Positions 1 to 64,000 of a stretch of 64,000 nucleotides of DNA are shown here, piece by piece. The stretch is from Clostridiales bacterium (GTDB taxonomy: Bacteria > Bacillota > Clostridia > Peptostreptococcales > Anaerovoracaceae). The stretch lies in contig SVCS01000002.1 of the NCBI GenBank assembly GCA_015058205.1, positions 6,396 to 70,395 of the forward strand, read 5' to 3'. The stretch's first letter is position 1, and every line of letters begins with the position of its first letter. Under the pieces are notes generated by a model. It was given only the letters and a program-made list of their open reading frames with translations. It was not told the DNA's origin and made no database searches. Position numbers and translations under genes: made by a program.

Positions 1-387
1 ATCCACAGAGCCGCATTCGGTTCCGTCGAGAGATTCATCGGAATCCTCATCGAGCACTTTGCAGGCAAGTTCCCGCTCTGGCTGGCTCCGGTACAGGTCA
101 GACTCATGACAGTAACAGAGAAGTTCACGCCGTATGCAGAGGAAGTCGGTAAGATCTTTGAGGAAGCCGGCATCCGCGTCGAGTGCGACGTCAGAAACGA
201 GAAAATTGGATACAAGATCCGTCAGGCGCGCAATGAGCGTGTTCCGTACATGTGCATCATCGGCGAAAATGAAGTCGAGGCGGGCAATCTCACAGTAAGA
301 AATGGTAAGACAGGCGATCAGATCGAGATGAAACCTGAGGAGCTCAAGGAAAAGCTGCTCGAAGAAATCGAAACGAAGGCACTTTAA
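1..387 (+). CDS. thrS: Threonyl-tRNA synthetase, C-terminal fragment (5' end outside window)
   Basis: Frame 1 is open from base 1. It translates as IHRAAFGSVERFIGILIEHFAGKFPLWLAPVQV..., followed by an anticodon-binding-domain-like region (RNEKIGYKIRQARNERVPYMCIIGENEVEAGNLTVRN). This is typical of the ThrRS C-terminus. Confidence 0.9.
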   Translation: MHRAAFGSVERFIGILIEHFAGKFPLWLAPVQVRLMTVTEKFTPYAEEVGKIFEEAGIRVECDVRNEKIGYKIRQARNERVPYMCIIGENEVEAGNLTVRNGKTGDQIEMKPEELKEKLLEEIETKAL

Positions 388-423
388 GACGCCCATAGGA
401 CAGTACGAAGGGGAAGCCTCTCT

Positions 424-2154
424 ATGAAGAAGATCGACTGGAAAATCAGCTGGCGAAAACTAAAATATATTCCTAAATCAACAGGACTCAGAATTCTGAT
501 GCTGGTAACAGGATTGGCTGAAGTCCTGTTTCTCGTGTTATTGTTTGTGCTCAATGTCCTTCCATTCACCTATGTAGCACTGATTCTTCTGGTGCTCTTC
601 CTGGTGGATGCCATCATGCTCCAGCTGATGAACGGCGTGAAGCACAGGAGGACAAAGACGCTGGGTGCCATGGTCATTGCGGCGCTGATTTTGAATGTGC
701 TGCTCATCGGCGACGTATATGTCTACAGCACCTACGATACCCTCCAAAAAATCAGCGCATGGCACGATACGTGGGAATACTACGATGTGGTAGCGCTCAA
801 GGAAGGCAGCTACAATAAGATTGGTGATGTCAAAGGACAGACCGTCTACACCGTCGATATGGAGTCCAAACAGTTGACAGAAGCCAGCGAGAGACTCATT
901 ACGAAGGAAGAAGTCGAGCTGGACACGGTCAGCGGCCTTCTGACTCTGGGACAGAAGCTGGTGGATGACGGAACAGACGTCAGCGACACGAACGTGTCGG
1001 AACTGGAGTCCGCGACAGAGGATGAAATCGCTCAGGCGGCTGAGAAACTGGACGAAGAAACCAAGAAGGATGACGATAAAGCATCTGAAGAGAACGCTGA
1101 CAGCGCAGAAGCAGATAAGGCAACGGCCACAACTGCCGCGCCGACATCGGGCGTGAAACTTCAGGATAACATTATTCTCGTCAGCCATTCGGGATATAAA
1201 CTCATCAAGTCCAACATCAAAGGATTCAAGAAGAACACAGAAATCGTATATAAGATCAAGGTCAAGAAGAGAGGCGATGACACCAGCAGGGCTGTTGATG
1301 TCACCAAGGACTCCTTCAATGTGCTCATATCAGGACTGGACTCCTGGGGGACGATCGATGAAGGCGGGCTCAGCGATGTCAACATGGTCATGACTGTCAA
1401 TCCGCAGACCAGACAGATCCTGCTCACATCCATTCCACGTGACAGCTATATTCCGCTCCATTCCTACGGAGCGAAGGACAAGCTGACTCACTCCGGCATA
1501 TACGGGCAGGATGAGACCAGGATGACCATCGAGGACTTCCTTGATATCGAGATTAACTACACCATCAGAGTGAACTTCTCCATGCTGGTCGACCTGATCA
1601 ATGCCATCGACGGCATCGACGTGTATTCGGATTACGCCTTTGAATCGGCCATCACAGACTGGACCTATGAAGAGGGCTGGAACCACTGCACCGGCAAGAA
1701 AGCCCTGTACTTCGCCAGAGAGCGTAAGGCCTTCTCAGACGGCGACATGCAGCGGAACAAGAACCAGCAGAAAGTTCTGGAAGCCACGCTTAAGAAAGTC
1801 ACTTCCAGCAAGGTCATCATGACCAGATACACGAAGATTCTGGACGCCGTGGAAGACGAGATGTGGACAGACATGAGCGATAAGGATCTGAGGAAGCTCG
1901 CCAAGATGCAGCTCCGCAATATGAGCAAGAAGTGGACTGTTGAGAAGGTGAACGTGACAGGTTCCACGGGAGGGGCGCCGTGCTTCAGCATGGGCAACCA
2001 GAACCTATCCTGTGTATTCCCGACGGAAGAATCCGTAGAGAAGGCAAAATCTGCGATTCATGATATAATGTACCCGGTAGAGAATGCGCAGCCGCAGAGC
2101 AGCACGCAGAAGAGTACTGAAGCGAGTGAAACCAATGAAGAGGTCGAAGAGTAA
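424..2154 (+). CDS. LytR-CpsA-Psr (LCP) family glycopolymer-to-peptidoglycan ligase with a long acidic linker
   Basis: N-terminal TM segments are followed by a D/E/A/T-rich linker. The LCP core follows: SDVNMVMTVNPQTRQILLTSIPRDSYIP...DKLTHSGIYG...INAIDGIDVYSDYAF...ALYFARERK. Confidence 0.85.
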   Translation: MKKIDWKISWRKLKYIPKSTGLRILMLVTGLAEVLFLVLLFVLNVLPFTYVALILLVLFLVDAIMLQLMNGVKHRRTKTLGAMVIAALILNVLLIGDVYVYSTYDTLQKISAWHDTWEYYDVVALKEGSYNKIGDVKGQTVYTVDMESKQLTEASERLITKEEVELDTVSGLLTLGQKLVDDGTDVSDTNVSELESATEDEIAQAAEKLDEETKKDDDKASEENADSAEADKATATTAAPTSGVKLQDNIILVSHSGYKLIKSNIKGFKKNTEIVYKIKVKKRGDDTSRAVDVTKDSFNVLISGLDSWGTIDEGGLSDVNMVMTVNPQTRQILLTSIPRDSYIPLHSYGAKDKLTHSGIYGQDETRMTIEDFLDIEINYTIRVNFSMLVDLINAIDGIDVYSDYAFESAITDWTYEEGWNHCTGKKALYFARERKAFSDGDMQRNKNQQKVLEATLKKVTSSKVIMTRYTKILDAVEDEMWTDMSDKDLRKLAKMQLRNMSKKWTVEKVNVTGSTGGAPCFSMGNQNLSCVFPTEESVEKAKSAIHDIMYPVENAQPQSSTQKSTEASETNEEVEE

Positions 2155-3250
2155 TCAAAGAGGGATTCATATTATCCCTAAAGGGAAAGGATACGCGGCC
2201 GCACTGATTGTGTTGCTGTTTGTAGAAGCTCTCTTTCTCTTCATACTGATGGCAATGAATATTCTGCCGGCGAAGTATGAAGTGCTGATCGTCCTGGTGC
2301 TGGCGGCAGTAGACTTCGTGGTGGCTGTTCTTCTGTCAGGCGAAAAGAGCAACAAACTGGGTCTGGTGCTTTTGCTTATCATCGTATTGAATATGGGCGT
2401 CGGGTGCTTCGGTATGTTTGGAACATACAGTGTGCTCGGCGGCATCTTCGCCGGAGGGAAGGCACCTGCGCCGGGTGAACCGTTCAACCTGTTCATCTCA
2501 GGGATTGACTCGCGAAACGGCATTGAGGAAACGGCCAGGAGCGATGTCAACATGATTGTGACGGTGAATCCTCATAAGAGAGAAGTCCTTCTGACATCTA
2601 TGCCGAGGGATTCTTATGTACCCCTGCACATGAACGGGGAAATGGATAAACTGACCCATACAGGAATCTACGGAATCGACGAGACGATTGGAACAGTAGA
2701 AGACTGGATGGGCGTGGATATAGACTATTACGCTAGAGTGGACTTTCAGATGCTGGTCAATCTGGTGAACGCCATCGGCGGCATCGATGTGTATTCCGAC
2801 TACGCCTTCAAGTCAGCCGTAACGGATTGGACGTATGAGAAGGGATGGAATCACTGCACCGGCAAGAAGGCGCTCTACTTTGCGCGTGAAAGAAAGGCTT
2901 TCAAAGGCAAAGACCAGGAGAGAATCAAAAATCAGCAGAAGGTTCTCAAGGCGATATTCAAGAAGATCACAACAAGCGAAACGCTGCTTTTGAATTATAC
3001 AGATATTCTGAAAGCTGTTGATGGTGAAATGCAGACAGATATGCCGATGAGCATGATTTCCAGTCTGGTCAGAAACCAGTTGGAAACAAAAGAAGAATGG
3101 ACCATCAAACGGCAGCAGGTAAAGGGCAAGATGGATCAGAAAGGGACATGGAGCATGGGTCCCGGAAGACCTCTCGATGTCTGCATCATCAACGAAAAAT
3201 CACTTAACAATTGCGTAGACCGGATAAACGCCCTGATGGCGGAGGATTGA
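2135..3250 (+). CDS. LCP family protein, paralog of the upstream gene
   Basis: Same core as the upstream gene (SDVNMIVTVNPHKREVLLTSMPRDSYVP...DKLTHTGIYG...VNAIGGIDVYSDYAF). I prefer the ATG at 2135 (MKRSKSNQ...) over the track start at 2084, which overlaps the upstream CDS by about 70 nt. Confidence 0.85.
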   Translation: MKRSKSNQRGIHIIPKGKGYAAALIVLLFVEALFLFILMAMNILPAKYEVLIVLVLAAVDFVVAVLLSGEKSNKLGLVLLLIIVLNMGVGCFGMFGTYSVLGGIFAGGKAPAPGEPFNLFISGIDSRNGIEETARSDVNMIVTVNPHKREVLLTSMPRDSYVPLHMNGEMDKLTHTGIYGIDETIGTVEDWMGVDIDYYARVDFQMLVNLVNAIGGIDVYSDYAFKSAVTDWTYEKGWNHCTGKKALYFARERKAFKGKDQERIKNQQKVLKAIFKKITTSETLLLNYTDILKAVDGEMQTDMPMSMISSLVRNQLETKEEWTIKRQQVKGKMDQKGTWSMGPGRPLDVCIINEKSLNNCVDRINALMAED

Positions 3251-3252
3251 CA

Positions 3253-4059
3253 GTGAACACAGTAAGAGAGATTTTTAATGAACACAAATTATATGGAAGG
3301 CAGATTTTGAAGCTGGCTAAAGCGGACCTTGTTAAGACATACAGAGGTTCTGCTCTAGGTTGGGCATGGGCTCTCGTCAAACCGGTTGTTACGATATTCG
3401 TATTCTGGTTTGCGTTCTCATATGGACTTAGAATGGGCAGAGAGATAGATGGTTTTCCATTCTTTCTTTGGCTGATTGCAGGGTTTGTACCATGGTTTTA
3501 TATGCAGAGCATGATCACCGGCGGCGCAGGATGCATCAGAGCTAATAATCAGTTGGTTACGAAGATGCACTTTCCTGCATCTGTTGTACCAACATTTGTG
3601 AGCATCTCAAAGTTGTTTATTAATATCATACTGGTTGTGATTATGATTGTTATATTCTGGGCATTCGGACATCCGCCGACGATCTATTATCTGAACATTC
3701 CGGTATACATGGCGATGATGTTCGTCTGGTTTACGATCTGGGCGCTCTTCTCGGGAATGCTTTCGGCTATGAGCCGTGACTTTCTGAATCTGATCAAGGC
3801 TTTGTCACAGGCCATTTTCTGGATGTCAGGCATCATATACGATGTTAACAGCATTGATGTGCACTGGATCAAGTCGATGTTGTGTTACAACCCGGTTACG
3901 ATTATTGCGACAGGTTTCAGATATACTTTTGTCTATCAGAAGTGGTTCTTCGAAGACGCGTATATGTTAAGATGCTACTTCATTTGTCTCATTGTAATCA
4001 TTATTCTGGCGATTTGGGCATATAAGAAGACATACAAGGATATACCAGACGTTCTGTAA
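3253..4059 (+). CDS. tagG: ABC-2 type polysaccharide/teichoic acid export permease (TagG/TarG-like)
   Basis: Polytopic membrane protein whose N-terminus (ADLVKTYRGSALGWAWALVKPVVTIFVFWFAF) matches the TagG/ABC-2 pattern. GTG 3253 lies 7 nt after a GGAGG (3241-3245) and is preferred to the in-frame ATG at 3211. Confidence 0.8.
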   Translation: MNTVREIFNEHKLYGRQILKLAKADLVKTYRGSALGWAWALVKPVVTIFVFWFAFSYGLRMGREIDGFPFFLWLIAGFVPWFYMQSMITGGAGCIRANNQLVTKMHFPASVVPTFVSISKLFINIILVVIMIVIFWAFGHPPTIYYLNIPVYMAMMFVWFTIWALFSGMLSAMSRDFLNLIKALSQAIFWMSGIIYDVNSIDVHWIKSMLCYNPVTIIATGFRYTFVYQKWFFEDAYMLRCYFICLIVIIILAIWAYKKTYKDIPDVL

Positions 4060-4073
4060 GAGGATATATTAAA

Positions 4074-4799
4074 ATGGCTGAAACAGTAATCAAATTTGAC
4101 CATGTGGTTAAACGCTACAAACTATTTAAGAATGATAGAGAACGTTTCCTGAGTATTTTTTCTAAAAAGGCAAGATACAAGGAAAAACTTGCGACCAACG
4201 ACTTGTCCTTTGAAATCAAAAAAGGAGAGGGCGTTGCTTTCATGGGCAGAAACGGCGCCGGCAAATCCACCATTCTCAAGATGATTACAGGTGTTTGCTA
4301 CCCGACGTCGGGTACCATTTACGTCAATGGCAGAGTCAGCGCACTGCTGGAATTGTCCGCTGGATTCAACCCGGAATTCACAGGCAGAGAAAACATCTAC
4401 CTGAAGTGCAATATCATGGGTATGAACAACGATGAAATCAAAGCAATCGAACAGGATATTGTAGATTTCGCGGAATTGGGCGAATACATCGACCAACCGG
4501 TCAGAACATACTCAAGCGGTATGAAGGCACGTCTTGGTTTTGCAATCAATGTCAGCATTGATCCGGAGATTCTCATCGTCGACGAGGCATTGAGCGTCGG
4601 TGATAAGAACTTCAGAAAGAAGTGCACGAATAAGATGCGTGACATCATGCATCATGAAGATGTAACACTGCTCTTTGTAACTCACTCACTGGAGACGGCC
4701 AAGGAATTCTGCACTAGAGGAATCGTCCTCGAGAAGGGCACCATGAAGTTTGACGGCGGTATTCAGGAGGCAATCAATTATTACGAAGGTAAGTACTAG
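4074..4799 (+). CDS. tagH: Teichoic acid/polysaccharide export ABC ATP-binding protein (short TagH/TarH type)
   Basis: Walker A is GRNGAGKSTILKMITG, the ABC signature is YSSGMKARLGFA and Walker B is ILIVDEALSVGD. It sits immediately downstream of the permease. Confidence 0.85.
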   Translation: MAETVIKFDHVVKRYKLFKNDRERFLSIFSKKARYKEKLATNDLSFEIKKGEGVAFMGRNGAGKSTILKMITGVCYPTSGTIYVNGRVSALLELSAGFNPEFTGRENIYLKCNIMGMNNDEIKAIEQDIVDFAELGEYIDQPVRTYSSGMKARLGFAINVSIDPEILIVDEALSVGDKNFRKKCTNKMRDIMHHEDVTLLFVTHSLETAKEFCTRGIVLEKGTMKFDGGIQEAINYYEGKY

Positions 4800-4801
4800 A
4801 C

Positions 4802-5956
4802 ATGGGATTTGCGATAAGGCTGCTCAAGGGAGTGCTGGCGCTGATATACGCGTTCATGAAGCTGCTTCCCGTCAAGGACAATAAAATCGTCTTCTGCAGC
4901 AGGCAGAGCAGTGTGGTTCCACTGGACTTTGCACTGATACAGGAGGAACTTGAGAAACGGCAGGATGGGCTTTGCGTTGTCAATATCTGCAACCGGATCG
5001 GCAAGGGCGCCGGTGCGTATGCTTCCTTTGCAGTCGATACATTGAAGAGCATGAAGCATATGGCCACCTCGAAAGTATGCGTCCTCGACACATACTGGCC
5101 GGCTGCGAGCATGCTGAATCATAAAAAAGAACTGACTATCATACAGATATGGCATGCCATCGGCAAGATCAAGAAATCGGGCATGATCACAGCCGGAACC
5201 AAAACCGGCAGAGACCCGAAGATAGCAGCTCTTTTTAATATGCATGAGAAGAATGATTACATCATCGCAGGAGCGAAGGCCTTCGATCAGTTTTATCGGG
5301 ATTCCTTCGGCGACTACGATTACACACTTCTCAATTACGGACTCCCGAGGATCGACTATCTGATCAATAATGAACAGGCGAACAGAGAGCGGTTTTTCGA
5401 GGAGAATCCTGAGCTGGAAGGAAGAACGATCCTGCTCTACGCACCGACATTCCGGAGAGGAATGGAGGCAAGATGGCGGGATATCATCGACGTTGTCGAT
5501 CCTGAGAAATACACACTGATCATCAAGAACCATCCGACGCAGAGAATCGAAGGCGAACGACCTGCTGAGCACGTCAAGTACTTCGACAACTGGGAAGCGG
5601 TCGATCTGCTGGCAGTCAGCGATTATGTCATTACGGATTATTCTGCGATCGCACTGGAAGCGGCAGTGCTCAGGAAAAAGACACTGTACTGGGTCTATGA
5701 CTACGACGCCTTCGTAGCAGAAAATGGACTCAATGTAGATATGTTCGAGAGCATGCCGGGGCTGGCGTTCAAGGACGCCGCTGAAATGATGGCCTTTATC
5801 GATAAGAACGAGTATCCGATGGAGCGGCTGGATGCTTACAGGCAGAAGTATCTGCCGGAGGATCTGGGGCATTCCGCCGAGAAAATCGCCCAGCTGATTC
5901 TCGATACATTGGACGGCAAGACTGTCGAAGGAAACGGAACCGTCAAAGGAAACTGA
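4802..5956 (+). CDS. CDP-glycerol glycerophosphotransferase family protein (TagB/TagF type)
   Basis: Has the LLYAPTFRRG motif plus VITDYSAIALEAAVLRKKTLYWVYDYD, both characteristic of the TagB/TagF family. Size is about 380 aa. Confidence 0.8.
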   Translation: MGFAIRLLKGVLALIYAFMKLLPVKDNKIVFCSRQSSVVPLDFALIQEELEKRQDGLCVVNICNRIGKGAGAYASFAVDTLKSMKHMATSKVCVLDTYWPAASMLNHKKELTIIQIWHAIGKIKKSGMITAGTKTGRDPKIAALFNMHEKNDYIIAGAKAFDQFYRDSFGDYDYTLLNYGLPRIDYLINNEQANRERFFEENPELEGRTILLYAPTFRRGMEARWRDIIDVVDPEKYTLIIKNHPTQRIEGERPAEHVKYFDNWEAVDLLAVSDYVITDYSAIALEAAVLRKKTLYWVYDYDAFVAENGLNVDMFESMPGLAFKDAAEMMAFIDKNEYPMERLDAYRQKYLPEDLGHSAEKIAQLILDTLDGKTVEGNGTVKGN

Positions 5957-5957
5957 T

Positions 5958-6581
5958 ATGAGATTTGTCATCATGGCCGACGGCCAGGGAACAAGATGGA
6001 ATAACTATATGGGTGTGCCTAAGCATCTGGCCCTTGTGGACGGAGAACCTGTTCTCGGCAGGACCGTACGTCTGCTGCGGGAAGTTGCTGCAGAAGCTGC
6101 AGCTGCGTCAGGTGCTGCTTCAGGTGGCAACGATCCGGAGATCATCATCACATCCCATGATGAGCGGTATGAGTTCGAAGGCGCGACGAGACACGAGCCG
6201 GAGAACAACATCTACGAGATTGACCGGTTCACGACAGAGCTGGTCTGCGATGAAATGTGCTTTCTCTACGGAGACACCGTATACGATAAGGAAGTGCTGG
6301 CGGACATCGTCGCATCTGATGCAGAAGACATCCTCTTCTACGGCAACAGGAAATCCGTTGTGGCTGTGCGGATCGGCGATGCAGAGCTGTTCAGGAAGCA
6401 CTTCAACAGAGTGAGGAATCTCTTCGTAGACGGCAAAATAGAAAAATGCAAAGGCTGGCAGATCTACCAGTCAGTGACGGGGCAGGATTTACGTGAGAAA
6501 CCTGTCATCGGTGAGAAGTTCGTATTGGTCGACGAACATACTACAGATATCAATACACCGGAGGAATACAGAAACATATGA
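5958..6581 (+). CDS. Nucleotidyltransferase (MobA/LicC-like NTP-transferase fold); substrate unknown
   Basis: The N-terminus FVIMADGQGTRWN...PKHLALVDGEPVLGRTV resembles the (L)xxGxGTR(L/W) signature of sugar- or alcohol-phosphate nucleotidyltransferases. It contains an Ala/Gly/Ser-rich insert. Confidence 0.6.
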   Translation: MRFVIMADGQGTRWNNYMGVPKHLALVDGEPVLGRTVRLLREVAAEAAAASGAASGGNDPEIIITSHDERYEFEGATRHEPENNIYEIDRFTTELVCDEMCFLYGDTVYDKEVLADIVASDAEDILFYGNRKSVVAVRIGDAELFRKHFNRVRNLFVDGKIEKCKGWQIYQSVTGQDLREKPVIGEKFVLVDEHTTDINTPEEYRNI

Positions 6582-7621
6582 TGAATTTCTGCAGAAAAGC
6601 GCTCAAAAAGATCAAGCTGTTCGTGCTCTACTGGACACGGATTGTCTTCGTGCGCAACAATTTCAAGGTCCCGTTCCTCACGAAGGTAAGGGCGAACCTC
6701 AACGGTTATCTTGGAGACCAGTACATTCTCTACGATTTCAAACACACGGACAAGAACGAGTATCTTTCGGAGTTCGACTGGTACCGGTCCAGATATATCA
6801 ACGAGCCATTTGACTTCGCTTTCAACAACAAAGTTGTCTGCGCGGAGATGCTCAAACACCACATTCGGTTCTCCCAGAATTACTTCATCATCAACAAGGG
6901 CGTACTTCACGATTTCGAACATGGTCCGCTCACCTTCGATGCAGTATTCGATAAGATCATCGAAGAAGGGAAGCTGGTCATCAAGCCTTTCGCCATGGGC
7001 AAAGGCAACGGCGTCCACCTGCTGTCCTACGAGAACGGGAAGTTCTTTATGGACACAGAGGAGAAAACCCGCGAAGAACTGGAAGCTTATCTGAAGAAAC
7101 TAGACATGTATGTGTTCTGCGAGTACATCCATCAGCATCCGTATTCAGACAAGCTCTACGATAAGACCACGAACACCATCCGTTTCATCACCATGCGCGA
7201 TATCGACACCCATGAGATGAAGGTGTTCCGCGCCGTTCAGAGAATCGGCCGCAAGGAGACGATTCCGGTGGATAACGGAAGCAAGGGCGGCCTCGTGGCA
7301 AACATCGATCTGGAAACAGGCATGCTCAGCGAAGCAAAATGCCTGAAGGAACTGGGCAGTTGGGACGTGCATCCTGACTCCGGCAATCCAATCAAAGGCG
7401 TTGTCATTCCGGATTGGGACGGCATCAAGAAGGAAATCCTCGACGTATGCAAGAAGATTCCGTACATGGACTTCATGGCCTGGGATCTGCTCATTACCGA
7501 GGAAGGGCCTTGCGTCATAGAAATCAACACATCATCAGGTATCAACATCATACAGCTGTGGGGAGGACAGAAGCAGGGAGAGCTCGGCGACTTCTTCCGC
7601 CACTACAAAGTCATCAAGTAA
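6578..7621 (+). CDS. Sugar-transfer associated ATP-grasp (ATPgrasp_ST-like) amidoligase
   Basis: Blocks are VIKPFAMGKGNGVHLL, EYIHQHPY...NTIRFITMRD, RIGRKETIPVDNGSKGGLVANIDLETG, HPDSGNPIKGVVIPDWDGIKK and MAWDLLITEEGPCVIEINTSSG. The start overlaps the upstream stop (ATGATGA). Confidence 0.7.
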   Translation: MMNFCRKALKKIKLFVLYWTRIVFVRNNFKVPFLTKVRANLNGYLGDQYILYDFKHTDKNEYLSEFDWYRSRYINEPFDFAFNNKVVCAEMLKHHIRFSQNYFIINKGVLHDFEHGPLTFDAVFDKIIEEGKLVIKPFAMGKGNGVHLLSYENGKFFMDTEEKTREELEAYLKKLDMYVFCEYIHQHPYSDKLYDKTTNTIRFITMRDIDTHEMKVFRAVQRIGRKETIPVDNGSKGGLVANIDLETGMLSEAKCLKELGSWDVHPDSGNPIKGVVIPDWDGIKKEILDVCKKIPYMDFMAWDLLITEEGPCVIEINTSSGINIIQLWGGQKQGELGDFFRHYKVIK

Positions 7622-7657
7622 CAACTCGAATGAGTTGAGAAATGTATCACGAATAAA

Positions 7658-9583
7658 ATGAATCTGTTTACAAGAGTTTTCATGTATATGTACATATTCC
7701 GGCCGACTTCCAGAGGCGTCAACACTTTGTCTGCCAAGAAGTGGTTCCGGAAAATCCATCGGGATTTCCGCCGCAACAGAAAGTATTCGGTCTCCCGGAA
7801 ACTCAAGGCATACAGCGCAGGCTGGCTGCCTGCTTACATGAGCAGATTCGGTCTTGATAAGGAGAGCGCCCGCGACATCGTCTGCGAGCGCGATTATCTT
7901 TATCTGCAGCCTATCAACGGCGCCTACAGCAAATGGCTGGATGCAGATGAAGTAACCGAAAAAATCTTTTATCCATTCACAGATTATCTGAAACTGGGAA
8001 CCGACTGCGATGCAGACGGTGCTTCTGATGCGCCGGAATCCCGTAGCGTCCGCATCATCGTCACGAATGAGAAGGGGTATAACCCAATCATCACCGAGGT
8101 CCTCGGTGACAACGACGTGCCTTGCTGGGACGAGGTGGTTTCCGTGACAGACAAAATCGCCAGATTTGCTCCGCAGCTAGGATTCTTCGCAGCGGATGTT
8201 GCCTTTGCAGAAGACGGCAGGAGCTTCTGGTTCACGAAGTTCTACAACTATCCGGAGTATCCGGAGGATTACATCTTCAGCAAGGAGACCAACGACTTCC
8301 TGAAGAAGAAGCTTCGTGAAAGCAAAGAGCGCGCCGCCAATGTCAAGCTGCGCCGCGCCAACGCCAGAGAGCGCGTCATGTTCAAGACCAGAAAGCTCTT
8401 TACGATGGCGTTCTTCCCGAAAGATCTGGTGCCGTATCTGAGCGTCAGATGGATCAGCGAAGTCACGAAGGATCTTTTCAGCAACACAGGAGTGTCTCTT
8501 GGGGATAAAATCTGGGCCTACCGGCATGGCTTCCTGTCCTACAGAATTCCGCAGTACGGCATCACCAGAGAGAACCATCTGAACTTCATCTCTGACTTTG
8601 AATATAAGTGGCTGCGCCACATCAACGGCGACTACAGGCTGCTCTTTGAAGATAAGATTACGATCAAATACATCGTAAACGAGTTCAGGGAGTGCTTCCC
8701 GGATTACTACTACCACATCAAGACGGATATCGATGAGAACGTCATCATCCCGATGATGGACTGCCCGGAAGGCTATGGCAGAGATTACAGCGATATCATC
8801 AGACTGGCCAAGGAGAAGGGCGTACTTGCCCTGAAGCCGGATGAAGGTTCACACGGAGAAGGATTCTACCGGCTGAAGTATGTGCCGAATGAGACTTCGG
8901 ACGGTCAGAGCGGCGGCAACGGTAACGGAGACGGCTGCGGAAGCGGCGGACGGTTCTATCTGAACTTCGATGAAGCTTCCGAAGAGCGGGTGATCAACCT
9001 CCTTAGCGACACAGCCAACCAGTATCTCGTTACGGAATACATCGACAACCATCCGCAATTCAAGGCCATTTACGACGGTGCCGTCAACACGGCTAGAATG
9101 ATCGTCTTCAAGGAAGACGGCGTACATCCTGTGTTGGGCAACGCGTACCTGCGCTTTGGCTCCAAGCAGACCGGTGCCGTAGACAACATGGGCGCGGGCG
9201 GCATCTTCGTGCAGGTGGATATCGATACGGGAAGATACCACGATGCGAAGATCATCACGCACAACTCCATCATTCCATGTCCGGTCCATCCGGATACGAA
9301 GGTTCCTTTGGAAGGGTATATCCCGCACTGGGAGGATGTGAAGAAAACGGTTCTCGCAGTGGCAGAAAATATTGCGCCGCTGGAGTACTTCGGATTCGAC
9401 GTGGCAATTACCGAGACAGGAATCAAATTCCCTGAGATCAACCGGTTCCCGGATTATCCGAAGATCGAGAAACTCAGCCCGATTACGACCAAGTATCTGC
9501 TGGGTAAACTGGAACAGAAGAAAAAACGCGTCGGCTATGACAAGCACCCGTGCCGTAAGCTGGTGCACCTGCCGAAGCGGTAG
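7658..9583 (+). CDS. ATPgrasp_ST-like amidoligase preceded by a truncated, degenerate second copy
   Basis: The C-terminal half has LALKPDEGSHGEGFYRL, EYIDNHPQF...NTARMIVF, RFGSKQTGAVDNMGAGGIFVQVDIDTG, HPDTKVPLEGYIPHWEDVKK and FGFDVAITETGIKFPEINRFP. The N-terminal third ends in a similar tail (FFAADVAFAEDGRSFWFTKFYNYPEYP). A Gly/Asn-rich insert is encoded at about 8895-8950. Confidence 0.65.
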   Translation: MNLFTRVFMYMYIFRPTSRGVNTLSAKKWFRKIHRDFRRNRKYSVSRKLKAYSAGWLPAYMSRFGLDKESARDIVCERDYLYLQPINGAYSKWLDADEVTEKIFYPFTDYLKLGTDCDADGASDAPESRSVRIIVTNEKGYNPIITEVLGDNDVPCWDEVVSVTDKIARFAPQLGFFAADVAFAEDGRSFWFTKFYNYPEYPEDYIFSKETNDFLKKKLRESKERAANVKLRRANARERVMFKTRKLFTMAFFPKDLVPYLSVRWISEVTKDLFSNTGVSLGDKIWAYRHGFLSYRIPQYGITRENHLNFISDFEYKWLRHINGDYRLLFEDKITIKYIVNEFRECFPDYYYHIKTDIDENVIIPMMDCPEGYGRDYSDIIRLAKEKGVLALKPDEGSHGEGFYRLKYVPNETSDGQSGGNGNGDGCGSGGRFYLNFDEASEERVINLLSDTANQYLVTEYIDNHPQFKAIYDGAVNTARMIVFKEDGVHPVLGNAYLRFGSKQTGAVDNMGAGGIFVQVDIDTGRYHDAKIITHNSIIPCPVHPDTKVPLEGYIPHWEDVKKTVLAVAENIAPLEYFGFDVAITETGIKFPEINRFPDYPKIEKLSPITTKYLLGKLEQKKKRVGYDKHPCRKLVHLPKR

Positions 9584-9610
9584 ACGTCAGTCACTGCTTT
9601 CGCTTATAAT

Positions 9611-9902
9611 GTAAAAATCCGTAGAGATGAATCTCCAGAAGGAGAGTATTTGCGGAATTCCATTCCGGCACACAGCTCATAGTGTAAAAATCCGTAGAGA
9701 TGATTCTCAAGGTAGTTCATATTTACGGAAATCCACACAGACATCCTGCACAAAGCGTGAAAATCCGTAGGGATGATTCTCAAGGTAGTTCATATTTACG
9801 GAAATCCAATTGGACACCCTTCTCATCGCGTACAAACCCGTAAGAATTGAGCTCTTATCAATTCACATCTACGGGTTTTCTTTTTTCTTCTCCTTTTTCT
9901 TC
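9611..9902. repeat. Four tandem 73-bp units, each carrying a CCGTA...TACGG hairpin
   Basis: Unit starts are 9611, 9684, 9757 and 9830 (GT[AG][AC]AAA[TC]CCGTA...). Units 2 and 3 are nearly identical over the first ~52 nt (AAAATCCGTAGrGATGATTCTCAAGGTAGTTCATATTTACGGAAATCCA). Unit 1 is diverged in the loop. Unit 4 has a GC-richer stem followed by a T-run. Confidence 0.85.
9835..9890 (+). terminator. Rho-independent terminator (last unit of the 73-bp array)
   Basis: CCCGTA-A-GAATTGA-GCTCTTA-TCAATTC-ACATC-TACGGG forms an extended hairpin, followed by TTTTCTTTTTTC. Confidence 0.6.
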
Positions 9903-9912
9903 TCACAACTGG

Positions 9913-9941
9913 TTGACAACAAGTAGCGGAAGAAGTAGTAT
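9913..9941 (+). promoter_or_regulatory. Sigma-A-like promoter for the orphan gene 10028-11011
   Basis: TTGACA (9913-9918), a 17-nt spacer, then TAGTAT (9936-9941). A strong RBS AAAGGAGGG lies just before ATG 10028. Confidence 0.5.
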
Positions 9942-10027
9942 GACTTATAACTGTTATTTATTTCCAATAATTACAGAATATCTCAAGTGAAGAAAGCGGG
10001 GAAAAATGGAAACAGAAAGGAGGGAAT

Positions 10028-11011
10028 ATGGCAAAAGCCTTGATAAGGATCACCGCAGCTGCATTTAACAAGTCAATTGAATATGCACTCCATGATCCGC
10101 CTGACTGGGAGGCATCTTCAGCGAAAATACGAAGAGCGATAAGCAGATTGCCGCAAGGAACTCTATATCCATCGGATCATGGCAGAACTGTGGAGTTTTA
10201 TGTGTCAGTAGATGGAAAGCAACGGCATATTTCCAAAGATGCGGCAACAATTCATAACCTTGCAAAGAAAAAGTATCTGTGCATTCTGTTGGATATTCTT
10301 TTGCTGACTAACTCGACGAGAAAGAAAGATATCCAGAGACGTCATAAGCTGATCGAAAGATTGAAGAAACTCATCGAAACATTTGAAAGAGGTAAACTGG
10401 ACTTGAGGCAAATCGTTCTCACAAATCAGCAATATCATTGGTTTACTGGAGAATTCGTTCGAAAACGAATTGATGCAGACAAAGCAATTCGGACTGCTTG
10501 CGGCATTCTTGTAAGATCAAAATCTGAACGAGACATTGTCAACTATAGCGAAGGACTGGCCGTTCCGTTGCATTATGAGGAGCGGATGTTGGTATATGTG
10601 AAACCCTTAGTAGATGAGCTGGAAAGAGAGTTAAAGCAGGAGGGGTTATTTAACAGAGAGCTGTATCGTTATATTAACGGCAATATCAATTGGAATGTAC
10701 CACCCGAATATGCATGGATAAATACCAGAGGATCTATTTGGAAATCATATCATCCGCCAACGGGTAAAATTATGATTTTCAATGACTTCAGAATAATGTT
10801 GGCAGATGGATCTATCCTAATCCATGAACATTCTGGCTTGATGAGTAAGTTCAGATACAGACAGAACGAGACAGAAAGGATCGCAGTTATGAAGATCACG
10901 GGTTCTGTAGACAGAAATCATCTCATTGAAACCTATGAGCAGGAGATCGATACGCCGGAGAAGCTCATTGACATTATAGAGAAATACATTCTGCCGCGCC
11001 TCTGGTTTTAG
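10028..11011 (+). CDS. Orphan hypothetical protein; C-terminal half possibly has a PD-(D/E)xK (TnsA/Vsr-like) nuclease fold
   Basis: Strong RBS and its own promoter. The pattern VRSKSERDIVNY...LHYEE ... FNDFRIMLADGSILIHEHSGL ... Y ... NHLIETYEQEI fits the E / D / ExK-like spacing seen in restriction-endonuclease-fold proteins. It looks AT-richer than its neighbours and has no relation to glycopolymer enzymes. Confidence 0.45.
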   Translation: MAKALIRITAAAFNKSIEYALHDPPDWEASSAKIRRAISRLPQGTLYPSDHGRTVEFYVSVDGKQRHISKDAATIHNLAKKKYLCILLDILLLTNSTRKKDIQRRHKLIERLKKLIETFERGKLDLRQIVLTNQQYHWFTGEFVRKRIDADKAIRTACGILVRSKSERDIVNYSEGLAVPLHYEERMLVYVKPLVDELERELKQEGLFNRELYRYINGNINWNVPPEYAWINTRGSIWKSYHPPTGKIMIFNDFRIMLADGSILIHEHSGLMSKFRYRQNETERIAVMKITGSVDRNHLIETYEQEIDTPEKLIDIIEKYILPRLWF

Positions 11012-11312
11012 TATGGAATGCAAAGGCAACACAAAAGCATACGGGAAAAGACAGTAAAAAGCACACTGTGGGTAACTTGTGCACAGTTGTGGGCAGCTGT
11101 GCTGTCCACGGCTGTGTGAAAGTTATCCATAATGTGCTTTTATTCTCAACCGATTTATTATCTATGGACGCTCCGAGCTTGCCGCGCTGGCTGCCGGTGC
11201 CTACTGGGGACCGAGCGGCCAGCTATAAGGCGAGCAACGCTCGGTAGACGGCCACCGGCCGCGTCTTAACGCGGCCGGCATCGTTTGTCTGCATCATTGT
11301 AAATGGCGAATG

Positions 11313-12935
11313 CTATAATTCGCCTTCGTAATCAACAACTTCCAGCAGGTGCCGCTTGGCGCCCAGATTTCTGGTGGACTGCTGCCCCAGGAACTGGGTG
11401 ATGGAGTTGCCTTCAACGATGATCCATTTGCCTTCCTCGGTGTAGGCCAGATCCCAGCCGATGAAGCGGAATCCCGGAATCTTGTCGCAGATCTTGCGGC
11501 CCAGTGCAAGGGCTTGCTCCCAGTCAGGAAGCTGGAAGCCCTCAAAGGTCACTTCCGTATATGGATGGGTGTCGTAGCGGCGGCCTTTTTCATCGATGCC
11601 GTTGCTTTCGAAGTAGCCCTTCTCAGCGTTGATCGCGGTGAAGATCCCGCCGGCGCCGCCGTTATCCACGAAGGATCCTTTCTGCCCGATCTTCATGAAT
11701 GGCTTATATACGAACATCTTCTCTCCATCGAAGTAGGTGATGAGTCTGGCTGTATTAACAGAGTCGGGATTCAGTGCGCTTAAAGCAGGATGGGATTTGA
11801 TCAGCCCCTCCGCAATGAACCCGTCCGGCTCTTCTGCCAGGAGTTTTTTGAACAGGGCGTCTACATCGTCGGTCACTTCGATCGGCTGGACGCCTCTGCC
11901 CATGGAATCATAGAAGAGCTTTCTGACAAAGGTTGGGTTGTTTTTGCAGAATTCCCGGAACTTCGGAAGATCTTTCTCCGACTCGACCAGGATCATATCT
12001 CTTCCGTAGTATTCCTTCAGGAAGCAGTAGGTTTTGTATTTATCATCCAGGTTGTCAGCCTGGGACATATCGTTGACCGTATCCAGAACGACGGCCCGTT
12101 CCGGTTCTGTGATGAACTCACGCTTCTCAGGAAGGCTCTTGTGATTCAGATCGAACATCACATATTCAACCAGATTGAAACCGAGGAGCACGCGAGTCGC
12201 TTCCATATCCAGAAGCGTCTCTTCCAGCGCGGCTGGATCGCCCGGATAATCCTGATCGCCAGTCAGGTCAGGCCGGCTTGGGGCGATGGCTTCTTTCAGT
12301 TCTGCGCGAATCGTATCCGTCATGAGCTGACCGGTGATATCCACAAACTCATCGTATTCTGCCTGTGTATCCGCGTAAGCTGTTTCATACCATTCGTCCC
12401 GCTTGCCCGGAGCCACCGGACTGTCGGGGCCTTCCAGCTCTTTCGGGTCGATGCCACAGAATGGATCGCTCTTGTCGATGGCGCGGAATTTCTCACGCAG
12501 CAAATCTCCCAGTTCCAGCCTGCGGCTGAGCAGGGCGAGGACCTCATCTGTCTGCGCTTCATCCAGTTTGTACATCTCAAGACGGTTGAACCAGTGGAGA
12601 TTCAACTTGTAGGATGAGCGGCGATTGAGATCTTTGATGCGTTCTGTCAGCTGTTTTTCGGTCATGCCAGATGCTGCCATGATCTGTTTCAGCGCTTCCG
12701 CGCGGCGGCGGTGGTTGCCGGCCGTCTTCTTGGATTCACGCGCTTTCTGCGTATAGGACATGTCGTAGAATTTCCGCTCATAGTATTCCCGGAAGTTGAC
12801 GCCGAACTTGTCTCTTGTCTCCTTCATGTCGCGGGCAGTGGCAATCAGTCCTCTGCCTGAAGCGGCAGCGGACAGCTTCACATAATCAAACCTGCTTTTT
12901 GTTTTTTTATTGCTCATAGGTGGAGTCTCCATCAA
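11313..12935 (-). CDS. ATPgrasp_ST-like amidoligase with a ~230-aa helical N-terminal extension; one of only two CDSs called on the minus strand
   Basis: The C-terminal half has NTARLITYF, KIGQKGSFVDNGGAGGIFTAINAEKG, HPYTEVTFEGFQLPDWEQA and FRFIGWDLAYTEEGKWIIVEGNS. The likely true start is the ATG at 12917 (MSNKKTK...), preceded by GGAG; the track start is 12935. Confidence 0.7.
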   Translation of the reverse strand: MMETPPMSNKKTKSRFDYVKLSAAASGRGLIATARDMKETRDKFGVNFREYYERKFYDMSYTQKARESKKTAGNHRRRAEALKQIMAASGMTEKQLTERIKDLNRRSSYKLNLHWFNRLEMYKLDEAQTDEVLALLSRRLELGDLLREKFRAIDKSDPFCGIDPKELEGPDSPVAPGKRDEWYETAYADTQAEYDEFVDITGQLMTDTIRAELKEAIAPSRPDLTGDQDYPGDPAALEETLLDMEATRVLLGFNLVEYVMFDLNHKSLPEKREFITEPERAVVLDTVNDMSQADNLDDKYKTYCFLKEYYGRDMILVESEKDLPKFREFCKNNPTFVRKLFYDSMGRGVQPIEVTDDVDALFKKLLAEEPDGFIAEGLIKSHPALSALNPDSVNTARLITYFDGEKMFVYKPFMKIGQKGSFVDNGGAGGIFTAINAEKGYFESNGIDEKGRRYDTHPYTEVTFEGFQLPDWEQALALGRKICDKIPGFRFIGWDLAYTEEGKWIIVEGNSITQFLGQQSTRNLGAKRHLLEVVDYEGEL

Positions 12936-12957
12936 TTACAAACTTCGTCTGTTCACT

Positions 12958-12985
12958 TTGAAGTATAGCACAATAATGGTATAAT
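12958..12985 (+). promoter_or_regulatory. Extended -10 promoter upstream of the Mur-ligase-like gene
   Basis: TTGAAG (12958-12963), a 16-nt spacer, then TGGTATAAT (12977-12985). Confidence 0.55.
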
Positions 12986-13018
12986 TACATGATAAAGATA
13001 TGACAATCAGATTGCTGA

Positions 13019-15118
13019 ATGAAGGAGCGGAAAGCACCGCGTAAGAATATGAACAAAGTCAGTAAATACAAGAGAAATCTTTACAGAAGAGCAGGCGCGA
13101 ATCAGGACGATATGAAGGATCTCATCAAGAAGAGAATCTTCAAGAAGGGCTATGTCAAGCGCAAGCTCGTAGGAGAGAAAGCGACGAAGAACACCATCAA
13201 TGAGACAGTGGGCGGTCTCTGTGAGAAATTGGGAACGAAGTACCCGGATGATTTTAAGTGGGCAGCCGCTGATCAGAAGATCACAAGTGTAGAACGTGCC
13301 GTGACTCTGACCGAGAAGGGCGGGGCCTTTCTTATTGGCAGAACGAACCCTGAAGTCCACTTGCGGAATATAAAAGAAGCGGCAGATCGGGGCGTTGCAG
13401 TGATTTTCGCAGATGCAGATACGGTCCGCAGCGCCGACTTCGACATTGCGCCGTATCCGGTGATTCTCGTAGAGAACGGCTTCAGGAAATTCACTGAATT
13501 CTACAGGCCATATAGAGACGCATACAAAGGCAAGGTGGTCGGCATCACCGGATCCCTGGGCAAAACCACGACCAGAGGTTACATTAAGTGCGTGGTGGAG
13601 CAGAAGTATCCGGCTTATGTCAGCACATCCAATCTCAATTCATCCCACAACGTAGCATCGAATATCATCAACAACGCGAGTCCTGCCAACAAAGTGCTCG
13701 TGCAGGAAATCGGCGCCAGCATCAAAGGCAGTGTTGCTACGTCGGCGGAGATCCTGCACCCGGACATCGCTGTCATCACCAATGTCAGGGAGCATCACGT
13801 CAATGAGTACGGGAGCATCGATAATGTCTTTGCGGATAAGATTACGCTTGTGGAATTCCTGACCGACGGCGGAACTGCAGTGGTCAACTTCGATGACGAC
13901 AGACTCGGCACCTATGACTACAAATGCAACGTGGCATCCTTCGGTATCGATACAGACAGGGATGTGAAATACAGAGGCAGCAATATCGTGCAGAATGGGG
14001 AACTTCTGGAGATGGATGTCAGCTACGGCGGCAAAACCGTTCATGTGAGCTCGGAAATCACCGGGGAGCACAATGCCTACAACATCCTCGCTGCCTTTGC
14101 AGTAGGAAAAGTGCTCGGCATCAGCGATGAACTCATCAAGGAAGGCATCGCAGAGTACCGCGCGTCCGGCACGAGACAGAATATTGTGGAATACGGCAGG
14201 AACACGCTGTTTGTGGACTGCTACAACGTATCCAACGACAGCATCAGCGACTGCATGAAGACACTCGAAGAAATGGATGTCCCGGAAGGGGGACGCCGCA
14301 TCGCCATTGTCGGCGGAGAGAACAAACTGGGCGATCTGCGTGTGGAGAAGACAAGAGAACTGGGACAGACCATCGCGAAAGCTAAGGTGGACGAGATCGT
14401 CTGCTATGGCTCGGACAAGACAGATGAGGATGCCCTTGACAGATTCGGTGATCCGCAGACTCTTTACGATACCATCAAAGAATGCGGTAATGAGAATGTC
14501 AAGCTGGTCAAAGGATTCGATAACATCGTCGATTACATGGAGAAGGAAATCCAGCCGAACGATGCGGTATTATTCAAATGCATCGTCTATCTGAATATGC
14601 CGGTATCCATCGATAAAGCCTTTGGAACAGGGTTCTGCCTGGGACAGAAGGAGACCCGCAAAGGCCGCAAGACGAAGACCATCGGCGGATACAAAGGCTT
14701 CATCATGCGTGAGATGGAAGAAGCATATATCAAGGATGTAACAGAAAAGAAGCTGTCCCAGAAGACTATCGTCATTCCGGATGAATTCGATGGCAGGCCG
14801 GTCTTCGCCATCGGCAAGGGCCTGTTCGCCTTTTCCGACGTGGAGACACTGGATCTGGGCAACTCACTGCAGCATATTGCTGTGGGAGCTTTCCGCAACT
14901 GCCGCAAGCTGAAGGAGGTGCGGATTCCGGATTCTGTGAAGTACATCCGCGAGGGAGCATTCCGGGGATGCACCAATCTGGAGAAAGTCACACTGGGTTC
15001 AGGACTCATCCAAATCGACAAGAACGCCTTCGGCGGATGCAAAAAGCTGAAGAATGTCGTCGTTCCGCCTGATTTGGACGCAGTGATCGATCCGGACGCT
15101 TTTGATATCGAGATTTAA
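13019..15118 (+). CDS. Mur ligase family protein (MurF-like) fused to C-terminal BspA-type leucine-rich repeats
   Basis: Mur-ligase P-loop VVGITGSLGKTTT (nt ~13541-13573). A middle/C-domain-like region follows (ITNVREHH..., GENKLGD). The last ~110 aa are LRR_5-like (IGKGLFAFSDVETLDLGNSLQHIAVGAFRNCRKLKEVRIPDSVKYIREGAFRGCTNLEKVTLGSGLIQIDKNAFGGCKKLKNVVVP). The start codon is uncertain because there is no clear RBS at 13019. Confidence 0.75.
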   Translation: MKERKAPRKNMNKVSKYKRNLYRRAGANQDDMKDLIKKRIFKKGYVKRKLVGEKATKNTINETVGGLCEKLGTKYPDDFKWAAADQKITSVERAVTLTEKGGAFLIGRTNPEVHLRNIKEAADRGVAVIFADADTVRSADFDIAPYPVILVENGFRKFTEFYRPYRDAYKGKVVGITGSLGKTTTRGYIKCVVEQKYPAYVSTSNLNSSHNVASNIINNASPANKVLVQEIGASIKGSVATSAEILHPDIAVITNVREHHVNEYGSIDNVFADKITLVEFLTDGGTAVVNFDDDRLGTYDYKCNVASFGIDTDRDVKYRGSNIVQNGELLEMDVSYGGKTVHVSSEITGEHNAYNILAAFAVGKVLGISDELIKEGIAEYRASGTRQNIVEYGRNTLFVDCYNVSNDSISDCMKTLEEMDVPEGGRRIAIVGGENKLGDLRVEKTRELGQTIAKAKVDEIVCYGSDKTDEDALDRFGDPQTLYDTIKECGNENVKLVKGFDNIVDYMEKEIQPNDAVLFKCIVYLNMPVSIDKAFGTGFCLGQKETRKGRKTKTIGGYKGFIMREMEEAYIKDVTEKKLSQKTIVIPDEFDGRPVFAIGKGLFAFSDVETLDLGNSLQHIAVGAFRNCRKLKEVRIPDSVKYIREGAFRGCTNLEKVTLGSGLIQIDKNAFGGCKKLKNVVVPPDLDAVIDPDAFDIEI

Positions 15119-15178
15119 GATAATCGAGATATATATCGAGATACGGGATATTAGAAATAAAACAAAAGGTATTTGCAT

Positions 15179-16930
15179 ATGACAGATTTACAGGAAAGAA
15201 TGCTGCTGCTCCTCAAGGAGATCGATGAGATCTGCAGGAAGCACGATATCACCTATTTCCTCTTCGCGGGAACAGCACTGGGCGCAGCGAGGCACAAGGG
15301 ATTCATTCCATGGGATGATGACACAGATATCATCATGGATCTGGAGAATTATGAGAAGTTCCTCAGCGTCATCCACGAAGAACTGAAAGAGGGGAGAGCC
15401 CTTGACTGGGTAAGCGAGGACAGCGAGTATCTCTTTACTTACGCCAGATACATTGATACCACCACCACGGCTCTGCAGCGCCACACGGTGTTCGGAGGCT
15501 GCACGCCGGGCGTGAAAGTGGACATCTTCTGCGCCATTCCGACGTTTTCAGACGAAGCCCTGCGCGAGAAGCACAAGATGGATGTGCTCGGATTCGCGGA
15601 GGTGTTGTGTACGACCGGCAGGATGGGTATGTACAGACCGGAAGGCTTCTACGAAGTGTTTGAAAGAGAAAAGAAAAAACAACAAAAGGCAGGAAGAGAG
15701 AAGTACATTCGGGACAACCTGCATGAACTGATGCACAGAGCGGACGGCGAGACTGAGAAATGCCTGCTCTTCTCTGGTATGATGTCCAATACAAAGACCT
15801 ATGACAGGTGCATTTTTGACGAGGCCGTCTACGTTCCTTACGAAGATACGAAACTTCCGGTCTCCAAATACAACGATCTGTTCAGCACACAGCACATCGC
15901 TGAGAGTTGGCCGGATCTGCCGCCGCACCTTGAGAAACCGAGACATCTTATGTTCGTGGATCTGGATCGGCCATATGATGTCTATAAGAAACAGCTCTTC
16001 GAAAAGATTGATGTCAAGAAGGTAAGAGAGGCGTCCATCAAGAGAAAAGAAAACAATCTTTACGAAAGAGAAACCTTCAGAGATGTTCTGATCAACAATC
16101 AGAAGATCAGAAATCTGGCGACAGAGTTGGATATCCGGAAGCGCTTTGCAGCGCGTGATCCGGAGCTGACAGCGCTGCAGATGGCAGAGCTTCTCGACGG
16201 ATACATCGAAGGACAGATGGACCGGGTCAACAAAACCTACGGCCTCGGTGTGGATGCAGGGGAAGAAATATTCCAGGCGACGCTCAATATGCTTCTCCAA
16301 CTCGGACGGTATTATGATGCAAAATCAATCATACGCACCTGTACCTCCGCGGGAATCATCGCTGTCGATGATGCCTTTGCAAAAGGTGCCGCTGAAAAAG
16401 CCGACCTGTGCGCAGGGCTGATGGAAGCGGCATTCCGGTATGGGGACAGAGAAAAGGCAAAGGCATTGCTGGATGAGGCAGGAGACCTGACCGGGTCGCG
16501 GCCTTATGAAGCGGTGGAGAACTGGCTCGCACAAGAAGAAGGCGTACCGGGATATCAGGCATATCTGAAAGCCTTCGGAGAACCGAAGAACGGATTTGTG
16601 CTGCAGGAGATGATTGAAGATGGTATGCCGATCGACAGCATCTTCGAAGTGGAAGAGGAGAAGAAACCGTCGCCGGATAAGAAGATGCTCAGGGCAACGG
16701 TCAACTCCCTGATGACAGGAAAACCTGCGAAGAAACCAAGCATCTGGAGCGATGTGGTGACACAGGCAGAATTCGAGGCAGAAGCGGCGCGGCGCGGACT
16801 GCTGTCAAAACAGAACAAGAAGCGATACAATAAATATAGAATCTGGAAGAAGATGAAGCGGCAGAAGGCAGAGGACACCTTTGATGCATACGCGAAAGTG
16901 TTCACCGAAATGGAAAAGATTGGAAAGTGA
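15179..16930 (+). CDS. LicD family phosphotransferase with a ~300-aa helical C-terminal extension
   Basis: LicD signature ITYFLFAGTALGAARHKGFIPWDDDTDIIM. ATG 15179 lies 9 nt after AAAGG; the track start at 15173 is a TTG. Confidence 0.8.
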   Translation: MTDLQERMLLLLKEIDEICRKHDITYFLFAGTALGAARHKGFIPWDDDTDIIMDLENYEKFLSVIHEELKEGRALDWVSEDSEYLFTYARYIDTTTTALQRHTVFGGCTPGVKVDIFCAIPTFSDEALREKHKMDVLGFAEVLCTTGRMGMYRPEGFYEVFEREKKKQQKAGREKYIRDNLHELMHRADGETEKCLLFSGMMSNTKTYDRCIFDEAVYVPYEDTKLPVSKYNDLFSTQHIAESWPDLPPHLEKPRHLMFVDLDRPYDVYKKQLFEKIDVKKVREASIKRKENNLYERETFRDVLINNQKIRNLATELDIRKRFAARDPELTALQMAELLDGYIEGQMDRVNKTYGLGVDAGEEIFQATLNMLLQLGRYYDAKSIIRTCTSAGIIAVDDAFAKGAAEKADLCAGLMEAAFRYGDREKAKALLDEAGDLTGSRPYEAVENWLAQEEGVPGYQAYLKAFGEPKNGFVLQEMIEDGMPIDSIFEVEEEKKPSPDKKMLRATVNSLMTGKPAKKPSIWSDVVTQAEFEAEAARRGLLSKQNKKRYNKYRIWKKMKRQKAEDTFDAYAKVFTEMEKIGK

Positions 16931-16938
16931 GGACCGAG

Positions 16939-17385
16939 ATGAGAAGAGTACTGACATATGGAACCTATGACTTACTGCATTATGGCCATATCAGATTGCT
17001 GAAACGTGCGAAAGCATTGGGAGATTATCTGATCGTTGCAATTTCAACGGACGAATTCAATGCCGGCAAAGGAAAGAAAGCATATCACAACTACGAAACG
17101 AGAAAGGAAATGCTGGAAGCGATTAGATATGTGGATTTGGTTATTCCAGAAGAAACATGGGAACAGAAAATCGATGATGTAAAGAATTACCATGTGGATG
17201 TTGTCGTCATGGGAAGTGACTGGGAAGGTAGCGAGAGGTTTGAAATCCTGAGGGACTACTGCGAAGTTGTCTATCTTGACAGAACAGAAGGTGTTTCAAC
17301 GACAAAAATTAAGGAAGAACTTGGGCTTCAGGAGCCGGAGAACGGCGTCAGCCAGATTCCAACGCCGGAGTTAAAAGACAGATAA
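16939..17385 (+). CDS. tagD: Glycerol-3-phosphate cytidylyltransferase
   Basis: VLTYGTYDLLHYGHIRLLKRAKALGDYLIVAISTDEFN...AYHNYE.R...IRYVDLVIPE..WEQK...VMGSDWEG.F..L...CEVVYL.RTEGVSTTKIK is collinear with Bacillus TagD. ATG 16939 follows GAGGA. Confidence 0.9.
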   Translation: MRRVLTYGTYDLLHYGHIRLLKRAKALGDYLIVAISTDEFNAGKGKKAYHNYETRKEMLEAIRYVDLVIPEETWEQKIDDVKNYHVDVVVMGSDWEGSERFEILRDYCEVVYLDRTEGVSTTKIKEELGLQEPENGVSQIPTPELKDR

Positions 17386-17514
17386 GTCTGTCAATTTAAA
17401 GATAAAAACAGTATTGCAAAAGCAAAAAATGAGTGCAAGACAGGTTTGCCTGTGATAAAATATTACGAGGATATTAAGAGATTAGTATAGAGATTAATAT
17501 GTTTTGAGGAAAGG

Positions 17515-18777
17515 ATGTCTAGAATGAAGAAAGTTTGGAGTGTAATCGTAGCATTGATTATGGCGTTGACGATTTTTGCCGTCCCGACATTTGCGCTTGA
17601 AGGAGACGGAACTGAGTCTGAAGTAGCGCCAGCTGCTGAATTGGACGGTGATCAGCCGGCAGCTGTTGGGGAGCCATCTTCAAATGAGGAACCATCAACC
17701 GGCAATGAGGATCCGCAGAATGATTCACAGGATAATGGCGGTGAAGGAACTCTGGAGGGAACCACCGAGAATGGTGATGAAGGAGAGTTTGTTGTTGACG
17801 TTGAAGCTCCGGCTGCAGTAACTGGATTAACAGGAACAGCAAGCATTACCAAAAATGGAGTTTCCACAATCGCATTCAAGTGGAATACAGTACCGGATGC
17901 AGATGGATATGCTATTTCACGTTATTCAGGGAAAATTTCAAATGGACAGTATTTGGATCAGGGAGAGGCTTTATCATACAATCTGACAGATTATAATGGT
18001 GCTGCATTAAAACAGCGCACGACGTATTCGCTTCATGTCATTGCTTACGTCAAACTGAAGGAACAGCCTTCTGCGGATAACGAAGAAGAAATCCGTATAG
18101 CAGAAGAAGCTGGGGCAATTAAAATTAATCCAAGTGGTGAGTACGTGATGCCGAGCAAAACTGCAGCAACAGCGTCAGTTAAAACCAAGTCCGTAGAGCG
18201 TGTTGAAAGGACAAAGTACGATAAGGGCTATCTGTATAAGTACTATGACCAGAATGGTGTTTATCGCGGCACTTCATATTCCATGTGGAATACGATTAAA
18301 AACAAAAAGAGCAAGACCAAGTATCTGATTGCATTGGATACAAGAAGAAATAACGTTGTTATCTACAAAGGAAAGAAGGGTAATTGGAAAGTGTATAAGC
18401 ACTTCGTATGTTCATGTGGTACAGACGGCCACAGAACACCGCGTGGTAATTTCAAGATTTTGTCCAAAAAGCCGAAGTTCCAGACAGGTGACAAGGTAGG
18501 CAAAAAGGTTGTAAGAGCAAAGTACACTTGCTGGTATGCAACTAGAATTAAGGGCGCGATTTTCTTCCACTCAACGCTGTATCATCTGAATTCCAAGAGC
18601 AGACATGCGGCAAGACACGTTGGAAAGCACTATTCACATGGCTGCATCAGACTGGAAATCAAGAATGCGAAGTGGATCTACAACAACTGTAAGAAGGGTA
18701 CCGCTGTTATCAGCAGAAAATATGGTAGAGATGTTAGCTATGGAAGCAGTGGATTTTTATTCTCTTATAGTTATTAA
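17515..18777 (+). CDS. Secreted L,D-transpeptidase (YkuD domain) with an acidic linker and an Fn3-like module
   Basis: Signal peptide (MKKVWSVIVALIMALTIFAVPTFA). An Fn3-like motif (WNTVPDADGYAISRYSG) follows. The YkuD catalytic region is TPRGNFKILSK...FHSTLY...HYSHGCIRLEIKNAKWIYNN. Confidence 0.8.
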   Translation: MSRMKKVWSVIVALIMALTIFAVPTFALEGDGTESEVAPAAELDGDQPAAVGEPSSNEEPSTGNEDPQNDSQDNGGEGTLEGTTENGDEGEFVVDVEAPAAVTGLTGTASITKNGVSTIAFKWNTVPDADGYAISRYSGKISNGQYLDQGEALSYNLTDYNGAALKQRTTYSLHVIAYVKLKEQPSADNEEEIRIAEEAGAIKINPSGEYVMPSKTAATASVKTKSVERVERTKYDKGYLYKYYDQNGVYRGTSYSMWNTIKNKKSKTKYLIALDTRRNNVVIYKGKKGNWKVYKHFVCSCGTDGHRTPRGNFKILSKKPKFQTGDKVGKKVVRAKYTCWYATRIKGAIFFHSTLYHLNSKSRHAARHVGKHYSHGCIRLEIKNAKWIYNNCKKGTAVISRKYGRDVSYGSSGFLFSYSY

Positions 18778-18810
18778 TTAACAATCTTAAATGTTAATAA
18801 TTAGATGTAG

Positions 18811-18846
18811 GGAATCCGGGAATAAACACCCGGATTCCTTTTTATT
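18811..18846 (+). terminator. Rho-independent terminator
   Basis: GGAATCCGGG (18811-18820), loop AATAAACA, CCCGGATTCC (18829-18838), then TTTTTATT. Confidence 0.85.
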
Positions 18847-18874
18847 GTATTTTGTTTAGAGGGGCTATGTAGCT

Positions 18875-18903
18875 TTGACTTTAGGGCCTTTATTTAATAT
18901 AAT
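18875..18903 (+). promoter_or_regulatory. Near-consensus sigma-A promoter
   Basis: TTGACT (18875-18880), a 17-nt spacer, then TATAAT (18898-18903). Confidence 0.7.
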
Positions 18904-18967
18904 AAAGTCGGTGTTTTATGTGGCTTTGCAAAGTCGTTTGAGCCACAGAAAAGAACGAGATTTTAGT

Positions 18968-20836
18968 ATGGAAAAAAGCAGATTTCAATTACAAAAGCAT
19001 ACAGTAATCGTCATAATGCTAATCATATATGACATCGTTGCAGTCAACCTGGCATATGGTCTGGCTTTGTGGATTCGGTTTGATCTGCACTTTACGGAGA
19101 TTCCAGACAAGTACTGGTACGGATGGGTCGATACGATTCCGTTCTTCACAGTCTTTGCGATTCTTACATTTGTTCTCCTGAAGTTGTACCACAGCGTCTG
19201 GAGATATGTCAGCTACAATGAAATATTCAGGGCGGCAGTAGCAACAGGAATCACACTGGTGTTCCAGATACTGATCACATGCATTTTCTTCATCAGGATG
19301 CCGATTTCCTATTATGCCGCTGGTGCTTTGCTGCTGTTCATGTTTGTGGCAGGGGGCAGATTCTCCTATAGGGGACTGCGTATCATCAATGACTACTTTA
19401 CAGGCAACAATAAATCTAAGATCAAGCGGGTCATGATCATCGGCGCGGGAGATGCAGGCAGAATGGTGCTGCGTGAGCTGAAGGTAGAGAGACCTGCGAC
19501 CTCCAGAGTAGTCTGCCTGGTGGATGACAATCCTGACAAAGCAGGCAGAATGCTGGATAACGTAGAAATCAAAGGCAACCGGGACGATATCCCGGAGCTT
19601 GCTGAACGATACAATATCGACCGCATCATCTTCGCCATTCCGGGAGCCAACAACAAAGACAGGAAAGAGATCCTGGATATCTGTAAGACAACGGGATGCG
19701 AGCTGAAGATGCTTCCGAGTCTGTCCCAGTTCATCAACGACAAAGGGGCAACCGCACAGCTCCAGAACGTATCCGTTGAGGAACTTCTGGGAAGAGATAC
19801 GATTAAAATCAATAATGATGAAATCAGAAACACGTTGCAGGATAAAGTCGTCATGGTAACAGGCGGCGGCGGTTCCATCGGAAGCGAGCTGGCACGTCAG
19901 ATCGCGGCCAATAATCCTCGGCAGCTGATACTCTTTGAAATCTATGAAAACAATGTATATGACATTCAGCAGTGGCTGAAATGGCATTATCCGCAGTTGG
20001 ATCTGAAATGCCTGATCGGTTCCGTCAGAGATGAAGACAGACTCAGGGATGTCATGACAGAATACAAACCTGACATCATATTCCACGCTGCAGCGCACAA
20101 ACATGTGCCCCTCATGGAAGACAGCCCGAATGAAGCCATCAAAAACAACGTTGCCGGAACCTATAAGACGGCTATGGTGGCGTCGGAATGCGGCGTCAGC
20201 AAGTTCGTTCTGATTTCAACAGATAAGGCAGTCAATCCGACGAACATCATGGGTGCTTCCAAACGTATGTGTGAGATGGTCATTCAGATGATCAACAGAA
20301 AATCTGAAACAGACTTCGTTGCAGTAAGATTCGGAAATGTGCTGGGAAGCAACGGCAGTGTCATCCCTCTGTTCAAGAAGCAGATTGCAGCTGGCGGACC
20401 TGTTACTGTAACGCATCCGGACATTACAAGATTCTTCATGACGATTCCGGAAGCGGTTTCCCTCGTTCTGCAGGCGGGTTCTTATGCCGAGGACGGCGAG
20501 ATCTTCGTTTTGGATATGGGTAAGCCGGTCAAAATAGATGAACTGGCAAGAAACCTGATTTATCTTTCCGGGCATACGCCGGATGTAGATATTAAGATCA
20601 TATATACAGGGCTCAGACCGGGTGAGAAACTCTATGAAGAGCTGCTCATGGATAACGAGAATCTGGTAAAGACGGCAAATGATCTCATTTTTGTCGAGAA
20701 ATTATCCGATTGGAATCCGGAAGAATTTGAAACAAAACTCAAGGTGCTCTTCGCCCATGCCGAGGACAATCAGGATGGCGAAAAGACGAAGGATATGGTA
20801 GCTGATATAGTAGAGACATATAAGCGGGAGAACTAA
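18968..20836 (+). CDS. Membrane-anchored polysaccharide biosynthesis protein CapD/PglF type (UDP-HexNAc 4,6-dehydratase)
   Basis: Four N-terminal TM helices are followed by two Rossmann segments (IIGAGDAG; VMVTGGGGSIGSEL) and the SDR region AAAHKHVP...STDKAVNPTNIMGASKR. ATG 18968 is chosen because the track's TTG start at 18875 coincides with the -35 box. Confidence 0.85.
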   Translation: MEKSRFQLQKHTVIVIMLIIYDIVAVNLAYGLALWIRFDLHFTEIPDKYWYGWVDTIPFFTVFAILTFVLLKLYHSVWRYVSYNEIFRAAVATGITLVFQILITCIFFIRMPISYYAAGALLLFMFVAGGRFSYRGLRIINDYFTGNNKSKIKRVMIIGAGDAGRMVLRELKVERPATSRVVCLVDDNPDKAGRMLDNVEIKGNRDDIPELAERYNIDRIIFAIPGANNKDRKEILDICKTTGCELKMLPSLSQFINDKGATAQLQNVSVEELLGRDTIKINNDEIRNTLQDKVVMVTGGGGSIGSELARQIAANNPRQLILFEIYENNVYDIQQWLKWHYPQLDLKCLIGSVRDEDRLRDVMTEYKPDIIFHAAAHKHVPLMEDSPNEAIKNNVAGTYKTAMVASECGVSKFVLISTDKAVNPTNIMGASKRMCEMVIQMINRKSETDFVAVRFGNVLGSNGSVIPLFKKQIAAGGPVTVTHPDITRFFMTIPEAVSLVLQAGSYAEDGEIFVLDMGKPVKIDELARNLIYLSGHTPDVDIKIIYTGLRPGEKLYEELLMDNENLVKTANDLIFVEKLSDWNPEEFETKLKVLFAHAEDNQDGEKTKDMVADIVETYKREN

Positions 20837-20837
20837 T

Positions 20838-22229
20838 ATGATACTGCAGCATGTATATAAGCCGATTCTCAACTTTATATACAGTAAGATTACATACAGG
20901 ATAAGCGACAGAGCACGTGAAATCATTCTGTTTATTACATTCTTCTTGATGTTCTATCTTCTGTTTGCAGCGAAGTATCTGCACGTGATGTCGGGGGACG
21001 CGCGCGATATGTCGATTATGCTGCTCATGGGTGTGGCGATTCTGTTCAGCCTTGACAGAGAGCAGAAGATCCTGAAATGGAACTTGGTGTTCTATATACC
21101 GTTCGCATTGATGGGCGTGTACATGCTCATGATTGCGCTCTTCTTCCACAGTATCGGGGATTCCTATACGATCTTCATTCTGTTCATCCTCTTCGCATGC
21201 ATGTGTCTGGCATTTGTGTGGGGCAACAGAGGTGATTACAACAGAATGTTCATGATCGTATCTGCGGCGTATATGCTGTTCTACGCCATTCTGCTGGTCT
21301 GGTGTCTGGCGAAGTACGGCATTTATTTCGGCGAAGGTTATTCCATGTGGTTCAACACCAACGGGTTTGCCAAACTGACGTGCCCTGCGGTGGCATGCGG
21401 AATCCATCTGTTTATCTGCGTGGAGAAAACCGCATGGAGAGTGATTTTCGCAGCGCTCGCTGGTGCAGCCGGATGCATGATTTTTTTCACAACATGCAAA
21501 ACTGCGCAAATTGCAGTCATCATGATGGCAGCCGCATGCTTCTTCTTATTGATTATCAAGGGGGGGAAAGTGCTCAAGCGCTTTATATGTTTCCTGCTTG
21601 TGTTCATGCTGGCCTTCGGCGCTTGTTTCGGATTCCTGCATTATGTAACACCGGTAATCAGCGGAGACCCAGTAGAATCACACGTCGTAGTGTTCAAGAC
21701 AAGCTCATCGAACCCGAATCCTGTCGACGAGAATTCACCGTACAAAATCTACGAGCGCGAGATGATCGAGAAGGTGCAGAGCAACCCGACTCTGGCGAAG
21801 CTCGATAAAATCGGCACCGGCAGAATACACCTTTGGGCCATGTATCTGAACAGAATCAACATGACCGGAAATGTGAAGACACTCAGAAGAGTAGGTGCCC
21901 ATAACCAGTATGTTGAGTTTACGTATAAGGCCGGACTACCAGTCGGCGCAGCATGGCTGTTCATCCTTGTTGCCATGTTTATCATGATCGTCATCGGACT
22001 CGTGAAGAGAAAAGGCGACTGGATCTACTTCGTGATGCTGAACTATCCGACGTTCTTCTGGTTCTCCCTGCTGGAAACGGGGGTGTTCCCAATGGAACGC
22101 GGTTTTATCCTGATCTACTATCTGTCCCTGCTGCCGCTTCTGATCAGACAGGCACAGGCGAAGGATACCATAGAAAAAACAATCGAAGAAACAACGGAAG
22201 AAAACAAATCAATGGTGGAGGAAATGTAA
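20838..22229 (+). CDS. O-antigen ligase/polymerase-like (Wzy-type) polytopic membrane protein
   Basis: About 10-12 TM segments. A periplasmic-loop-like region ends in GAHNQYVEFTYKAGLPVGAAWLFILV, which fits the Wzy_C-type H-N-x-(Y/L) pattern. Confidence 0.65.
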   Translation: MILQHVYKPILNFIYSKITYRISDRAREIILFITFFLMFYLLFAAKYLHVMSGDARDMSIMLLMGVAILFSLDREQKILKWNLVFYIPFALMGVYMLMIALFFHSIGDSYTIFILFILFACMCLAFVWGNRGDYNRMFMIVSAAYMLFYAILLVWCLAKYGIYFGEGYSMWFNTNGFAKLTCPAVACGIHLFICVEKTAWRVIFAALAGAAGCMIFFTTCKTAQIAVIMMAAACFFLLIIKGGKVLKRFICFLLVFMLAFGACFGFLHYVTPVISGDPVESHVVVFKTSSSNPNPVDENSPYKIYEREMIEKVQSNPTLAKLDKIGTGRIHLWAMYLNRINMTGNVKTLRRVGAHNQYVEFTYKAGLPVGAAWLFILVAMFIMIVIGLVKRKGDWIYFVMLNYPTFFWFSLLETGVFPMERGFILIYYLSLLPLLIRQAQAKDTIEKTIEETTEENKSMVEEM

Positions 22230-22230
22230 T

Positions 22231-22461
22231 ATGAGAGAAACTGTAATGGAGATTCTGCAGGAAATCAGAGGCGATGTTGATTTTGAAAATGAAACAAGAC
22301 TCATTGATGACAACATTCTGGCGTCCCTGGATATCGTTGCGATCGTCGGCGAATTCAATGATGAATTTGACATTGAGATCTCTGTAGAAGACCTCATTCC
22401 TGAGAATTTCAACTCAGTGGATGCTATGGTTGAACTTATCACAAAGGCACAGGAAGAATAG
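22231..22461 (+). CDS. Small phosphopantetheine-type carrier protein (ACP/DltC-like)
   Basis: A 76-aa acidic protein. DDNILASLDIVAIVGEFNDEFDIEI fits the (D/A)S(L/F)D carrier-protein serine motif. Confidence 0.7.
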   Translation: MRETVMEILQEIRGDVDFENETRLIDDNILASLDIVAIVGEFNDEFDIEISVEDLIPENFNSVDAMVELITKAQEE

Positions 22462-22463
22462 AC

Positions 22464-23408
22464 ATGAAAATACTTTTTACTTCTGTCGGAAGACGCGTGG
22501 AACTGATGCAGGCGTTCCGGGCGGCCGCCGAAAAATGCGGCGCAGAGCTCGAACTGTACGGGGCAGATATCTCAGATACTGCACCGGCGTTGGCGTTTTG
22601 TGATCATCAGATCATTGTTCCGCGGATCACGGAACCGGATTACATTCCTGTATTGCAGGAAGTATGTTGCGAAGAGCATATCGACGCGCTGGTGCCGACG
22701 ATCGATACGGATCTGCTGCTCCTCGCAGAAAACAGCCATGGATTCGGCAGTACGAAAGTTGTGATCAGCGCACCGGAAAAAATCAGAATATGCCGTGACA
22801 AGAGGCTGACTGCCGATTACTTCAAGTCAGTCGGACTTAACACGCCGTACCCGGTAGATGACTTCGCGAAATACGAAGCGGGATATCCCGCATTCATCAA
22901 ACCGAAGGACGGCAGCTCCAGCATTTTTGCCTATAAGGCTGAGGATGAGGAAGAGCTGAAGTCTTACTGCAATCAGGTTCCGGATTACATCATCCAGCCG
23001 TATATTGGCGGCACAGAATACACCGTGGATATCTTCTGCGACTTCGATGGAAACCCTGTGCTCATCACACCGAGAATCAGATTAGCCACAAGATCAGGGG
23101 AAGTCCTCAAGACAGAAATCACACAGGACGACCAGATCATCGGCGAAATCAAACAGCTTCTCGCTGACTACAAACCGTGCGGGCAGGTGACCATTCAGCT
23201 CATCCGTGACAGCCGCAGCGGAGAAGACTACTATATCGAAATCAACCCGCGGTTCGGCGGCGGGGCACCGCTCAGTATCAAAGCCGGAGCCGACAGCGCC
23301 GAAATGCTGATCAGGCTCATTGCGGGGGAGACACTTTCCTATCATGAGAAGGCTGCGGAAGATGGCGCCATCTACAGCAGATTCGATCAGAGTATAAGGA
23401 TCAGATAA
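22464..23408 (+). CDS. ATP-grasp ligase (CarB/PylC-like small ATP-grasp); substrate unknown
   Basis: MKILFTSVGRRVELMQAF..., DK..T..YF...G...P, AFIKPKDGSSS, IIQPYIGGTEYTVDIF, YIEINPRFGGG. Confidence 0.75.
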   Translation: MKILFTSVGRRVELMQAFRAAAEKCGAELELYGADISDTAPALAFCDHQIIVPRITEPDYIPVLQEVCCEEHIDALVPTIDTDLLLLAENSHGFGSTKVVISAPEKIRICRDKRLTADYFKSVGLNTPYPVDDFAKYEAGYPAFIKPKDGSSSIFAYKAEDEEELKSYCNQVPDYIIQPYIGGTEYTVDIFCDFDGNPVLITPRIRLATRSGEVLKTEITQDDQIIGEIKQLLADYKPCGQVTIQLIRDSRSGEDYYIEINPRFGGGAPLSIKAGADSAEMLIRLIAGETLSYHEKAAEDGAIYSRFDQSIRIR

Positions 23409-23409
23409 C

Positions 23410-24033
23410 GTGATAGAAATCAGAAACATACTGGAAGCTGCGGACCATCTGGAAGGAATTGATGCGGTCATATTCGATATGGATGATACCCTCTATTCCG
23501 AGAAGGACTATGTGCGCAGCGGATATAACAAGATTGCAGAGGCATTTCCCGAAGTGCCTGACCTGTTTGAAAAACTATGGTCGGCTTTTGAAGCGGGAAA
23601 GCCTGCGATAGACTGTGCTCTGGAAGAGGCAGGCGCCCTGACAGAGGACAACAAAGCAAAGGCAATACAAGTCTACCGGTTTCAGATGCCGGACATCACC
23701 CTTTATGACGGCGTGCGCTGCATGCTGAAGAAGATAAGGGAAAGCGGCAGAAAGCTCGGCATGATTACGGACGGCAGACCGGAAGGTCAGCGGGCCAAAA
23801 TCGAAGCGTTGGGAATCGGACCGCTCTTCGATGAGATCATCATTACCGATGAGCTGGGAGGACCAGAGAAACGCAAACCATGCGAGGATGCCTTTGCACT
23901 TATGAAGGAGAAGATGGATGTTCCTTTCGGGCGGATGGTCTACATTGGAGACAACATCCGCAAGGACTTCATTGCCCCGGAGAAACTAGGCATGAAGAGT
24001 ATCTATTTCATTAACGAAAAGGGACTGTATTAG
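23410..24033 (+). CDS. HAD superfamily hydrolase/phosphatase
   Basis: Motif I is VIFDMDDTLY, motif II is MITDG and motif IV is YIGDNIRKD. GTG start with AAGGA upstream. Confidence 0.75.
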   Translation: MIEIRNILEAADHLEGIDAVIFDMDDTLYSEKDYVRSGYNKIAEAFPEVPDLFEKLWSAFEAGKPAIDCALEEAGALTEDNKAKAIQVYRFQMPDITLYDGVRCMLKKIRESGRKLGMITDGRPEGQRAKIEALGIGPLFDEIIITDELGGPEKRKPCEDAFALMKEKMDVPFGRMVYIGDNIRKDFIAPEKLGMKSIYFINEKGLY

Positions 24034-24049
24034 TCCAGGGAGGAGCGAC

Positions 24050-24457
24050 ATGAAAAAAGTTATTACAGTCGGCGTATACGATTATTTCCACATCGGACAT
24101 CTTAAGCTCTTTAAGAACGCCAAGAAACTGGGAGATTACCTCATTGTTGCCGTACAGGACGGTGACTGCATTCTGAAGACAAAACCTGACGCTAAGGTTC
24201 TGTACACGACAGAGCAGCGTATTGAGATGGTCAGTGAGCTCAGAACTGTTGATGAAGTCATCATCTACGAGGATGTCGACAAGACCATTGCCGAAGTGGA
24301 TTTCGATGTATTTGCCATCGGGGGAGACCAGACCCATGCCGGATTCCAGAGAGCAGTCAAGTGGTGCGAAGAGCACGGTAAGGAAGTCGTCAGACTTCCG
24401 AGAACACCTGGAATCTGCTCATCAGATATCAAGAAAACGCTTGAAACGTTAGACTAA
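24050..24457 (+). CDS. Cytidylyltransferase-like protein (TagD/HIGH-motif family), second copy
   Basis: KVITVGVYDYFHIGHLKLFKNAKKLGDYLIVAV...R.PG.SSDIKK. Strong RBS GGGAGGAG. Confidence 0.8.
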   Translation: MKKVITVGVYDYFHIGHLKLFKNAKKLGDYLIVAVQDGDCILKTKPDAKVLYTTEQRIEMVSELRTVDEVIIYEDVDKTIAEVDFDVFAIGGDQTHAGFQRAVKWCEEHGKEVVRLPRTPGICSSDIKKTLETLD

Positions 24458-24467
24458 ACCAAAAGAC

Positions 24468-25241
24468 ATGAACAATGATTACGGAAATCTTGAGGCTCAC
24501 AAAGTGATCCTCGGGATACTGAAAGATATCCATACATTCTGCGGTAAGCACGATATTCATTACTGCCTTGACGGCGGTTCCATTTTGGGTGCGGTCAGAC
24601 ACAATGGATTCATCCCTTGGGACGATGACGCAGATATCGCGCTGAAACGGGCCGAGTTCAAGAAACTCTGGGCGCTGCGGGACATTTTCTATGGATACCG
24701 GGTTGAGACCGGCGTGGAGCATGCTCCGTGGGTCTATCGGATCAGACCTGTCGATGACGATGAGCATCAGGTGGATATCTTTGTCTATGACAATATTCCT
24801 GACAGCGAGGCAGCCAGAAAAAAGAAGATTCTTCGCATGGCCATGCTCCAGGGTATGCTGAAGAAAGGCAGCGACGGATCGCGCTTTTCATTGAAACAGA
24901 ACATTCTGTTGGCGGGTACCAGAATTCTGGGCGTTCCGTTTTCTAAAAAGAGGAAGCTCAAGTGGTACGCGAAGTACTCACAAATAGGGAATGAATCCGA
25001 CACGAAGCAGATCAATACCTTTAATTCAACGTACAGGGCGCTGCACAGAAGGTTTGATGCGGATGTTCTGGATGAAGTCATGCTGCATGATTTTGAAGAT
25101 ACGCAGCTGTATATCCCGGTCAAGTATGACCATTACCTGCGCGTCATGTACGGTGATGATTACATGACACCACCGAAGGAAGAATACAGAAGCAGTCATC
25201 AGGGATATCTTGAGGATCCTGATGTTTCAATACCATTATAG
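24468..25241 (+). CDS. LicD family phosphotransferase (short form)
   Basis: IHYCLDGGSILGAVRHNGFIPWDDDADIAL, and the C-terminal YGDDYMTPP is typical of LicD. Confidence 0.8.
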   Translation: MNNDYGNLEAHKVILGILKDIHTFCGKHDIHYCLDGGSILGAVRHNGFIPWDDDADIALKRAEFKKLWALRDIFYGYRVETGVEHAPWVYRIRPVDDDEHQVDIFVYDNIPDSEAARKKKILRMAMLQGMLKKGSDGSRFSLKQNILLAGTRILGVPFSKKRKLKWYAKYSQIGNESDTKQINTFNSTYRALHRRFDADVLDEVMLHDFEDTQLYIPVKYDHYLRVMYGDDYMTPPKEEYRSSHQGYLEDPDVSIPL

Positions 25242-25251
25242 GAGGAACACC

Positions 25252-25962
25252 ATGAAAGACTATACTATCGGCGTTCTCGGCGGAATGGGAACATACGCCA
25301 CGATTCATTTGTTCGAGCAGTACGCGAGAGTTTTTGAAGCGGAAAAAGAATGGGACAGACCAAGAATGCTCATTGACAACAGATGCACCATGCCGAGCAG
25401 GGTAAGGGCATATCTCTACGATGAGAAAGTGGATGAGCTGGTGGGCGATATGACCGAGTCCCTGTCCAACCTCATCAATGTAGGATGCAACAGACTGGTG
25501 CTGGCGTGCAATACGTCGCATCTGTTCCTGCCGAAAGTGTATGAGAAACTGCCGGAGGCAGAAGACAGAATCGTGCACATCATCAAGACAACCGTCGACC
25601 AGATCGTAGAAGACGGTATCGAAGAAGTATATCTTCTGGGAACCGAAGGCACGATAGATTCCGGCATCTATCAGAGGGCGCTGGAAGAGAAGGGCGTCAG
25701 ATGTCTTGCGCCGGAAGAAGCCGAATACAAGGATCTGAGAACGTGCATTGAAGCCGTCAAGCAGGAGAAGTACTCAGAAGAAGTGAGAGAGCTTTTTGGC
25801 AAATTGATCAACAGACATGAATACTGCATTCTGGGATGCACAGAGCTTCCGGTACTGTATGAGAAGTATATTGGCGATGTGAAATGCAAGAAAGTGTATG
25901 ACCCACTGATGATGGTTATGGAAATTCTGAAAGCAGAGTTTGAAGAGTTTAATGACAAATAA
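25252..25962 (+). CDS. Asp/Glu racemase family protein, aspartate-racemase type
   Basis: GVLGGMGTYAT, and the two catalytic-Cys motifs LACNTSH and ILGCTELPVL. ATG 25252 follows AGGAGG (25240-25245). Confidence 0.8.
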   Translation: MKDYTIGVLGGMGTYATIHLFEQYARVFEAEKEWDRPRMLIDNRCTMPSRVRAYLYDEKVDELVGDMTESLSNLINVGCNRLVLACNTSHLFLPKVYEKLPEAEDRIVHIIKTTVDQIVEDGIEEVYLLGTEGTIDSGIYQRALEEKGVRCLAPEEAEYKDLRTCIEAVKQEKYSEEVRELFGKLINRHEYCILGCTELPVLYEKYIGDVKCKKVYDPLMMVMEILKAEFEEFNDK

Positions 25963-27586
25963 GACGAAAACAATCAAGAGAATACTGTGCATCACGCTGA
26001 TGCTTTTTGTGGCAGCAGCGTTTATGCCGACAGCACAGACCTGGGCGGCGTCGAAACCGGCGAAGCCGAAGGTCTCTGTTTCTGTTACTTCTAATTCCGT
26101 CACCCTCAGCTGGAAAAAGGCAAAAGGCGCGAAGAAGTACCAGATCTACCGTTCCACGAGCAAGAACGGAAAATACAAGAAAATCAAAACGACGAAGAAA
26201 CTTTCCTATAAGAACACAGGGCTGACGAAGGGGAAGATGTATTTCTATAAAGTCCGTTCTGTTTCCGGTAAGAAAAAGTCCAAATTCAGGAAGGTCGCGG
26301 CGACCCCGATGACAACACCAACCTGCACATCGAGCTCACTGATGAGCATGAATAAAGTCAGGACGAACTCCATATTAGGGGCCACCGGCTACAATGTGTA
26401 CCGCTCTACGAGCAAAAACAGCGGCTATAAGTATCTGGGCAGCACGACAAACCTGTACTTTAACGATAAGACTGCAAAGATCGGCGTGACCTATTACTAC
26501 AAGATGCGCGCTTACAAGATCGGCAGCGGATATAAGACATACAGTTCCTACAGCGCACCGGGAAGAGGGACGAGGCTCCTGTCTGTCCCGGCTATTACGG
26601 AGCAGGCGTTGATCGAAAATCCTGACGATAACACAAAGAATGCGATTCAAATTACCTGGACCAGAGTTTCCGGTGCAAAAGGATATGAACTCTACCGCTC
26701 CGGTGATACGGGAAAGACATATCAGCGTGTCTACCGCGGAAGTGCGCTGACATTCACAGACAAGAATGTGGCCGAAGAGGATCAGAACGCGCTGAAAGAT
26801 GGAACAACTTATTATTACAAAGTGAGAGCCTATCATACTGTGTTCGACGGCATTGAAGCTTACAGCTATGCCAGCGCATCCAAGCACAGCAGAGATAAAC
26901 TGATCACCCAGGCAAAATCATGGCTTGGTTTTGATGAAAAGAAAAACAAAAAGTTCAAGCAGATTGTCGATGTGTACAACGGCTATCTGCCTTTGGCGCG
27001 TGATGTAAAGGGTGAGTACAAGCAGGCCTGGTGCACGACCTATGTTACGGCGTGCGCCATCAAGGCGGATCTGGTTGACATCATGCCGAGAGAGAGAATC
27101 TGCAGATACATGATCGATCAGTACAAAGAGCTTGGATGTTGGGTCGAAAAGGACTCCTATACACCGAAGCCAGGCGACCTGATTCTCTACGACTGGGAAG
27201 ACAACGGCAAGGGAGACTGCACAGGCGCGCCGAACCATATCGGCATCGTTGTCAGTGTCAGCGGCGGCAAGATCACTGATATTGAAGGCAATAATAATGA
27301 TCTCTACGGACATCCGGTTTCCTACAGAACGGTGAAAGTGAACAGCAGATACATCAGAGGATTCATGACACCTCAGTTTGATGTGAACAACGGCATTCTG
27401 TTCACACTTGACCGTGCCGATGTCAATGCACAGGAAGCAGAAACGGTTCAGGAGCCTGTAACAGAAGAGCTACAGGAACCGGAAGACGATTGTCAGAGTA
27501 TCGTTGAAGAAGAAATACCAACCACAGACGATGATTATCAATCTACTGATGCGGATGAGCAGACAGCTGATTCTTTTGAAGACTAA
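25952..27586 (+). CDS. Secreted protein with 3-4 Fn3-like modules and a C-terminal CHAP (NlpC/P60-like) peptidoglycan hydrolase domain
   Basis: Signal peptide ending TWAAS. Repeated modules are present (KKYQIYRSTSKNGKYKKI, GYNVYRSTSKNSGYKYL, GYELYRSGDTGKTYQRV). The CHAP core is QAWCTTYVTACA...PGDLILYDWEDNG...PNHIGIVVSVSGGKITDIEGNNN. Confidence 0.7.
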   Translation: MTNKTKTIKRILCITLMLFVAAAFMPTAQTWAASKPAKPKVSVSVTSNSVTLSWKKAKGAKKYQIYRSTSKNGKYKKIKTTKKLSYKNTGLTKGKMYFYKVRSVSGKKKSKFRKVAATPMTTPTCTSSSLMSMNKVRTNSILGATGYNVYRSTSKNSGYKYLGSTTNLYFNDKTAKIGVTYYYKMRAYKIGSGYKTYSSYSAPGRGTRLLSVPAITEQALIENPDDNTKNAIQITWTRVSGAKGYELYRSGDTGKTYQRVYRGSALTFTDKNVAEEDQNALKDGTTYYYKVRAYHTVFDGIEAYSYASASKHSRDKLITQAKSWLGFDEKKNKKFKQIVDVYNGYLPLARDVKGEYKQAWCTTYVTACAIKADLVDIMPRERICRYMIDQYKELGCWVEKDSYTPKPGDLILYDWEDNGKGDCTGAPNHIGIVVSVSGGKITDIEGNNNDLYGHPVSYRTVKVNSRYIRGFMTPQFDVNNGILFTLDRADVNAQEAETVQEPVTEELQEPEDDCQSIVEEEIPTTDDDYQSTDADEQTADSFED

Positions 27587-27624
27587 TGAACAGTTAGCCT
27601 CGGACATGTTGCATAGGTATAAAA

Positions 27625-29055
27625 ATGGAGATATTTAGAAGTATTGAAAAGAGAAGAATAGCAATACTAGTGGCTGTCATAATGTCAGTTTCGTCTTTTG
27701 GTGTAATAGCCACAGACTATTCCTATGCTGCGAAAAAGAAGAAGGTAACAAGTGTGACATTAACAAATGTTGGGAACGCATTTTCGATCAAAAAAGGAGA
27801 AAGCAAAAAACTAAAATATAGAATAACGGCAAAAAAGAAGTATAGAAAAGTAAAGTGGAAGTCAAGTAATAAAAATATAGTATCTGTTAATAAAAGAGGA
27901 ATAATTACAGCGAAAAAGAAGGGTACAGCATATATTACTGTCTACTCAAAAACAAAAAAGAGAATAAAGGACAGAGTTAAAATAACAGTTACAGTTCCTG
28001 TCACATCAGTTCTGTTAGGGGGCAGCACTATCTATGTTAAGCAAGGAGAGCAGAAAAGAATTGTTTCTTCTGTTAAACCATCTGATGCGTCAAATAAAAG
28101 CCTTGGATGGACTTCATCAGATAACACAATTGCTTCCGTGTCATCAAACGGGGTAGTGTTAGGAAAACAAAAGGGGATGGTGACAATAAGAGCCACCGCG
28201 AATGATGGAAGTGGCAAATATGGATACGTGACAGTCAAGGTCATAAACCTAAGCAGGAGCGATGCTGAGTTCATAGCACACAGAGGATATAGTTCAAATG
28301 CACCAGAGAACACCTTGGTAGCTTTTGAAATGGCCTCGCGAAATAATTTTCATGGGGCAGAGATGGATGTTTGGGAATCGGACGCATATCTCAAGGAGAC
28401 AGACGACCCCGACTATATGGAAGACTGTTTTGACTTAAACATCATGCATGATTCATCTACAGGGAGAATGTGCGATAAGGATGTTGACATTTGGGCAGTC
28501 AATGACTTGAACAGGCATGATTATCCTATTACAAAAGGGAATGGAATAGATAATTATTCAACACAGTACATACCCACTCTTGAGGATGCCCTTAGTATTC
28601 TCAATGAGACAAATATCGAGACAGGACACGAGACATTACCTGTAATAGAATTAAAACAAGACAGTTACTCAAATGAAGCAATTGTGCATATGATTGATCT
28701 CGTTCAAGACTATGGTGGCAGCGCAACCTTTATCAGTTTTAAAACAAACCCGCTTAATCAGATACAGGAAGAAATCGATGTACGTGTGAAAAAAGGTATC
28801 CTTGCTGATGGTCAGATACAGACAAATTATCTGGCAAACAGCATAGATCAGAGTGTGGTTGATTCTTGTGTTTCAAATGGATATAGTGGCATATCAATAA
28901 GCTATAAGGCAATTACAGAAAGTATAATCAGTTATGCACATAGTCAAGGACTAATAGTAGCTGCATGGACAATACCTTCTATGGAGGAGGCAGCGCGTTT
29001 GATTGACATGGGTGTAGATAGGGTAACAAGCGACTATAAGATCTTTACAGAGTAA
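27625..29055 (+). CDS. Secreted Big_2 (x2) + glycerophosphodiester phosphodiesterase (GDPD) domain protein
   Basis: Big_2-like repeats (KWKSSNKNIVSVNKRGIITAKKKGTAYITV; GWTSSDNTIASVSSNGVVLGKQKGMVTIRA). The GDPD start is FIAHRGYSSNAPENTLVAFEMA...GAEMDVWES. Confidence 0.75.
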   Translation: MEIFRSIEKRRIAILVAVIMSVSSFGVIATDYSYAAKKKKVTSVTLTNVGNAFSIKKGESKKLKYRITAKKKYRKVKWKSSNKNIVSVNKRGIITAKKKGTAYITVYSKTKKRIKDRVKITVTVPVTSVLLGGSTIYVKQGEQKRIVSSVKPSDASNKSLGWTSSDNTIASVSSNGVVLGKQKGMVTIRATANDGSGKYGYVTVKVINLSRSDAEFIAHRGYSSNAPENTLVAFEMASRNNFHGAEMDVWESDAYLKETDDPDYMEDCFDLNIMHDSSTGRMCDKDVDIWAVNDLNRHDYPITKGNGIDNYSTQYIPTLEDALSILNETNIETGHETLPVIELKQDSYSNEAIVHMIDLVQDYGGSATFISFKTNPLNQIQEEIDVRVKKGILADGQIQTNYLANSIDQSVVDSCVSNGYSGISISYKAITESIISYAHSQGLIVAAWTIPSMEEAARLIDMGVDRVTSDYKIFTE

Positions 29056-29060
29056 TAATC

Positions 29061-30650
29061 ATGGCATTTACATCTATATATTTTATTATCTTCGCACTGG
29101 CGACCGTAATTGCATATTACATCACACCCATCCGATTCAGATGGGTGGTTTTGCTTACGGCAAGCTATGTGTTCTATCTTCTGTCAAGTCCGAAGACATT
29201 CGTATTCGTGCTTCTGACGACTGTCGTAACTTATTTCGGCGGCCGCTACATCAGCGGATGCAACGACAGTCACAAAGCCTATATGGCAGAGCACAAAGAG
29301 CTTTCGCGTTCCGAGAAAAAAGAACTGAAAGCACAGAACCAGAAGAAAAAGAGGCGCATGGTAGCGCTGATTCTCATTATAGATTTCGGCATTTTAGCCG
29401 TTCTGAAGTACTTCAGATATTATCTGCAGGCTGCGGGGATTCTGGATACGGGAGCGTTGCTGATACCCCTTGGCATCTCATTCTACACCTTCCAATCTGC
29501 AGCTTATATCTTTGATATCTACAGAAACAAAATCGACGCGGATACGAACATCGCCAAGTTTGCACTGTTCACAGCGTTCTTTCCGCAGATCATTCAGGGA
29601 CCGATCAGCAGACACGATCAGCTGGCGCATCAGCTCTACGAAGGAAACCGGTTTGCCTACAGAAATCTGACCCACGGCGCTCAGCTGATCCTTTGGGGCT
29701 TCTTCAAGAAGCTGGTGATCGCAGACAGAGTAGCGATTCTGTGCAGCCAGGTGTTCAATCATCATACAGATTACACGGGAGGAGCTGTATTCGTTGCGCT
29801 TCTCTTTTACACCATACAGATCTATGCAGACTTCAGCGGCGGAATCGATATTGCCAGAGGTGTCGCCCAGTGCATGGGCATCGATATGATCGACAACTTC
29901 AGGCGGCCTTACTTTGCCAACTCACTGTCGGACTTCTGGAACAGATGGCATATCTCCCTGAGTTTCTGGTGCAGGGATTACATTTTCTATCCTGTTGCCC
30001 TGTCTAAATTTTTCGGTAAAGCGGGCAAAAATCTCCGCAGCATATTCGGTGACCGCGTGGGAAAACTGTTCCCTGCAATCATCGCGCAGTACTGCACCTT
30101 TCTTACGATCGGACTGTGGCATGGAGCTGACTTCAAGTTCATCGCGTACGGTCTTTACAATGGAACCGTCATCGTGCTTGCCCTGCTGCTGGATCCGTAT
30201 TTCAAATCTGCAATCGAAAAACTGCACATCAATGTGAACGCATGGTGGTGGAAGGCATTCCAGATCATCCGGACCTTCTTCATCGTGGTGTTCGGACGCA
30301 TCTTCCCGAAGGCAGCTTCCTTCGGTGTTGCCATCAGCATGTTCCTTTCCATATTCAGACCAAACGTCGGTACGCCGTTCAGCGAGACCATTATGTCGCT
30401 TGGACTTGGCAGTATTGATTTTGCAATACTGTTTGTATGCTGCGGAGTCTGGTTCATAATCAGCCTGATCGAAGAACGAAACAGCAAGTACAGCGACGGT
30501 ACAAACAGCAGCGCATTGAGAGCTATTCTGGATGAGAAACCGCTGGCAGTCAGATGGGGGCTGTTCCTGCTGCTCCTGGCTGCAGTGCTTGCCCTCGGCA
30601 TCTACGGCCCGGGCTATGACGCCAGCGCATTTATCTACAGGGGTTTCTGA
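29061..30650 (+). CDS. MBOAT family O-acyltransferase (DltB/AlgI-like)
   Basis: Polytopic protein with ISFYTFQSAAYIFDIYR and FWNRWHISLSFWCRDYIFYP, the latter containing the conserved His. Confidence 0.85.
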   Translation: MAFTSIYFIIFALATVIAYYITPIRFRWVVLLTASYVFYLLSSPKTFVFVLLTTVVTYFGGRYISGCNDSHKAYMAEHKELSRSEKKELKAQNQKKKRRMVALILIIDFGILAVLKYFRYYLQAAGILDTGALLIPLGISFYTFQSAAYIFDIYRNKIDADTNIAKFALFTAFFPQIIQGPISRHDQLAHQLYEGNRFAYRNLTHGAQLILWGFFKKLVIADRVAILCSQVFNHHTDYTGGAVFVALLFYTIQIYADFSGGIDIARGVAQCMGIDMIDNFRRPYFANSLSDFWNRWHISLSFWCRDYIFYPVALSKFFGKAGKNLRSIFGDRVGKLFPAIIAQYCTFLTIGLWHGADFKFIAYGLYNGTVIVLALLLDPYFKSAIEKLHINVNAWWWKAFQIIRTFFIVVFGRIFPKAASFGVAISMFLSIFRPNVGTPFSETIMSLGLGSIDFAILFVCCGVWFIISLIEERNSKYSDGTNSSALRAILDEKPLAVRWGLFLLLLAAVLALGIYGPGYDASAFIYRGF

Positions 30651-30660
30651 TATCCGTTTA

Positions 30661-30669
30661 TGGTATAAT
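30661..30669 (+). promoter_or_regulatory. Extended -10 element (TGGTATAAT) upstream of the initiating sugar transferase
   Basis: TGGTATAAT at 30661-30669. No convincing -35 box. It would place the transcription start near the track's first ATG (30674), which favours ATG 30695. Confidence 0.4.
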
Positions 30670-30694
30670 AACTATGTATAGGCAGGAAAAGGCT

Positions 30695-31333
30695 ATGGCT
30701 GGACATAAAAAGGGAATCTATGAAAAGTTCATAAAGAGGCCCCAGGACTTCTGCTGCGCTGCAATTGCAACAGTGCTGCTCAGTCCCGTTCTGGCTGGAA
30801 CAGCCATTGCGGTGAGAGTGAATCTCGGGTCGCCGGTCATCTTTAAACAGGACCGGCCGGGAAAAGACGGAAAGGTGTTCAAGCTTTTCAAATTCCGTTC
30901 CATGACGGATGCCAGAGATGAGAATGGGGAGCTTCTGCCTGATGAAGACCGCATGACGAAGTTCTCATATGCATTGCGCAAGACAAGCGCAGACGAGCTG
31001 CCGGAACTGATCAACATTCTGAAGGGCGATATGTCTATCGTCGGACCGCGCCCGCTTTTGGTGCGTTATCTGGAGAGATACAACGCTCATCAGGCGAGAA
31101 GACACGAAGTGCGTCCGGGCTTCACAGGACTTGCGCAGATCAACGGAAGAAATTCCATTTCCTGGGAAGAGAAGTTCGACCTGGACGTGCAGTATGTTGA
31201 CAACGTGACGTTCTTAAATGACTGGAAAATCATTTTCGGGACTGTTAAAACCGTCCTGAAGAGAGAAGGAATCAGTTCAGATACCTCAGCGACGATGGAA
31301 GAGTTTTTCGGAACGGAGGAAGACAGATCATGA
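30695..31333 (+). CDS. Small (PglC/WecA-independent type) undecaprenyl-phosphate sugar-1-phosphate transferase
   Basis: One N-terminal TM segment, then PVIFKQDRPGKDGKVFKLFKFRSM and DELPELINILKGDMSIVGPRP, which is the bacterial sugar transferase signature. Confidence 0.85.
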   Translation: MAGHKKGIYEKFIKRPQDFCCAAIATVLLSPVLAGTAIAVRVNLGSPVIFKQDRPGKDGKVFKLFKFRSMTDARDENGELLPDEDRMTKFSYALRKTSADELPELINILKGDMSIVGPRPLLVRYLERYNAHQARRHEVRPGFTGLAQINGRNSISWEEKFDLDVQYVDNVTFLNDWKIIFGTVKTVLKREGISSDTSATMEEFFGTEEDRS

Positions 31334-32430
31334 AAATCCTGTATGTTTTTACAGTAGGCGGAATGAGCACCTTCTTCCCGGATCTTACCAGAAAGCTTCT
31401 GGACAGGGGAGATCAGGTGGACATTGCTTGCAATGATACAGATAGAGTGAAACAGTGCTACAGAGACTGGAACTGCGGCATTTACAAACTGTCCTGCGGC
31501 AGAAGCCCCATGAGCTCCGGAAACAGGAAGGCCATCAAGGAAATCAGAGAACTGGTGGAGCGAAATCAGTATGACATCGTCCACTGCCACTCTCCTGTTG
31601 CCGCCTTCTGCACAAGAATGGCATGCAAAGACCTGAGAAAAAAAGATGGGCTGAAGGTGTTCTACACCGCCCACGGGTTCCATTTCTTCAAAGGAGCCCC
31701 GGCGAAGTACTGGACCGTATTTTATCCTCTGGAGCGTATGTGTTCAAAATGGACGGATGTGCTGATTACCATCAATGAGGAAGATTATCAGAGAGCCAGC
31801 AGAAAGATGAAGGCGGATGAAGTCATCTATGTTCCCGGTGTCGGCGTTGATATCGGGAAATTCCGCGATGCGGAGTGCGACAGGGAAACCCTCAGAAATG
31901 AAATCGGGCTTCCAGAGGATGCGTTTATGCTTTTGTCCGTCGGTGCGCTCATCGACAGAAAGAATCTTACTTCGGTCATGACAGCCCTTGATATACTAGG
32001 CAATGAGAAGATCCATTACGTTGTTGTAGGCGAGGGGGCCAAAGAAAAGGAAATCAAGGAATACGCCGCCAGTCTGAAATGCGCGGATAGGATTCATTTC
32101 CTAGGGAGACGGGAAGATATCCCGCAGCTATGCAAGGCAGCAGACTGCTTCATTCTTCCATCCTTCCAGGAGGGGCTCCCGGTTGCGCTTATGGAAGCGA
32201 TGGCGTCAGGCCTTCCTGCGCTGGGCGCGGACATCAGAGGCGTGCAGGATCTGATCAGCAGTGAACGACGCTTTGCGCCGACTGATTATGATTGTATCGC
32301 TGAACTGGTTGATAAGATGTATCTCTCGCCGAAGTGGAGAGAAGAAGCCATTGCAGAGGATGTGAGCAAGATTGCCGGATTCTCTGAAGAGACAGTCAAT
32401 AAACAGATGTTGGAAATATACGGAGGTTGA
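31330..32430 (+). CDS. Glycosyltransferase family 4 (GT-B)
   Basis: C-terminal EX7E region PSFQEGLPVALMEAMASGLP. The start overlaps the upstream stop. Confidence 0.8.
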   Translation: MKILYVFTVGGMSTFFPDLTRKLLDRGDQVDIACNDTDRVKQCYRDWNCGIYKLSCGRSPMSSGNRKAIKEIRELVERNQYDIVHCHSPVAAFCTRMACKDLRKKDGLKVFYTAHGFHFFKGAPAKYWTVFYPLERMCSKWTDVLITINEEDYQRASRKMKADEVIYVPGVGVDIGKFRDAECDRETLRNEIGLPEDAFMLLSVGALIDRKNLTSVMTALDILGNEKIHYVVVGEGAKEKEIKEYAASLKCADRIHFLGRREDIPQLCKAADCFILPSFQEGLPVALMEAMASGLPALGADIRGVQDLISSERRFAPTDYDCIAELVDKMYLSPKWREEAIAEDVSKIAGFSEETVNKQMLEIYGG

Positions 32431-32431
32431 G

Positions 32432-33244
32432 ATGAAAGACAGTGATATTAAGAAACTGCAGGAGGTTGAACTGCAGATACTGAAAGATTTCGATGCGTAC
32501 TGCACCAAACACGGTATCGACTACAGTTTGAGCGGCGGCACACTGCTTGGCGCTGTCAGACATCAGGGGTTTATTCCATGGGACGACGATACGGATTCCA
32601 TCATGACCCGTGAGAACCACAAGAAGTTCTTCAAGGCGTGGGAAGAAGACCCAATGGAAGGATACGTGCTGCAGAATGTTTATACAGATCCTACGTGCGG
32701 CAATAACCACACGAAGATCCGGAAGAAGGGCACCAAGTTCCTGACGGAAGGGGAGGAAGACCGCGGTGATTTCAGCGGCATCTGGATCGACCTGTTCGTC
32801 ATGGATAAGGTGGACAACAATGAAGAAGCGCTGGCGTATATGAGAAAGACCGGACGTGAGATCTACAAGATCACCAGAGGCTACGCGACCAGCAGACACG
32901 ACGGCGTGAAAAGAAAACTGCAGCGTGCGGTTCTCCGTGCCATGTACAACGAAAAGAATATTCCACAGAAGTATGCGGAAGCGGATCAGGCACTCCAGAA
33001 ATTCGCGGATACAGAGAATGATTTCGTCTGGATGGATGTCGCCTGCGAGCCGGAGATGTATCGTGTGCTTCCGGCGAATCTGGCAGATGAATATGTCAGA
33101 CTTCCGTTCTGCGACGGGCAGTTCAAGGTGTTCAAAGAGTACGACAAAATACTTACGATAAGATTTGGTGATTACATGCAGCTGCCGCCTGTAGAACAGC
33201 GCGTCTGCCTGCATAACCCATCTGTGATTATCACTGGAGAGTAA
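32432..33244 (+). CDS. LicD family phosphotransferase
   Basis: IDYSLSGGTLLGAVRHQGFIPWDDDTDSIM and FGDYMQLPP. ATG 32432 follows GGAGG and comes directly after the upstream stop. Confidence 0.8.
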   Translation: MKDSDIKKLQEVELQILKDFDAYCTKHGIDYSLSGGTLLGAVRHQGFIPWDDDTDSIMTRENHKKFFKAWEEDPMEGYVLQNVYTDPTCGNNHTKIRKKGTKFLTEGEEDRGDFSGIWIDLFVMDKVDNNEEALAYMRKTGREIYKITRGYATSRHDGVKRKLQRAVLRAMYNEKNIPQKYAEADQALQKFADTENDFVWMDVACEPEMYRVLPANLADEYVRLPFCDGQFKVFKEYDKILTIRFGDYMQLPPVEQRVCLHNPSVIITGE

Positions 33245-33262
33245 CTGGATCATAACTGGATC

Positions 33263-34711
33263 ATGGCAACAGATATTTACGGTAAAAAAAGCATAGTCAG
33301 AAACATATTGTGGAAGTTCCTCGAAAGAGGTTCTTCTCTTATCGTGTCATTTGCCGTAACCATGATTCTGGCGAGACTGCTGGATCCATCGGATTTCGGC
33401 GTCATCGCCATTATGAACGTATTTGTTCTTCTGCTCATGATATTCGTCTATGACGGATTGGGCAATGCGCTCGTCCAGAAGAAGGACTCGGATCAGATCG
33501 ATTTCTCATCGATGCTGTGGCTGAACCTGTGTGTGTCAGGCGTGATTTATGCAGCATTGTTCTTTGCAGCGCCATTTATTGCGGCGTTCTTCGGATACCC
33601 GGAAATAACAGCCATGATCAGAGTGCTGTCCATCAAGATCATCGTGGCGGCCCTCAATTCCATACAGATGGCTTATGTGTCCAAGAATATGCTGTTTCGC
33701 TTCTACTTCTACTCGACATTGACCAGCAAGATCGGTTCGGGTGTGCTCGGCGTCATTATGGCGCTGACAGGATTCGGCGTATGGGCGCTGGTAGCCCAGG
33801 CGCTGAGTGTAACCGTCTTTGAGACAGCCGTACTGTGGTTCAAGGTCAAGTGGAGACCGAGGAAGGTCTTTTCCTGGGAGAGAGCGAAGCCGCTGTATGC
33901 TTTTGCATGGAAAGTTATGCTGGTCAAGTTCATCGAACAGAGCCAGGACCAGTACAGAAAGATGCTGATCGGCAAAATCTACACATCCAGCGAACTGGCT
34001 TTCTATGATAAAGGTGCGAATCTGCCGAACGTGCTGATCTCAAATCTTGCCACTTCGACGACAGCCGTCATGTTTCCGGTCCTGTCCAATATACAGGATG
34101 ATAAAGAACGTGTCCTTGAGACTATGCGGAAGTGGATCAGTCTGTTTGCCTTCGGAGCATTCCCTCTGGCAACCGGTATCATTGCCACTGCGAAGCCGGT
34201 CATCGTCATACTGTATTCGGCCAAGTGGCTGCCTTCCGTCCCGTTCCTGATTCTGTGCTGCGTCATCTACGCTACGTGGGCGCTGGAATGGCCGCTGAAG
34301 GATACCATCAAATCCATCGGCAGAGCGGATGTCTGCCTCTATATGCAGATTGCAAAGACCATCATTACGGTTGTGGCAATCACATTGGCAAGGAACGGGG
34401 GCGTGCTCTTCATCGCTGAGGTAGCAGTAGGATGCGCCATCGTAAATGTTCTGATTAGCGTTGCCTGCGGGAACAGATATCTGGGATACAAGCCAATGAT
34501 GCTGGTAAAGGATATTTATAAGACGATTCTCCTCTGTATACTGATGGGCGCATGTGTCTATGCAATCGGTATGATTGGCTGGAACATGTATCTGCTGTTC
34601 GTCATACAGGTTATCGTCGGCATGGGCGTCTACGCAGGAGCCGCATTTGTTACAAAAAATGAGAACCTTCAGGCTCTCATCAATCTCATCAAAGAAAAGA
34701 AAAGAAGCTGA
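33263..34711 (+). CDS. Wzx-type polysaccharide flippase (MOP superfamily)
   Basis: About 12-14 TM segments. The N-terminus NILWKFLERGSSLIVSFAVTMILARLLDPSDFG is typical of polysaccharide biosynthesis/Wzx proteins. Confidence 0.8.
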   Translation: MATDIYGKKSIVRNILWKFLERGSSLIVSFAVTMILARLLDPSDFGVIAIMNVFVLLLMIFVYDGLGNALVQKKDSDQIDFSSMLWLNLCVSGVIYAALFFAAPFIAAFFGYPEITAMIRVLSIKIIVAALNSIQMAYVSKNMLFRFYFYSTLTSKIGSGVLGVIMALTGFGVWALVAQALSVTVFETAVLWFKVKWRPRKVFSWERAKPLYAFAWKVMLVKFIEQSQDQYRKMLIGKIYTSSELAFYDKGANLPNVLISNLATSTTAVMFPVLSNIQDDKERVLETMRKWISLFAFGAFPLATGIIATAKPVIVILYSAKWLPSVPFLILCCVIYATWALEWPLKDTIKSIGRADVCLYMQIAKTIITVVAITLARNGGVLFIAEVAVGCAIVNVLISVACGNRYLGYKPMMLVKDIYKTILLCILMGACVYAIGMIGWNMYLLFVIQVIVGMGVYAGAAFVTKNENLQALINLIKEKKRS

Positions 34712-34725
34712 GTTACTCAGCTTCT
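34703..34725. terminator. Bidirectional hairpin spanning two convergent stop codons
   Basis: AGAAGCTGAG-TTA-CTCAGCTTCT has 10-bp arms and T-rich tracts on both sides. The TGA of the flippase (34709-34711) and the TAA of the minus-strand lipoprotein (34713-34715) both lie inside it. Confidence 0.55.
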
Positions 34726-35273
34726 TCTGTTTCTTCTGCTTCTTTTGTAAACCCTGCGTCTTCGAATATTTTGGTAAGATCTTCGAGAGATAGGTAATCC
34801 TTATCGTTTTCAATACCGACATATTCTTTATAAGCGTCAACATCGAATTTTGTCATATCGAACTTCAGCACTTCCGTTCTCACCTGACCGTTAACGCCGA
34901 CATCCCAAGTAAAACCGTCCTTATCCTTGAATCCGGTATCGTCCAGCATGCCATCATAATCTTCAAGATGCATCTGAAAGATGTATTTGTCTGTTTCTGC
35001 GGACATATCGTCCACCGTTACCTCCGTAACGCCCATGACTTTATCGCCGTCATACTCAATCGTGACAGTTTTTTTGTAGAGATCTTCTTTCACTTCATTA
35101 TCTTCATAGGTATAGACAACCGTGTCATAGTCGCTGACCACTTCCGTTGAGACAGTGTTGTCCGCGCCGTTTTCATCACTCTCAGTATCACTGCCGCCGC
35201 AGGCTGTAAATGCAAGAAGCATGGTCAGAGAAAGCACTGCAGTCAGTATCGTATTTAGAATTGGTTTTTTCAT
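34713..35273 (-). CDS. Acidic lipoprotein of unknown function
   Basis: Signal peptide with lipobox LLAFTAC-GG. The mature part is D/E/T-rich. RBS AGAGGGG lies upstream of the ATG. Confidence 0.65.
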   Translation of the reverse strand: MKKPILNTILTAVLSLTMLLAFTACGGSDTESDENGADNTVSTEVVSDYDTVVYTYEDNEVKEDLYKKTVTIEYDGDKVMGVTEVTVDDMSAETDKYIFQMHLEDYDGMLDDTGFKDKDGFTWDVGVNGQVRTEVLKFDMTKFDVDAYKEYVGIENDKDYLSLEDLTKIFEDAGFTKEAEETEEAE

Positions 35274-35423
35274 AGTCTGTTACCCCTCTTTCAATTTCAT
35301 GATGTCAAATCAGTTATTGTTCATTTGCGTCTAAATTATAAACACTTGCTCTGGGAAAGTCAATTTTTGAGAGACTGAGAGGTCATCTAAACACATTTTA
35401 ATGAGAAGCTAAATGTGTGTTAA

Positions 35424-35453
35424 TTGACCTTATGCTGAATACAGGAATATTAT
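35424..35453 (+). promoter_or_regulatory. Sigma-A-like promoter with an adjacent 8-bp inverted repeat
   Basis: TTGACC (35424-35429), an 18-nt spacer, then TATTAT (35448-35453). The inverted repeat ACACATTT / AAATGTGT (35391-35398 / 35411-35418) sits just upstream of the -35 box. Confidence 0.5.
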
Positions 35454-35506
35454 CATCTTGTAGACTCGCGTAAAGTCTGCAATCAACAGTTCAGTGAGGT
35501 AAGGAC

Positions 35507-36079
35507 ATGAAAAATATTTTAACAATTCTAGTTACAGTAATGATGGGCGCAGCATTTATTTACGTGCCGGCGGTTTCCTTCGCTGCAGAGCAGACGATAG
35601 AGCCGGAGACACAGCAGGAGTTGACTGTTGAGCAGATTCAGCGCAATCAGGTAGTGGAAACAGCAAAGTCCCAGGTGGGATATCTGAAGGGTGAAGGAGA
35701 CGATAAGTACACACTGGAAGCAAGGGCACTTGGACATAGCGCCACCCAGGGCTGGTGCGGTCGTTTCGTATGGTGGTGTTTCTATACGACCGATAATGCA
35801 TCCGCATATTACGACGGTATGTTTACCGGATCACCAAGAAAACTGATAGACTGGGCGTCAGAGAATGATTTGCTGATTGATAAGAGTCAGGCGCAGCCAG
35901 GGGATATCCTGATCAAGATGTATGAAGAGAATTCACCGCATGCTGGAATCATCGAGTCCATTGACAGCGATGGAACGATCCATACAATAGAGAGAAATCA
36001 CTACAAGTGTGAAGATGGTGTGTATCAGTTCACAAGACCGGCTGCTGACTATTTCATCAGACCGCAGTATGGGATGTGA
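35507..36079 (+). CDS. Secreted CHAP domain protein (amidase/peptidase)
   Basis: Signal peptide, then QGWCGRFVWWCFY (Cys) ... PGDILIKMYEENSPHAGIIESIDSDGTIHTIERNH (His). Confidence 0.7.
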   Translation: MKNILTILVTVMMGAAFIYVPAVSFAAEQTIEPETQQELTVEQIQRNQVVETAKSQVGYLKGEGDDKYTLEARALGHSATQGWCGRFVWWCFYTTDNASAYYDGMFTGSPRKLIDWASENDLLIDKSQAQPGDILIKMYEENSPHAGIIESIDSDGTIHTIERNHYKCEDGVYQFTRPAADYFIRPQYGM

Positions 36080-36124
36080 TGCAAACGTAACACGCATTAT
36101 TTATGCATTTTTAAGAAGAAACAG

Positions 36125-36159
36125 AGAGCGGCCGAAGGTTGAATGAAGCCGCTCTTTTT
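36125..36159 (+). terminator. Rho-independent terminator
   Basis: AGAGCGGC (36125-36132), a 15-nt loop, GCCGCTCT (36148-36155), then TTTT. Confidence 0.7.
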
Positions 36160-36167
36160 GGTATAAT
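36139..36167 (+). promoter_or_regulatory. Extended -10 promoter nested in the terminator
   Basis: TTGAAT (36139-36144, in the hairpin loop), a 17-nt spacer, then TGGTATAAT (36159-36167). Confidence 0.6.
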
Positions 36168-36236
36168 TTATTCTGTATAGACATGTGCAGAAACAGGTTA
36201 ATACAGCATGAAAACATAGATCGGGAGACAGTTAAA

Positions 36237-37385
36237 ATGATTAAGGAAAAGTTCGAAAACAAGGTATGGCTGGCGAGCCCGTACATCCATGAAGAAGAAC
36301 GGAAATACGTCAAGGAAGCGTTCGATACTAACTGGATGTCTACAGTAGGCGCCAACATCAACGAACTTGAAAAGAATATATGTGATTATACTGGATGCGG
36401 CAATGCACTTGCCCTCAGTTCGGGAACAGCAGCGCTGCATCTGGCCGTCAAAATGGCAGGTGTGGAGCAGGGCGATATCGTGCTGTGCACAGATATGACT
36501 TTCTCAGCCACGGTCAATCCGGTCGTCTATGAGAAGGCAGTGCCGGTATTCATCGATTCCGAGCGGGAAACCTGGAATATGGATCCTAAGGCGCTGGAGA
36601 AAGCGCTGATCAAATACAAAGGCAAAGTCAAGGCAGTTATCGTCGCAGAGCTTTACGGAACACCGGCCAAGAATGATGAGATCGAGAACCTCTGCAAACA
36701 GTCTGGAGTACCTCTGATCGAGGACGCCGCAGAGAGTCTGGGAGCTTTATACAAAGGTCGCAAGGCGGGCGCGCTTGGCGACATCAACGTCATCAGTTTC
36801 AACGGAAACAAGATCATCACCGGGACGTCCGGAGGGATGCTCCTCTCAAAGGATAAATCGCTGATTGATCATGCGCGCAAGCTCTCGACACAGGCTAGAG
36901 ACGATGCTCCGTGGTATCAGCATTCTGAGATCGGATACAATTATCGCATGAGCAACCTCATCGCGGGCGTCGCTAGAGGACAACTGGAGCATCTCGAGGA
37001 GCATCTTGCAGGGAAGAAGGCAATCTGGGAGAGATACGCTGCAGGATTTGAAGGTCTCCCCGTTCAGATGAATTCTTGGGAAGAATGGGCGGAGCCGAAT
37101 TACTGGCTGAGCTGCTTCATCATAGACGAGAATGCCTTTGCTGCAGGGTTCACTCCTGAGAAGATCAGAACAACGCTTCTTGAATACAATGCCGAATCCC
37201 GGCCGATCTGGAAGCCGATGCATATGCAGCCTGTATTCGCGGACTGTGACTATATCCAGACCGGGGAAGAGAACATTTGTGAAGATATTTTCAGGAGAGG
37301 GCTGTGCCTGCCAAGTGATTTGAACATGACAGCAGAACAGCAGGATACGATTATTGAGATCGTGAAAAGCTTATATAATGCATAA
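36237..37385 (+). CDS. DegT/DnrJ/EryC1/StrS family (PglE-like) sugar aminotransferase
   Basis: LSSGTAALHLA, FSATVNPV, EDAAESLGA and SFNGNKIITGTSGGM (PLP Lys). ATG 36237 is preferred because GGGAGA lies upstream. Confidence 0.85.
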   Translation: MIKEKFENKVWLASPYIHEEERKYVKEAFDTNWMSTVGANINELEKNICDYTGCGNALALSSGTAALHLAVKMAGVEQGDIVLCTDMTFSATVNPVVYEKAVPVFIDSERETWNMDPKALEKALIKYKGKVKAVIVAELYGTPAKNDEIENLCKQSGVPLIEDAAESLGALYKGRKAGALGDINVISFNGNKIITGTSGGMLLSKDKSLIDHARKLSTQARDDAPWYQHSEIGYNYRMSNLIAGVARGQLEHLEEHLAGKKAIWERYAAGFEGLPVQMNSWEEWAEPNYWLSCFIIDENAFAAGFTPEKIRTTLLEYNAESRPIWKPMHMQPVFADCDYIQTGEENICEDIFRRGLCLPSDLNMTAEQQDTIIEIVKSLYNA

Positions 37386-37400
37386 GAGAAGGTGTTCTCT

Positions 37401-40400
37401 ATGGAAGTGTTAATTGAAAAAAGCACGAAAATAATTGATCCTTTATCAGCAAGAGTTGATGTTGATTATGGCGTTCTTACTCTCAATTTTGAAGAAGGCC
37501 ATGGATTTGTATTGTCAAAAATTCTGGTGATTGCTAGAAAAGAAGCAATCATCTGGGGCCGTGATCTCTCTGATGAAGAGAAGAAAAGTTTTCAGATCAG
37601 AGAGAATTTCGATACACTGATATATGACAGCCGCAGCAGACTGGACTACAATTACACTGTTGCGGTGGAGATGGTCTTTGAGAATGGACAGAAAGCGATT
37701 GCTTTTATTGTGGACAGACGAAGAGCGAAAGGATCAGGTATCAGGAAGAACGGCTCTTTTGACAGACGAAAGACGGTATGTGACCCAATCATAAAGAAAA
37801 ACGTCATGAGATTGGATGGAGAAACCTTCGATGAGCTTGCTGTGATGCTTTTTAATGCAGGTTCCAACGGCGAGCTGCTGTTACGCACGGCGGTGCCGGA
37901 GCAGATGTCGGACAGTATTCTCAGAGGAAATACAAAGCAAATCAGTTTTTCTGGGGGCACCATCAGATTGGAATTAGAGATTCCTGTTTTGGAGGAAGAG
38001 GTGACAAACGTACTGTTCTGCTGTGTAAAAGATGATATCCGTTATAACATGAAGTACGATATAAATAAGCAGCAGTCACAGTGGATCATCAATGCATCGA
38101 TTGATTTGAATCAGGTTGAACTCAGTCGTCCGTTCTGGGTTGTTTTTGCTGAAACAAAACTGAAAGGATACAATGTTTTGGTTCCGTTCTCCATCAGCCC
38201 GAAACTCTACAGAAAGCTGCGTTTGTTCGCACCGCACGGTATGCTGAAAAACGGAAACATCTTCTGTACGAAACCTACAAAAAAGAAGACGCTGCAGTTT
38301 CTTGTCAGGGAAAGAATCAAATATGATTCCTATGTGACGAAAGTCAAAGAAGCCATTGCAATCGCAATGTATCTCTTTACGAGAAAGAAAAACAGAAAGA
38401 ATCAAACTTGGCTGATATTCGAGAAATTCTGCAGTATGGCACAGGATAACGGATTTGCATTTTTCCGTTACTGCATGGACAACCTTTTGCCTTCAGAGAA
38501 AAAACATATCTACTATATCATCGACAAAGACTCATCAGCATATGGCAAAGTGAAGAAATATGGCAGGAACGCCGTTAGATTCATGAGTATCAGGCACATG
38601 TATCTGTGCCTTTGCGCAAAGATGTACGTGGCGTCAGAGTCGAGCAGACATTTGTATCTATGGAGGGGTAAACCGAGTATTATTGAAAACAAAATCAAGG
38701 ATAAACCAGTATTCTTCCTGCAGCATGGAGTCACAGCTTTCAAGCGCGTTGATAAGATATTCGGAAAGAGTGGAACAGATCCAATGACATATTTTGTTGC
38801 TACGTCAAAGCAGGAGCAGGATATTGTTGTGAACAACTTCGGTTACAAGCGTGAGAATGTGCCGATTCTCGGGTTCACAAGATGGGATCTTCTCGAGGAC
38901 AAGTCAGAATATGAAGACAACACGATTCTTGTAATGCCAACCTGGAGAAACTGGCTGCAGGACATGGATACAGAAGAGTTCCGTGAAAGCGATTATTTCA
39001 GACATTATTCGTCGCTGCTTGAAAACAGCAGACTGGATGAGGTCATGGGAGATCATAATACGAAGATGGTTTTCTATATCCACCCTAAATTTCAGGAATA
39101 TGCTCAGGATTTCGCAGCTGACAATGATCGTGTCAGCGTGATTCTGTTCGGCCAACAGCCTTTGAACGAACTCATGATGAAGTGCAAACTGCTGATTACA
39201 GACTATTCAAGCGTGGCCTGGGATTTCTATTACATGGGAAAGCCGGTCGTGTTTTATCAGTTTGATTACGATAAATACATCATGAATCACAGCAGTTATA
39301 TCGACATGACGAAGCAGTTGTTTGGAGACCGTGTAACGGATCATGATGGAATTGTGGATTGCATTTGTTCCTATATTGGATCGGATTTCCGCGAGAAACC
39401 TAAATTCGGGGATATGCGACCGGAAATGTTCCAGTACATGGATAGGAATAACTGTAAGCGCACCTATGATTACATAAAGAATCTAAACAATAAGAAGAAT
39501 AAATCCCATAATATCAATTCATATATGGATCATTATTGCAATGATCCGATTGACGAGGATCTGATTCTGCTGGAATCCCAGAACGGGAAGAAAATTGACG
39601 GGAGCATCTACTACCTTTTGCAGGAACTGCTTGCTGACAAAAGATACGACAATTTCAAGTTATACCTTTCAGCAGAGGGTGAAGCCGTGAGGGAACAGAC
39701 AATCAGCAAGATGGGGCAGAATGAGAAAGTCCATGTCGTATTGACAGAGTCTTCAGAGTACTACCGTGTTCTGGCAACTGCTAAATACCTAATCAATGAT
39801 GCGACGTTTCGGAATACGTTCATCAAAAGAGACGGGCAGAAATATCTGAACCTATGGCACGGCACACCGCTGAAGAACATGGGCAGGAAAGCAGAGAGCG
39901 ACCCAGATGAATCGGGAAACGTGACAAAGAATTTCATCTGCGCAGACTACCTTCTCTATCCAAATGAGTACACAAGACAGCATATGGTCGAAGATTACAT
40001 GATTGAGAATCTGAGCAACGCGATGATTCTATATTGTGGATATCCGCGAAATGTCGCATTCTTCAATGATGAAGCAGCAAGGGAAATCCGGGCAAACGAA
40101 GAATTAACAGACAAGAAGGTATATGTATATATGCCAACCTGGAGAAAAAACGCGGGAGATGCGTTTCAGGATCTGCTCACAGAAATTGATCAGAAGCTGT
40201 CTGAACAGGAAGTCATCTATGCAAAGATGCACCCGCTGGCAGACAGCGCTGTAAACTACGCGACCCTGAAACACATCAGAAGATTCCCTGACAGATACGA
40301 AACTTATGAATTTTTGAATGCGGCGGACTGTCTCATCACTGATTATTCAAGTGTTATGTTCGACTTTGCGGTTACAGGACGCAGAACAGTGCTCTTCACC

Positions 40401-41168
40401 TTTGATGAAGAGGAGTACTGCAAGGAAAGAGGAATGTACCTTTCGTTGGATGAACTGCCATTTGAACAAGCTGATAATGCGGATGATTTGCTCGCACTGC
40501 TTCGTAGTGATTACTCTGGAGATACTCTGACGCGGTTCAAGGAGCAATACTGCGCTTACGACAGTGGTGATGCTGCGAAGAAACTTTTGGAGAGATTCTT
40601 GTTCGACAATACACAGGGCATAAAAGAAGACCAACTCCGCAGCAATGGAAAGAAAAATGTGTTTGTCTTTGCCGGAGATGTGAGTGATCCGACGATTGAG
40701 GCAAATGTTATGCCGTTTCTTGCATCCATTGATCAGACAGAGAATAATATCTTCCTCACTTATAAAAGAAAAGATGTGATCCGCAAAGCCAGCGTCCTTC
40801 ACAGGCTACCAGAAGGTGTTTCCCACTTTGGAATGCCTGGAGCAATGGATCTGACACAGCAACAAAGAACAGCCAAGAAGAAGTATGAGAAGGGCGAATT
40901 ATCCTTTGAAAGATTCTGGCAAATAAGCCGGGATGCATATGAAGAGGAGAGAAAGCGGAATTATGGCACAGCAAGGATTGATGAAATCGTTATATTTGAT
41001 AATTTAGATGAAAAGATACTGCTGGAGTACTCATTGATTGATTGCAAAAGAAGTTTGATGATTAGTAAAGAAAAGTATCAATTGTATAAAACGTTTGATC
41101 CTGCGTTAAAGGAGTACATCCAGTCACGATTTGATTTAAGAAGTATTTCTATAAACAGAGATAAATAA
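37401..41168 (+). CDS. Giant protein: ~330-aa unknown N-terminal region plus two tandem TagF-type CDP-alcohol phosphotransferase domains
   Basis: Domain 1 has VMPTWRNW and LITDYSSVAWDFYYMGKPVVFYQFDYDKY. Domain 2 has VYMPTWRKN and LITDYSSVMFDFAVTGRRTVLFTFDEEEY. ATG 37401 lies 8 nt after GAGAAGG; the track start is GTG 37392. Confidence 0.75.
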   Translation: MEVLIEKSTKIIDPLSARVDVDYGVLTLNFEEGHGFVLSKILVIARKEAIIWGRDLSDEEKKSFQIRENFDTLIYDSRSRLDYNYTVAVEMVFENGQKAIAFIVDRRRAKGSGIRKNGSFDRRKTVCDPIIKKNVMRLDGETFDELAVMLFNAGSNGELLLRTAVPEQMSDSILRGNTKQISFSGGTIRLELEIPVLEEEVTNVLFCCVKDDIRYNMKYDINKQQSQWIINASIDLNQVELSRPFWVVFAETKLKGYNVLVPFSISPKLYRKLRLFAPHGMLKNGNIFCTKPTKKKTLQFLVRERIKYDSYVTKVKEAIAIAMYLFTRKKNRKNQTWLIFEKFCSMAQDNGFAFFRYCMDNLLPSEKKHIYYIIDKDSSAYGKVKKYGRNAVRFMSIRHMYLCLCAKMYVASESSRHLYLWRGKPSIIENKIKDKPVFFLQHGVTAFKRVDKIFGKSGTDPMTYFVATSKQEQDIVVNNFGYKRENVPILGFTRWDLLEDKSEYEDNTILVMPTWRNWLQDMDTEEFRESDYFRHYSSLLENSRLDEVMGDHNTKMVFYIHPKFQEYAQDFAADNDRVSVILFGQQPLNELMMKCKLLITDYSSVAWDFYYMGKPVVFYQFDYDKYIMNHSSYIDMTKQLFGDRVTDHDGIVDCICSYIGSDFREKPKFGDMRPEMFQYMDRNNCKRTYDYIKNLNNKKNKSHNINSYMDHYCNDPIDEDLILLESQNGKKIDGSIYYLLQELLADKRYDNFKLYLSAEGEAVREQTISKMGQNEKVHVVLTESSEYYRVLATAKYLINDATFRNTFIKRDGQKYLNLWHGTPLKNMGRKAESDPDESGNVTKNFICADYLLYPNEYTRQHMVEDYMIENLSNAMILYCGYPRNVAFFNDEAAREIRANEELTDKKVYVYMPTWRKNAGDAFQDLLTEIDQKLSEQEVIYAKMHPLADSAVNYATLKHIRRFPDRYETYEFLNAADCLITDYSSVMFDFAVTGRRTVLFTFDEEEYCKERGMYLSLDELPFEQADNADDLLALLRSDYSGDTLTRFKEQYCAYDSGDAAKKLLERFLFDNTQGIKEDQLRSNGKKNVFVFAGDVSDPTIEANVMPFLASIDQTENNIFLTYKRKDVIRKASVLHRLPEGVSHFGMPGAMDLTQQQRTAKKKYEKGELSFERFWQISRDAYEEERKRNYGTARIDEIVIFDNLDEKILLEYSLIDCKRSLMISKEKYQLYKTFDPALKEYIQSRFDLRSISINRDK

Positions 41169-41222
41169 TAAACAATATTAGAATAGTACCGATGATTAAT
41201 ACTTTGTTAAGGAGATAGTAAT

Positions 41223-44200
41223 ATGCAGGTGAAGAAAAAAATAGTGTTGATTCCATCCGCATACAATCACAAGGCAATGGGAGACATTGAAAATTTCATA
41301 AAGTATTACAAAGATCCATTTGATGTTTATGTAATAACCGATGTTGAATACCCTGGAGGCGAAGAACTCAAAGATGGTGTTCTTTATGTCAACAAAAAAG
41401 AGAAAAAAGCAAAATACCTTGTTGCGACCGCTGATTATATTATTGATGCGGGTACTGTAGGAGGAAGGACTAAGATTTCTGCATCTCAAAAGCGAATCAG
41501 TGTTTGGCATGGGATTCCGTACAAAAAAATGTTCTCTGAGCTTGATAAGAAATATATACCTGACGCAATTGATTACGCTGAAGGATACGATCTTATGGTT
41601 TCACCATCAGAATGGTATACAAAAAAATTTTTGCAACAGTCAATGCTCTATGGAGGCAAGGTTCTTGAAACCGCAGTTTCCAGAACGGATTCCTTGTTTA
41701 TTGACGATGAACAGAAGATGCAAATAAAAAACAGCTTAGGTATTCCAGAAGGGAAGAAAGTGCTGCTATATGCACCTACTTTTAGGCAACCAGGAGCCAT
41801 AGACTTACCATTCTCAGCTGATAAGTTGCAGACTGTAATGGGTGACAATTGGGTTATTGTTGTTAAACTTCACTACTTAAATACATTGACAAAAGAAAAA
41901 GGTGTTATTGATGCGACCTCTTACGCATCAGTAAACAATCTATTAGCTATAGCGGACTTATTAGTGACTGATTATTCAAGCCTTTTGTTTGATTATTCAA
42001 TTCTTAGAAAGCCAGCGCTTTTGTATCAGTATGATCGGAAGGAGTATGAGTCAGAAAGGTCTTTCATGTTTAACATGGAAGAATATGTTGATAATAAATA
42101 CATTGTCTTCAATGAGCAGGATTTATATAAGCAGTTACTTAGCATCGATTTAGTTGAAGCAAATCTTGAGAAAGTTAGAACTGGGTTTTATCCACATCAG
42201 AAGCACAATTCAACAGAAGAACTAGTCAAACAGTTATCGCTTGATTCCACAAACAGAAAAATGAAAGAAGTATTTTTTCTGGTTAATGAGCTCAATCAAA
42301 TCGGTGGAGTACACACTTTCATAACGAATCTTGCAAGAGAGTTTAAAACAAAATACGACGCAAAAGTATTTGTAATTGGAACAAAAGAGTTTGACCGCAA
42401 TAAAGATAAGTTGTTCTTATTTGATAAAGATAATCTGTTTGATATTAAATTAAGTGTAGAAAACAACAAAAAGGCTGTTAGGAATATTTTAAAGAGTACT
42501 GACGGTTATATTATTTCATGTCAGTTAGGAGCACATAAATCTGTTCAGAAGTATTTAAAGGACAAGAAAGCAGTCCTCATGTTTCATGGGGATGCACAGG
42601 ATGTAGTTGATCGCAATATATACAGGGGTCATTTGGATGAATATAATGACGGCATTGCAAAAAATTACAAAAGGCTTATTTTCCTGACAAAAGGAAATAG
42701 TGAAGTAATAAAAGATCACTTAAAAGATGAGGTGCGCGCAAAGACAATCCATATCGAAAATGGTATGGACTTTAGTGACAGAAAGAGTTTGTATAAAGAA
42801 AGTGGAGATTTTGTATTAGTATCTCGTTTGGATCCGGATAAAAATCCAATGGAAGCGATAGATATTTTTTCTGATTCGAATCTTCATCCGGAAAGAAGGC
42901 TGCATATTTATGGTGATGGTTCATTACGTCAGGAAATGGAGAGAAAAGTTAAAGAAAATAACCTGTCCGATCGTATTATTTTCCATGGGTATGTTGAAAA
43001 TAAAGAAGAAATATATAAGGACAAACAGGGACTTATATCCATCAGCTTAACAGAGGGATTACCATTGACTGTTTTAGAAGCAGTAAAGTATGGAATACCA
43101 GTATACTCCTATGATTCTTTTACGTCTTGTGGGGATTTAGTTACTGAGAAAACAGGAATAAGGGTAAAAGCAGGAGATAAAAAAGCTTTTGTAAGTGCAC
43201 TAAATAATACGTTTGATTATAGTGGGTTTGACGGTGATGAACTAATTAGTACATTTTCAAATGATAATGTGACCCAAAAGTGGGAAGAACTGTTTGAAGA
43301 ATTGGATAAGGAAGTCAATGACTCAAGAAGCAAAAGGAGTCAAAATAGCAAGAATAAGAAGAATAAGAAGAATAAGATAAATGTGTCTTCGATCAAGAGG
43401 GTAATACGTAACAGCATTTTATTTGAAAACAATGAATTATATCCAGAAATAGCTGTAAAAATTAAGGAAATGCGTAATTCTGACAAGGCAATTAAGAAGC
43501 CTCTTGTTTCCATTATTATGCCTTTTTATAACAACAATGAGACCATATATCGCGCGGTGAGGTCTGTCAAAAACAATGGGTATGACAATTATGAAATAAT
43601 ACTAGTAAATGATGGGTCAGAAGAGGATCCTAGACCTCTTCTGAAGAGATTCAAAAAAATACAATACTATTATAAAGAGAATGGTGGACTAAGCAGCACA
43701 CGTAATTATGCTATGGATAAAGCAAGAGGAAAATATGTCATCTTTCTGGATTCGGATGACATACTATATCCTGGCGGTTTGAATAAAATGGTAATGTATG
43801 CAGAAAAGAACAAATTAGATATGGTTTCCGGCCTTACAGTTCGCCAGTATGTAAATCAAAAGGAAATAGAGTATTGGTATAAAGGCATCTATAAAAAAAC
43901 ATGCATCAATAGAAAAATAGACCGTTATAAGATAATAAAAGACACGATAGCTACTGGCAAACTATATAATCTTGATATGTTGAAAACAAATGACATCAGA
44001 TTTAAGGATGGATTATATGAGGATGTCCTGTTTACGGGTCAACTATATGCGCTTTTAGATAAAATCGGAATTGTAAAGAATGTATCTCAAAAGTGGATGG
44101 TTTATGGAACGGGTACATCCATCACAACCAGACACTCTATAAAGAATATCAGGGCCCGTTTGGATAATGTAGACACCATATATAGGTTACAATCTGATGT

Positions 44201-44474
44201 GATGAAGGCGTATTATACAGAGAACTATATCAATCATCATATGTTGGCTTGCATATATGGTTACAACAATTTATTAGAAAGTGAGAAGAAAGAAGTCTTT
44301 GAATTATTACGTCAAGGAATTACGAAGAGGGCGGACTATATAGTAGATAAGCTGATTTTACGCCCTAGTGTTAAGGAATTGTACAAATCTCTCCTAGATA
44401 ATGATTATGATCGTTTTTCTGTCATATGTGAGGGATTCTCTGCGTGGTATTATGATTTTCATAATGATATGTGA
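41223..44474 (+). CDS. Tri-domain enzyme: TagF-type phosphotransferase + GT4 + GT2 glycosyltransferase
   Basis: The TagF part has VLLYAPTFRQ and LVTDYSSLLFDYSILRKPALLYQYDRKEY. The GT4 part has SLTEGLPLTVLEAVKYGIPVYSYD. A Lys/Asn-rich linker (KNKKNKKNK) follows. The GT2 part has VSIIMPFYNNNETIYRAVRSV...EIILVNDGSEE...FLDSDD. Confidence 0.75.
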   Translation: MQVKKKIVLIPSAYNHKAMGDIENFIKYYKDPFDVYVITDVEYPGGEELKDGVLYVNKKEKKAKYLVATADYIIDAGTVGGRTKISASQKRISVWHGIPYKKMFSELDKKYIPDAIDYAEGYDLMVSPSEWYTKKFLQQSMLYGGKVLETAVSRTDSLFIDDEQKMQIKNSLGIPEGKKVLLYAPTFRQPGAIDLPFSADKLQTVMGDNWVIVVKLHYLNTLTKEKGVIDATSYASVNNLLAIADLLVTDYSSLLFDYSILRKPALLYQYDRKEYESERSFMFNMEEYVDNKYIVFNEQDLYKQLLSIDLVEANLEKVRTGFYPHQKHNSTEELVKQLSLDSTNRKMKEVFFLVNELNQIGGVHTFITNLAREFKTKYDAKVFVIGTKEFDRNKDKLFLFDKDNLFDIKLSVENNKKAVRNILKSTDGYIISCQLGAHKSVQKYLKDKKAVLMFHGDAQDVVDRNIYRGHLDEYNDGIAKNYKRLIFLTKGNSEVIKDHLKDEVRAKTIHIENGMDFSDRKSLYKESGDFVLVSRLDPDKNPMEAIDIFSDSNLHPERRLHIYGDGSLRQEMERKVKENNLSDRIIFHGYVENKEEIYKDKQGLISISLTEGLPLTVLEAVKYGIPVYSYDSFTSCGDLVTEKTGIRVKAGDKKAFVSALNNTFDYSGFDGDELISTFSNDNVTQKWEELFEELDKEVNDSRSKRSQNSKNKKNKKNKINVSSIKRVIRNSILFENNELYPEIAVKIKEMRNSDKAIKKPLVSIIMPFYNNNETIYRAVRSVKNNGYDNYEIILVNDGSEEDPRPLLKRFKKIQYYYKENGGLSSTRNYAMDKARGKYVIFLDSDDILYPGGLNKMVMYAEKNKLDMVSGLTVRQYVNQKEIEYWYKGIYKKTCINRKIDRYKIIKDTIATGKLYNLDMLKTNDIRFKDGLYEDVLFTGQLYALLDKIGIVKNVSQKWMVYGTGTSITTRHSIKNIRARLDNVDTIYRLQSDVMKAYYTENYINHHMLACIYGYNNLLESEKKEVFELLRQGITKRADYIVDKLILRPSVKELYKSLLDNDYDRFSVICEGFSAWYYDFHNDM

Positions 44475-44559
44475 GATGGGATACTGATAGGTGAGTGAAC
44501 GCTTAATAATGGCAGCAGATGCTTGCAATAGTACTGACAATGAAAAGGTGAAGTGACGT

Positions 44560-45711
44560 ATGTCTGATCATAAAGCAAAAAATAAAATAATCGATTTTTT
44601 ATCATTTGAAAGAGTTGAGCCCATGTTTAGCGGGGGCGGCAGAGATTGGTCTGTTGATGTGCTAAGATGTTTGTCGTGTTTTATGGTGTGTGCAATACAT
44701 GCAACAAGAATGTCTGTGGATAACGGAATTAGTGATATGGGATCCAATCCATGGCTTCACAATGAAATCTACAGCACAATTGTAGCTTCACCTACGGTAT
44801 TGTTTGTCATGGTTAGTGGTATTTTTTTCCTTTCGCCTGAAAGAAATGTCAGAGCCAGCAAAATATGGAGAAAAAATGTCATCAAGATGGCTTTTGCATA
44901 CATTTTCTGGTGTCTGATATATGCATTGCATAGAATCTATATTATGGACCCTATGCCTGATATAACATTTGATTTTTTTATTCGTCAGTGGATGGTTCAG
45001 CCAACACATTTGTGGTATATTCCAATGATTATTGGGCTATATATTATCAGCCCAATAATCAGGCCAATAACTGCTACAGGAGATACAAAACTATTCAGGT
45101 ATACGGTTTTAATATTTATCGGTGGCCTAATTCTTTGGACGATATATGTTTGGCCGACTCATGTTGAAGGTACTTATTCGAATATCATTATTGGCAAAAC
45201 CCCGATGAATCTGCTGTGTCAATACCCGTTTTGGATGATTTATGGGTGGATAGCATATACATATAGACCCAAAAAAGCTTTCAGATATTTGATTTATGGA
45301 TTTGGAATCATTGCAATATTAATTGGAATATATGCTAATTATTATATGTGGAGCACTACTGGGAATACATCTTTCACAGCAACAACACAACAGTATAGCA
45401 TTGTTTCATTTGTGAAAAACACAGCGATTTTCTACTTTGTAGTTACGACGTTTAGAGATCATGAGTTCTCACGATTTGGCAAGTTCTTTTTAAGAAAGTG
45501 GTCTGATTACACGCTAATAATATATCTGGTTCATTTTTTAATACTAGTGATAATGTTTCAGAATAACTTTCTATATGGTGATGGGGTTTCACCTTGGATT
45601 GGAGTCTGGCTTTATGCGTTGATTGCATATGTAGGAGGTGGCATTTTAGCATTATTATTCCATTTGATTTGGGATCCTATTAAAAAAGTACTATTTACGA
45701 AAAAATCGTAA
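44560..45711 (+). CDS. Acyltransferase family 3 membrane protein (O-acetyltransferase type)
   Basis: VDVLRCLSCFMVCAIHA at the N-terminus and about 10 TM segments. Confidence 0.7.
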   Translation: MSDHKAKNKIIDFLSFERVEPMFSGGGRDWSVDVLRCLSCFMVCAIHATRMSVDNGISDMGSNPWLHNEIYSTIVASPTVLFVMVSGIFFLSPERNVRASKIWRKNVIKMAFAYIFWCLIYALHRIYIMDPMPDITFDFFIRQWMVQPTHLWYIPMIIGLYIISPIIRPITATGDTKLFRYTVLIFIGGLILWTIYVWPTHVEGTYSNIIIGKTPMNLLCQYPFWMIYGWIAYTYRPKKAFRYLIYGFGIIAILIGIYANYYMWSTTGNTSFTATTQQYSIVSFVKNTAIFYFVVTTFRDHEFSRFGKFFLRKWSDYTLIIYLVHFLILVIMFQNNFLYGDGVSPWIGVWLYALIAYVGGGILALLFHLIWDPIKKVLFTKKS

Positions 45712-45772
45712 GTGTATTTGTTATATTAATTCTTATTTGATGGTTGTAGGTAGAAAGAAACTGTGAAATAAC

Positions 45773-46852
45773 ATGGAAAGGGAGAGAAATAACGGAATTG
45801 ATTTATTAAGAATAATTGCGATGTTTTTTGTTGTTATCCTTCATGCTCTTGGACATGGTGGTGTTCTTGATAATGTTGAAACCGGTTCACCGCAGTACTC
45901 CTTGGCTTGGGCGCTGGAAATCATCGCTTATCCTGCGGTTGATACGTTTGCTCTTATTACAGGATATGTTTCCTTTTCTCAACGGCATCCTTATTCCCTT
46001 GCAAAAACCTGTGCCGGTTACAGTACTACATGGCTTCAGGTGGTATATTACTGCGTTTTGATAACAATTGCCTTGCAGATAATCAATACTAAATGGATAA
46101 CTATTAGTGATCTGATTTATTCCTTTTTTCCAGTCACGAACAATATGTATTGGTACTTCACAGCATATACAGGAGTGATAGTACTTTCTCCATTAATAAC
46201 AGCAGGGGTTCGAGGTCTATCTAATAAATCAGCGGTTTATATTTTAATCATAATCCTCCTTGTGTTTTCTCTATTTGATTCTTTTTCTATGCGCTTTTCT
46301 CTTAATAGTGGCTATTCAGTAATATGGCTTTTGCTACTCTATTGTGTTGGTGCAATCATGAAAAAAATATGTGCACCCGAAAAACTTACAAAAGGCAAAT
46401 GTGTTTTATGTATTCTGATTCTATACATTCTAACTTGGTGCTGGAAGATCTTTATAGGAGGGGATATCAAAATAATGACGTTGTCCCTTACAAATGACAG
46501 CCTCGTTTCATATACTTCCCCAACAATAATTTGTATTTCAATTTTATATTTGGCGCTCTTTGCACAAATTAAAACCGGACCAATAACCACAAGCGTGATA
46601 CGATTTCTTGCACCAGGAGCTTTCTCGGTATATCTTTTGAATGACAATAGGTTAATTAGAGCACATTATATAGAAGGACGATTCGATATGATTGTGGTTG
46701 AAAATAGTTGGCATCTATTTCTGATTATTGTATGTTTTGCTATTGCTTTCACAATTATAGCGCTTTTTGTAGATAAACCTCGGCAATTGTTGTTTAATAA
46801 GATGCTAATAAAAAAACGAATTGAAAAGTGTGCAGATAGGCTCATAGGATGA
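45773..46852 (+). CDS. Acyltransferase family 3 membrane protein, second copy
   Basis: NNGIDLLRIIAMFFVVILHALGHGG at the N-terminus and about 10 TM segments. Confidence 0.75.
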   Translation: MERERNNGIDLLRIIAMFFVVILHALGHGGVLDNVETGSPQYSLAWALEIIAYPAVDTFALITGYVSFSQRHPYSLAKTCAGYSTTWLQVVYYCVLITIALQIINTKWITISDLIYSFFPVTNNMYWYFTAYTGVIVLSPLITAGVRGLSNKSAVYILIIILLVFSLFDSFSMRFSLNSGYSVIWLLLLYCVGAIMKKICAPEKLTKGKCVLCILILYILTWCWKIFIGGDIKIMTLSLTNDSLVSYTSPTIICISILYLALFAQIKTGPITTSVIRFLAPGAFSVYLLNDNRLIRAHYIEGRFDMIVVENSWHLFLIIVCFAIAFTIIALFVDKPRQLLFNKMLIKKRIEKCADRLIG

Positions 46853-46886
46853 TGCCTTCATCGTTCATGATTATTAAACAATTCTC

Positions 46887-46914
46887 TGACGTACAGCTTC
46901 CTGTACGTCATTTT
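46887..46914 (+). terminator. Rho-independent terminator
   Basis: TGACGTACAG-CTTC-CTGTACGTCA followed by TTTT. Confidence 0.75.
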
Positions 46915-47002
46915 ACTGATGAAACAGAGCCGACATTAAAACTCTTGCCTTGGATTATTAATAGAAGATAATGCTTCTTAACTATTAATAACACACCAAA
47001 TC

Positions 47003-47011
47003 TGCTATAAT
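47003..47011 (+). promoter_or_regulatory. Extended -10 element (TGCTATAAT)
   Basis: TGCTATAAT lies 38 nt upstream of ATG 47049. There is no good -35 box. Confidence 0.4.
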
Positions 47012-47048
47012 TATTTATGTATAAGCTAATTTCAAAAAGGACAGACAA

Positions 47049-50000
47049 ATGAAACGGGAGCAAGAAGGCTTACTATTACTTCTAAAAGAAATTGATACCA
47101 TATGCAAAAACAATGGTATTACATATTATGTTTCGGGTGGAACCGTTATTGGTGCAGTGAGACATGAAGGGTTCATACCATGGGATGATGATATCGATGT
47201 CTACATGACGCGCGATAATTGGAACAAATTCCGCAAAGTGATGAAGACACAAACTCCGGAGATGCGAGCGCTTGTATGCTGGGAGGATGATGAGGATTTC
47301 AACAATCTTCTTGGTAGATACATGAACAAAGCGACAACACAGATACACCAGTTCCAATTGTATAACAAATCTGCCAAGGGGCAGCTTGTTGATATGTTTG
47401 TTCTTGATCCAATCATCGATGATGATCAAGCTATCAGGCAGTATCAGAGCGATGTCATGCTCATTTCAGATCTTATGAGTGACTTAATTGTCTATTCGAA
47501 AAGAGCAAATTCTTGTGATGAATATGCAGAGCTGCGTGACAGAATCACTGCTGAAGGACGTATTAATGTAATCAGTGAATTAATTGGGCGTCTTGAAAAG
47601 TATAATGAAGAAGAATCCGACTATTATATCTTAAGGTGGGGCGGAATACCGCATGTATTCCCTAAAGAAATGTTCGCAGAACCTAAATATCTCCAATTCG
47701 AAGATATGAACGTCCCAGTGCCATCGAAGGTGTGTGAGTATTTGGTTCAGCTTTACGGTTTGGATTGGATGTATATACCTCCTCATGATGAGCAGCTTGT
47801 GCACACAGGCATTTTTGATTCAGAGCAGCCATATGAGAGATTTACTGATTTAATTCTTCCAAGAGTAAAAAACACTGAAACTGAAGATATCCTTGTAAAC
47901 AGAAAAAAGGAATTATTTAGCAATCTTCAGTTCACACATGAGCTTCACGAGGAAAGGATGCTCATAAAAGGTGATTTTGTCAGACGAAAAGTGATAAATC
48001 AGGTTGAAGAGAAGGGTATCGAAATCAGCAATTCGAAGGTTCTTAGAGATACAGAGAAGATGCGCCCTTTAATGAAGGATTATATCCGCATGCAATCGCA
48101 TCGAGATTATATAGGCGGCAATGATTTTCAGGGTTATTACCGGAAGAGAAATCCTATTTTTGTGGACATAGGGGATGAGCTTTTTGCTGCTGCATTAAGA
48201 GTTATGATTCAGGATGGACGCATTTCAAAGGCCGATCGCTTGATACAGGTCCGTCAGCAAAAGGTGAAAAGACCAATGGAGCCGTATCTGGATAGCATAC
48301 AGGCCATGATAAACGGACTGAAGGAAGTCCAGACCATGTTCGAATTCAATCAACTTGATAGGGCGGAGGAGTTGTTGAAAACCATCGTAAAGACAGAGAG
48401 CAACATCGAAGTCTATAAATACTTGCTGGAACTGATTCAGAGAAAGGACGGAAGTACATCCGAAAGATTCAATAAACTTCTTGAAGAGTGTCTCGCTAAA
48501 TGGCCGGATGATGGGGACTTTCTCAAGTATAAGGGAGATGCGCTTTTCGGACAGCAAGATTATCAGGCAGGAATCAAGGCGTATACCAATGCATTGTTAA
48601 ACAGCAATAATGGGTTGTTTGCGTTATTAATCGGGAAGTCTGTGAATAATCAAAAAGAGGAACTATTAGACTATTTAGAGACAATAATCCAAAGTGCTGA
48701 TGGCATTGCAGCTACAGGAGCATGGAAAACAATATTTGTTGATGATACAGATATCAGCAAATTATACTTAAAAACACATATTAATGGAGATGATCCATTT
48801 GCGAATCTCTTTAGAGAAAATGCTTGCATTAAAGATGAGGAAACTGTTGAATCGATTTGCAGTACTTACGCTGAAATTCTTGGATGGAGTACAGATAATG
48901 TCCGGTTTGTTTTAGCGGACACTGGTTTGATTAAGGGAAAAGATTACGACACTGTTTCCTTTGATGATAAAACAGATATTTCCAAATATCTCAACGCAGT
49001 AATTCTTCAGAAAAATGGAGATGTACGTGAAGCGTACAAGATTTATTTGGAATTATTGGATTCTAAAGATCGATATGTTGCAAAAAACATCAGAAGCAAA
49101 CTGGAAAACGACCATAAGTTGTTTATCAAAATGAAAACTGAAGAGGATGATCATTATTTCCAGTTGGACTATGCACTTAAGTATGGGGATATGCCTTATG
49201 AGGAGTTCCTCAAACTGTTGAAAGTAACGAATTATCCTAGTATACGAAACACTGCAATTGAGACAGACCATAGTGACGTTGCTCTGAACAATCCATGGTT
49301 TAAATTGCTTGTTGAGTTGATACAAATCTGCGAAAGAAACGACATTCAGTATATGTTGGGTGGAGCAATCCTGCAATATCTGATCAAGGATATAGGTCCG
49401 GTGCCAAACGACTTCAGCAACATGGAACTCATTATGGACGGCACAAACGCGCAGAAGCTGATAAAAGCATGTCATGATTTGCCTGAAGATAGAAATCTGG
49501 AGTGCGTATTGACGAACCCGCGATTGAGAAACAGCGATATGCTTTACATTAATACCGCTTCAACCGGAGTGGATTTCAGCAAGTTGGATCGCAGGAGAAG
49601 TCTCGGGATTGCGGTTCCAGTAAGAATTGCAAGGCCACAAGTGAAGTCATCTAGGAGAATGACTGCAGCAGATTTTGATAAGTTCTGGCTAATTAACTAC
49701 GGATATCCATTCCGTGTGTTGAAACTCAATGATAAAAGAGACAGGCAGCGCAATCGGCTATTCACAATAATGAATAAGAATGGCGACAAAGCTACATTGA
49801 AGAATTTCAGAAACATTCTAAAGCAAGAAATAAGTAAAGATACGAAAATAATATATGTCTATGGAAATGTTACAAGGTTGATGCATAAGGCAATTCTTTG
49901 GAAGGAAAGAAAACCGGCAGAATTGTTCGGCGTCAGGGTCGTTGTGCCAAGTAATATTGAGCGGTACCTGAATGCGAACTATCATACTGATAGTAAGTAT

Positions 50001-50372
50001 TATGATATTCCAATTACAGTCGTTGATGAAACTTACGTGGATCATGTTGGTGAAGAGAAGATTTATTCAGATGAAGAATTCTGGAAAAGAATAGAGGATA
50101 ATAGGAAGCTGACATTTACTAATAAAGATCAGTCAAGAGAACATAAGAACAACTGGGAAATGGCAAACAACATTTATGAAGGGATAACGATTCAGGACCG
50201 CCTCCTGTCTGATTTCGGGAGATTGAAACGCATTTATGATAAAGGAGCATATACAGAGTTGCTGAATCAAATGGACGGCTACAAGAAGGTCCTGAAGTTG
50301 GAGAAGAAGTACGATATCGACATCGATTCGGAGCTAGAGAAGTTATACCTCGAGGCGAGGAAAAAGATATGA
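47049..50372 (+). CDS. Giant LicD protein: canonical N-terminal LicD, helical/TPR-like middle, degenerate second LicD-like domain
   Basis: Domain 1 is ITYYVSGGTVIGAVRHEGFIPWDDDIDVYM. The middle region is helical-repeat-like. Domain 2 (nt ~49300-50000) is IQYMLGGAILQYLIKDIGPVPNDFSNMELIM and lacks the DDD motif. Confidence 0.75.
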   Translation: MKREQEGLLLLLKEIDTICKNNGITYYVSGGTVIGAVRHEGFIPWDDDIDVYMTRDNWNKFRKVMKTQTPEMRALVCWEDDEDFNNLLGRYMNKATTQIHQFQLYNKSAKGQLVDMFVLDPIIDDDQAIRQYQSDVMLISDLMSDLIVYSKRANSCDEYAELRDRITAEGRINVISELIGRLEKYNEEESDYYILRWGGIPHVFPKEMFAEPKYLQFEDMNVPVPSKVCEYLVQLYGLDWMYIPPHDEQLVHTGIFDSEQPYERFTDLILPRVKNTETEDILVNRKKELFSNLQFTHELHEERMLIKGDFVRRKVINQVEEKGIEISNSKVLRDTEKMRPLMKDYIRMQSHRDYIGGNDFQGYYRKRNPIFVDIGDELFAAALRVMIQDGRISKADRLIQVRQQKVKRPMEPYLDSIQAMINGLKEVQTMFEFNQLDRAEELLKTIVKTESNIEVYKYLLELIQRKDGSTSERFNKLLEECLAKWPDDGDFLKYKGDALFGQQDYQAGIKAYTNALLNSNNGLFALLIGKSVNNQKEELLDYLETIIQSADGIAATGAWKTIFVDDTDISKLYLKTHINGDDPFANLFRENACIKDEETVESICSTYAEILGWSTDNVRFVLADTGLIKGKDYDTVSFDDKTDISKYLNAVILQKNGDVREAYKIYLELLDSKDRYVAKNIRSKLENDHKLFIKMKTEEDDHYFQLDYALKYGDMPYEEFLKLLKVTNYPSIRNTAIETDHSDVALNNPWFKLLVELIQICERNDIQYMLGGAILQYLIKDIGPVPNDFSNMELIMDGTNAQKLIKACHDLPEDRNLECVLTNPRLRNSDMLYINTASTGVDFSKLDRRRSLGIAVPVRIARPQVKSSRRMTAADFDKFWLINYGYPFRVLKLNDKRDRQRNRLFTIMNKNGDKATLKNFRNILKQEISKDTKIIYVYGNVTRLMHKAILWKERKPAELFGVRVVVPSNIERYLNANYHTDSKYYDIPITVVDETYVDHVGEEKIYSDEEFWKRIEDNRKLTFTNKDQSREHKNNWEMANNIYEGITIQDRLLSDFGRLKRIYDKGAYTELLNQMDGYKKVLKLEKKYDIDIDSELEKLYLEARKKI

Positions 50373-51670
50373 AAAGAATTATTACATACGGCACATTTGA
50401 CCTCTTTCATGAGGGCCACTACAACATGCTGAAAAGAGCAAAGGCGGAGGGGGACTACCTCATAGTTGGAGTTACCGGTGATCGCTATGATGTCGGCAGA
50501 GGGAAGCTGTCTGTTAAAGATAGCTTAGCAACAAGGATTGAAAATGTTAAGAAGACAGGTTTTGCCGACATGATTATCACAGAAGAGTATCTTGGGCAGA
50601 AGATTAGCGATATCATAAAGTATGATATTGATACTTTCGTTATTGGTGATGACTGGCGAGGAAAGTTTGATCATCTAAACAACTATTGTACTGTGAAATA
50701 TATAAGCAGAACAGAAGGTATTTCCAGTACAAAAATCAGAGAAGAAGAATTCAAAATCAACAGGATTGGAATTATAACAGATAAAATGAGTGACAATCAG
50801 ATTGTGAAAGAATCTGGATTGATTGCCGGAGTATCCGTAGGGAAAGTGTATGCTGAAGATGGCACCCTCGCAGGTAAGTTCAATAATAATTACCAACTGC
50901 AGGGAGTCGCGGGCAACCTTAGAGAACTCTTTGAAGATTCTGATGTAATTTACATCAGGGTTGATATTAAGGATAGGTACAGATTTGCCAAAGAAGCACT
51001 TCAAGCCGGAAAGCATGTAATCTGCGACTTTCCTTTTTCGCTTGATTCCGGGGAACAGAAAGAACTATGGAACATTGCTAGAGAGAAGGAGAGAATTCTT
51101 CTGGACAACATCAAAGCGCCATATTCCCAGACGTTTATTCAGATGATGTGGGCAGTGCAGGGAGGCTTAATCGGAGATGTCATTGATTTCAATTGTTCAG
51201 TTTCAAAGAAAGATTTGGATATCCCGTATTTGTTCTATGAACTGGCAGCAATGGCAGTTGCACCAATGCTGAAAATACTTGGGCACGATTATACTAGTAT
51301 GGATAGCAGGTTAATACATGAAGGTGATGCAATTGAATTTGCCACGATGTATTTTGAGTATCCGACTGGAAGGGCAAAGATCAATGTCGGAAATACAATC
51401 AGAGTAGAGAATCAGATAGAGATTATCGGAACAAAAGGCACTGTGAGAATAGGAGATAACTGGTGGAAAGCTGATTATTTCGAAATGGATAAAACAGATG
51501 GAACCAATGAAGTCTTCAATATCAATTTCAACAGCAATGGATTCCGATTCCTGCTGGCAAATTTGGTAGATATGATTAGCCAGGGTATCATAGAAACCAA
51601 ATTTTTCTCAGAAAGAGATTCCAGAAAAGTTACTGCAATATTGGAAGAAGCTATCGCAAATAGGGAATAG
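50369..51670 (+). CDS. Fusion: TagD-type cytidylyltransferase + Gfo/Idh/MocA-like oxidoreductase domain
   Basis: The N-terminus is IITYGTFDLFHEGHYNMLKRAKAEGDYLIVGVT...RTEGISSTKIR. The C-terminal part has AGKHVICDFP (compare the EKP motif) and a dimerisation-domain-like tail. The usual GxGxxG is replaced by RIGIITDKMSDN. Confidence 0.7.
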   Translation: MKRIITYGTFDLFHEGHYNMLKRAKAEGDYLIVGVTGDRYDVGRGKLSVKDSLATRIENVKKTGFADMIITEEYLGQKISDIIKYDIDTFVIGDDWRGKFDHLNNYCTVKYISRTEGISSTKIREEEFKINRIGIITDKMSDNQIVKESGLIAGVSVGKVYAEDGTLAGKFNNNYQLQGVAGNLRELFEDSDVIYIRVDIKDRYRFAKEALQAGKHVICDFPFSLDSGEQKELWNIAREKERILLDNIKAPYSQTFIQMMWAVQGGLIGDVIDFNCSVSKKDLDIPYLFYELAAMAVAPMLKILGHDYTSMDSRLIHEGDAIEFATMYFEYPTGRAKINVGNTIRVENQIEIIGTKGTVRIGDNWWKADYFEMDKTDGTNEVFNINFNSNGFRFLLANLVDMISQGIIETKFFSERDSRKVTAILEEAIANRE

Positions 51671-51679
51671 GAAGGAACA

Positions 51680-52738
51680 ATGTATTATTTAAACGAAAAT
51701 GTCCGTGATCTGTACAGAATATTTGATCAGAATTCCAGAGAAGAATATCTGCGTATGGACCTGAATGAAAATCCGGGAGGACTGCCGGAAGAGTTTATCA
51801 GAACAGTACTTAGTGAAGTTACTCCACAGTTTGTTGCGCAGTATCCGGAAACAAAAGAGTTTACGGAAAAACTCGGTGCGAAAATTGGCGCTAAGCTTGA
51901 AGAGATATGCTTGACAAATGGTTCCGCAGAAGGAATCAGACATATTATAGAAGCCTATTCAAGGCCTGGCGGAAACATCCTTTCAGTTGCACCGTCATAT
52001 GCTATGTATGAGGTGTATTCGAAGATGTACGGAAGGAATCATATTGGGGTGTCCTATGAAGATGACCTCAGTTTTGATGTAGACAAACTGATTGAAAAAA
52101 TTACGCCGGATATCGATCTTGTCGTGGTGTTAAATCCAAACAATCCTATGGGAGATGTCTATTCCTATGAGGAAATGGATCGTATCGTGGCAGCTGCTAA
52201 GGAAAATGAAGCAACAGTTTTGATTGATGAGGCATACTATTATTTCTACCCGAATTCCTTCATAAAGTATGCGTTGGAGAACGACCATGTCTTTTTGACG
52301 AGAACTTTTTCGAAGTTATTTTCTCTGGCTGGGTGCAGACTTGGTTATGTTGTAGGTCAGGCAGACGGAATTGAAATGATACAAAAGCTGTGCACGCCTC
52401 ATAATGTCAATGCTTTTGCAATGAAGTTCGCAATGGCTATCATGGAAACACCTGGCATGCTTGAATCTCTAATTGAGAAACAAGTCAATGGTAAGAAACA
52501 TCTTGTTGACGAACTCAGAAGGCATGGGTATGAGGTTAATGCCAAGGAAGGAAACTTTGTTTTTATTCAACCAAAGACAGATGCAAATACAATTGTCGCT
52601 AGGATGAAAGCAGAGAAGATGATTTTAATTAAAGCATATCATGGGATTGGCAATCTGAATGACTGCCTGCGTGTTACAACGGGAGAGTCAGAGCTGATGG
52701 ACGTTTTTATTGAAGCGTTACTTGAGCTGGATCAATAA
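51680..52738 (+). CDS. Class II (HisC/CobD family) PLP-dependent aminotransferase/decarboxylase
   Basis: MDLNENPGGLP, NPNNPMG and RTFSKLFSLAGCRLGY (PLP Lys) are all HisC-family blocks. Confidence 0.8.
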   Translation: MYYLNENVRDLYRIFDQNSREEYLRMDLNENPGGLPEEFIRTVLSEVTPQFVAQYPETKEFTEKLGAKIGAKLEEICLTNGSAEGIRHIIEAYSRPGGNILSVAPSYAMYEVYSKMYGRNHIGVSYEDDLSFDVDKLIEKITPDIDLVVVLNPNNPMGDVYSYEEMDRIVAAAKENEATVLIDEAYYYFYPNSFIKYALENDHVFLTRTFSKLFSLAGCRLGYVVGQADGIEMIQKLCTPHNVNAFAMKFAMAIMETPGMLESLIEKQVNGKKHLVDELRRHGYEVNAKEGNFVFIQPKTDANTIVARMKAEKMILIKAYHGIGNLNDCLRVTTGESELMDVFIEALLELDQ

Positions 52739-53260
52739 ATGATGAGGAATATGCATCTGATGAATGAAGGACTGTATTTAAGACAATTGAGCATAACTGA
52801 TGGAGAAGACATCTATCAGTTGCTCCAGCAGATTGAGGCGAATGAGCATGAATTCAAGAATGATGCTTTTGGAATGGATTGTTCAGAATTCAAGGAATGG
52901 CTGGAGTTACAGGACAACTGGGCAAACAATAGATGTTTGCCAGAAGGGTATGTCCCACAGACAATCTATTGGCTGTTCCAAAATGATACACCAGTTGGAT
53001 TTGGGAAAATCCGCCACAGGTTGAATGAACATTCCAGAATAATCGGTGGAAACATAGGCTATGCTATCGGCAAACCATATAGAGGACATGGTTATGGGAC
53101 TGAACTCATGAAACTATTGGTCATTAAGGCTGATGAGTTAGGGGTTACGGAGAAACTGGCTACCGTTGAAAAAGATAATCCTGCATCTAAGAAAGCCATT
53201 GAGAGGGCTGGTGGGAAATTGGTTAAAGAAACAGAAGAACGGTGGTATTTTGAATTTTAA
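52739..53260 (+). CDS. GNAT family N-acetyltransferase
   Basis: Motif A is YRGHGYGTELMKLL, and NPASKKAIERAGGK lies in the C-terminus. The start follows immediately after the upstream stop. Confidence 0.7.
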   Translation: MMRNMHLMNEGLYLRQLSITDGEDIYQLLQQIEANEHEFKNDAFGMDCSEFKEWLELQDNWANNRCLPEGYVPQTIYWLFQNDTPVGFGKIRHRLNEHSRIIGGNIGYAIGKPYRGHGYGTELMKLLVIKADELGVTEKLATVEKDNPASKKAIERAGGKLVKETEERWYFEF

Positions 53261-53272
53261 GAGGATGGTATT

Positions 53273-54691
53273 TTGCTTCTAAGAACACTAAGAAACGCAC
53301 TTGTAAAACCAGTTATTTCAGTAATACTTCCAGTTTACTGCGGAGAAAAATATTTGGCAGAAGCCATAGAAAGCGTTATCAATCAGACAATTGGTATAGA
53401 AAAAATACAGTTGCTTCTAATAGATGATGGAAGCACAGACAGTTCGCCGAAAATCTGTAAACGCTATGCACAATTATTCCCAGATAATATTTTTTATTAC
53501 CGAAAAGAAAACGGTGGTCTTTCGAGCGCTCTTAATCTGGGTTTATCTGTAGCAACAGGAAAATATATCGCCAAACTTGACTGTGATGACACATGGGATT
53601 TGGAGGCATTTGCAGAAATAGTTGATTTCTTTGATGATCATTATTCTGAAATTGATTGTTTGAGTGTTCGAATTAGAATATTTGGTGATATGGAGTATGA
53701 ACATCCCCTGAATTTTAAGTATACAAAGAACAGAGTCATAGATTTAACAAAAGAGCCATATTCCATACAGACCATCGGGGGGAATACTGTTTATAAAGCA
53801 AAAGCATTAAAAGGCTTATCGTTTGATGAGAATATTAAGATTCTTGAGGACGTAGTTTTTAATACGAGATTCTTGAGATCGCGATCCAAATATGGTGTTA
53901 TATCTAATGCTTGCTATAACTATCGAAAAGTTAAAACAGAGAAATCATTATCCAATCAATCTTACTTTGATCGTTACTGGTATCTGAAAACACCATACGA
54001 AGTGTTTTTTCCTTTGATTAATGAATCAAAGGAACAGTTTGGTAAAACGGATCGTTATACACAGGCTGTTGTTGCGTATTTTTTGAGATGGAGGATTCCT
54101 CCGACTGGGATAAGGGAAACGTTGAACGATGCAGAGATTGAGGAGTATACAGGTATCATTCGTGCATTATTGCAGGAAATAGATGATGATATTATCGCAT
54201 CGATAAAAGGTGCCCTATATATGCACAGGAATTATCTGTATAAATTAAAGTATCAGAGGGATCCTTTTGAAATTGCGGAGTTGAATAAAAAAGGAAAGTA
54301 TCTTCTTAACGGAAATGTGATTTTTAATGCTTGCGGCAGTGGTTTGGCCAGAATTGAGAGAGTTGACACAACTGATTCCGAGACTGTTGTGACTGGAGAA
54401 AGTAGTATCCTTCAGGCAGAAGGACGATGCAGTCTTCATGCTGAAGACAGAGAAGGGAATGAAGTTCCCGTTGAAGTTACAGCTAACCCTGCTACCGATG
54501 TGTATGGTTTTACAGGAGAAATCATTAAAAGAGGCGCTTCTTTCAAAATGATTTTCCCAAAGCCGTTTGATGGGGTGTTCCGCGTTTATACAACACTTGA
54601 GGATTTGCCTGGAAAGTTTTATTGCACAGTTACTTTTGGACCTGATGTACAGGGTACTTACTCGAAGGAATCAGGGGATGTGATGTTATAA
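53273..54691 (+). CDS. Glycosyltransferase family 2 with a ~230-aa C-terminal extension
   Basis: ISVILPVYCGEKYLAEAIESVINQT...LLLIDDGSTDSS...KLDCDD. TTG start 6 nt after GAGGATGG. Confidence 0.8.
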   Translation: MLLRTLRNALVKPVISVILPVYCGEKYLAEAIESVINQTIGIEKIQLLLIDDGSTDSSPKICKRYAQLFPDNIFYYRKENGGLSSALNLGLSVATGKYIAKLDCDDTWDLEAFAEIVDFFDDHYSEIDCLSVRIRIFGDMEYEHPLNFKYTKNRVIDLTKEPYSIQTIGGNTVYKAKALKGLSFDENIKILEDVVFNTRFLRSRSKYGVISNACYNYRKVKTEKSLSNQSYFDRYWYLKTPYEVFFPLINESKEQFGKTDRYTQAVVAYFLRWRIPPTGIRETLNDAEIEEYTGIIRALLQEIDDDIIASIKGALYMHRNYLYKLKYQRDPFEIAELNKKGKYLLNGNVIFNACGSGLARIERVDTTDSETVVTGESSILQAEGRCSLHAEDREGNEVPVEVTANPATDVYGFTGEIIKRGASFKMIFPKPFDGVFRVYTTLEDLPGKFYCTVTFGPDVQGTYSKESGDVML

Positions 54692-54733
54692 CTAATGATA
54701 TTATGCTACAAAAATGATATGAATGAGGTGACT

Positions 54734-56731
54734 ATGAAGAAAAGACCGAAATTGAGAACCCTGATTTGTATGATGATTATACTGACAATGATCATCGTAG
54801 TTCCTATAGGCACGGCAGAATCTTCTTTTGCTGCGAAGAAAAAAACAGCAGCTCCAAAACTGAAGACCCTGCAGTATTATCAGAACGCAAATGGATCTTA
54901 TAGTGCTACACTAACTTGGTATTCAAAAAAAGGATACACCTACCAGATATTGAGAAAGGCTCCGGGAGGAAAATACAAGGTTATTGCCAAGAAAAAAGCA
55001 AAGGGTAAAACAACCAAGTATGTCAACAAAAAAATCGGAGCGAATAAGACATACATTTATTCTGTACGTCAGTACAAGGCTAAGCGCAAAAAAAAGATCA
55101 GCAAGTATGATCCTTATGGCCTTCAGTTGATGAAAAGGCCAACAGTTAGCGTAGATTTTCAGAACTTGAAAGCAGTTATCTCCTGGTCTGCCGTTGAGCA
55201 GGCCGATGGTTACTGTGTATATCGGAAAGTTGGATCTGACGGTACCTATCAGAAGATAGCGACCCTTGGTTCATCGGCAAGAAGCTATACAGAGGTATAC
55301 CGTTCTGCAAAAGGAATCTCGTCCAACAAAATTAATGCAGGGCATTTTATCGACCCATCGTACAATTCGCTTCATTACACGGTTCGTCCATATCATGTGT
55401 CAACCTACAAGAATATAAAGAAAACAAGTTGGGGACTATATTCTCGTGACGGTGAGTTTCATCTTGAACCGCCAGTTATTGTCAATCTGACCAAATCCAG
55501 TATTAAGTGGGGAAATGTTCCGAATGCAAAGTCGTACCGCATTCTCAAAAAAAGCAGTCCGAATGGTTCATGGTCGTCGGTCAAAACAGTAACACGCAAA
55601 TCCGGTACAACCATGTCGGCAAGTATGTCTATTAATTCGAACTCATACTATGCAGTGCAGGCAGTTTCTTCAAAAAACGGAAAGAAAGTGTACAGCAAAG
55701 TTGAACCGGGTGCAACCCTAAAATATGCTGGCAGTGAACAAAAGATACTCTATTTTGGGGACAGCATCACCTATGGCTCACCGTATAAAGGAAATACAAC
55801 CAGACACATTTTTTCTTATCCTAATAGAGTACATCTTCTGACTGGAGCGAAGTTCTATAATCCTTCCATTCCAGGGTCTACATATCATTATGCAAAACCT
55901 GATACAGATGAAACCGGAGGACGTTACCGCATGGTTACCGGTGTAGTGGGAAAAATCCGGGATGGGAATAATCCAGATAATTATGTCAAACTGGATACCG
56001 CGAACAAAAAAAGCGTGAACGGAATAAAGGATGGGTCAACTATTTCAGATTACGATGTGGTCATTATGGCGGCTGGAACAAATGATTATCTGGATAATAC
56101 GCCACTAGGCGCTGAGGATTCAGATGATATCAGCACATTTAATGGGTCATTCAATACAATCATGTCTGATATTTCCGCTGCCAGCCAAAAGAGGCTGGAA
56201 AACGGTATGCCTGGAATTCAGGTTGTATTCGTAGATCTCTTTTATAGTGACAGAACTTATCCGAGCAATTATGGAGAACGCAACAACAGGGACGTTACTC
56301 CAAATAAGATAGGACTTACACTTCAAGATTATCAGAAAGAACTTAACAAAGCATATGAAAAATGGTCTGCTGAACCTTCACTCCGCTTATTCCATTTTGA
56401 AACAAGGAAATACGGGATTGTGGATAACAGCAACTGTCCTTACATGGCGTCGGACAACCTTCACTTCACCAAGTATGCTTACGCACAATATGGCAATGCT
56501 CTGGCTGACTTCCTAAGTCAGGTTGTATTCCCAGGTGAACGTGCTTTGCCAGATGATTTTGTCACCACGGAACCAGAAGAAACTACTGTTGTGGACGTAG
56601 ATAATTCCCCTGCTACGAATGAGGCTGAACCACCAGCTGTGGAAGAGGGGAATACTCCTGTCACAGAAGGAGAAGACGACCCTGTTGAGGAAGAAGGGAA
56701 CACTCCTGTCGTTGAAGAAGCGACCCCATAA
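54734..56731 (+). CDS. Secreted protein with Fn3-like modules and an SGNH/GDSL esterase domain
   Basis: Signal peptide. Fn3-like modules are YTYQILRKAPGGKYKVI, GYCVYRKVGSDGTYQKI and SYRILKKSSPNGSW. The SGNH blocks are ILYFGDSITYGSP, MAAGTNDY and SDNLHFT. The acidic C-terminus carries the repeat EEGNTPV. Confidence 0.7.
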   Translation: MKKRPKLRTLICMMIILTMIIVVPIGTAESSFAAKKKTAAPKLKTLQYYQNANGSYSATLTWYSKKGYTYQILRKAPGGKYKVIAKKKAKGKTTKYVNKKIGANKTYIYSVRQYKAKRKKKISKYDPYGLQLMKRPTVSVDFQNLKAVISWSAVEQADGYCVYRKVGSDGTYQKIATLGSSARSYTEVYRSAKGISSNKINAGHFIDPSYNSLHYTVRPYHVSTYKNIKKTSWGLYSRDGEFHLEPPVIVNLTKSSIKWGNVPNAKSYRILKKSSPNGSWSSVKTVTRKSGTTMSASMSINSNSYYAVQAVSSKNGKKVYSKVEPGATLKYAGSEQKILYFGDSITYGSPYKGNTTRHIFSYPNRVHLLTGAKFYNPSIPGSTYHYAKPDTDETGGRYRMVTGVVGKIRDGNNPDNYVKLDTANKKSVNGIKDGSTISDYDVVIMAAGTNDYLDNTPLGAEDSDDISTFNGSFNTIMSDISAASQKRLENGMPGIQVVFVDLFYSDRTYPSNYGERNNRDVTPNKIGLTLQDYQKELNKAYEKWSAEPSLRLFHFETRKYGIVDNSNCPYMASDNLHFTKYAYAQYGNALADFLSQVVFPGERALPDDFVTTEPEETTVVDVDNSPATNEAEPPAVEEGNTPVTEGEDDPVEEEGNTPVVEEATP

Positions 56732-56761
56732 TGAGATAGAGCTATTTCTTATAAATAAAAC

Positions 56762-56803
56762 AGTGCTAGATTGTCTGCTCAAAAAGATGGTCTAGCACTT
56801 TTA
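56762..56803 (+). terminator. Probable terminator at the end of the glycopolymer locus
   Basis: AGTGCTAGA (56762-56770), a 20-nt loop, TCTAGCACT (56791-56799), then a short T-run (TTT). Confidence 0.45.
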
Positions 56804-56811
56804 AGAAGGTA

Positions 56812-57975
56812 ATGCAGAATCAAAACAAACGCCAATATGTCAAATACATCATGTCCCTGGGGCATTTCTGCGCGGATTTCACCCAAGGGACCCTGGCAGC
56901 TGTGCTGCCTTTTCTTATTGCGGCGTATCACTATAACTATGCGACCGCAGCCAGCCTTGTGATGGTGTCCAATCTGATTGGATCTGTAATCCAGCCAGTA
57001 TTTGGCGTTCTCGCAGACAAAGTGGACAAACCGCATCTGCTCACCCTTGGCGTACTGATGGCGGCAGGCGGCATGGCCTCCGTGGGATTCATTCCGAGCT
57101 TTGCCGGCCTTTGCATTGCGGTCATCGTTACGGGTATCGGTGTCGCCATGATTCATCCGCAGGGAGCGAGAATGGTCAACAGGATGGCGGACGAGAGCAA
57201 TATGGGAATGAGCATGGGCGTGTTCTCCTTCGGCGGCAACGTCGGATTCACCTTCGGCCCGATCTGCGCGGCGGCAGCTGTCACCATGCTGGGGCTGAAG
57301 GGAAGTTTGACATTCCTCATTCCGGCGCTGATTTTTACCATCATCATGTGCCTGTTTTACAAAGGCTACGAAGGGGAACAGCAGATGGCACCTCAGGAGG
57401 CGGAGGCATCTGCAAAGGCAGGACAAAAGGATCGTTGGGGCGCCTTCATCAAGATGGGTGTTCTGATCACCGCCCGTTCTATCATCTTCAGCGGTATCAG
57501 TACCTTCCTTATATTATTTGCAATCGACGCATTCGACATCAGCAAGCCAGCCGGCAGCGCGCTGCTGAGCACCTATTACGGCGTGGCAGCACTGAGCTCA
57601 CTGGCTGGCGGCAAACTGGCGGATGTCACAGGATATAAAAAGACACTGGTGCTCGCCAGTGTTATACTGGTAGCGGGCACGGTTGCCTTTGCATTTACAC
57701 ATAGTCTGGCGTTGGCCGTCGTGCTGACGGTCGTCATGGGCGTCGGCAGCAGTCTGGGTTACAGCGCAATGGTGACCCTTGGCCAGCTGTACCTGCCAAA
57801 CCATGTAGGTCTGGCGTCCGGCGTCACGCTGGGATTGTCCGTCAGCATCGGCGGAATCCTGGCACCCGTGCTGGGAATGATCGGCGATATGCATGGACTC
57901 AGAATGGTGTTCTATGTGATGGCCGCACTGTCTGTCATACCGCTTCTTATGTCATTTGTTGTTCCTGAAAGGTAA
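56812..57975 (+). CDS. MFS transporter
   Basis: About 12 TM segments and an MFS loop-2/3-like motif (GVLADKVDKP). Confidence 0.8.
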   Translation: MQNQNKRQYVKYIMSLGHFCADFTQGTLAAVLPFLIAAYHYNYATAASLVMVSNLIGSVIQPVFGVLADKVDKPHLLTLGVLMAAGGMASVGFIPSFAGLCIAVIVTGIGVAMIHPQGARMVNRMADESNMGMSMGVFSFGGNVGFTFGPICAAAAVTMLGLKGSLTFLIPALIFTIIMCLFYKGYEGEQQMAPQEAEASAKAGQKDRWGAFIKMGVLITARSIIFSGISTFLILFAIDAFDISKPAGSALLSTYYGVAALSSLAGGKLADVTGYKKTLVLASVILVAGTVAFAFTHSLALAVVLTVVMGVGSSLGYSAMVTLGQLYLPNHVGLASGVTLGLSVSIGGILAPVLGMIGDMHGLRMVFYVMAALSVIPLLMSFVVPER

Positions 57976-57999
57976 TTCATAGATTCCGAGAGGTAACCT

Positions 58000-58941
58000 T
58001 TGAAAGCACTTAAGCTCAGCGACAAAGCACTTGCACATATACTCATGATTCTGCTCGTCTTCGCCTGGGGATTCGATTACGTCCCGGCGAAGTGGGGGCT
58101 CGCAGTCATGACACCGGAATGTCTCATGTTTTTTAAGTTCGGAATCGGGGCGCTCTTTGTCATACCTCTGAAACTCCTGTCAAAGAACAGGGAACTCTTC
58201 CGGAAGAAGGACATCCCGATTTTCATCGCTTGTGCGATCTTCGGGCAAATCGGTTACTTCGAGTGTGAGTTCAACGCCATGGCGCTGATGCCTGTAGCGC
58301 TCATCACCATCGTACTTGCCTTCACGCCTGTCGTTTCCATCCTTATCGAGAGGGTCCTCTATAAGCGCAAAGCCAACGGCAAGATATACATCGGCATTCT
58401 GGGATGCCTGGTGGGCATCATGCTCGTCGTTGGGGCGGACTTCAGTATCCTGACACAAGGCCGCGGCATCGGCTATCTGCTCGCCGTGGGTGCTGTGCTC
58501 TGTTGGAACATCTACAACTTCATCACCGCAGGACTCAAAGGCTATGACAGTCTGACGTTATCTGTGAATCAGCTGGTCTGCGCGACATTGATGCTCGTAC
58601 CAGCAGCAGTTCATTCTATGCCGCCGGCAAGCGCCTTTTCACCGTTGCTCATCTTCGGCCTGATCTGGATCGGCATCGTCGACAGCGGCTTTGGTTACCT
58701 GATTGTCATCTACGGGCTGAAGAAACTGGGACCGACCACCAATGCGGTCTACTCCAACTTCCTGCCGGTCACTTCCGCATTCTTCGGCGCAATCTTTCTC
58801 GGCGAGACCATTTCATTGCTGCAGATCATCGGCGGCATCATCGTCATCGCCGCAGGCTTCGTCGTCATCCGGGAGAAGGGCAAGATTGATGAGAAGAAAG
58901 GAGAGGATGATGAGAAGAAGGGGACACCTGACGAGAGCTGA
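58000..58941 (+). CDS. EamA/DMT family transporter
   Basis: Ten TM segments in two EamA-like halves, with a charged tail. TTG start after GAGAGG. Confidence 0.75.
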   Translation: MKALKLSDKALAHILMILLVFAWGFDYVPAKWGLAVMTPECLMFFKFGIGALFVIPLKLLSKNRELFRKKDIPIFIACAIFGQIGYFECEFNAMALMPVALITIVLAFTPVVSILIERVLYKRKANGKIYIGILGCLVGIMLVVGADFSILTQGRGIGYLLAVGAVLCWNIYNFITAGLKGYDSLTLSVNQLVCATLMLVPAAVHSMPPASAFSPLLIFGLIWIGIVDSGFGYLIVIYGLKKLGPTTNAVYSNFLPVTSAFFGAIFLGETISLLQIIGGIIVIAAGFVVIREKGKIDEKKGEDDEKKGTPDES

Positions 58942-58983
58942 GATTTTACATTCTTTTTGCATGACTGCGACACATTCAGTAAG

Positions 58984-59067
58984 AAAACACCTGATGATTG
59001 TGATAAAATAACACCGAGAATTCGGAAAACTAAGCTTGAAATCGTTTTCCAGATGATGAGGTGTTTT
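58984..59067 (+). promoter_or_regulatory. Long hairpin / three-way structure whose 3' arm contains the RBS of the downstream gene
   Basis: AAAACACCT (58984-58992) pairs with AGGTGTTTT (59059-59067). The internal hairpins are CCGA-GAAT-TCGG and GGAAAAC-N13-GTTTTCC. The GAGGTG RBS for ATG 59075 lies in the 3' arm and is followed by a T-run. Confidence 0.4.
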
Positions 59068-59074
59068 TCGCAAT

Positions 59075-60130
59075 ATGCGCAAAAAAAGAACCTGGCCTTT
59101 ACTTGTTCTATTGATTTTGTTTCTAATATTTGATGCAATCGGCATCACTGTTTTTTGTATCACGGAGCTGAAGCGGGCGGACAGCCTGGACAGCTACACT
59201 GCGGATACGATTCATTATTTCTACGCAGAAGAACCTGATTCCCTGGATGGCATTTACCTGGGTTCCAGCGCCGCCAATCGGTACTGGTCGCCGGCGGAAG
59301 CCTTTGCAGAAGAGGGAATCTGCATCTATAATCTGGGCACCTACATCCAGCCCTTTGTCGCCACCAGATATCTGATCGAAGAAGCTCTGAAAAGTCAGAC
59401 TGAAATGGACGTGATCGTCGTTGAAGTCCGTAATCTCGTCCGGCCGCCGGACAAATATGATTCCGACGACTTCAAACGTGTCAGCGACTTGATGCCTTAC
59501 TCCTCCAACCGCAGCGATATGATCGAAGCATACCTGGAGTACTGCAAAGAGATTGAGGCGGAAATCGACTACGAAAGCGATGATTACTATGTGCCGGCCG
59601 TCCGCGATGACGGAGAGTGGGCGGAAGATTATGATCTCAGCCTGTTGGAGGACCTGTATGATGACACCAGTATTGAACAGGACAAAGGCTTCAACGCATC
59701 CTTCGATGTGAAGCCGCTCAGTGAGCCGCCGGAGTATACAGACCGGGAGCCTCTCACCAGAACCCAGGAGGAGCTGCTGAGAGAACTACTGTCCTACTGC
59801 CGGGAAATCGAACCGGAGGTCGTTTTCGTATCAGCACCGTTCGCTTCTCTGGGAGGCAGGGAAGGCATGCTCCGGACGGCCCTCGATATCTGTGAGGAAG
59901 AAGGATTCAAAACCCTGGACTTCAACTGCGAACCCCTCCGGAGTCAGCTTGGGACTGATTGGAATCAGGACTTCTACAACGGCAAGCACATGAACTGGTA
60001 CGGCGCCAAGAAATACACGGACTTTGTGGCCGCCTATCTGGCCGAGACATACGACCTTGCCGATCACCGCCAGGAAGCCGGGTATGACAGCTGGAACAAA
60101 GCCGTTGACACATTGCCTGGTTCGCGATAA
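59075..60130 (+). CDS. Membrane-anchored DltD-like / SGNH-fold protein (putative MBOAT partner)
   Basis: N-terminal TM segment. LGSSAANRYW is a candidate nucleophile motif like the GSSE of DltD. The C-terminal DFYNGKHMNWYGAKKYTDFVAAYL...DHRQEAGYDSW resembles the DltD/AlgX-like tail. Confidence 0.5.
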   Translation: MRKKRTWPLLVLLILFLIFDAIGITVFCITELKRADSLDSYTADTIHYFYAEEPDSLDGIYLGSSAANRYWSPAEAFAEEGICIYNLGTYIQPFVATRYLIEEALKSQTEMDVIVVEVRNLVRPPDKYDSDDFKRVSDLMPYSSNRSDMIEAYLEYCKEIEAEIDYESDDYYVPAVRDDGEWAEDYDLSLLEDLYDDTSIEQDKGFNASFDVKPLSEPPEYTDREPLTRTQEELLRELLSYCREIEPEVVFVSAPFASLGGREGMLRTALDICEEEGFKTLDFNCEPLRSQLGTDWNQDFYNGKHMNWYGAKKYTDFVAAYLAETYDLADHRQEAGYDSWNKAVDTLPGSR

Positions 60131-60163
60131 AATGAACGAAATCAAACAGTAACTCTTATTATT

Positions 60164-60190
60164 TTGGAAGAAATCGTTCGATTTTATACT
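60164..60190 (+). promoter_or_regulatory. Promoter with a palindromic operator for the toxin-antitoxin operon
   Basis: TTGGAA (60164-60169), a 15-nt spacer, then TATACT (60185-60190). The spacer is almost entirely the palindrome AAATCG-TT-CGATTT (60171-60184). RBS GGGAGGG follows. Confidence 0.5.
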
Positions 60191-60204
60191 GGGAGGGCGG
60201 TCTG

Positions 60205-60447
60205 ATGATGGTCACGGCGACCGATTTCAAAACGAATCTGGGATACTATCTTTCCCATATCACGCAGGAGGAAGTTACAATCAGCAAAAACGGCAAGCCC
60301 ATTGCCAAGTTAGTACCGTACAAGGAATATGTTTCGGATTCCCTTGTAGGGGTGTTGAACGATGGGAACCTGCCTGAGAGTTTTGATGGTGATTACAGGC
60401 ATCTGATTCGGGAAATGCGGAGGGCGGACTATGAAGATCTTGATTGA
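60205..60447 (+). CDS. Type II antitoxin, Phd/YefM family
   Basis: VTATDFKTNLGYYLSHITQEEVTISKNGKPIAKLVPY is the classical Phd/YefM N-terminus. It overlaps the toxin gene by 17 nt. Confidence 0.8.
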   Translation: MMVTATDFKTNLGYYLSHITQEEVTISKNGKPIAKLVPYKEYVSDSLVGVLNDGNLPESFDGDYRHLIREMRRADYEDLD

Positions 60448-60835
60448 CACGAATGTCATACTAGACGTCCTGTTCGCCAGAGATCCCTTTGTAGCTGATT
60501 CCATCACTGTGCTTCATATGTGCGAGGATGATTTTGCAGAAGCATTTGTGTCCGCGAAGACGATGGCTGACGTATACTATTTTCTGCGGAAACAATGCAA
60601 AAGCGAGAAGAAAGTACGCGGGGTGATGCAGAAAATAATGTCTATCGTCACAGTCTGTGGTCTGAAGGCACAGTATTTCGAGGATGCATTCGCCATGGAG
60701 AATGATGATTTCGAAGATGCGCTGCAGGCGGCCTGCGCAAAGGCGGAAGGATGCAGGCTAATCATCAGCAGAAACAAGAAGCATTATGATGGCACCGGTG
60801 TGAAATGTCTGACACCGGAAGAATTCGTCATCTGA
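60431..60835 (+). CDS. Type II toxin, PIN domain (VapC-like) ribonuclease
   Basis: MKILIDTNVILDVLF (first Asp), DFEDALQ (acidic pair), LIISRNKKHY. Confidence 0.8.
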   Translation: MKILIDTNVILDVLFARDPFVADSITVLHMCEDDFAEAFVSAKTMADVYYFLRKQCKSEKKVRGVMQKIMSIVTVCGLKAQYFEDAFAMENDDFEDALQAACAKAEGCRLIISRNKKHYDGTGVKCLTPEEFVI

Positions 60836-60871
60836 TCCGAAAGCAATTCATCATTTAAAATAGACTTAATT

Positions 60872-60896
60872 GAGTCGCACCTGCGACTCTTTTTTG
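60872..60896 (+). terminator. Rho-independent terminator after the TA operon
   Basis: GAGTCGC-ACCT-GCGACTC followed by TTTTTT. An extended -10 element TGTTATAAT (60895-60903) follows immediately. Confidence 0.7.
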
Positions 60897-60912
60897 TTAT
60901 AATACATTCCGT

Positions 60913-62283
60913 ATGGACGTTAGAGAAAACACGGAAAACAATTTAACAACGGATACTGCCGTAGAAGTCGCTGCAAACGCAGCAAGTGGTGCGGTCACGG
61001 CCGGCAGGCCTAAGATCCGGCGCGTGATCCTCGGCATAGTGATTTTCCTCCTGTGCGCGGGGCTTTTGTTCTGCTATCTGAACAAGGTCTTCAGCATGGG
61101 GGATTCGGACGCCAACCGGCAGACCTTCAAAGCCTTTTACGCGGAGCCGAAGGACACCATCGATGTGATGTATCTGGGGACCAGCGCCTCCAACCGGTAC
61201 TTTATCAACCCGCTGGCCTATGAGGAAGAAGGGATGACCTGCTTCACCATCGCCACCATGGGAATGCCTATGTTCTTTGTACCGGATCTGATCGATGAGG
61301 TCCGGAAGACCCAGGACCCGAAGCTTTATATCATCGAGATGCGGTGGCTGCTGAAGGACAGAGAGCTGATCACCGATGCCCATATCCGCAGGGTGACGGA
61401 CAACCTGAAGTATTCATCGATAAAAAAGGACGCCCTGGAGACTGCCTTTGCAGAAATGGACGGCAGCAAAGGCATGCTGGGTGACATCGGTGAATTGGGT
61501 TTGGATTACTATATCCCGATTCTCAAGTACCACGGCAGACTCGCCGAGGGCAAGATGTCGCCGGGGGACTTTAAACTCACCGCCACAAAGAACAAGACCA
61601 AAGGCTACGTCATGAGTTTCAACACGACCAAGCAGGTGAACCAGTTCCCGGGCAAAGTCTCCGAGAAGCGGGAACCGATGTCGGACATTGCGGAGAAAGC
61701 GCTGAATGAGACGCTGGACAAGTGCGATGAACTCACAAAGGACAGAGATGTGCAAGTCCTGTTCGTCCTCTCGCCGTACTGCTGTCTCAAAGGGCAGAAG
61801 CCGATTTTCAACACAGCCTTTGACATAGTTCGAGAACGCGGCTACACGGTGCTGGATTTCAACAGACCAGAGATGTACGAGGAGCTGGGGCTGGACTTCG
61901 ACAAAGACTACTACAACAGCAAACACGTCAACTACATCGGGGCTGAGAAGTACACGCGCTACCTGACGAAGTATCTGGCTGAGCATTACGATCTGCCGGA
62001 TCACAGAGGAGAGGCGGGATACGAAAGCTGGGAGGATGCCTTTGCAATATATCAGGAATATGTCAGCGGCGGCATCGATACGATTGGCGTGAAAGCCTAC
62101 CGGGGTGGACCGGTGAAAACCATCAAATTCAAAGGCAAAGTCCTGAACAAAAAAGAGATGGAAGCACTGGACGAAGAGAAGGAACAGATCCTGCAGGAAC
62201 GGAATGAGCAGGACGGCGTTCTGGAGGAAGCGGAACAGAAGGAAGCTGAGCAGAATGAAGCTGAAAATACCGAAGAAAAATAA
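60913..62283 (+). CDS. DltD-like / SGNH-fold protein, diverged paralog of 59075-60130
   Basis: LGTSASNRYF, DYYNSKHVNYIGAEKYTRYLTKYLAEHYDLPDHRGEAGYESW and an extra acidic E/Q/K tail. There is no RBS, and the ATG lies only ~10 nt after the TATAAT, so the transcript may be leaderless. Confidence 0.5.
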   Translation: MDVRENTENNLTTDTAVEVAANAASGAVTAGRPKIRRVILGIVIFLLCAGLLFCYLNKVFSMGDSDANRQTFKAFYAEPKDTIDVMYLGTSASNRYFINPLAYEEEGMTCFTIATMGMPMFFVPDLIDEVRKTQDPKLYIIEMRWLLKDRELITDAHIRRVTDNLKYSSIKKDALETAFAEMDGSKGMLGDIGELGLDYYIPILKYHGRLAEGKMSPGDFKLTATKNKTKGYVMSFNTTKQVNQFPGKVSEKREPMSDIAEKALNETLDKCDELTKDRDVQVLFVLSPYCCLKGQKPIFNTAFDIVRERGYTVLDFNRPEMYEELGLDFDKDYYNSKHVNYIGAEKYTRYLTKYLAEHYDLPDHRGEAGYESWEDAFAIYQEYVSGGIDTIGVKAYRGGPVKTIKFKGKVLNKKEMEALDEEKEQILQERNEQDGVLEEAEQKEAEQNEAENTEEK

Positions 62284-62300
62284 GCAGCCAAAAGCTGCAA

Positions 62301-62354
62301 GCAATACAGAAACAAATAGTAATACAGAAACAAAAAGCAATGCAGAAACGAGGA
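62301..62354 (+). repeat. Three tandem 18-nt units upstream of the MoxR gene
   Basis: GCAATACAGAAACAAATA / GTAATACAGAAACAAAAA / GCAATGCAGAAACGAGGA. The last unit contains the AGGAG RBS. Confidence 0.7.
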
Positions 62355-62362
62355 GCAGTAAG

Positions 62363-63208
62363 ATGACGAAAGATATGAATGTCTTCAAAGGAAGCGACAA
62401 TTACGTAGTAACCGACGAGCTGATGAACGCTGTCAATGTGTCCATCGCCCTGAAGAAGCCTTTGCTGATCAAGGGCGAACCGGGAACAGGCAAGACCATG
62501 CTGGCCGAAGCCATCGCGGAATCTCTGGACATGCCGCTCATCATATGGAGCATCAAGTCCACCACAAAAGCACAGGACGGACTCTACGTCTACGACACCG
62601 TGCAAAGGCTATATGACTCACAATTCGGCGAAGGTGATGTCAAGAACATCGGTCAGTATATCAAACTGGGCAAGCTGGGCGAAGCGTTTACATCCGACCA
62701 GCAGGTCGTCCTGCTGATCGACGAAATCGACAAAGCGGACCTGGAGTTCCCGAACGACCTGCTTTGGGAGCTGGACAAGATGGAATTCTACATCAACGAG
62801 ACGAAGGAGACCGTCACAGCCAAGCACCGTCCAATCGTCATCATTACATCCAACGCAGAGAAAGAACTGCCGGACGCATTTTTGCGCCGCTGCATTTTCC
62901 ACTATATCGAATTCCCGGATGCCGAAAAGATGGAAGAAATCATCCGCGTGCACTACGGGGACATCGACAAGAAGCTCGTAGAGAATGCGCTGGAAGCATT
63001 CTACAAAATCCGCGATATGAAGGATCTGCAGAAGAGACCATCCACTTCAGAACTGCTCGACTGGATTCAGGCTCTCATGATCAGCGGCGTCAGCATTACG
63101 GATTTGTATGAAGAGATGCCGTTCCTGGGCGTGCTTCTGAAGAAGAACCAGGACATTGATGTGTTTGCAGAAATCAGAGAGAAAGGCTACAGCCTGAGGA
63201 ATTGGTAA
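62363..63208 (+). CDS. MoxR/CoxD-like AAA+ ATPase
   Basis: Walker A is LLIKGEPGTGKTMLAEAIA and Walker B is VVLLIDEIDKA. The sensor region is IVIITSNAEKELPDAFLRRC. ATG 62363 follows AGGAG; the track's upstream extension is low-complexity repeat translation. Confidence 0.85.
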   Translation: MTKDMNVFKGSDNYVVTDELMNAVNVSIALKKPLLIKGEPGTGKTMLAEAIAESLDMPLIIWSIKSTTKAQDGLYVYDTVQRLYDSQFGEGDVKNIGQYIKLGKLGEAFTSDQQVVLLIDEIDKADLEFPNDLLWELDKMEFYINETKETVTAKHRPIVIITSNAEKELPDAFLRRCIFHYIEFPDAEKMEEIIRVHYGDIDKKLVENALEAFYKIRDMKDLQKRPSTSELLDWIQALMISGVSITDLYEEMPFLGVLLKKNQDIDVFAEIREKGYSLRNW

Positions 63209-63238
63209 GGCGCAGGCCGTCACGGCCGCGATTGATAT

Positions 63239-64000
63239 ATGTTTTTAGAATTCTTTTATCTGCTCCGTGCCCGCGGGTTGGAAGTCTCCATCAACGAGTG
63301 GATGATCCTCGTGGAGGCCCTGAACAAAGGTCTCGCCAATTCATCCCTCATGGGCTTCTACCAGTTGTGCAGGAGCATACTGATTAAAACTGAATCCGAC
63401 TACGACAAGTTCGACCAGGTATTTTCAGAGTACTTCCAGGGCATCGAAACACCGGAAGATCTGCCTGAGGAGTTTTGGCGTTGGCTGAATGAAAGCGACC
63501 GCGAAAGAGACCTGGAAGATCACGGTGATAAGCAGCTCTTCGCTAAAGAGCTGGACGAACTGCTCAGAATGTTTGAAGAGAGAATCAAAGAGCAGAAAGA
63601 AAAACACGACGGAGGCAACTACTGGATCGGTACTGGCGGAACTTCTCCGATGGGCCGCGGCGGATACCACCCGAGCGGCATCAGGGTAGGGGGCAAAAGC
63701 CGCCACAAGACCGCGCTGCAGGTTGCCGGTGAGCGTAACTTCAAGGATTTCCGTGAGGATACGATTCTGGATATCCGTCAGTTCCAGATGGCATTCCGGA
63801 AACTGCGTCAGTACTCGTCCCGCGTCGAAGGCGTCGAAAAGGAACTGGACATCGACAAGACCATCGACGAAACCTGCGAGAATGGCGGTATGTTGTCTTT
63901 GGCATACGAGAAGCCTCGTAAGAATACCGTGAAGGTGCTGTTGCTCATAGACTCGGAAGGGTCCATGCTGCCGTACAGCCGTTTGTGCAACCGCCTGTTC
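63239..64000 (+). CDS. VWA domain-containing CoxE-like protein, N-terminal part (3' end outside window)
   Basis: Frame 2 is open from ATG 63239 to the window end and is absent from the ORF track because there is no stop. It translates as MFLEFFYLLRARGLEVSINEW...YWIGTGGTSPMGRGGYHPSGIRVGG...VKVLLLIDSEGSM (start of the VWA MIDAS region). CoxE-like proteins typically pair with MoxR. Confidence 0.75.
   Translation, partial: MFLEFFYLLRARGLEVSINEWMILVEALNKGLANSSLMGFYQLCRSILIKTESDYDKFDQVFSEYFQGIETPEDLPEEFWRWLNESDRERDLEDHGDKQLFAKELDELLRMFEERIKEQKEKHDGGNYWIGTGGTSPMGRGGYHPSGIRVGGKSRHKTALQVAGERNFKDFREDTILDIRQFQMAFRKLRQYSSRVEGVEKELDIDKTIDETCENGGMLSLAYEKPRKNTVKVLLLIDSEGSMLPYSRLCNRLF

Follow-up and report, generated by a model that had tools for sequence, protein, structure and literature searches.

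Amide ligases and CDP-linked precursors in described systems

The peptidoglycan stem pathway (MurC-MurF, Ddl, MurI) builds its peptide in the cytoplasm in an ATP-dependent, stepwise manner, with an acyl-phosphate formed on a carboxylate. RimK/LysX-like and MurF-like enzymes join a single amino acid to a carboxylate of a large acceptor; for RimK, LysX and ArgX this is the C-terminal carboxylate of a protein. Experimental precedent for amidation of a surface polymer by an ATP-grasp enzyme is provided by the C-terminal domain of Campylobacter jejuni Cj1438 (Cj1438C), the product of which contains one amide, formed by an amino-alcohol phosphate on glucuronate (PMC11800379). In Clostridioides difficile, the LicC-like cytidylyltransferase FtaB (CD0242) and the TagF-like phosphotransferase FtaD (CD0244) provide experimental precedent for the attachment of an amino acid in phosphodiester linkage via CDP-threonine; for Type A modification, the threonine is modified while CDP-bound and the target is the O-GlcNAc of flagellin (bioRxiv 10.64898/2026.02.12.704994; PMC10714395).

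Here we analysed a 64,000-nt stretch of DNA from a gut Clostridia genome, the window, in whose positions all coordinates are given (Table 1), and compared it with related loci (labelled L001, L003 etc.; about 20 independent loci, 17 distinct AG1 loci having flanks). It encodes three ATP-grasp ligases of family PF14397 (ATPgrasp_ST), named AG1, AG2 and AG3, and a Mur-type ligase with an LRR domain (Mur-LRR). In the literature we found neither a characterised PF14397 member, in agreement with the original statement, nor a paper on this ligase system.

The module resembles the stem pathway in its cytoplasmic, acyl-phosphate-type chemistry, in the full three-domain MurF fold and ATP-site motifs of Mur-LRR and in its Ddl and racemase neighbours. 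However, three of its four ligases are ATP-grasp and not Mur enzymes, and its partners are TagF-like and LicC-like proteins instead of MurA/B/MraY/MurG. With the TupA-like amidoligases (PF14305) it shares ATP-grasp enzymes in a surface-polymer locus, the TupA-like enzymes amidating a polymer carboxylate, but the window ATP-grasps match PF14397 and not PF14305. Whereas Cj1438C forms a single amide, the module comprises up to six ligases, and uronic-acid genes are not conserved among the module loci. Judged by enzyme type and not by orthology, the window contains the same pair as FtaB/FtaD with the same tight gene coupling; tailoring is by a methyltransferase in C. difficile as opposed to amide ligases here, and the target there is flagellin as opposed to a TagGH/LCP wall-polymer export context. 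Among solved folds, RimK, LysX and ArgX come nearest to AG1 (E ~3e-7, TM 0.45-0.55), yet they are only 12-16% identical to it, TIGR02291 reaches no more than 36 bits (cutoff 314), and in the AF2 model of AG1 helices replace the usual N-terminal alpha/beta domain.

Table 1. Features of the window discussed in the text
Feature	Position	Strand	Length (aa)	Basis
LCP (LytR-CpsA-Psr) ligases, two genes	424-2154, 2084-3250 (span 424..3250)	+		PF03816, E 5e-33 and 2e-37
TagG-like ABC-2 permease	3211-4059	+		PF01061
TagH-like ATPase	4074-4799	+		PF00005
TagF/TarB-like CDP-alcohol phosphotransferase (core component 1)	4802..5956	+	384	PF04464, E 4e-46
Small LicC/IspD-like nucleotidyltransferase (core component 2)	5958..6581	+	207	GxGTRW motif
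AG1, stand-alone ATPgrasp_ST ligase (core component 3)	6578..7621	+	347	PF14397, E 4e-38, 131.6 bits
AG2, tandem protein	7658..9583	+	641	PF14397, E 3e-36, domain 325-599
ORF between ligase genes	10028-11011		327	no family match
AG3, ATPgrasp_ST ligase	11313..12935	-	540	PF14397, E 5e-41, domain 284-526
Mur-LRR	13019..15118	+	699	Mur_ligase_M E 1e-31; Mur_ligase_C E 6e-12; LRR_5 E 1e-20
Long LicD phosphotransferase	15173..17385 (span shared with TagD)	+	585	PF04991, E 6e-30; LicD domain 21-230 plus ~315-aa extension
TagD glycerol-3-phosphate cytidylyltransferase	16927-17385	+		TIGR01518, 190 bits (cutoff 165)
Secreted L,D-transpeptidase YkuD	17515..18777	+	420	PF03734, E 7e-18
PglF-like dehydratase	at 18875
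Fifth ATP-grasp, different family	22464-23408			PylC-like/ATP-grasp_3
Asp/Glu racemase	25210..25962	+	250	PF01177, E 7e-21
DegT aminotransferase	at 36183

A conserved triad in a wall-polymer locus

The flanks are of teichoic-acid type as originally proposed, with two LCP genes and TagG/TagH, TagF-like, TagD, LicD and YkuD genes. Contrary to the original statement, the four ligase genes are not strictly consecutive, since an ORF intervenes and AG3 lies on the minus strand. The expected co-conservation of the ligases with glycopolymer genes was found in at least three Clostridia lineages; the conserved unit, however, is not the set of four ligases. The invariant core of the module consists of the TagF-like phosphotransferase, the LicC-like nucleotidyltransferase and AG1. 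These three genes are adjacent in 16 of the 17 distinct AG1 loci with flanks, TagGH adjoins them in 15, and the triad occurs in Oscillospiraceae, Christensenellaceae and Anaerovoracaceae, including the cultured Lentihominibacter hominis.

The LicC-like gene is invariably next to AG1; in the window the two genes share 4 nt, where its stop and the AG1 start overlap. The TagF-like gene adjoins AG1 in every locus with flanks except L015, and a natural fusion of a TagF-like protein to an AG1 orthologue exists (P0427; full-length identities of 38% and 50%). The TagF-like protein retains both catalytic histidines (IQIWHA, KNHP), with TarL (E 2e-21) and TagF (E 1e-13) as the best PDB matches. The LicC-like protein remains below the NTP_transf_3 cutoff (23 versus 27 bits); its best PDB match is CTP:inositol-1-phosphate cytidylyltransferase (E 0.015), and its orthologues are annotated in the sources as nucleotidyltransferase, IspD or 'choline kinase'. 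In loci without TagD, and outside the closest relatives, no nucleotidyltransferase gene other than this one adjoins the TagF-like gene. Long LicD and TagD form a lineage-specific accessory of the module.

TagG and TagH were assigned as the exporter of a lipid-linked polymer. The two LCP proteins, each with N-terminal TM segments, presumably attach the finished polymer to peptidoglycan and provide context for the module; LCP genes also flank it in L012, L013, L016, L017, L021-23 and L025. The L,D-transpeptidase has a signal peptide and a HYSHGC motif, and may link the peptide to peptidoglycan. No terminator-like site was found between Mur-LRR and the end of the transpeptidase gene; one follows at 18809-18840. 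YkuD is found in each of the five Oscillospirales-type lineages that have Mur-LRR and is absent from eight AG1 loci without Mur-LRR. The Asp/Glu racemase is a possible source of D-amino acids, its membership in the module being tentative because it lies 10 kb from the ligases; racemases adjoin ligases in L007 and L026 and also occur within the L003 locus.

The ligases and their variation among relatives

All Pfam matches anticipated for the four proteins were obtained (PF14397 three times, Mur_ligase_M/C and LRR_5), the PF14397 matches lying far above the cutoff of 31.4 bits. The motif blocks said to be shared by the ATP-grasps are present, but their spacings were only approximate: AG3 has RKL in place of KP, and in the (R/K)(I/F)G....VDN block 5-6 residues intervene instead of four. 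None of the window ligases has TM segments, and all four are predicted to be cytoplasmic with catalytic motifs retained.

AG1 orthologues (347-350 aa) are 55-97% identical, whereas Mur-LRR drops to 33% in the same genomes; judged by these identities, AG1 is the best-conserved protein of the module. Its catalytic motifs (Lys, VDN..GG, D303, ExN) are intact, and Foldseek with its AF2 model (pLDDT 88.9) gave RimK, LysX/ArgX, PurK and Ddl as top matches. AG2 combines an intact C-terminal ATPgrasp_ST copy with a degenerate N-terminal copy (~residues 1-320) carrying an internal deletion. When aligned with the orthologues from L006 and L016, which are 777-789 aa long, this copy lacks KP..G..G, VDN..GG and ExN, and in the window it is shortened even further; on the strength of this alignment we consider it dead.

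The AG3 motifs are intact, and the fold of its 275-aa N-terminal region is not known. Its start is likely the ATG at 12917 called in three public assemblies (534 aa), not the TTG at 12935. AG3 is a member of a diverse clade of AG3-like proteins, some of them fused to VanY, PGA_cap or LRR_5; AG3 orthologues are confined to the closest relatives and always accompany long LicD, the two occurring together only in the window, L001, L003, L012 and L023. Pairwise identity among the three ATP-grasp domains is 27-29%, and they cross-match by phmmer far beyond chance (E 4e-26 and 3e-19), and AG2-N and AG2-C fall into separate clades of the tree. From sequence relationships alone, AG1, AG2-C and the AG3-like proteins appear as old separate clades and not as recent copies.

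Mur-LRR consists of a basic N-terminal tail, a three-domain MurF-like ligase (~60-530) with the P-loop GITGSLGKTTT and a BspA-type LRR_5 domain (~560-699). Its prediction as MurF-like stands with respect to fold: the AF2 model (pLDDT 90.5) has MurF 4qf5 as top Foldseek match (E 2e-28, TM 0.80), no part of the fold is missing, the N-terminal domain (UDP-binding in MurF) included, and ATP, Mg and carbamyl-Lys motifs are retained. However, the TIGR01143 score (204 bits) is under the MurF cutoff of 288.6, and the motifs NNEIGLP, GxRFDxH, LGDMLELG and KGSRGM, which are thought to hold both MurF substrates, are replaced. Canonical MurF proteins were found in the same lineages. The Mur-LRR family has ~56 representatives in Clostridia. 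Ddl directly adjoins Mur-LRR in L016, L026 and L028 and is one gene off in L007. The placement of Mur-LRR in a teichoic-acid locus is correct for the window but does not hold throughout the family, as paralogues in L027 and L028 lack ATPgrasp_ST and teichoic-acid genes. This occurrence, like the AG1 orthologue of L015, for which no TagF-like neighbour was found, speaks against the explanation favoured below.

The number of ligases per locus varies from one to six around the fixed core, the accessory ones being AG2, AG3-like proteins, one or two Mur-LRR or TupA-like ATP-grasps. AG1 and AG2 form the set in L014, L021, L022 and L025, up to six ligases are found in L004 and L026, and in L017 AG1 stands alone with TupA-like amidoligases replacing AG2, AG3 and Mur-LRR beside the triad. 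Recurrent neighbours are D-Ala-D-Ala ligase, Asp/Glu racemase, VanY (including recurring cytoplasmic VanY fusions), PGA_cap and secreted L,D-transpeptidase; amino-acid permeases or alanine symporters also adjoin ligases. The variable ligase number, the replacement in L017 and the Ddl, racemase and VanY neighbours support the stepwise peptide building originally suggested.

A possible peptide on a wall polymer and alternative readings

We propose, with a probability of roughly 0.55, that a cytoplasmic peptide-building module has been grafted onto teichoic-acid machinery, the most likely product being a short peptide with D-amino acids that is carried by a phosphate-linked wall polymer. The LicC-like enzyme would activate a small phospho-compound to a CDP-derivative, from which the TagF-like enzyme would transfer the unit, in phosphodiester linkage, to a lipid-linked intermediate of the wall polymer. 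The unit could be a phospho-hydroxy-acid or phospho-amino acid with a free carboxylate, its identity being a guess. AG1 would form an acyl-phosphate on that carboxylate and add the first amino acid. The AG2 C-terminal domain, AG3 and then Mur-LRR might each lengthen the chain by one residue at its C-terminal end, with the LRR domain and the inactive AG2 N-terminal domain as putative docking modules. Mur-LRR would most likely add a Ddl-made D-Ala-D-X dipeptide; as it has replaced the MurF substrate motifs, D-Ala-D-Ala addition rests on Ddl adjacency only, and these ddl genes could be housekeeping copies. The polymer would finally be exported by TagGH and attached to peptidoglycan by the LCP enzymes, and the peptide may serve the co-encoded L,D-transpeptidase as a substrate for cross-linking. 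Substrates and order of action are inferred, as is the choice between extension on a CDP-linked precursor (cf. UDP-MurNAc) and on the lipid-linked polymer. Chemical data are lacking for all hosts, and an amide-linked peptide on the wall polymer likewise remains an inference.

Because AG3 is divergently transcribed and, together with long LicD, lineage-specific, the ligases could also act in parallel instead of in series. No peptide chain would then arise; each ATP-grasp would place a single amino acid on a different polymer position or unit, either ester-linked to the hydroxyl of a polyol or sugar or amide-linked to an amino sugar. Teichoic acid would thus be aminoacylated in the cytoplasm and independently of Dlt. 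In favour of this, AG3 is encoded on the other strand and is accompanied by a phosphotransferase of its own, poly(glycerol phosphate) as such is devoid of carboxylates, and a 4-amino sugar made by the PglF-like dehydratase and DegT could accept an acyl group. ATP-grasp enzymes such as VanA and graspetide ligases are able to form esters, as D-Ala:D-Lac ligases do, and PsnB is also among the Foldseek matches of AG1. We nevertheless regard this possibility as unlikely: the minimal loci L016 and L025 lack amino-sugar genes yet keep AG1 and AG2 with or without Mur-LRR, to our knowledge Mur ligases act only by extending a carboxylate on a large substrate, RimK and LysX as nearest structural relatives of AG1 extend C-termini, and the Ddl, VanY and racemase neighbours better suit a peptide ending in D-Ala-D-Ala than single decorations.

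It is quite improbable that the module yields a capsule comparable to poly-gamma-glutamate, cyanophycin or the Bacillus halodurans teichuronopeptide, with the ATP-grasps acting like RimK and the Mur ligase like CapB in a processive polymerisation of one or two amino acids (e.g. Glu or Asp) on a primer of teichoic-acid type. RimK, the closest fold, is processive, the permease or alanine symporter and racemase neighbours would fit, and PGA_cap (CapA-like) is found with the ligases, as a gene or in fused form, in L004, L006, L007, L008 and L018-20, PgsB/CapB-CapC-CapA likewise pairing a Mur-ligase-type ATPase with CapA-like proteins. Cyanophycin synthetase also joins a Mur-ligase-type ATPase to an ATP-grasp domain, but the match is weak (TIGR02068, 46 bits versus a cutoff of 850), and the Mur domain is nearest to MurF, not to CapB or cyanophycin synthetase. 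Neither PGA_cap nor CapC was found in the window, and several distinct old ligase clades in variable number per locus suit a heteropeptide better than a homopolymer.

A modification of peptidoglycan precursors, with ATP-grasps adding branch or cross-bridge residues as does the Enterococcus faecium D-aspartate ligase, Mur-LRR as an alternative MurF feeding the adjacent L,D-transpeptidase and the teichoic-acid position reflecting mere clustering of wall genes, would agree with the complete MurF fold, the peptidoglycan-type functions of Ddl, VanY, racemase and YkuD and the Mur-LRR genes of L027 and L028, but is very unlikely, as it offers no rationale for the coupling of AG1 to the TagF-like protein and nucleotidyltransferase by near-universal adjacency and fusion, and Mur-LRR has lost MurF-specific substrate motifs, scores under the MurF cutoff and occurs in lineages that also have canonical MurF.

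A set of ligases that is conserved in wall teichoic-acid loci of Clostridia has so far remained unstudied, and cultured hosts of the module are available for experiments.

Organisation of the locus and its ATP-grasp ligases

According to the listing of open reading frames and to Pfam and NCBIfam scans, the first 57 kb of the window, which derives from the metagenome-assembled genome (MAG) of an uncultured Clostridiales bacterium, form one large cell-envelope glycopolymer region. The proteins of the module studied here are MBE6045158-164, with the locus tags E7221_00460-00485 where a tag was returned, and five of six are annotated as 'hypothetical protein'.

Genes and other features of the window (positions in nucleotides)
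Feature	Position	Strand
Two LCP (LytR-CpsA-Psr) genes	424-3250	
TagG/TagH ABC transporter (polymer exporter)	3211-4799	
TagF-like phosphotransferase	4802-5956	
Small nucleotidyltransferase	5958-6581	
AG1, PF14397 ligase	6578-7621	plus
AG2, PF14397 ligase	7658-9583	plus
Tandem 73-nt direct repeats	9611-9880	
ORF without family match	10028-11011	
AG3, PF14397 ligase	11313-12935	minus
Mur-LRR, Mur ligase-LRR protein	13019-15118	plus
Long LicD	15173-16930	
TagD	16927-17385	
YkuD L,D-transpeptidase, secreted	17515-18777	
PglF-like dehydratase, Wzy-like protein, more genes	downstream of YkuD	
Carrier-protein-like and PylC-like gene cluster	22231-25962	
Fifth ATP-grasp	22464-23408	
Secreted CHAP-domain proteins	25940-27586; 35507-36079	
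MBOAT (DltB-like) protein	29061-30650	
Region of lower GC content	38000-55000	

Three PF14397 (ATPgrasp_ST) genes had been predicted, and AG1, AG2 and AG3 indeed scored 131.6, 125.6 and 141.2 bits, respectively, against a gathering cutoff of 31.4, with the expected ATP-grasp motif blocks seen in all three translations. The paralogues are 27-29% identical to each other (phmmer E 1e-19 to 1e-26); the fifth ATP-grasp protein of the window is of a different family. The description of the four ligases (these three and Mur-LRR) as consecutive holds only in part, since they are clustered, but the cluster is broken by an ORF and AG3 is divergent, lying on the opposite strand with a probable start at 12917. 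The interrupting ORF (327 aa, separated from its neighbours by 444 and 301 nt) was rejected as a member of the module. It is found only in the closest relatives and is missing from three compared loci (L001, L012, L023) in which AG2 adjoins AG3, and thus it is probably an insertion within the ligase cluster. It has no Pfam, NCBIfam or PHROG match and a weak C-terminal match to PADLOC PDC-S68 (E 5e-6), and it is possibly a nuclease or defence-type gene.

The 444-nt gap 3' of AG2 contains three tandem 73-nt repeats of 72-74% identity, each with an imperfect hairpin (CCGTAGAGATGA...TCATATTTACGG), followed by a terminator-like hairpin and a T-run. The repeat motif matches three times in the window versus 0.06 times expected, and nowhere outside this array. 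The repeat region folds better than shuffled sequence (z = -3.6), and an Rfam scan of 9400-11400 gave no match.

A ligase was regarded as an active ATP-grasp enzyme if the fold was accompanied by the ATP-binding lysine, the glycine-rich loop and the Mg-binding D...ExN motif, and these motifs are present in AG1, in the C-terminal domain of AG2 and in AG3. In the predicted structure of AG1 (pLDDT 88.9), the ATP-grasp core is preceded by a helical region instead of the alpha/beta domain that is usual at the N-terminus. The solved folds nearest to AG1 are RimK, LysX/ArgX, PurK, the D-Ala-D-Ala ligase Ddl and PsnB (E ~3e-7, TM 0.45-0.55). A search of the PDB with the AG1 sequence returned chance matches only (triosephosphate isomerase, E 0.2) and thus no solved PF14397 structure. 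AG2 orthologues of 755-789 aa hold two ATPgrasp_ST copies. In the N-terminal copy the Lys/glycine loop and the VDN..GG and ExN motifs are lost in all orthologues compared, and in the window this copy is also internally deleted. Judging from this loss of motifs, the N-terminal copy is a pseudo-enzyme domain, and AG2 is predicted to supply one active site. In a neighbour-joining tree AG1, the two AG2 copies and a diverse AG3-like clade are resolved; the paralogues are thus old, and they presumably differ in specificity. No hydrophobic segment is found in any of the four ligases, arguing for a cytoplasmic location of all of them.

PF14397 comprises ~7,800 clusters at 50% identity. In agreement with the original prediction, no biochemically characterised member was found in a literature search, whose coverage was incomplete and did not extend to the founding paper of 2009. 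Cj1438C and Klebsiella CfmP were considered as such members and rejected, as both are TupA-like (PF14305), a family to which none of the three window ATP-grasps has a match at E 0.01 or better. Likewise, the RimK/alpha-L-glutamate ligase-like model TIGR02291 was not met (36.1, 37.6 and 21.6 bits versus a curated cutoff of 314.2).

Further features of the region were noted. Another possible route of aminoacylation is suggested by the cluster at 22231-25962, where an acidic carrier-protein-like ORF of 76 aa (..ILASLDIV..) is accompanied by a PylC-like ATP-grasp, a HAD hydrolase, a cytidylyltransferase-like protein of 135 aa, a short LicD and an Asp/Glu racemase, and by the MBOAT protein 3 kb beyond it. 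In another locus (L003), the carrier likewise occurs together with the cytidylyltransferase-like protein and the racemase. The secreted CHAP-domain proteins inside the polymer locus, one of which also has fn3 and GH85_C-like domains, may be wall hydrolases or peptidases dedicated to this wall chemistry. Where the GC content falls from ~0.48 to 0.33-0.40, giant multidomain TagF proteins (of 1258 aa and of 1083 aa, the shorter one fused to GT1 and GT2 domains), a 1107-aa LicD and acyltransferases are encoded; this looks like a second, variable teichoic-acid locus that was probably acquired horizontally.

A MurF-derived ligase fused to leucine-rich repeats

The fourth ligase, Mur-LRR, carries a BspA-type LRR_5 domain. 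As had been predicted, its translation shows the P-loop and matches Mur_ligase_M (110.7 bits), Mur_ligase_C (47 bits) and LRR_5, so that the test for the Mur ligase family, a score above cutoff, is met. In an alignment with true MurFs of related Clostridia it shares TGSxGKTTT, E230, H260, K274, R386-Q387 and D400-C-Y-N, the family motifs sought being the P-loop, the Mg-binding Glu, the His, the carbamylated-Lys position and DxYN. The best Foldseek matches of its predicted structure (pLDDT 90.5) are the MurF structures 4qf5, 4qdi and 3zl8, covering all three domains of the MurF fold (E 2e-28, target-normalised TM 0.80, ~500 aligned columns).

The MurF-specific models were not satisfied, with 204.2 versus 288.6 for TIGR01143 and 111 versus 551 for PRK10773. 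PF01225, the N-terminal Mur_ligase domain, is absent from all ~56 proteins of the Mur-LRR family and present in the neighbouring true MurFs. Furthermore, the four motifs of the MurF substrate region (NNEIGLP, GxRFDxH, LGDMxELG and KGSRGM) are replaced across the family, e.g. by (V/I)GGENxLG and K(C/G)I(V/I)(Y/W)L, and an extra insert of 11-13 aa is found. On the basis of these replaced motifs and low scores, we regard Mur-LRR as a ligase that derives from MurF but whose substrate sites have changed, and not as MurF itself, an assignment that rests on sequence comparison. The family is now annotated as 'hypothetical' or 'leucine-rich repeat protein', and no publication on such fusions was found in our literature search, the coverage of which was incomplete. 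As fusions of LRR_5 exist with the Mur ligase, with ATPgrasp_ST (L005) and with PGA_cap (L006), a role as shared docking module is suggested.

Conservation of the module in other genomes

The TagF-like phosphotransferase scored 158.2 bits with PF04464 (cutoff 22.1), and an alignment to TagF (3l7i) and TarL (8va1) revealed that both catalytic histidines of TagF (H444, H584) are kept. It stays under every cutoff of the specific equivalogs TarB, TarL and TarF. The adjacent nucleotidyltransferase is a divergent LicC/IspD/IPCT-like enzyme. Outside the closest relatives of the window no TagD lies near the module, which leaves this LicC-like enzyme as the sole candidate supplier of the donor for the TagF-like enzyme.

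Loci from other genomes were anchored either on Mur-LRR relatives of 33-100% identity (L001-L011, L027, L028) or on AG1 orthologues (L012-L026) and annotated with phmmer seeds and Pfam. A contig scan used narrow peptide patterns and gave only 13 loci, so that the co-occurrence counts are small samples. Among the 17 AG1 loci with adequate flanks, only L015 lacks the side-by-side core triad of TagF-like enzyme, nucleotidyltransferase and AG1, and TagG/TagH adjoins in 15 of them. Triad loci span Oscillospiraceae, Christensenellaceae and Anaerovoracaceae and include the cultured Lentihominibacter hominis NSJ-24 (L016). One AG1 orthologue was found in 278 blocks of a public assembly collection; in more than 250 of these it lies on a contig of 2 kb or longer. 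The top AG1 match among 1.84 billion representatives is a 739-aa natural fusion of TagF-like and AG1 orthologues (P0427), 38% identical to the TagF-like enzyme over its full length and 50% to AG1, and ties the two activities together as a Rosetta-stone protein.

AG1 is far more conserved than Mur-LRR (73% versus 33% identity in the same genome, L006), and the complement of ligases varies. Four loci (L014, L021, L022, L025) have AG1 and AG2 only, L016 has AG1, AG2, Mur-LRR and Ddl, and L018-20 combine AG1 with an AG3-like ligase and PGA_cap. L004 holds five ATPgrasp_ST genes along with PGA_cap, YkuD and Mur-LRR, and L026 a racemase, Ddl, two Mur-LRR genes and a VanY-ATPgrasp_ST fusion. In L017, a Bacillota MAG, AG2, AG3 and Mur-LRR are replaced by three TupA-like ATP-grasp domains, encoded after the core triad at 16140-19301 (a 355-aa and a tandem 696-aa protein); here, one amidoligase family has taken the place of another. 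Ddl directly adjoins Mur-LRR in L016, L026 and L028, is one gene off in L007 and lies within 10 kb in four more loci.

Additional fusions comprise PGA_cap-VanY-Mur ligase-LRR_5 (L007 1526-4750, 1074 aa), PGA_cap-ATPgrasp_ST (L008 12074-15160, 1028 aa), the ATPgrasp_ST-LRR_5 protein (L005 3456-4904) and the VanY-ATPgrasp_ST protein (L026 19114-21042). The fusion of a D,D-carboxypeptidase domain to ATP-dependent ligases implies that a D-Ala-D-Ala terminus is trimmed in the cytoplasm.

The YkuD protein fulfils the test for an L,D-transpeptidase (PF03734 above cutoff, (S/T)HGC motif and export signal) with 66 bits versus 23.4, HYSHGC and an N-terminal signal peptide. Five independent lineages with Mur-LRR also have YkuD, and eight AG1 loci without Mur-LRR all lack it. 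A consensus scan found no terminator-like site between Mur-LRR and YkuD in the window.

A putative peptide assembly pathway on a wall polymer

To join an amine to a carboxylate, ATP-grasp and Mur ligases first activate the latter as an acyl-phosphate. Poly(glycerol phosphate) offers neither group, so that one of them must be supplied by the conserved partners. A precedent is found in C. difficile, where the LicC-like FtaB (CD0242) and the TagF-like FtaD (Q18CY0) install a phosphodiester-linked amino acid via CDP-threonine, which is tailored while CDP-bound (bioRxiv 10.64898/2026.02.12.704994; PMC10714395). The likeness of this pathway to the module is confined to enzyme classes and gene coupling.

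On these grounds we propose, with a probability of roughly 0.55, that a peptide is built stepwise on a phospho-linked unit of a wall polymer. The TagF-like/nucleotidyltransferase pair would install a phospho-linked unit bearing a carboxylate, AG1 would attach the first residue, and the variable ligases would lengthen the chain, with Mur-LRR contributing a Ddl-type dipeptide. The polymer would then be exported by TagGH and attached by LCP proteins, and cross-linking of the peptide may fall to the secreted L,D-transpeptidase. What was observed amounts to the enzyme classes, the intact active sites, the topology, the co-conservation and the fusion. Substrates and order of action are inferred, as are the role of YkuD and the carrier, which could be CDP-linked or lipid-linked.

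A more specific and speculative form, which we consider unlikely, is a 'peptido-teichoic acid' of gut Clostridia. Here, the ATP-grasp and MurF-derived ligases would build, on a CDP-activated phospho-amino or phospho-hydroxy acid in the cytoplasm, a peptidoglycan-like stem peptide with a D-Ala-D-Ala end, parallel to UDP-MurNAc-pentapeptide synthesis. This peptide would be transferred to a wall polymer by the TagF-like enzyme and, once exported, cross-linked into peptidoglycan by a dedicated L,D-transpeptidase. If true, it would be a second, peptide-based anchoring of a wall polymer beside LCP phosphodiester attachment.

Parallel single aminoacylations, as ester or amino-sugar amide, would fit the separate sub-module of AG3 and LicD and the amino-sugar genes of the locus. 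The amino-sugar genes (PglF-like, DegT) are missing from minimal loci, for which reason they were also rejected as a conserved acceptor source, and the Ddl, VanY and MurF-like signals speak further against this reading, which we judge rather improbable. Still more doubtful is a homopolymeric poly-amino-acid or teichuronopeptide-like product: PGA_cap neighbours do occur in relatives and the ATP-grasp fold is RimK-like, but several old ligase clades suit a heteropeptide better, the Mur domain is nearest MurF and not of CapB type, and the PgsBCA test (CapB-type ligase, CapC and CapA) is not met, with neither PGA_cap nor CapC in the first 30 kb of the window. Finally, a modification of peptidoglycan precursors, compatible with the complete MurF fold and with Mur-LRR loci devoid of teichoic-acid genes (L027, L028), seems least credible, as it leaves the coupling and fusion of TagF and AG1 unexplained.

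The proteins of the module fail the tests for MurF, RimK, TupA-like ligases, PgsB and cyanophycin synthetase alike. The module resembles a hybrid of three known systems, namely the Mur pathway, polysaccharide amidoligases and the Fta pathway via CDP-amino acids, and belongs to no characterised system. Within the incomplete coverage of our literature search, no description of this system or of its gene combination was found. Amino acids are known to be added to surface glycopolymers mainly by D-alanylation outside the cell (Dlt) or in single amidations, e.g. by Campylobacter Cj1438C. The latter is an experimentally proven polysaccharide amidoligase (PMC11800379) of the TupA-like family, to which the replacement ligases of L017 belong and the window ligases do not.

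If the proposed stepwise peptide assembly is correct, a conserved multi-enzyme cytoplasmic assembly line tied to teichoic-acid phosphotransferases and TagGH would extend the Gram-positive wall polymers by a chemically new class. It would furthermore provide the first function for PF14397 and explain the MurF-LRR fusion proteins. As cultured carriers exist, the module is directly testable. Its hosts are abundant gut and rumen Clostridia of the Anaerovoracaceae, Oscillospiraceae and Christensenellaceae, and for this reason the polymer may bear on phage receptors, on immune recognition and on antibiotic targets.

Follow-up and report, generated by a model that had tools for sequence, protein, structure and literature searches.

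What does a bacterium make with a LicD-like phosphotransferase, a cytidylyltransferase, a pyridoxal phosphate (PLP) enzyme and an N-acetyltransferase encoded side by side? This is the question raised by positions 47049-53260 of the window, by which we mean the whole 64,000-nucleotide stretch of DNA analysed here. The segment holds four open reading frames on the + strand, at exactly the positions given in the initial annotation: a LicD-like phosphotransferase (47049-50372, 1107 aa), a fusion of a cytidylyltransferase to a Gfo/Idh/MocA-like domain (50369-51670, 433 aa), a HisC/CobD-family PLP enzyme (51680-52738, 352 aa) and a GNAT (52739-53260, 173 aa). That the four are contiguous genes is borne out by both the ORF calls and the Pfam matches, all of which lie far over the curated cut-offs. 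The start of the second ORF overlaps the end of the first by 4 bp (50369 vs 50372), and the GNAT ORF begins one base past the stop of the PLP gene (52739 vs 52738). An acyltransferase ORF upstream ends at 46852, and the 197-bp gap ahead of the cassette contains a terminator-like hairpin (46887..46910, + strand; a 10-bp stem followed by a T run), the probable mark of the start of a new transcription unit. This copy of the cassette lies within a low-GC island, and two large TagF-like genes are found just upstream of it. The sequences themselves establish the gene content, the state of the motifs and the co-conservation, whereas the chemical steps are inferred. With roughly even confidence, we propose that the four genes make up a self-contained head-group module, by which an amino alcohol would be attached through a phosphodiester to a surface polysaccharide or a polymer resembling teichoic acid, leading from dihydroxyacetone phosphate (DHAP) via serinol phosphate to CDP-serinol, with transfer by LicD and N-acetylation by the GNAT.

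A LicD phosphotransferase with a diverged second domain

The first protein had been described as a double LicD, a description that fits its first domain and only loosely its second. The N-terminal domain (aa 19-237; 47103..47759, + strand) is a genuine LicD, which matches PF04991 over the whole domain with 123.8 bits against a cut-off of 22.6 (E 1.5e-35) and has an intact DxD-type metal-binding motif (W45-D-D-D-I-D50); we predict that it transfers a phospho-alcohol from a CDP donor to a glycan. The second domain (aa ~752-1015; 49302..50093, + strand) is a diverged LicD-like sequence, 23% identical to its N-terminal counterpart (E 2e-6) and without a Pfam match. Aligned to the first LicD domain, it lacks the DxD motif, reading 'PND-FSNMELIM' in place of 'PWDDDIDVYM' with FSNMEL opposite DDDID, and is probably non-catalytic. 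The 1107-aa protein is a fusion of a LicD plus TPR-like part (aa 1-~700) and a DxD-less LicD-like part (aa ~750-1107), the two halves of which are encoded by two adjacent genes in relatives. In a Methanobrevibacter locus (L004), aa 1-523 correspond to the product of a 546-aa gene (E 4e-55) and aa 751-854 to that of the gene after it (391 aa), and the second domain is conserved as a separate gene of ~400 aa in 10 related loci.

A HisC-like PLP enzyme distinct from housekeeping HisC

The three motifs quoted for the PLP enzyme in the initial annotation are all present in the translation, as MDLNENPGG (aa 27-35), LNPNNPMGD (151-159) and TFSKLFSLAGCRLGY (209-223). Aminotran_1_2 is matched at 9e-43, and the PLP-site residues K212, D183, N155 and R220, together with the C-terminal R331, are invariant in the family alignment. 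HisC is the best family match, as would be expected if the gene were the organism's housekeeping hisC and stood here by chance. Several observations effectively refute such a reading, to which we assign hardly any probability. The protein scores 238.9 bits against the HisC equivalog TIGR01141, under the cut-off of 276.55, and solved HisC structures are only 25-28% identical to it. Moreover, the GADE of E. coli and T. maritima HisC aligns to an invariant G81-S-A83-E84, so that Asp is replaced by Ala; we take the Asp of this G-(A/S)-D-E motif to be the imidazole-binding residue in the E. coli structure. Finally, the subfamily is tightly conserved (60-95% identity across Firmicutes, Bacteroides and Methanobrevibacter) and always lies in glycan loci, capsule loci in the case of Bacteroides; the copy in Bacteroides eggerthii is named by NCBI only 'pyridoxal phosphate-dependent aminotransferase'.

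For the reaction itself there are two precedents in Campylobacter, where Cj1437 converts DHAP to (S)-serinol-P and Cj1436, reported together with it as the other of two PLP-dependent capsule enzymes, decarboxylates L-serine phosphate (PMC11800397). The chief alternative to DHAP transamination is the decarboxylation of phosphoserine to ethanolamine phosphate: the PLP enzyme would be a Cj1436/CobD-like decarboxylase acting on O-phospho-L-serine, its product would be activated to CDP-ethanolamine, LicD would move phosphoethanolamine and the GNAT, where present, would N-acetylate it. CobD-type decarboxylases do match the PLP enzyme significantly, but HisC models outscore them, both with the equivalogs (239 vs 157 bits, the CobD model TIGR01140 giving 157.2, under its cut-off of 290.55) and when the family profile is compared with the PDB (139 bits for HisC, 55-88 for CobD-type entries). 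HisC entries also rank first in Foldseek, and two basic phosphate/carboxylate-binding positions, K318 and R331, are retained. Scores, structural ranking and these two residues suggest an aminotransferase rather than a decarboxylase, and we regard the ethanolamine route as unlikely, if still the main rival. The PLP enzyme is predicted to supply the amino-alcohol phosphate, which is probably serinol phosphate; by the simplest route, it would form this by direct transamination of DHAP, its presumed substrate, with glutamate.

The cytidylyltransferase domain and its likely substrate

The first part of the fusion (aa 1-126; 50369..50746, + strand) is a TagD-type cytidylyltransferase domain with HxGH and RTEGISST motifs, which matches CTP_transf_like (PF01467) over aa 5-125 (E 4.5e-15, 56.5 bits vs a cut-off of 21) and in which H14, H17, R114, T115, S119 and S120 are invariant among 93 fusions. 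The human ethanolamine-phosphate cytidylyltransferase (3elb) is a detectable relative (45 bits, E 5e-11), in keeping with the ethanolamine route; however, the domain is far nearer to glycerol-3-P cytidylyltransferase (1coz, with 116 bits, and 2b7l lead its PDB matches), and the TagD-like D95 and W96 are kept, both of which count against that route. We predict that the TagD-type domain makes a CDP-amino-alcohol, and it would convert serinol phosphate and CTP to CDP-serinol.

The fusion might instead make CDP-glycerol only, for LicD or TagF-type transfer, while the PLP enzyme and the GNAT serve elsewhere, for example in providing an amine for amide linkage to a uronic acid, the fate of serinol in Campylobacter. 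Fusions with and without a linked PLP gene cannot be told apart consistently by any residue of the cytidylyltransferase domain. Two close relatives of the window fusion (at loci L001 and L016) have no PLP gene within 10 kb, so the domain may simply accept glycerol-3-P. Likewise, 75 of 80 genome loci with the fusion have no PLP gene nearby and are still paired with LicD, ATP-grasp and HAD genes occur elsewhere in the window, and the TagF-like genes lie close upstream. Nevertheless, the window already has a bona fide standalone TagD (16927-17385; 190 bits against the TIGR01518 cut-off of 165), which makes the fusion unnecessary for CDP-glycerol, and the fusion itself reaches only 118-122 bits with this equivalog, under the cut-off of 165.4. 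CDP-glycerol alone would also leave unexplained the adjacency of PLP and cytidylyltransferase genes across phyla described below; neither an ATP-grasp amidoligase nor a HAD phosphatase is listed near the PLP-cytidylyltransferase-LicD trio in the Bacteroides loci L081 and L082, and the related block at L165 has no TagF genes nearby. We therefore hold this reading to be improbable.

A Gfo/Idh/MocA-like domain lacking the cofactor loop and the catalytic lysine

The remainder of the fusion (aa ~130-433; 50756..51670, + strand) was taken in the initial annotation to oxidise C2 of glycerol-3-P or CDP-glycerol, after which the PLP enzyme would transaminate the ketone. The two-domain Gfo/Idh/MocA fold is indeed complete (Foldseek to 3e9m, TM 0.86, E 3.7e-24, with an AF2 model of pLDDT 83), the GFO_IDH_MocA Pfam match covers aa 159-244 (E 2.2e-9, 38.5 bits vs a cut-off of 24), and an oxidoreductase with an aminotransferase is the standard logic of amino-sugar synthesis. 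A few PLP-linked fusions (L087 and L162) even retain an intact GxGxxA loop. The motifs of the window's clade speak against oxidation, however. Its dinucleotide loop reads G134-I-I-T-D-K-M-S-D-N143, not GxGxxG/A, where sister fusions read GIIGTGRIANRF, and the position of the EKP lysine is taken by F221, GKHVICDFPF aligning to GKxVLxEKPF of 3e9m, 3evn and 3e82; the same residue matches the EKP motif position of KijD10 (3rc9, a K102A mutant). Lys is absent from this position in all 29 PLP-linked fusions. In the set of 93 dereplicated fusions, 35 have intact GxGxxG and EKP motifs and 58 are degenerate; a PLP gene is linked to none of the former and to 29 of the latter (Fisher p 3e-8, in a test that ignores phylogeny and combines two locus sets sampled differently). 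One PLP gene, at L126, has a partner wholly without this domain. With DHAP as the substrate, for which Cj1437 is the precedent, an oxidation step is unneeded, and we consider C2 oxidation very improbable.

Judging from these motifs, reduction and transamination appear mutually exclusive across the fusions. Sister fusions with intact motifs probably reduce a keto-phosphate ahead of its activation, and the domain in the cassette is probably a relic or scaffold, not a dehydrogenase. It would oxidise nothing: it looks like a reductase domain that has become inactive, in a lineage where transamination may have taken over from reduction. Many polar positions of the degenerate domain are nonetheless invariant (D138, D142, N143, R203, H216, D220, N247 and K249), and the domain may have an unrecognised activity. 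Comparable couplings exist: Bcs1/TarIJ, for CDP-ribitol, are bifunctional reductase-cytidylyltransferases with an IspD-type transferase and an SDR/MDR reductase, and pneumococcal Gtp1-3 form a CDP-2-glycerol pathway. In both, an oxidoreductase coupled or fused to a cytidylyltransferase leads from a keto- or hydroxy-phosphate to a CDP-alcohol for polysaccharide decoration, and the intact sister fusions may work in the same way. The window fusion differs from Bcs1/TarIJ in its families, TagD-type and Gfo/Idh/MocA, and in that its reductase domain is degenerate, with an aminotransferase in its place.

Linkage of the genes across genomes

We sampled 29 PLP loci, dereplicated at 95% identity and each carrying 2 kb or more of flanking sequence. 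In 28 of them the HisC-like gene has a TagD-type cytidylyltransferase no more than 6 kb away (within 300 bp in 19/29), the fusion of the 29th being cut by the contig end, and a LicD lies within 8 kb in 23/29. For the PLP gene, a TagD-type cytidylyltransferase is an all but obligate neighbour, and the trio of the three genes is found in Bacteroides capsule loci, in Firmicutes and in Methanobrevibacter (L004). Bacteroides eggerthii and Eubacterium nodatum ATCC 33099 are among the carriers. At L126 the PLP gene is paired with a standalone TagD-like gene, which points to the cytidylyltransferase as its real partner; the flanking ORFs of this locus look TagF-like by eye only. From the side of the fusion the picture is different, as the PLP gene occurs in only 5 of the 80 fusion loci and this GNAT in none. 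Co-conservation of the cassette thus holds when viewed from the PLP gene, not from the fusion. The block LicD-fusion-HisC-GNAT-GT2 recurs in a different polysaccharide locus (L165/L166), with identities, scored for the first four genes, of 95% for the HisC-like protein, 89% for the fusion, 83% for the GNAT and 70% for LicD. Sequence comparison indicates that the cassette is a mobile module common to gut Firmicutes, Bacteroides and methanogens.

Amine-modifying genes and the neighbouring glycosyltransferase

The GNAT (PF13302/PF00583, 63.2 bits vs a cut-off of 25.4 and 46.3 vs 20.7; Acetyltransf_3 E 5.3e-17) is predicted to acetylate the amine of the head group, in our proposal as an optional step on serinol. 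Its ortholog is present in only 6 of the 29 PLP loci above and in 6 of the 33 compared for amine-modifying genes (about a fifth), while a second GNAT-like family and an opine dehydrogenase (PF02317) each stand beside the PLP gene in 9/33 loci, the three being alternatives to one another. This alternation is consistent with a free amine on the head group. The opine dehydrogenase could also be read in favour of ethanolamine, as it recalls the N-(1-carboxyethyl)ethanolamine phosphate substituents that occur in some O-antigens. Together, the 28/29 linkage, the recurring block and the alternating amine modifiers support the central idea of the initial annotation, that the four genes act together on a CDP-activated, amine-bearing phospho-alcohol moved by LicD. 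Downstream, a GT2 glycosyltransferase (53273..54691, + strand), whose place after the GNAT is likewise taken by a GT2 gene in L165/L166, possibly builds the acceptor sugar; the N-terminal LicD domain would transfer phospho-serinol to a polymer sugar that this GT2 may add.

Relation to known systems

The literature search turned up no comparable head-group pathway, and CDP-serinol, if our proposal is true, would be a previously undescribed nucleotide-activated donor. We tentatively extend the proposal, at somewhat lower confidence, to a horizontally spreading module of three to five genes, whose CDP-serinol (optionally N-acetylated, or N-carboxyalkylated with the opine dehydrogenase) would let LicD, in gut Bacteroides, Firmicutes and Methanobrevibacter, add zwitterionic phospho-serinol to capsules and wall polymers; the module would have arisen from a reductase-cytidylyltransferase fusion, transamination replacing keto-phosphate reduction and leaving a dead Gfo/Idh/MocA domain. 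As in the Cj1437/Cj1436 system of Campylobacter jejuni HS:2, to which we liken it by the described reactions and not by sequence, a PLP enzyme encoded in the surface-polysaccharide locus would turn a central metabolite into a phosphorylated amino alcohol. In Campylobacter, however, an ATP-grasp ligase joins the product to glucuronate through an amide bond and the phosphate is then removed, whereas the cytidylyltransferase and LicD partners seen here imply a phosphodiester-linked head group. With the TagD/TarD pathway to CDP-glycerol the cassette shares the cytidylyltransferase fold with its HxGH and RTxGISST motifs and, when TagF or LicD is included, the pairing of a CDP-alcohol donor with a phosphotransferase; it departs from it in the sub-cut-off equivalog score, the Gfo/Idh/MocA-fold domain and the amine-forming PLP partner. 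LicD-family transfer of an activated small cationic head group, giving zwitterionic substituents, is shared with the LicC/LicD phosphocholine and PntC-type CMP-aminoethylphosphonate systems, but the nucleotidyltransferase is TagD-type here and LicC/NTP_transferase there, and the head group would come from a HisC-like PLP enzyme in place of imported choline or PEP mutase.

The Cassette and Its Surroundings

Four + strand ORFs occupy positions 47049–53260; the first two overlap by 4 bp, 9 bp separate the second from the third, and the fourth starts directly after the third. They encode a LicD protein (1107 aa), a fusion of a TagD-type cytidylyltransferase (CTase) domain to a Gfo/Idh/MocA-like domain (433 aa), a HisC-like PLP enzyme (352 aa), and a GNAT (173 aa). 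All scored well above the curated Pfam cut-offs, for LicD (aa 19–237), CTP_transf_like (aa 5–125) and GFO_IDH_MocA (aa 159–244), Aminotran_1_2, and Acetyltransf_3, respectively. The motifs that the initial annotation had attributed to the PLP enzyme (NENP, NPNNPMG, FSK..AG.R.GY) are all present in its translation. A terminator-like hairpin (46887–46910) lies 5′ of the cassette; a promoter scan returned 39 sites, no more than the 41.8 expected by chance, and of these signals the hairpin at 46887 alone was used. The cassette lies in a low-GC island (40000–56000; 33–40%, vs ∼50% in the flanks), which suggests horizontal acquisition. Besides the cassette, the island holds a giant TagF+GT1+GT2 gene, two acyltransferase-3 genes, a GT2, and a gene for a 678-aa SGNH protein. 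The window as a whole is a region for wall polymers and exopolysaccharides, encoding two LytR-CpsA-Psr (LCP) ligases, an ABC-2 exporter, three TagF-like and four LicD proteins, flippase-like (Polysacc_synt) and Wzy-like proteins, glycosyltransferases, and acyltransferases, with three separate cytidylyltransferase/LicD pairs among them.

Conservation of the Cassette

Whether the cassette is co-conserved depends on the gene from which one looks. From the fusion side it is not: among 80 genome loci (±10 kb flank), LicD was found in 52, a PLP ortholog in only five (Ruminococcus, Methanobrevibacter, E. nodatum ATCC 33099, and two Clostridia MAGs), and the window's GNAT in none. From the PLP side, using 29 loci dereplicated at 95% identity and flanked by 2 kb or more, a TagD-type CTase was located within 6 kb of the PLP gene in 28, the 29th being interrupted by a contig end. 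The CTase directly adjoins the PLP gene in 19 of the 29 and belongs to a full fusion in 26; LicD occurs within 8 kb of the PLP gene in 23. The conserved partner of the PLP gene is the cytidylyltransferase and not the Gfo/Idh/MocA-like domain. Locus L126 pairs the PLP gene with a standalone TagD-like gene and has neither a Gfo/Idh/MocA-like domain nor LicD; this variant module (8724–14018) consists of a HisC-like gene, a PhnW/AepZ-like class-V aminotransferase, and the TagD-like CTase, flanked on both sides by ORFs that are TagF-like by eye.

The PLP family is unusually conserved, at 60–95% identity between members from Firmicutes, Bacteroides eggerthii, and Methanobrevibacter, and at least 512 metagenome matches to it were confirmed. 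Within Bacteroides capsule loci, the PLP gene precedes the fusion, which is followed by LicD (L081/L082) or GT2 (L083/L084). The PLP enzymes of these four loci are 68–70% identical to that of the window and their partner fusions only 35–38%, a mismatch that would mean either much tighter constraint on the PLP gene than on the fusion or a swap of the PLP gene between loci. Loci L165/L166 carry the window's LicD (70% identity), fusion (89%), PLP (95%), GNAT (83%), and GT2 genes; since the same five genes stand there in a different context, they seem to travel together as a block. In Methanobrevibacter, locus L004 contains a HisC-like gene 66% identical to that of the window besides its fusion, and the methanogen fusions (L004, L005, L016, and L003, from Methanobrevibacter and an archaeal MAG) are 52–55% identical to ours. 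These copies imply that, in gut habitats, a glycan-decoration module has passed between bacteria and archaea.

The PLP Enzyme and Its Product

The possibility that the PLP enzyme is simply the housekeeping HisC was rejected, as it scores 239 bits against a cut-off of 277, is only 25–28% identical to solved HisC structures, and has an invariant Ala in place of the GADE aspartate of HisC. It keeps the PLP-site residues and two basic positions that hold the phosphate or carboxylate, K318 and R331, which align to R322 and R335 of the E. coli enzyme (E. coli HisC numbering). Comparison of HisC aminotransferase with CobD-type scores (239 vs 157 bits; 139 vs 55–88 bits) places it nearer the aminotransferases than the CobD-type decarboxylases, which is weak evidence as to its chemistry. 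Campylobacter capsule enzymes provide a precedent for either reaction: Cj1437 makes (S)-serinol-P from DHAP, and Cj1436 makes ethanolamine-P from L-Ser-P (PMC11800397). No PDB entry named Cj1437 or Cj1436 was among the sequence or fold search matches of the PLP enzyme. We tentatively propose serinol-P as the specific head group; ethanolamine-P, the product of a Cj1436-like reaction, seems unlikely.

We clustered the neighbors of the PLP gene across 33 loci. The window's GNAT family adjoins it in six, a second GNAT-like family of ∼268 aa in nine (the L167 copy matches PF00583), an opine dehydrogenase in nine (PF02317, 83 bits), and a PhnW/AepZ-like class-V aminotransferase in six. Since all of these alternating enzymes derivatise primary amines, they make a good circumstantial case for a free amine on the PLP product. 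The opine (octopine/nopaline) dehydrogenase-family gene, found at 10515–11636 of L004 and also in L006, L092, L097, L103, L105, L118, L148, and L151, could N-carboxyalkylate the head-group amine. A SerC feeding phosphoserine to a decarboxylase was considered for the second aminotransferase and discarded, as the protein in those six loci is PhnW/AepZ-like and not SerC-like. A PDB search for the acceptor of the GNAT gave only weak matches to Pat acetyltransferase.

A Degenerate Oxidoreductase Domain

The fusion family is very large (>6000 hits, with at least 582 matches confirmed in a collection of species-representative genomes), and its carriers include Lachnospiraceae, Blautia, Mogibacterium, Eubacterium nodatum, Selenomonas, Bacteroidales, Actinomycetota, Paenibacillus, and Methanobrevibacter. 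Its CTase residues are invariant, and no position in the CTase pocket consistently separates fusions with a PLP gene nearby (PLP-linked) from unlinked ones; nearly all discriminating columns lie in the Gfo/Idh/MocA-like domain or are clade-specific. Against TIGR01518 (cut-off 165), the CTase domain of the window's fusion reaches only 122 bits, while a standalone gene at 16927–17385 scores 190. By this measure the latter is a bona fide TagD, so that CDP-glycerol for the TagF enzymes is independent of the fusion; it immediately follows a 585-aa LicD+TPR-type gene in a conventional CDP-glycerol/LicD pair (15173–17385). That the fusion makes CDP-glycerol only is, in our estimate, quite improbable.

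Residues ∼125–433 of the fusion form a complete Gfo/Idh/MocA fold (AlphaFold model, pLDDT 83), with Foldseek matches to 3e9m (TM 0.86), KijD10, and GnnA. Nevertheless, its glycine-rich loop reads G-I-I-T-D-K-M-S-D-N, which is not an intact cofactor motif, and in GKHVICDFPF (vs GKxVLxEKPF) the position of the catalytic lysine is occupied by Phe221. Among 131 fusions from the fetched loci we distinguished four kinds: fully canonical (GIIGTGRIAxRF, EKP, and GGS..ELGSY), a Bacteroides-rich kind (GLVGES and ESP), the window's own (GIIxDxxDDN and DxP), and a Blautia-rich kind (GIVTDDxEDN and DxP). In a set of 93 fusions dereplicated at 90% identity, the loop and lysine were intact in 35, none of which was PLP-linked, and 29 of the 58 degenerate ones were (Fisher p 3e-8, a value that ignores kinship and compares two differently sampled sets). 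Nearest-neighbor labels agree in 120 of the 131 fusions. The initial annotation had this domain oxidising glycerol-3-P or CDP-glycerol before transamination; the linkage runs opposite to that prediction, the window's copy lacks both loop and lysine, and we regard such a step as very improbable indeed. Such a pattern would be expected were transamination of a keto-phosphate to stand in for its reduction, or had the reductase just become superfluous.

The neighbors of two intact-motif fusions, LicD among them, revealed nothing decisive about their keto substrate. In L068 (11370–14448) they also include GDPD, a PdxA-family dehydrogenase, and a second TagD-like gene, and in L078 (12274–14580) an NTP-transferase fused to an SHMT-like PLP domain; a conserved ∼865-aa protein without a Pfam match lies just 5′ of the fusion in both.

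The LicD Protein

The "double LicD" noted initially holds as homology, although only the first domain looks catalytic. The C-terminal third (aa ∼752–1015) shares 23% identity with the N-terminal domain (E 2e-6) and is LicD-like but diverged, with FSNMEL in place of the DDDID metal motif. In Methanobrevibacter (L004) the two halves are separate adjoining genes, for a 546-aa LicD+TPR protein that aligns to aa 1–523 (E 4e-55) and a 391-aa protein, likewise without a DxD motif, that aligns to aa 751–854. This gene pair was found again in 10 related loci.

Proposed Pathway and Implications

We consider it probable that a CDP-activated amino-alcohol phosphate is made and transferred. With serinol-P as head group, the PLP enzyme would form it from DHAP and glutamate, the TagD-type domain would use CTP to yield CDP-serinol, and the N-terminal LicD domain would move phospho-serinol onto a glycan, whose acceptor is perhaps built by the adjoining GT2. 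The GNAT would N-acetylate the amine at some stage. Full-text literature searches found no mention of CDP-serinol and no publication linking LicD, a cytidylyltransferase, and a Gfo-type domain, nor anything relevant for serinol with teichoic acid, O-antigen, or Bacteroides, or for CDP-ethanolamine with LicD. The logic of CDP-alcohol plus LicD is well known; what appears undescribed is the donor, the way the enzymes are combined, and the pseudo-oxidoreductase.

Immune recognition, resistance to cationic peptides, and phage adsorption are all under the control of small charged head groups on surface glycans, such as phosphocholine, D-alanine, phosphoethanolamine, and aminoethylphosphonate. If our reading is true, there is one more such head group, with its own CDP donor. 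The module is also a candidate means of making zwitterionic capsular polysaccharides, since it occurs in the capsule loci of Bacteroides. Its occurrence in methanogens points to such modules passing between bacteria and archaea. As for pseudoenzyme evolution, a fusion family in which some oxidoreductase domains are intact and others dead offers a clean example. Gut microbes make bioactive N-acyl serinols, for which no source of the serinol is given (PMC13012048); as pure speculation, a widespread serinol-phosphate-forming enzyme would be a candidate.

Other Genes in the Window

Two ORFs of 351 and 456 aa (59075–60130 and 60913–62283) without a Pfam match precede an AAA+ ATPase gene (62204–63208). 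Unusual parts for a wall-polymer locus are found at 6578–9583 and 13019–15118, namely two "sugar-transfer associated ATP-grasp" genes and a Mur-ligase-like protein fused to BspA-type leucine-rich repeats. Finally, a second unusual head-group module (22464–25962) encodes an ATP-grasp protein with a PylC-like N-terminal domain, a HAD hydrolase, a divergent 135-aa CTase (TIGR01518, only 71 bits), LicD, and an Asp/Glu-type racemase whose top NCBIfam match is cysteate racemase. It may produce a further non-standard CDP-activated substituent, possibly an amino acid-bearing one.
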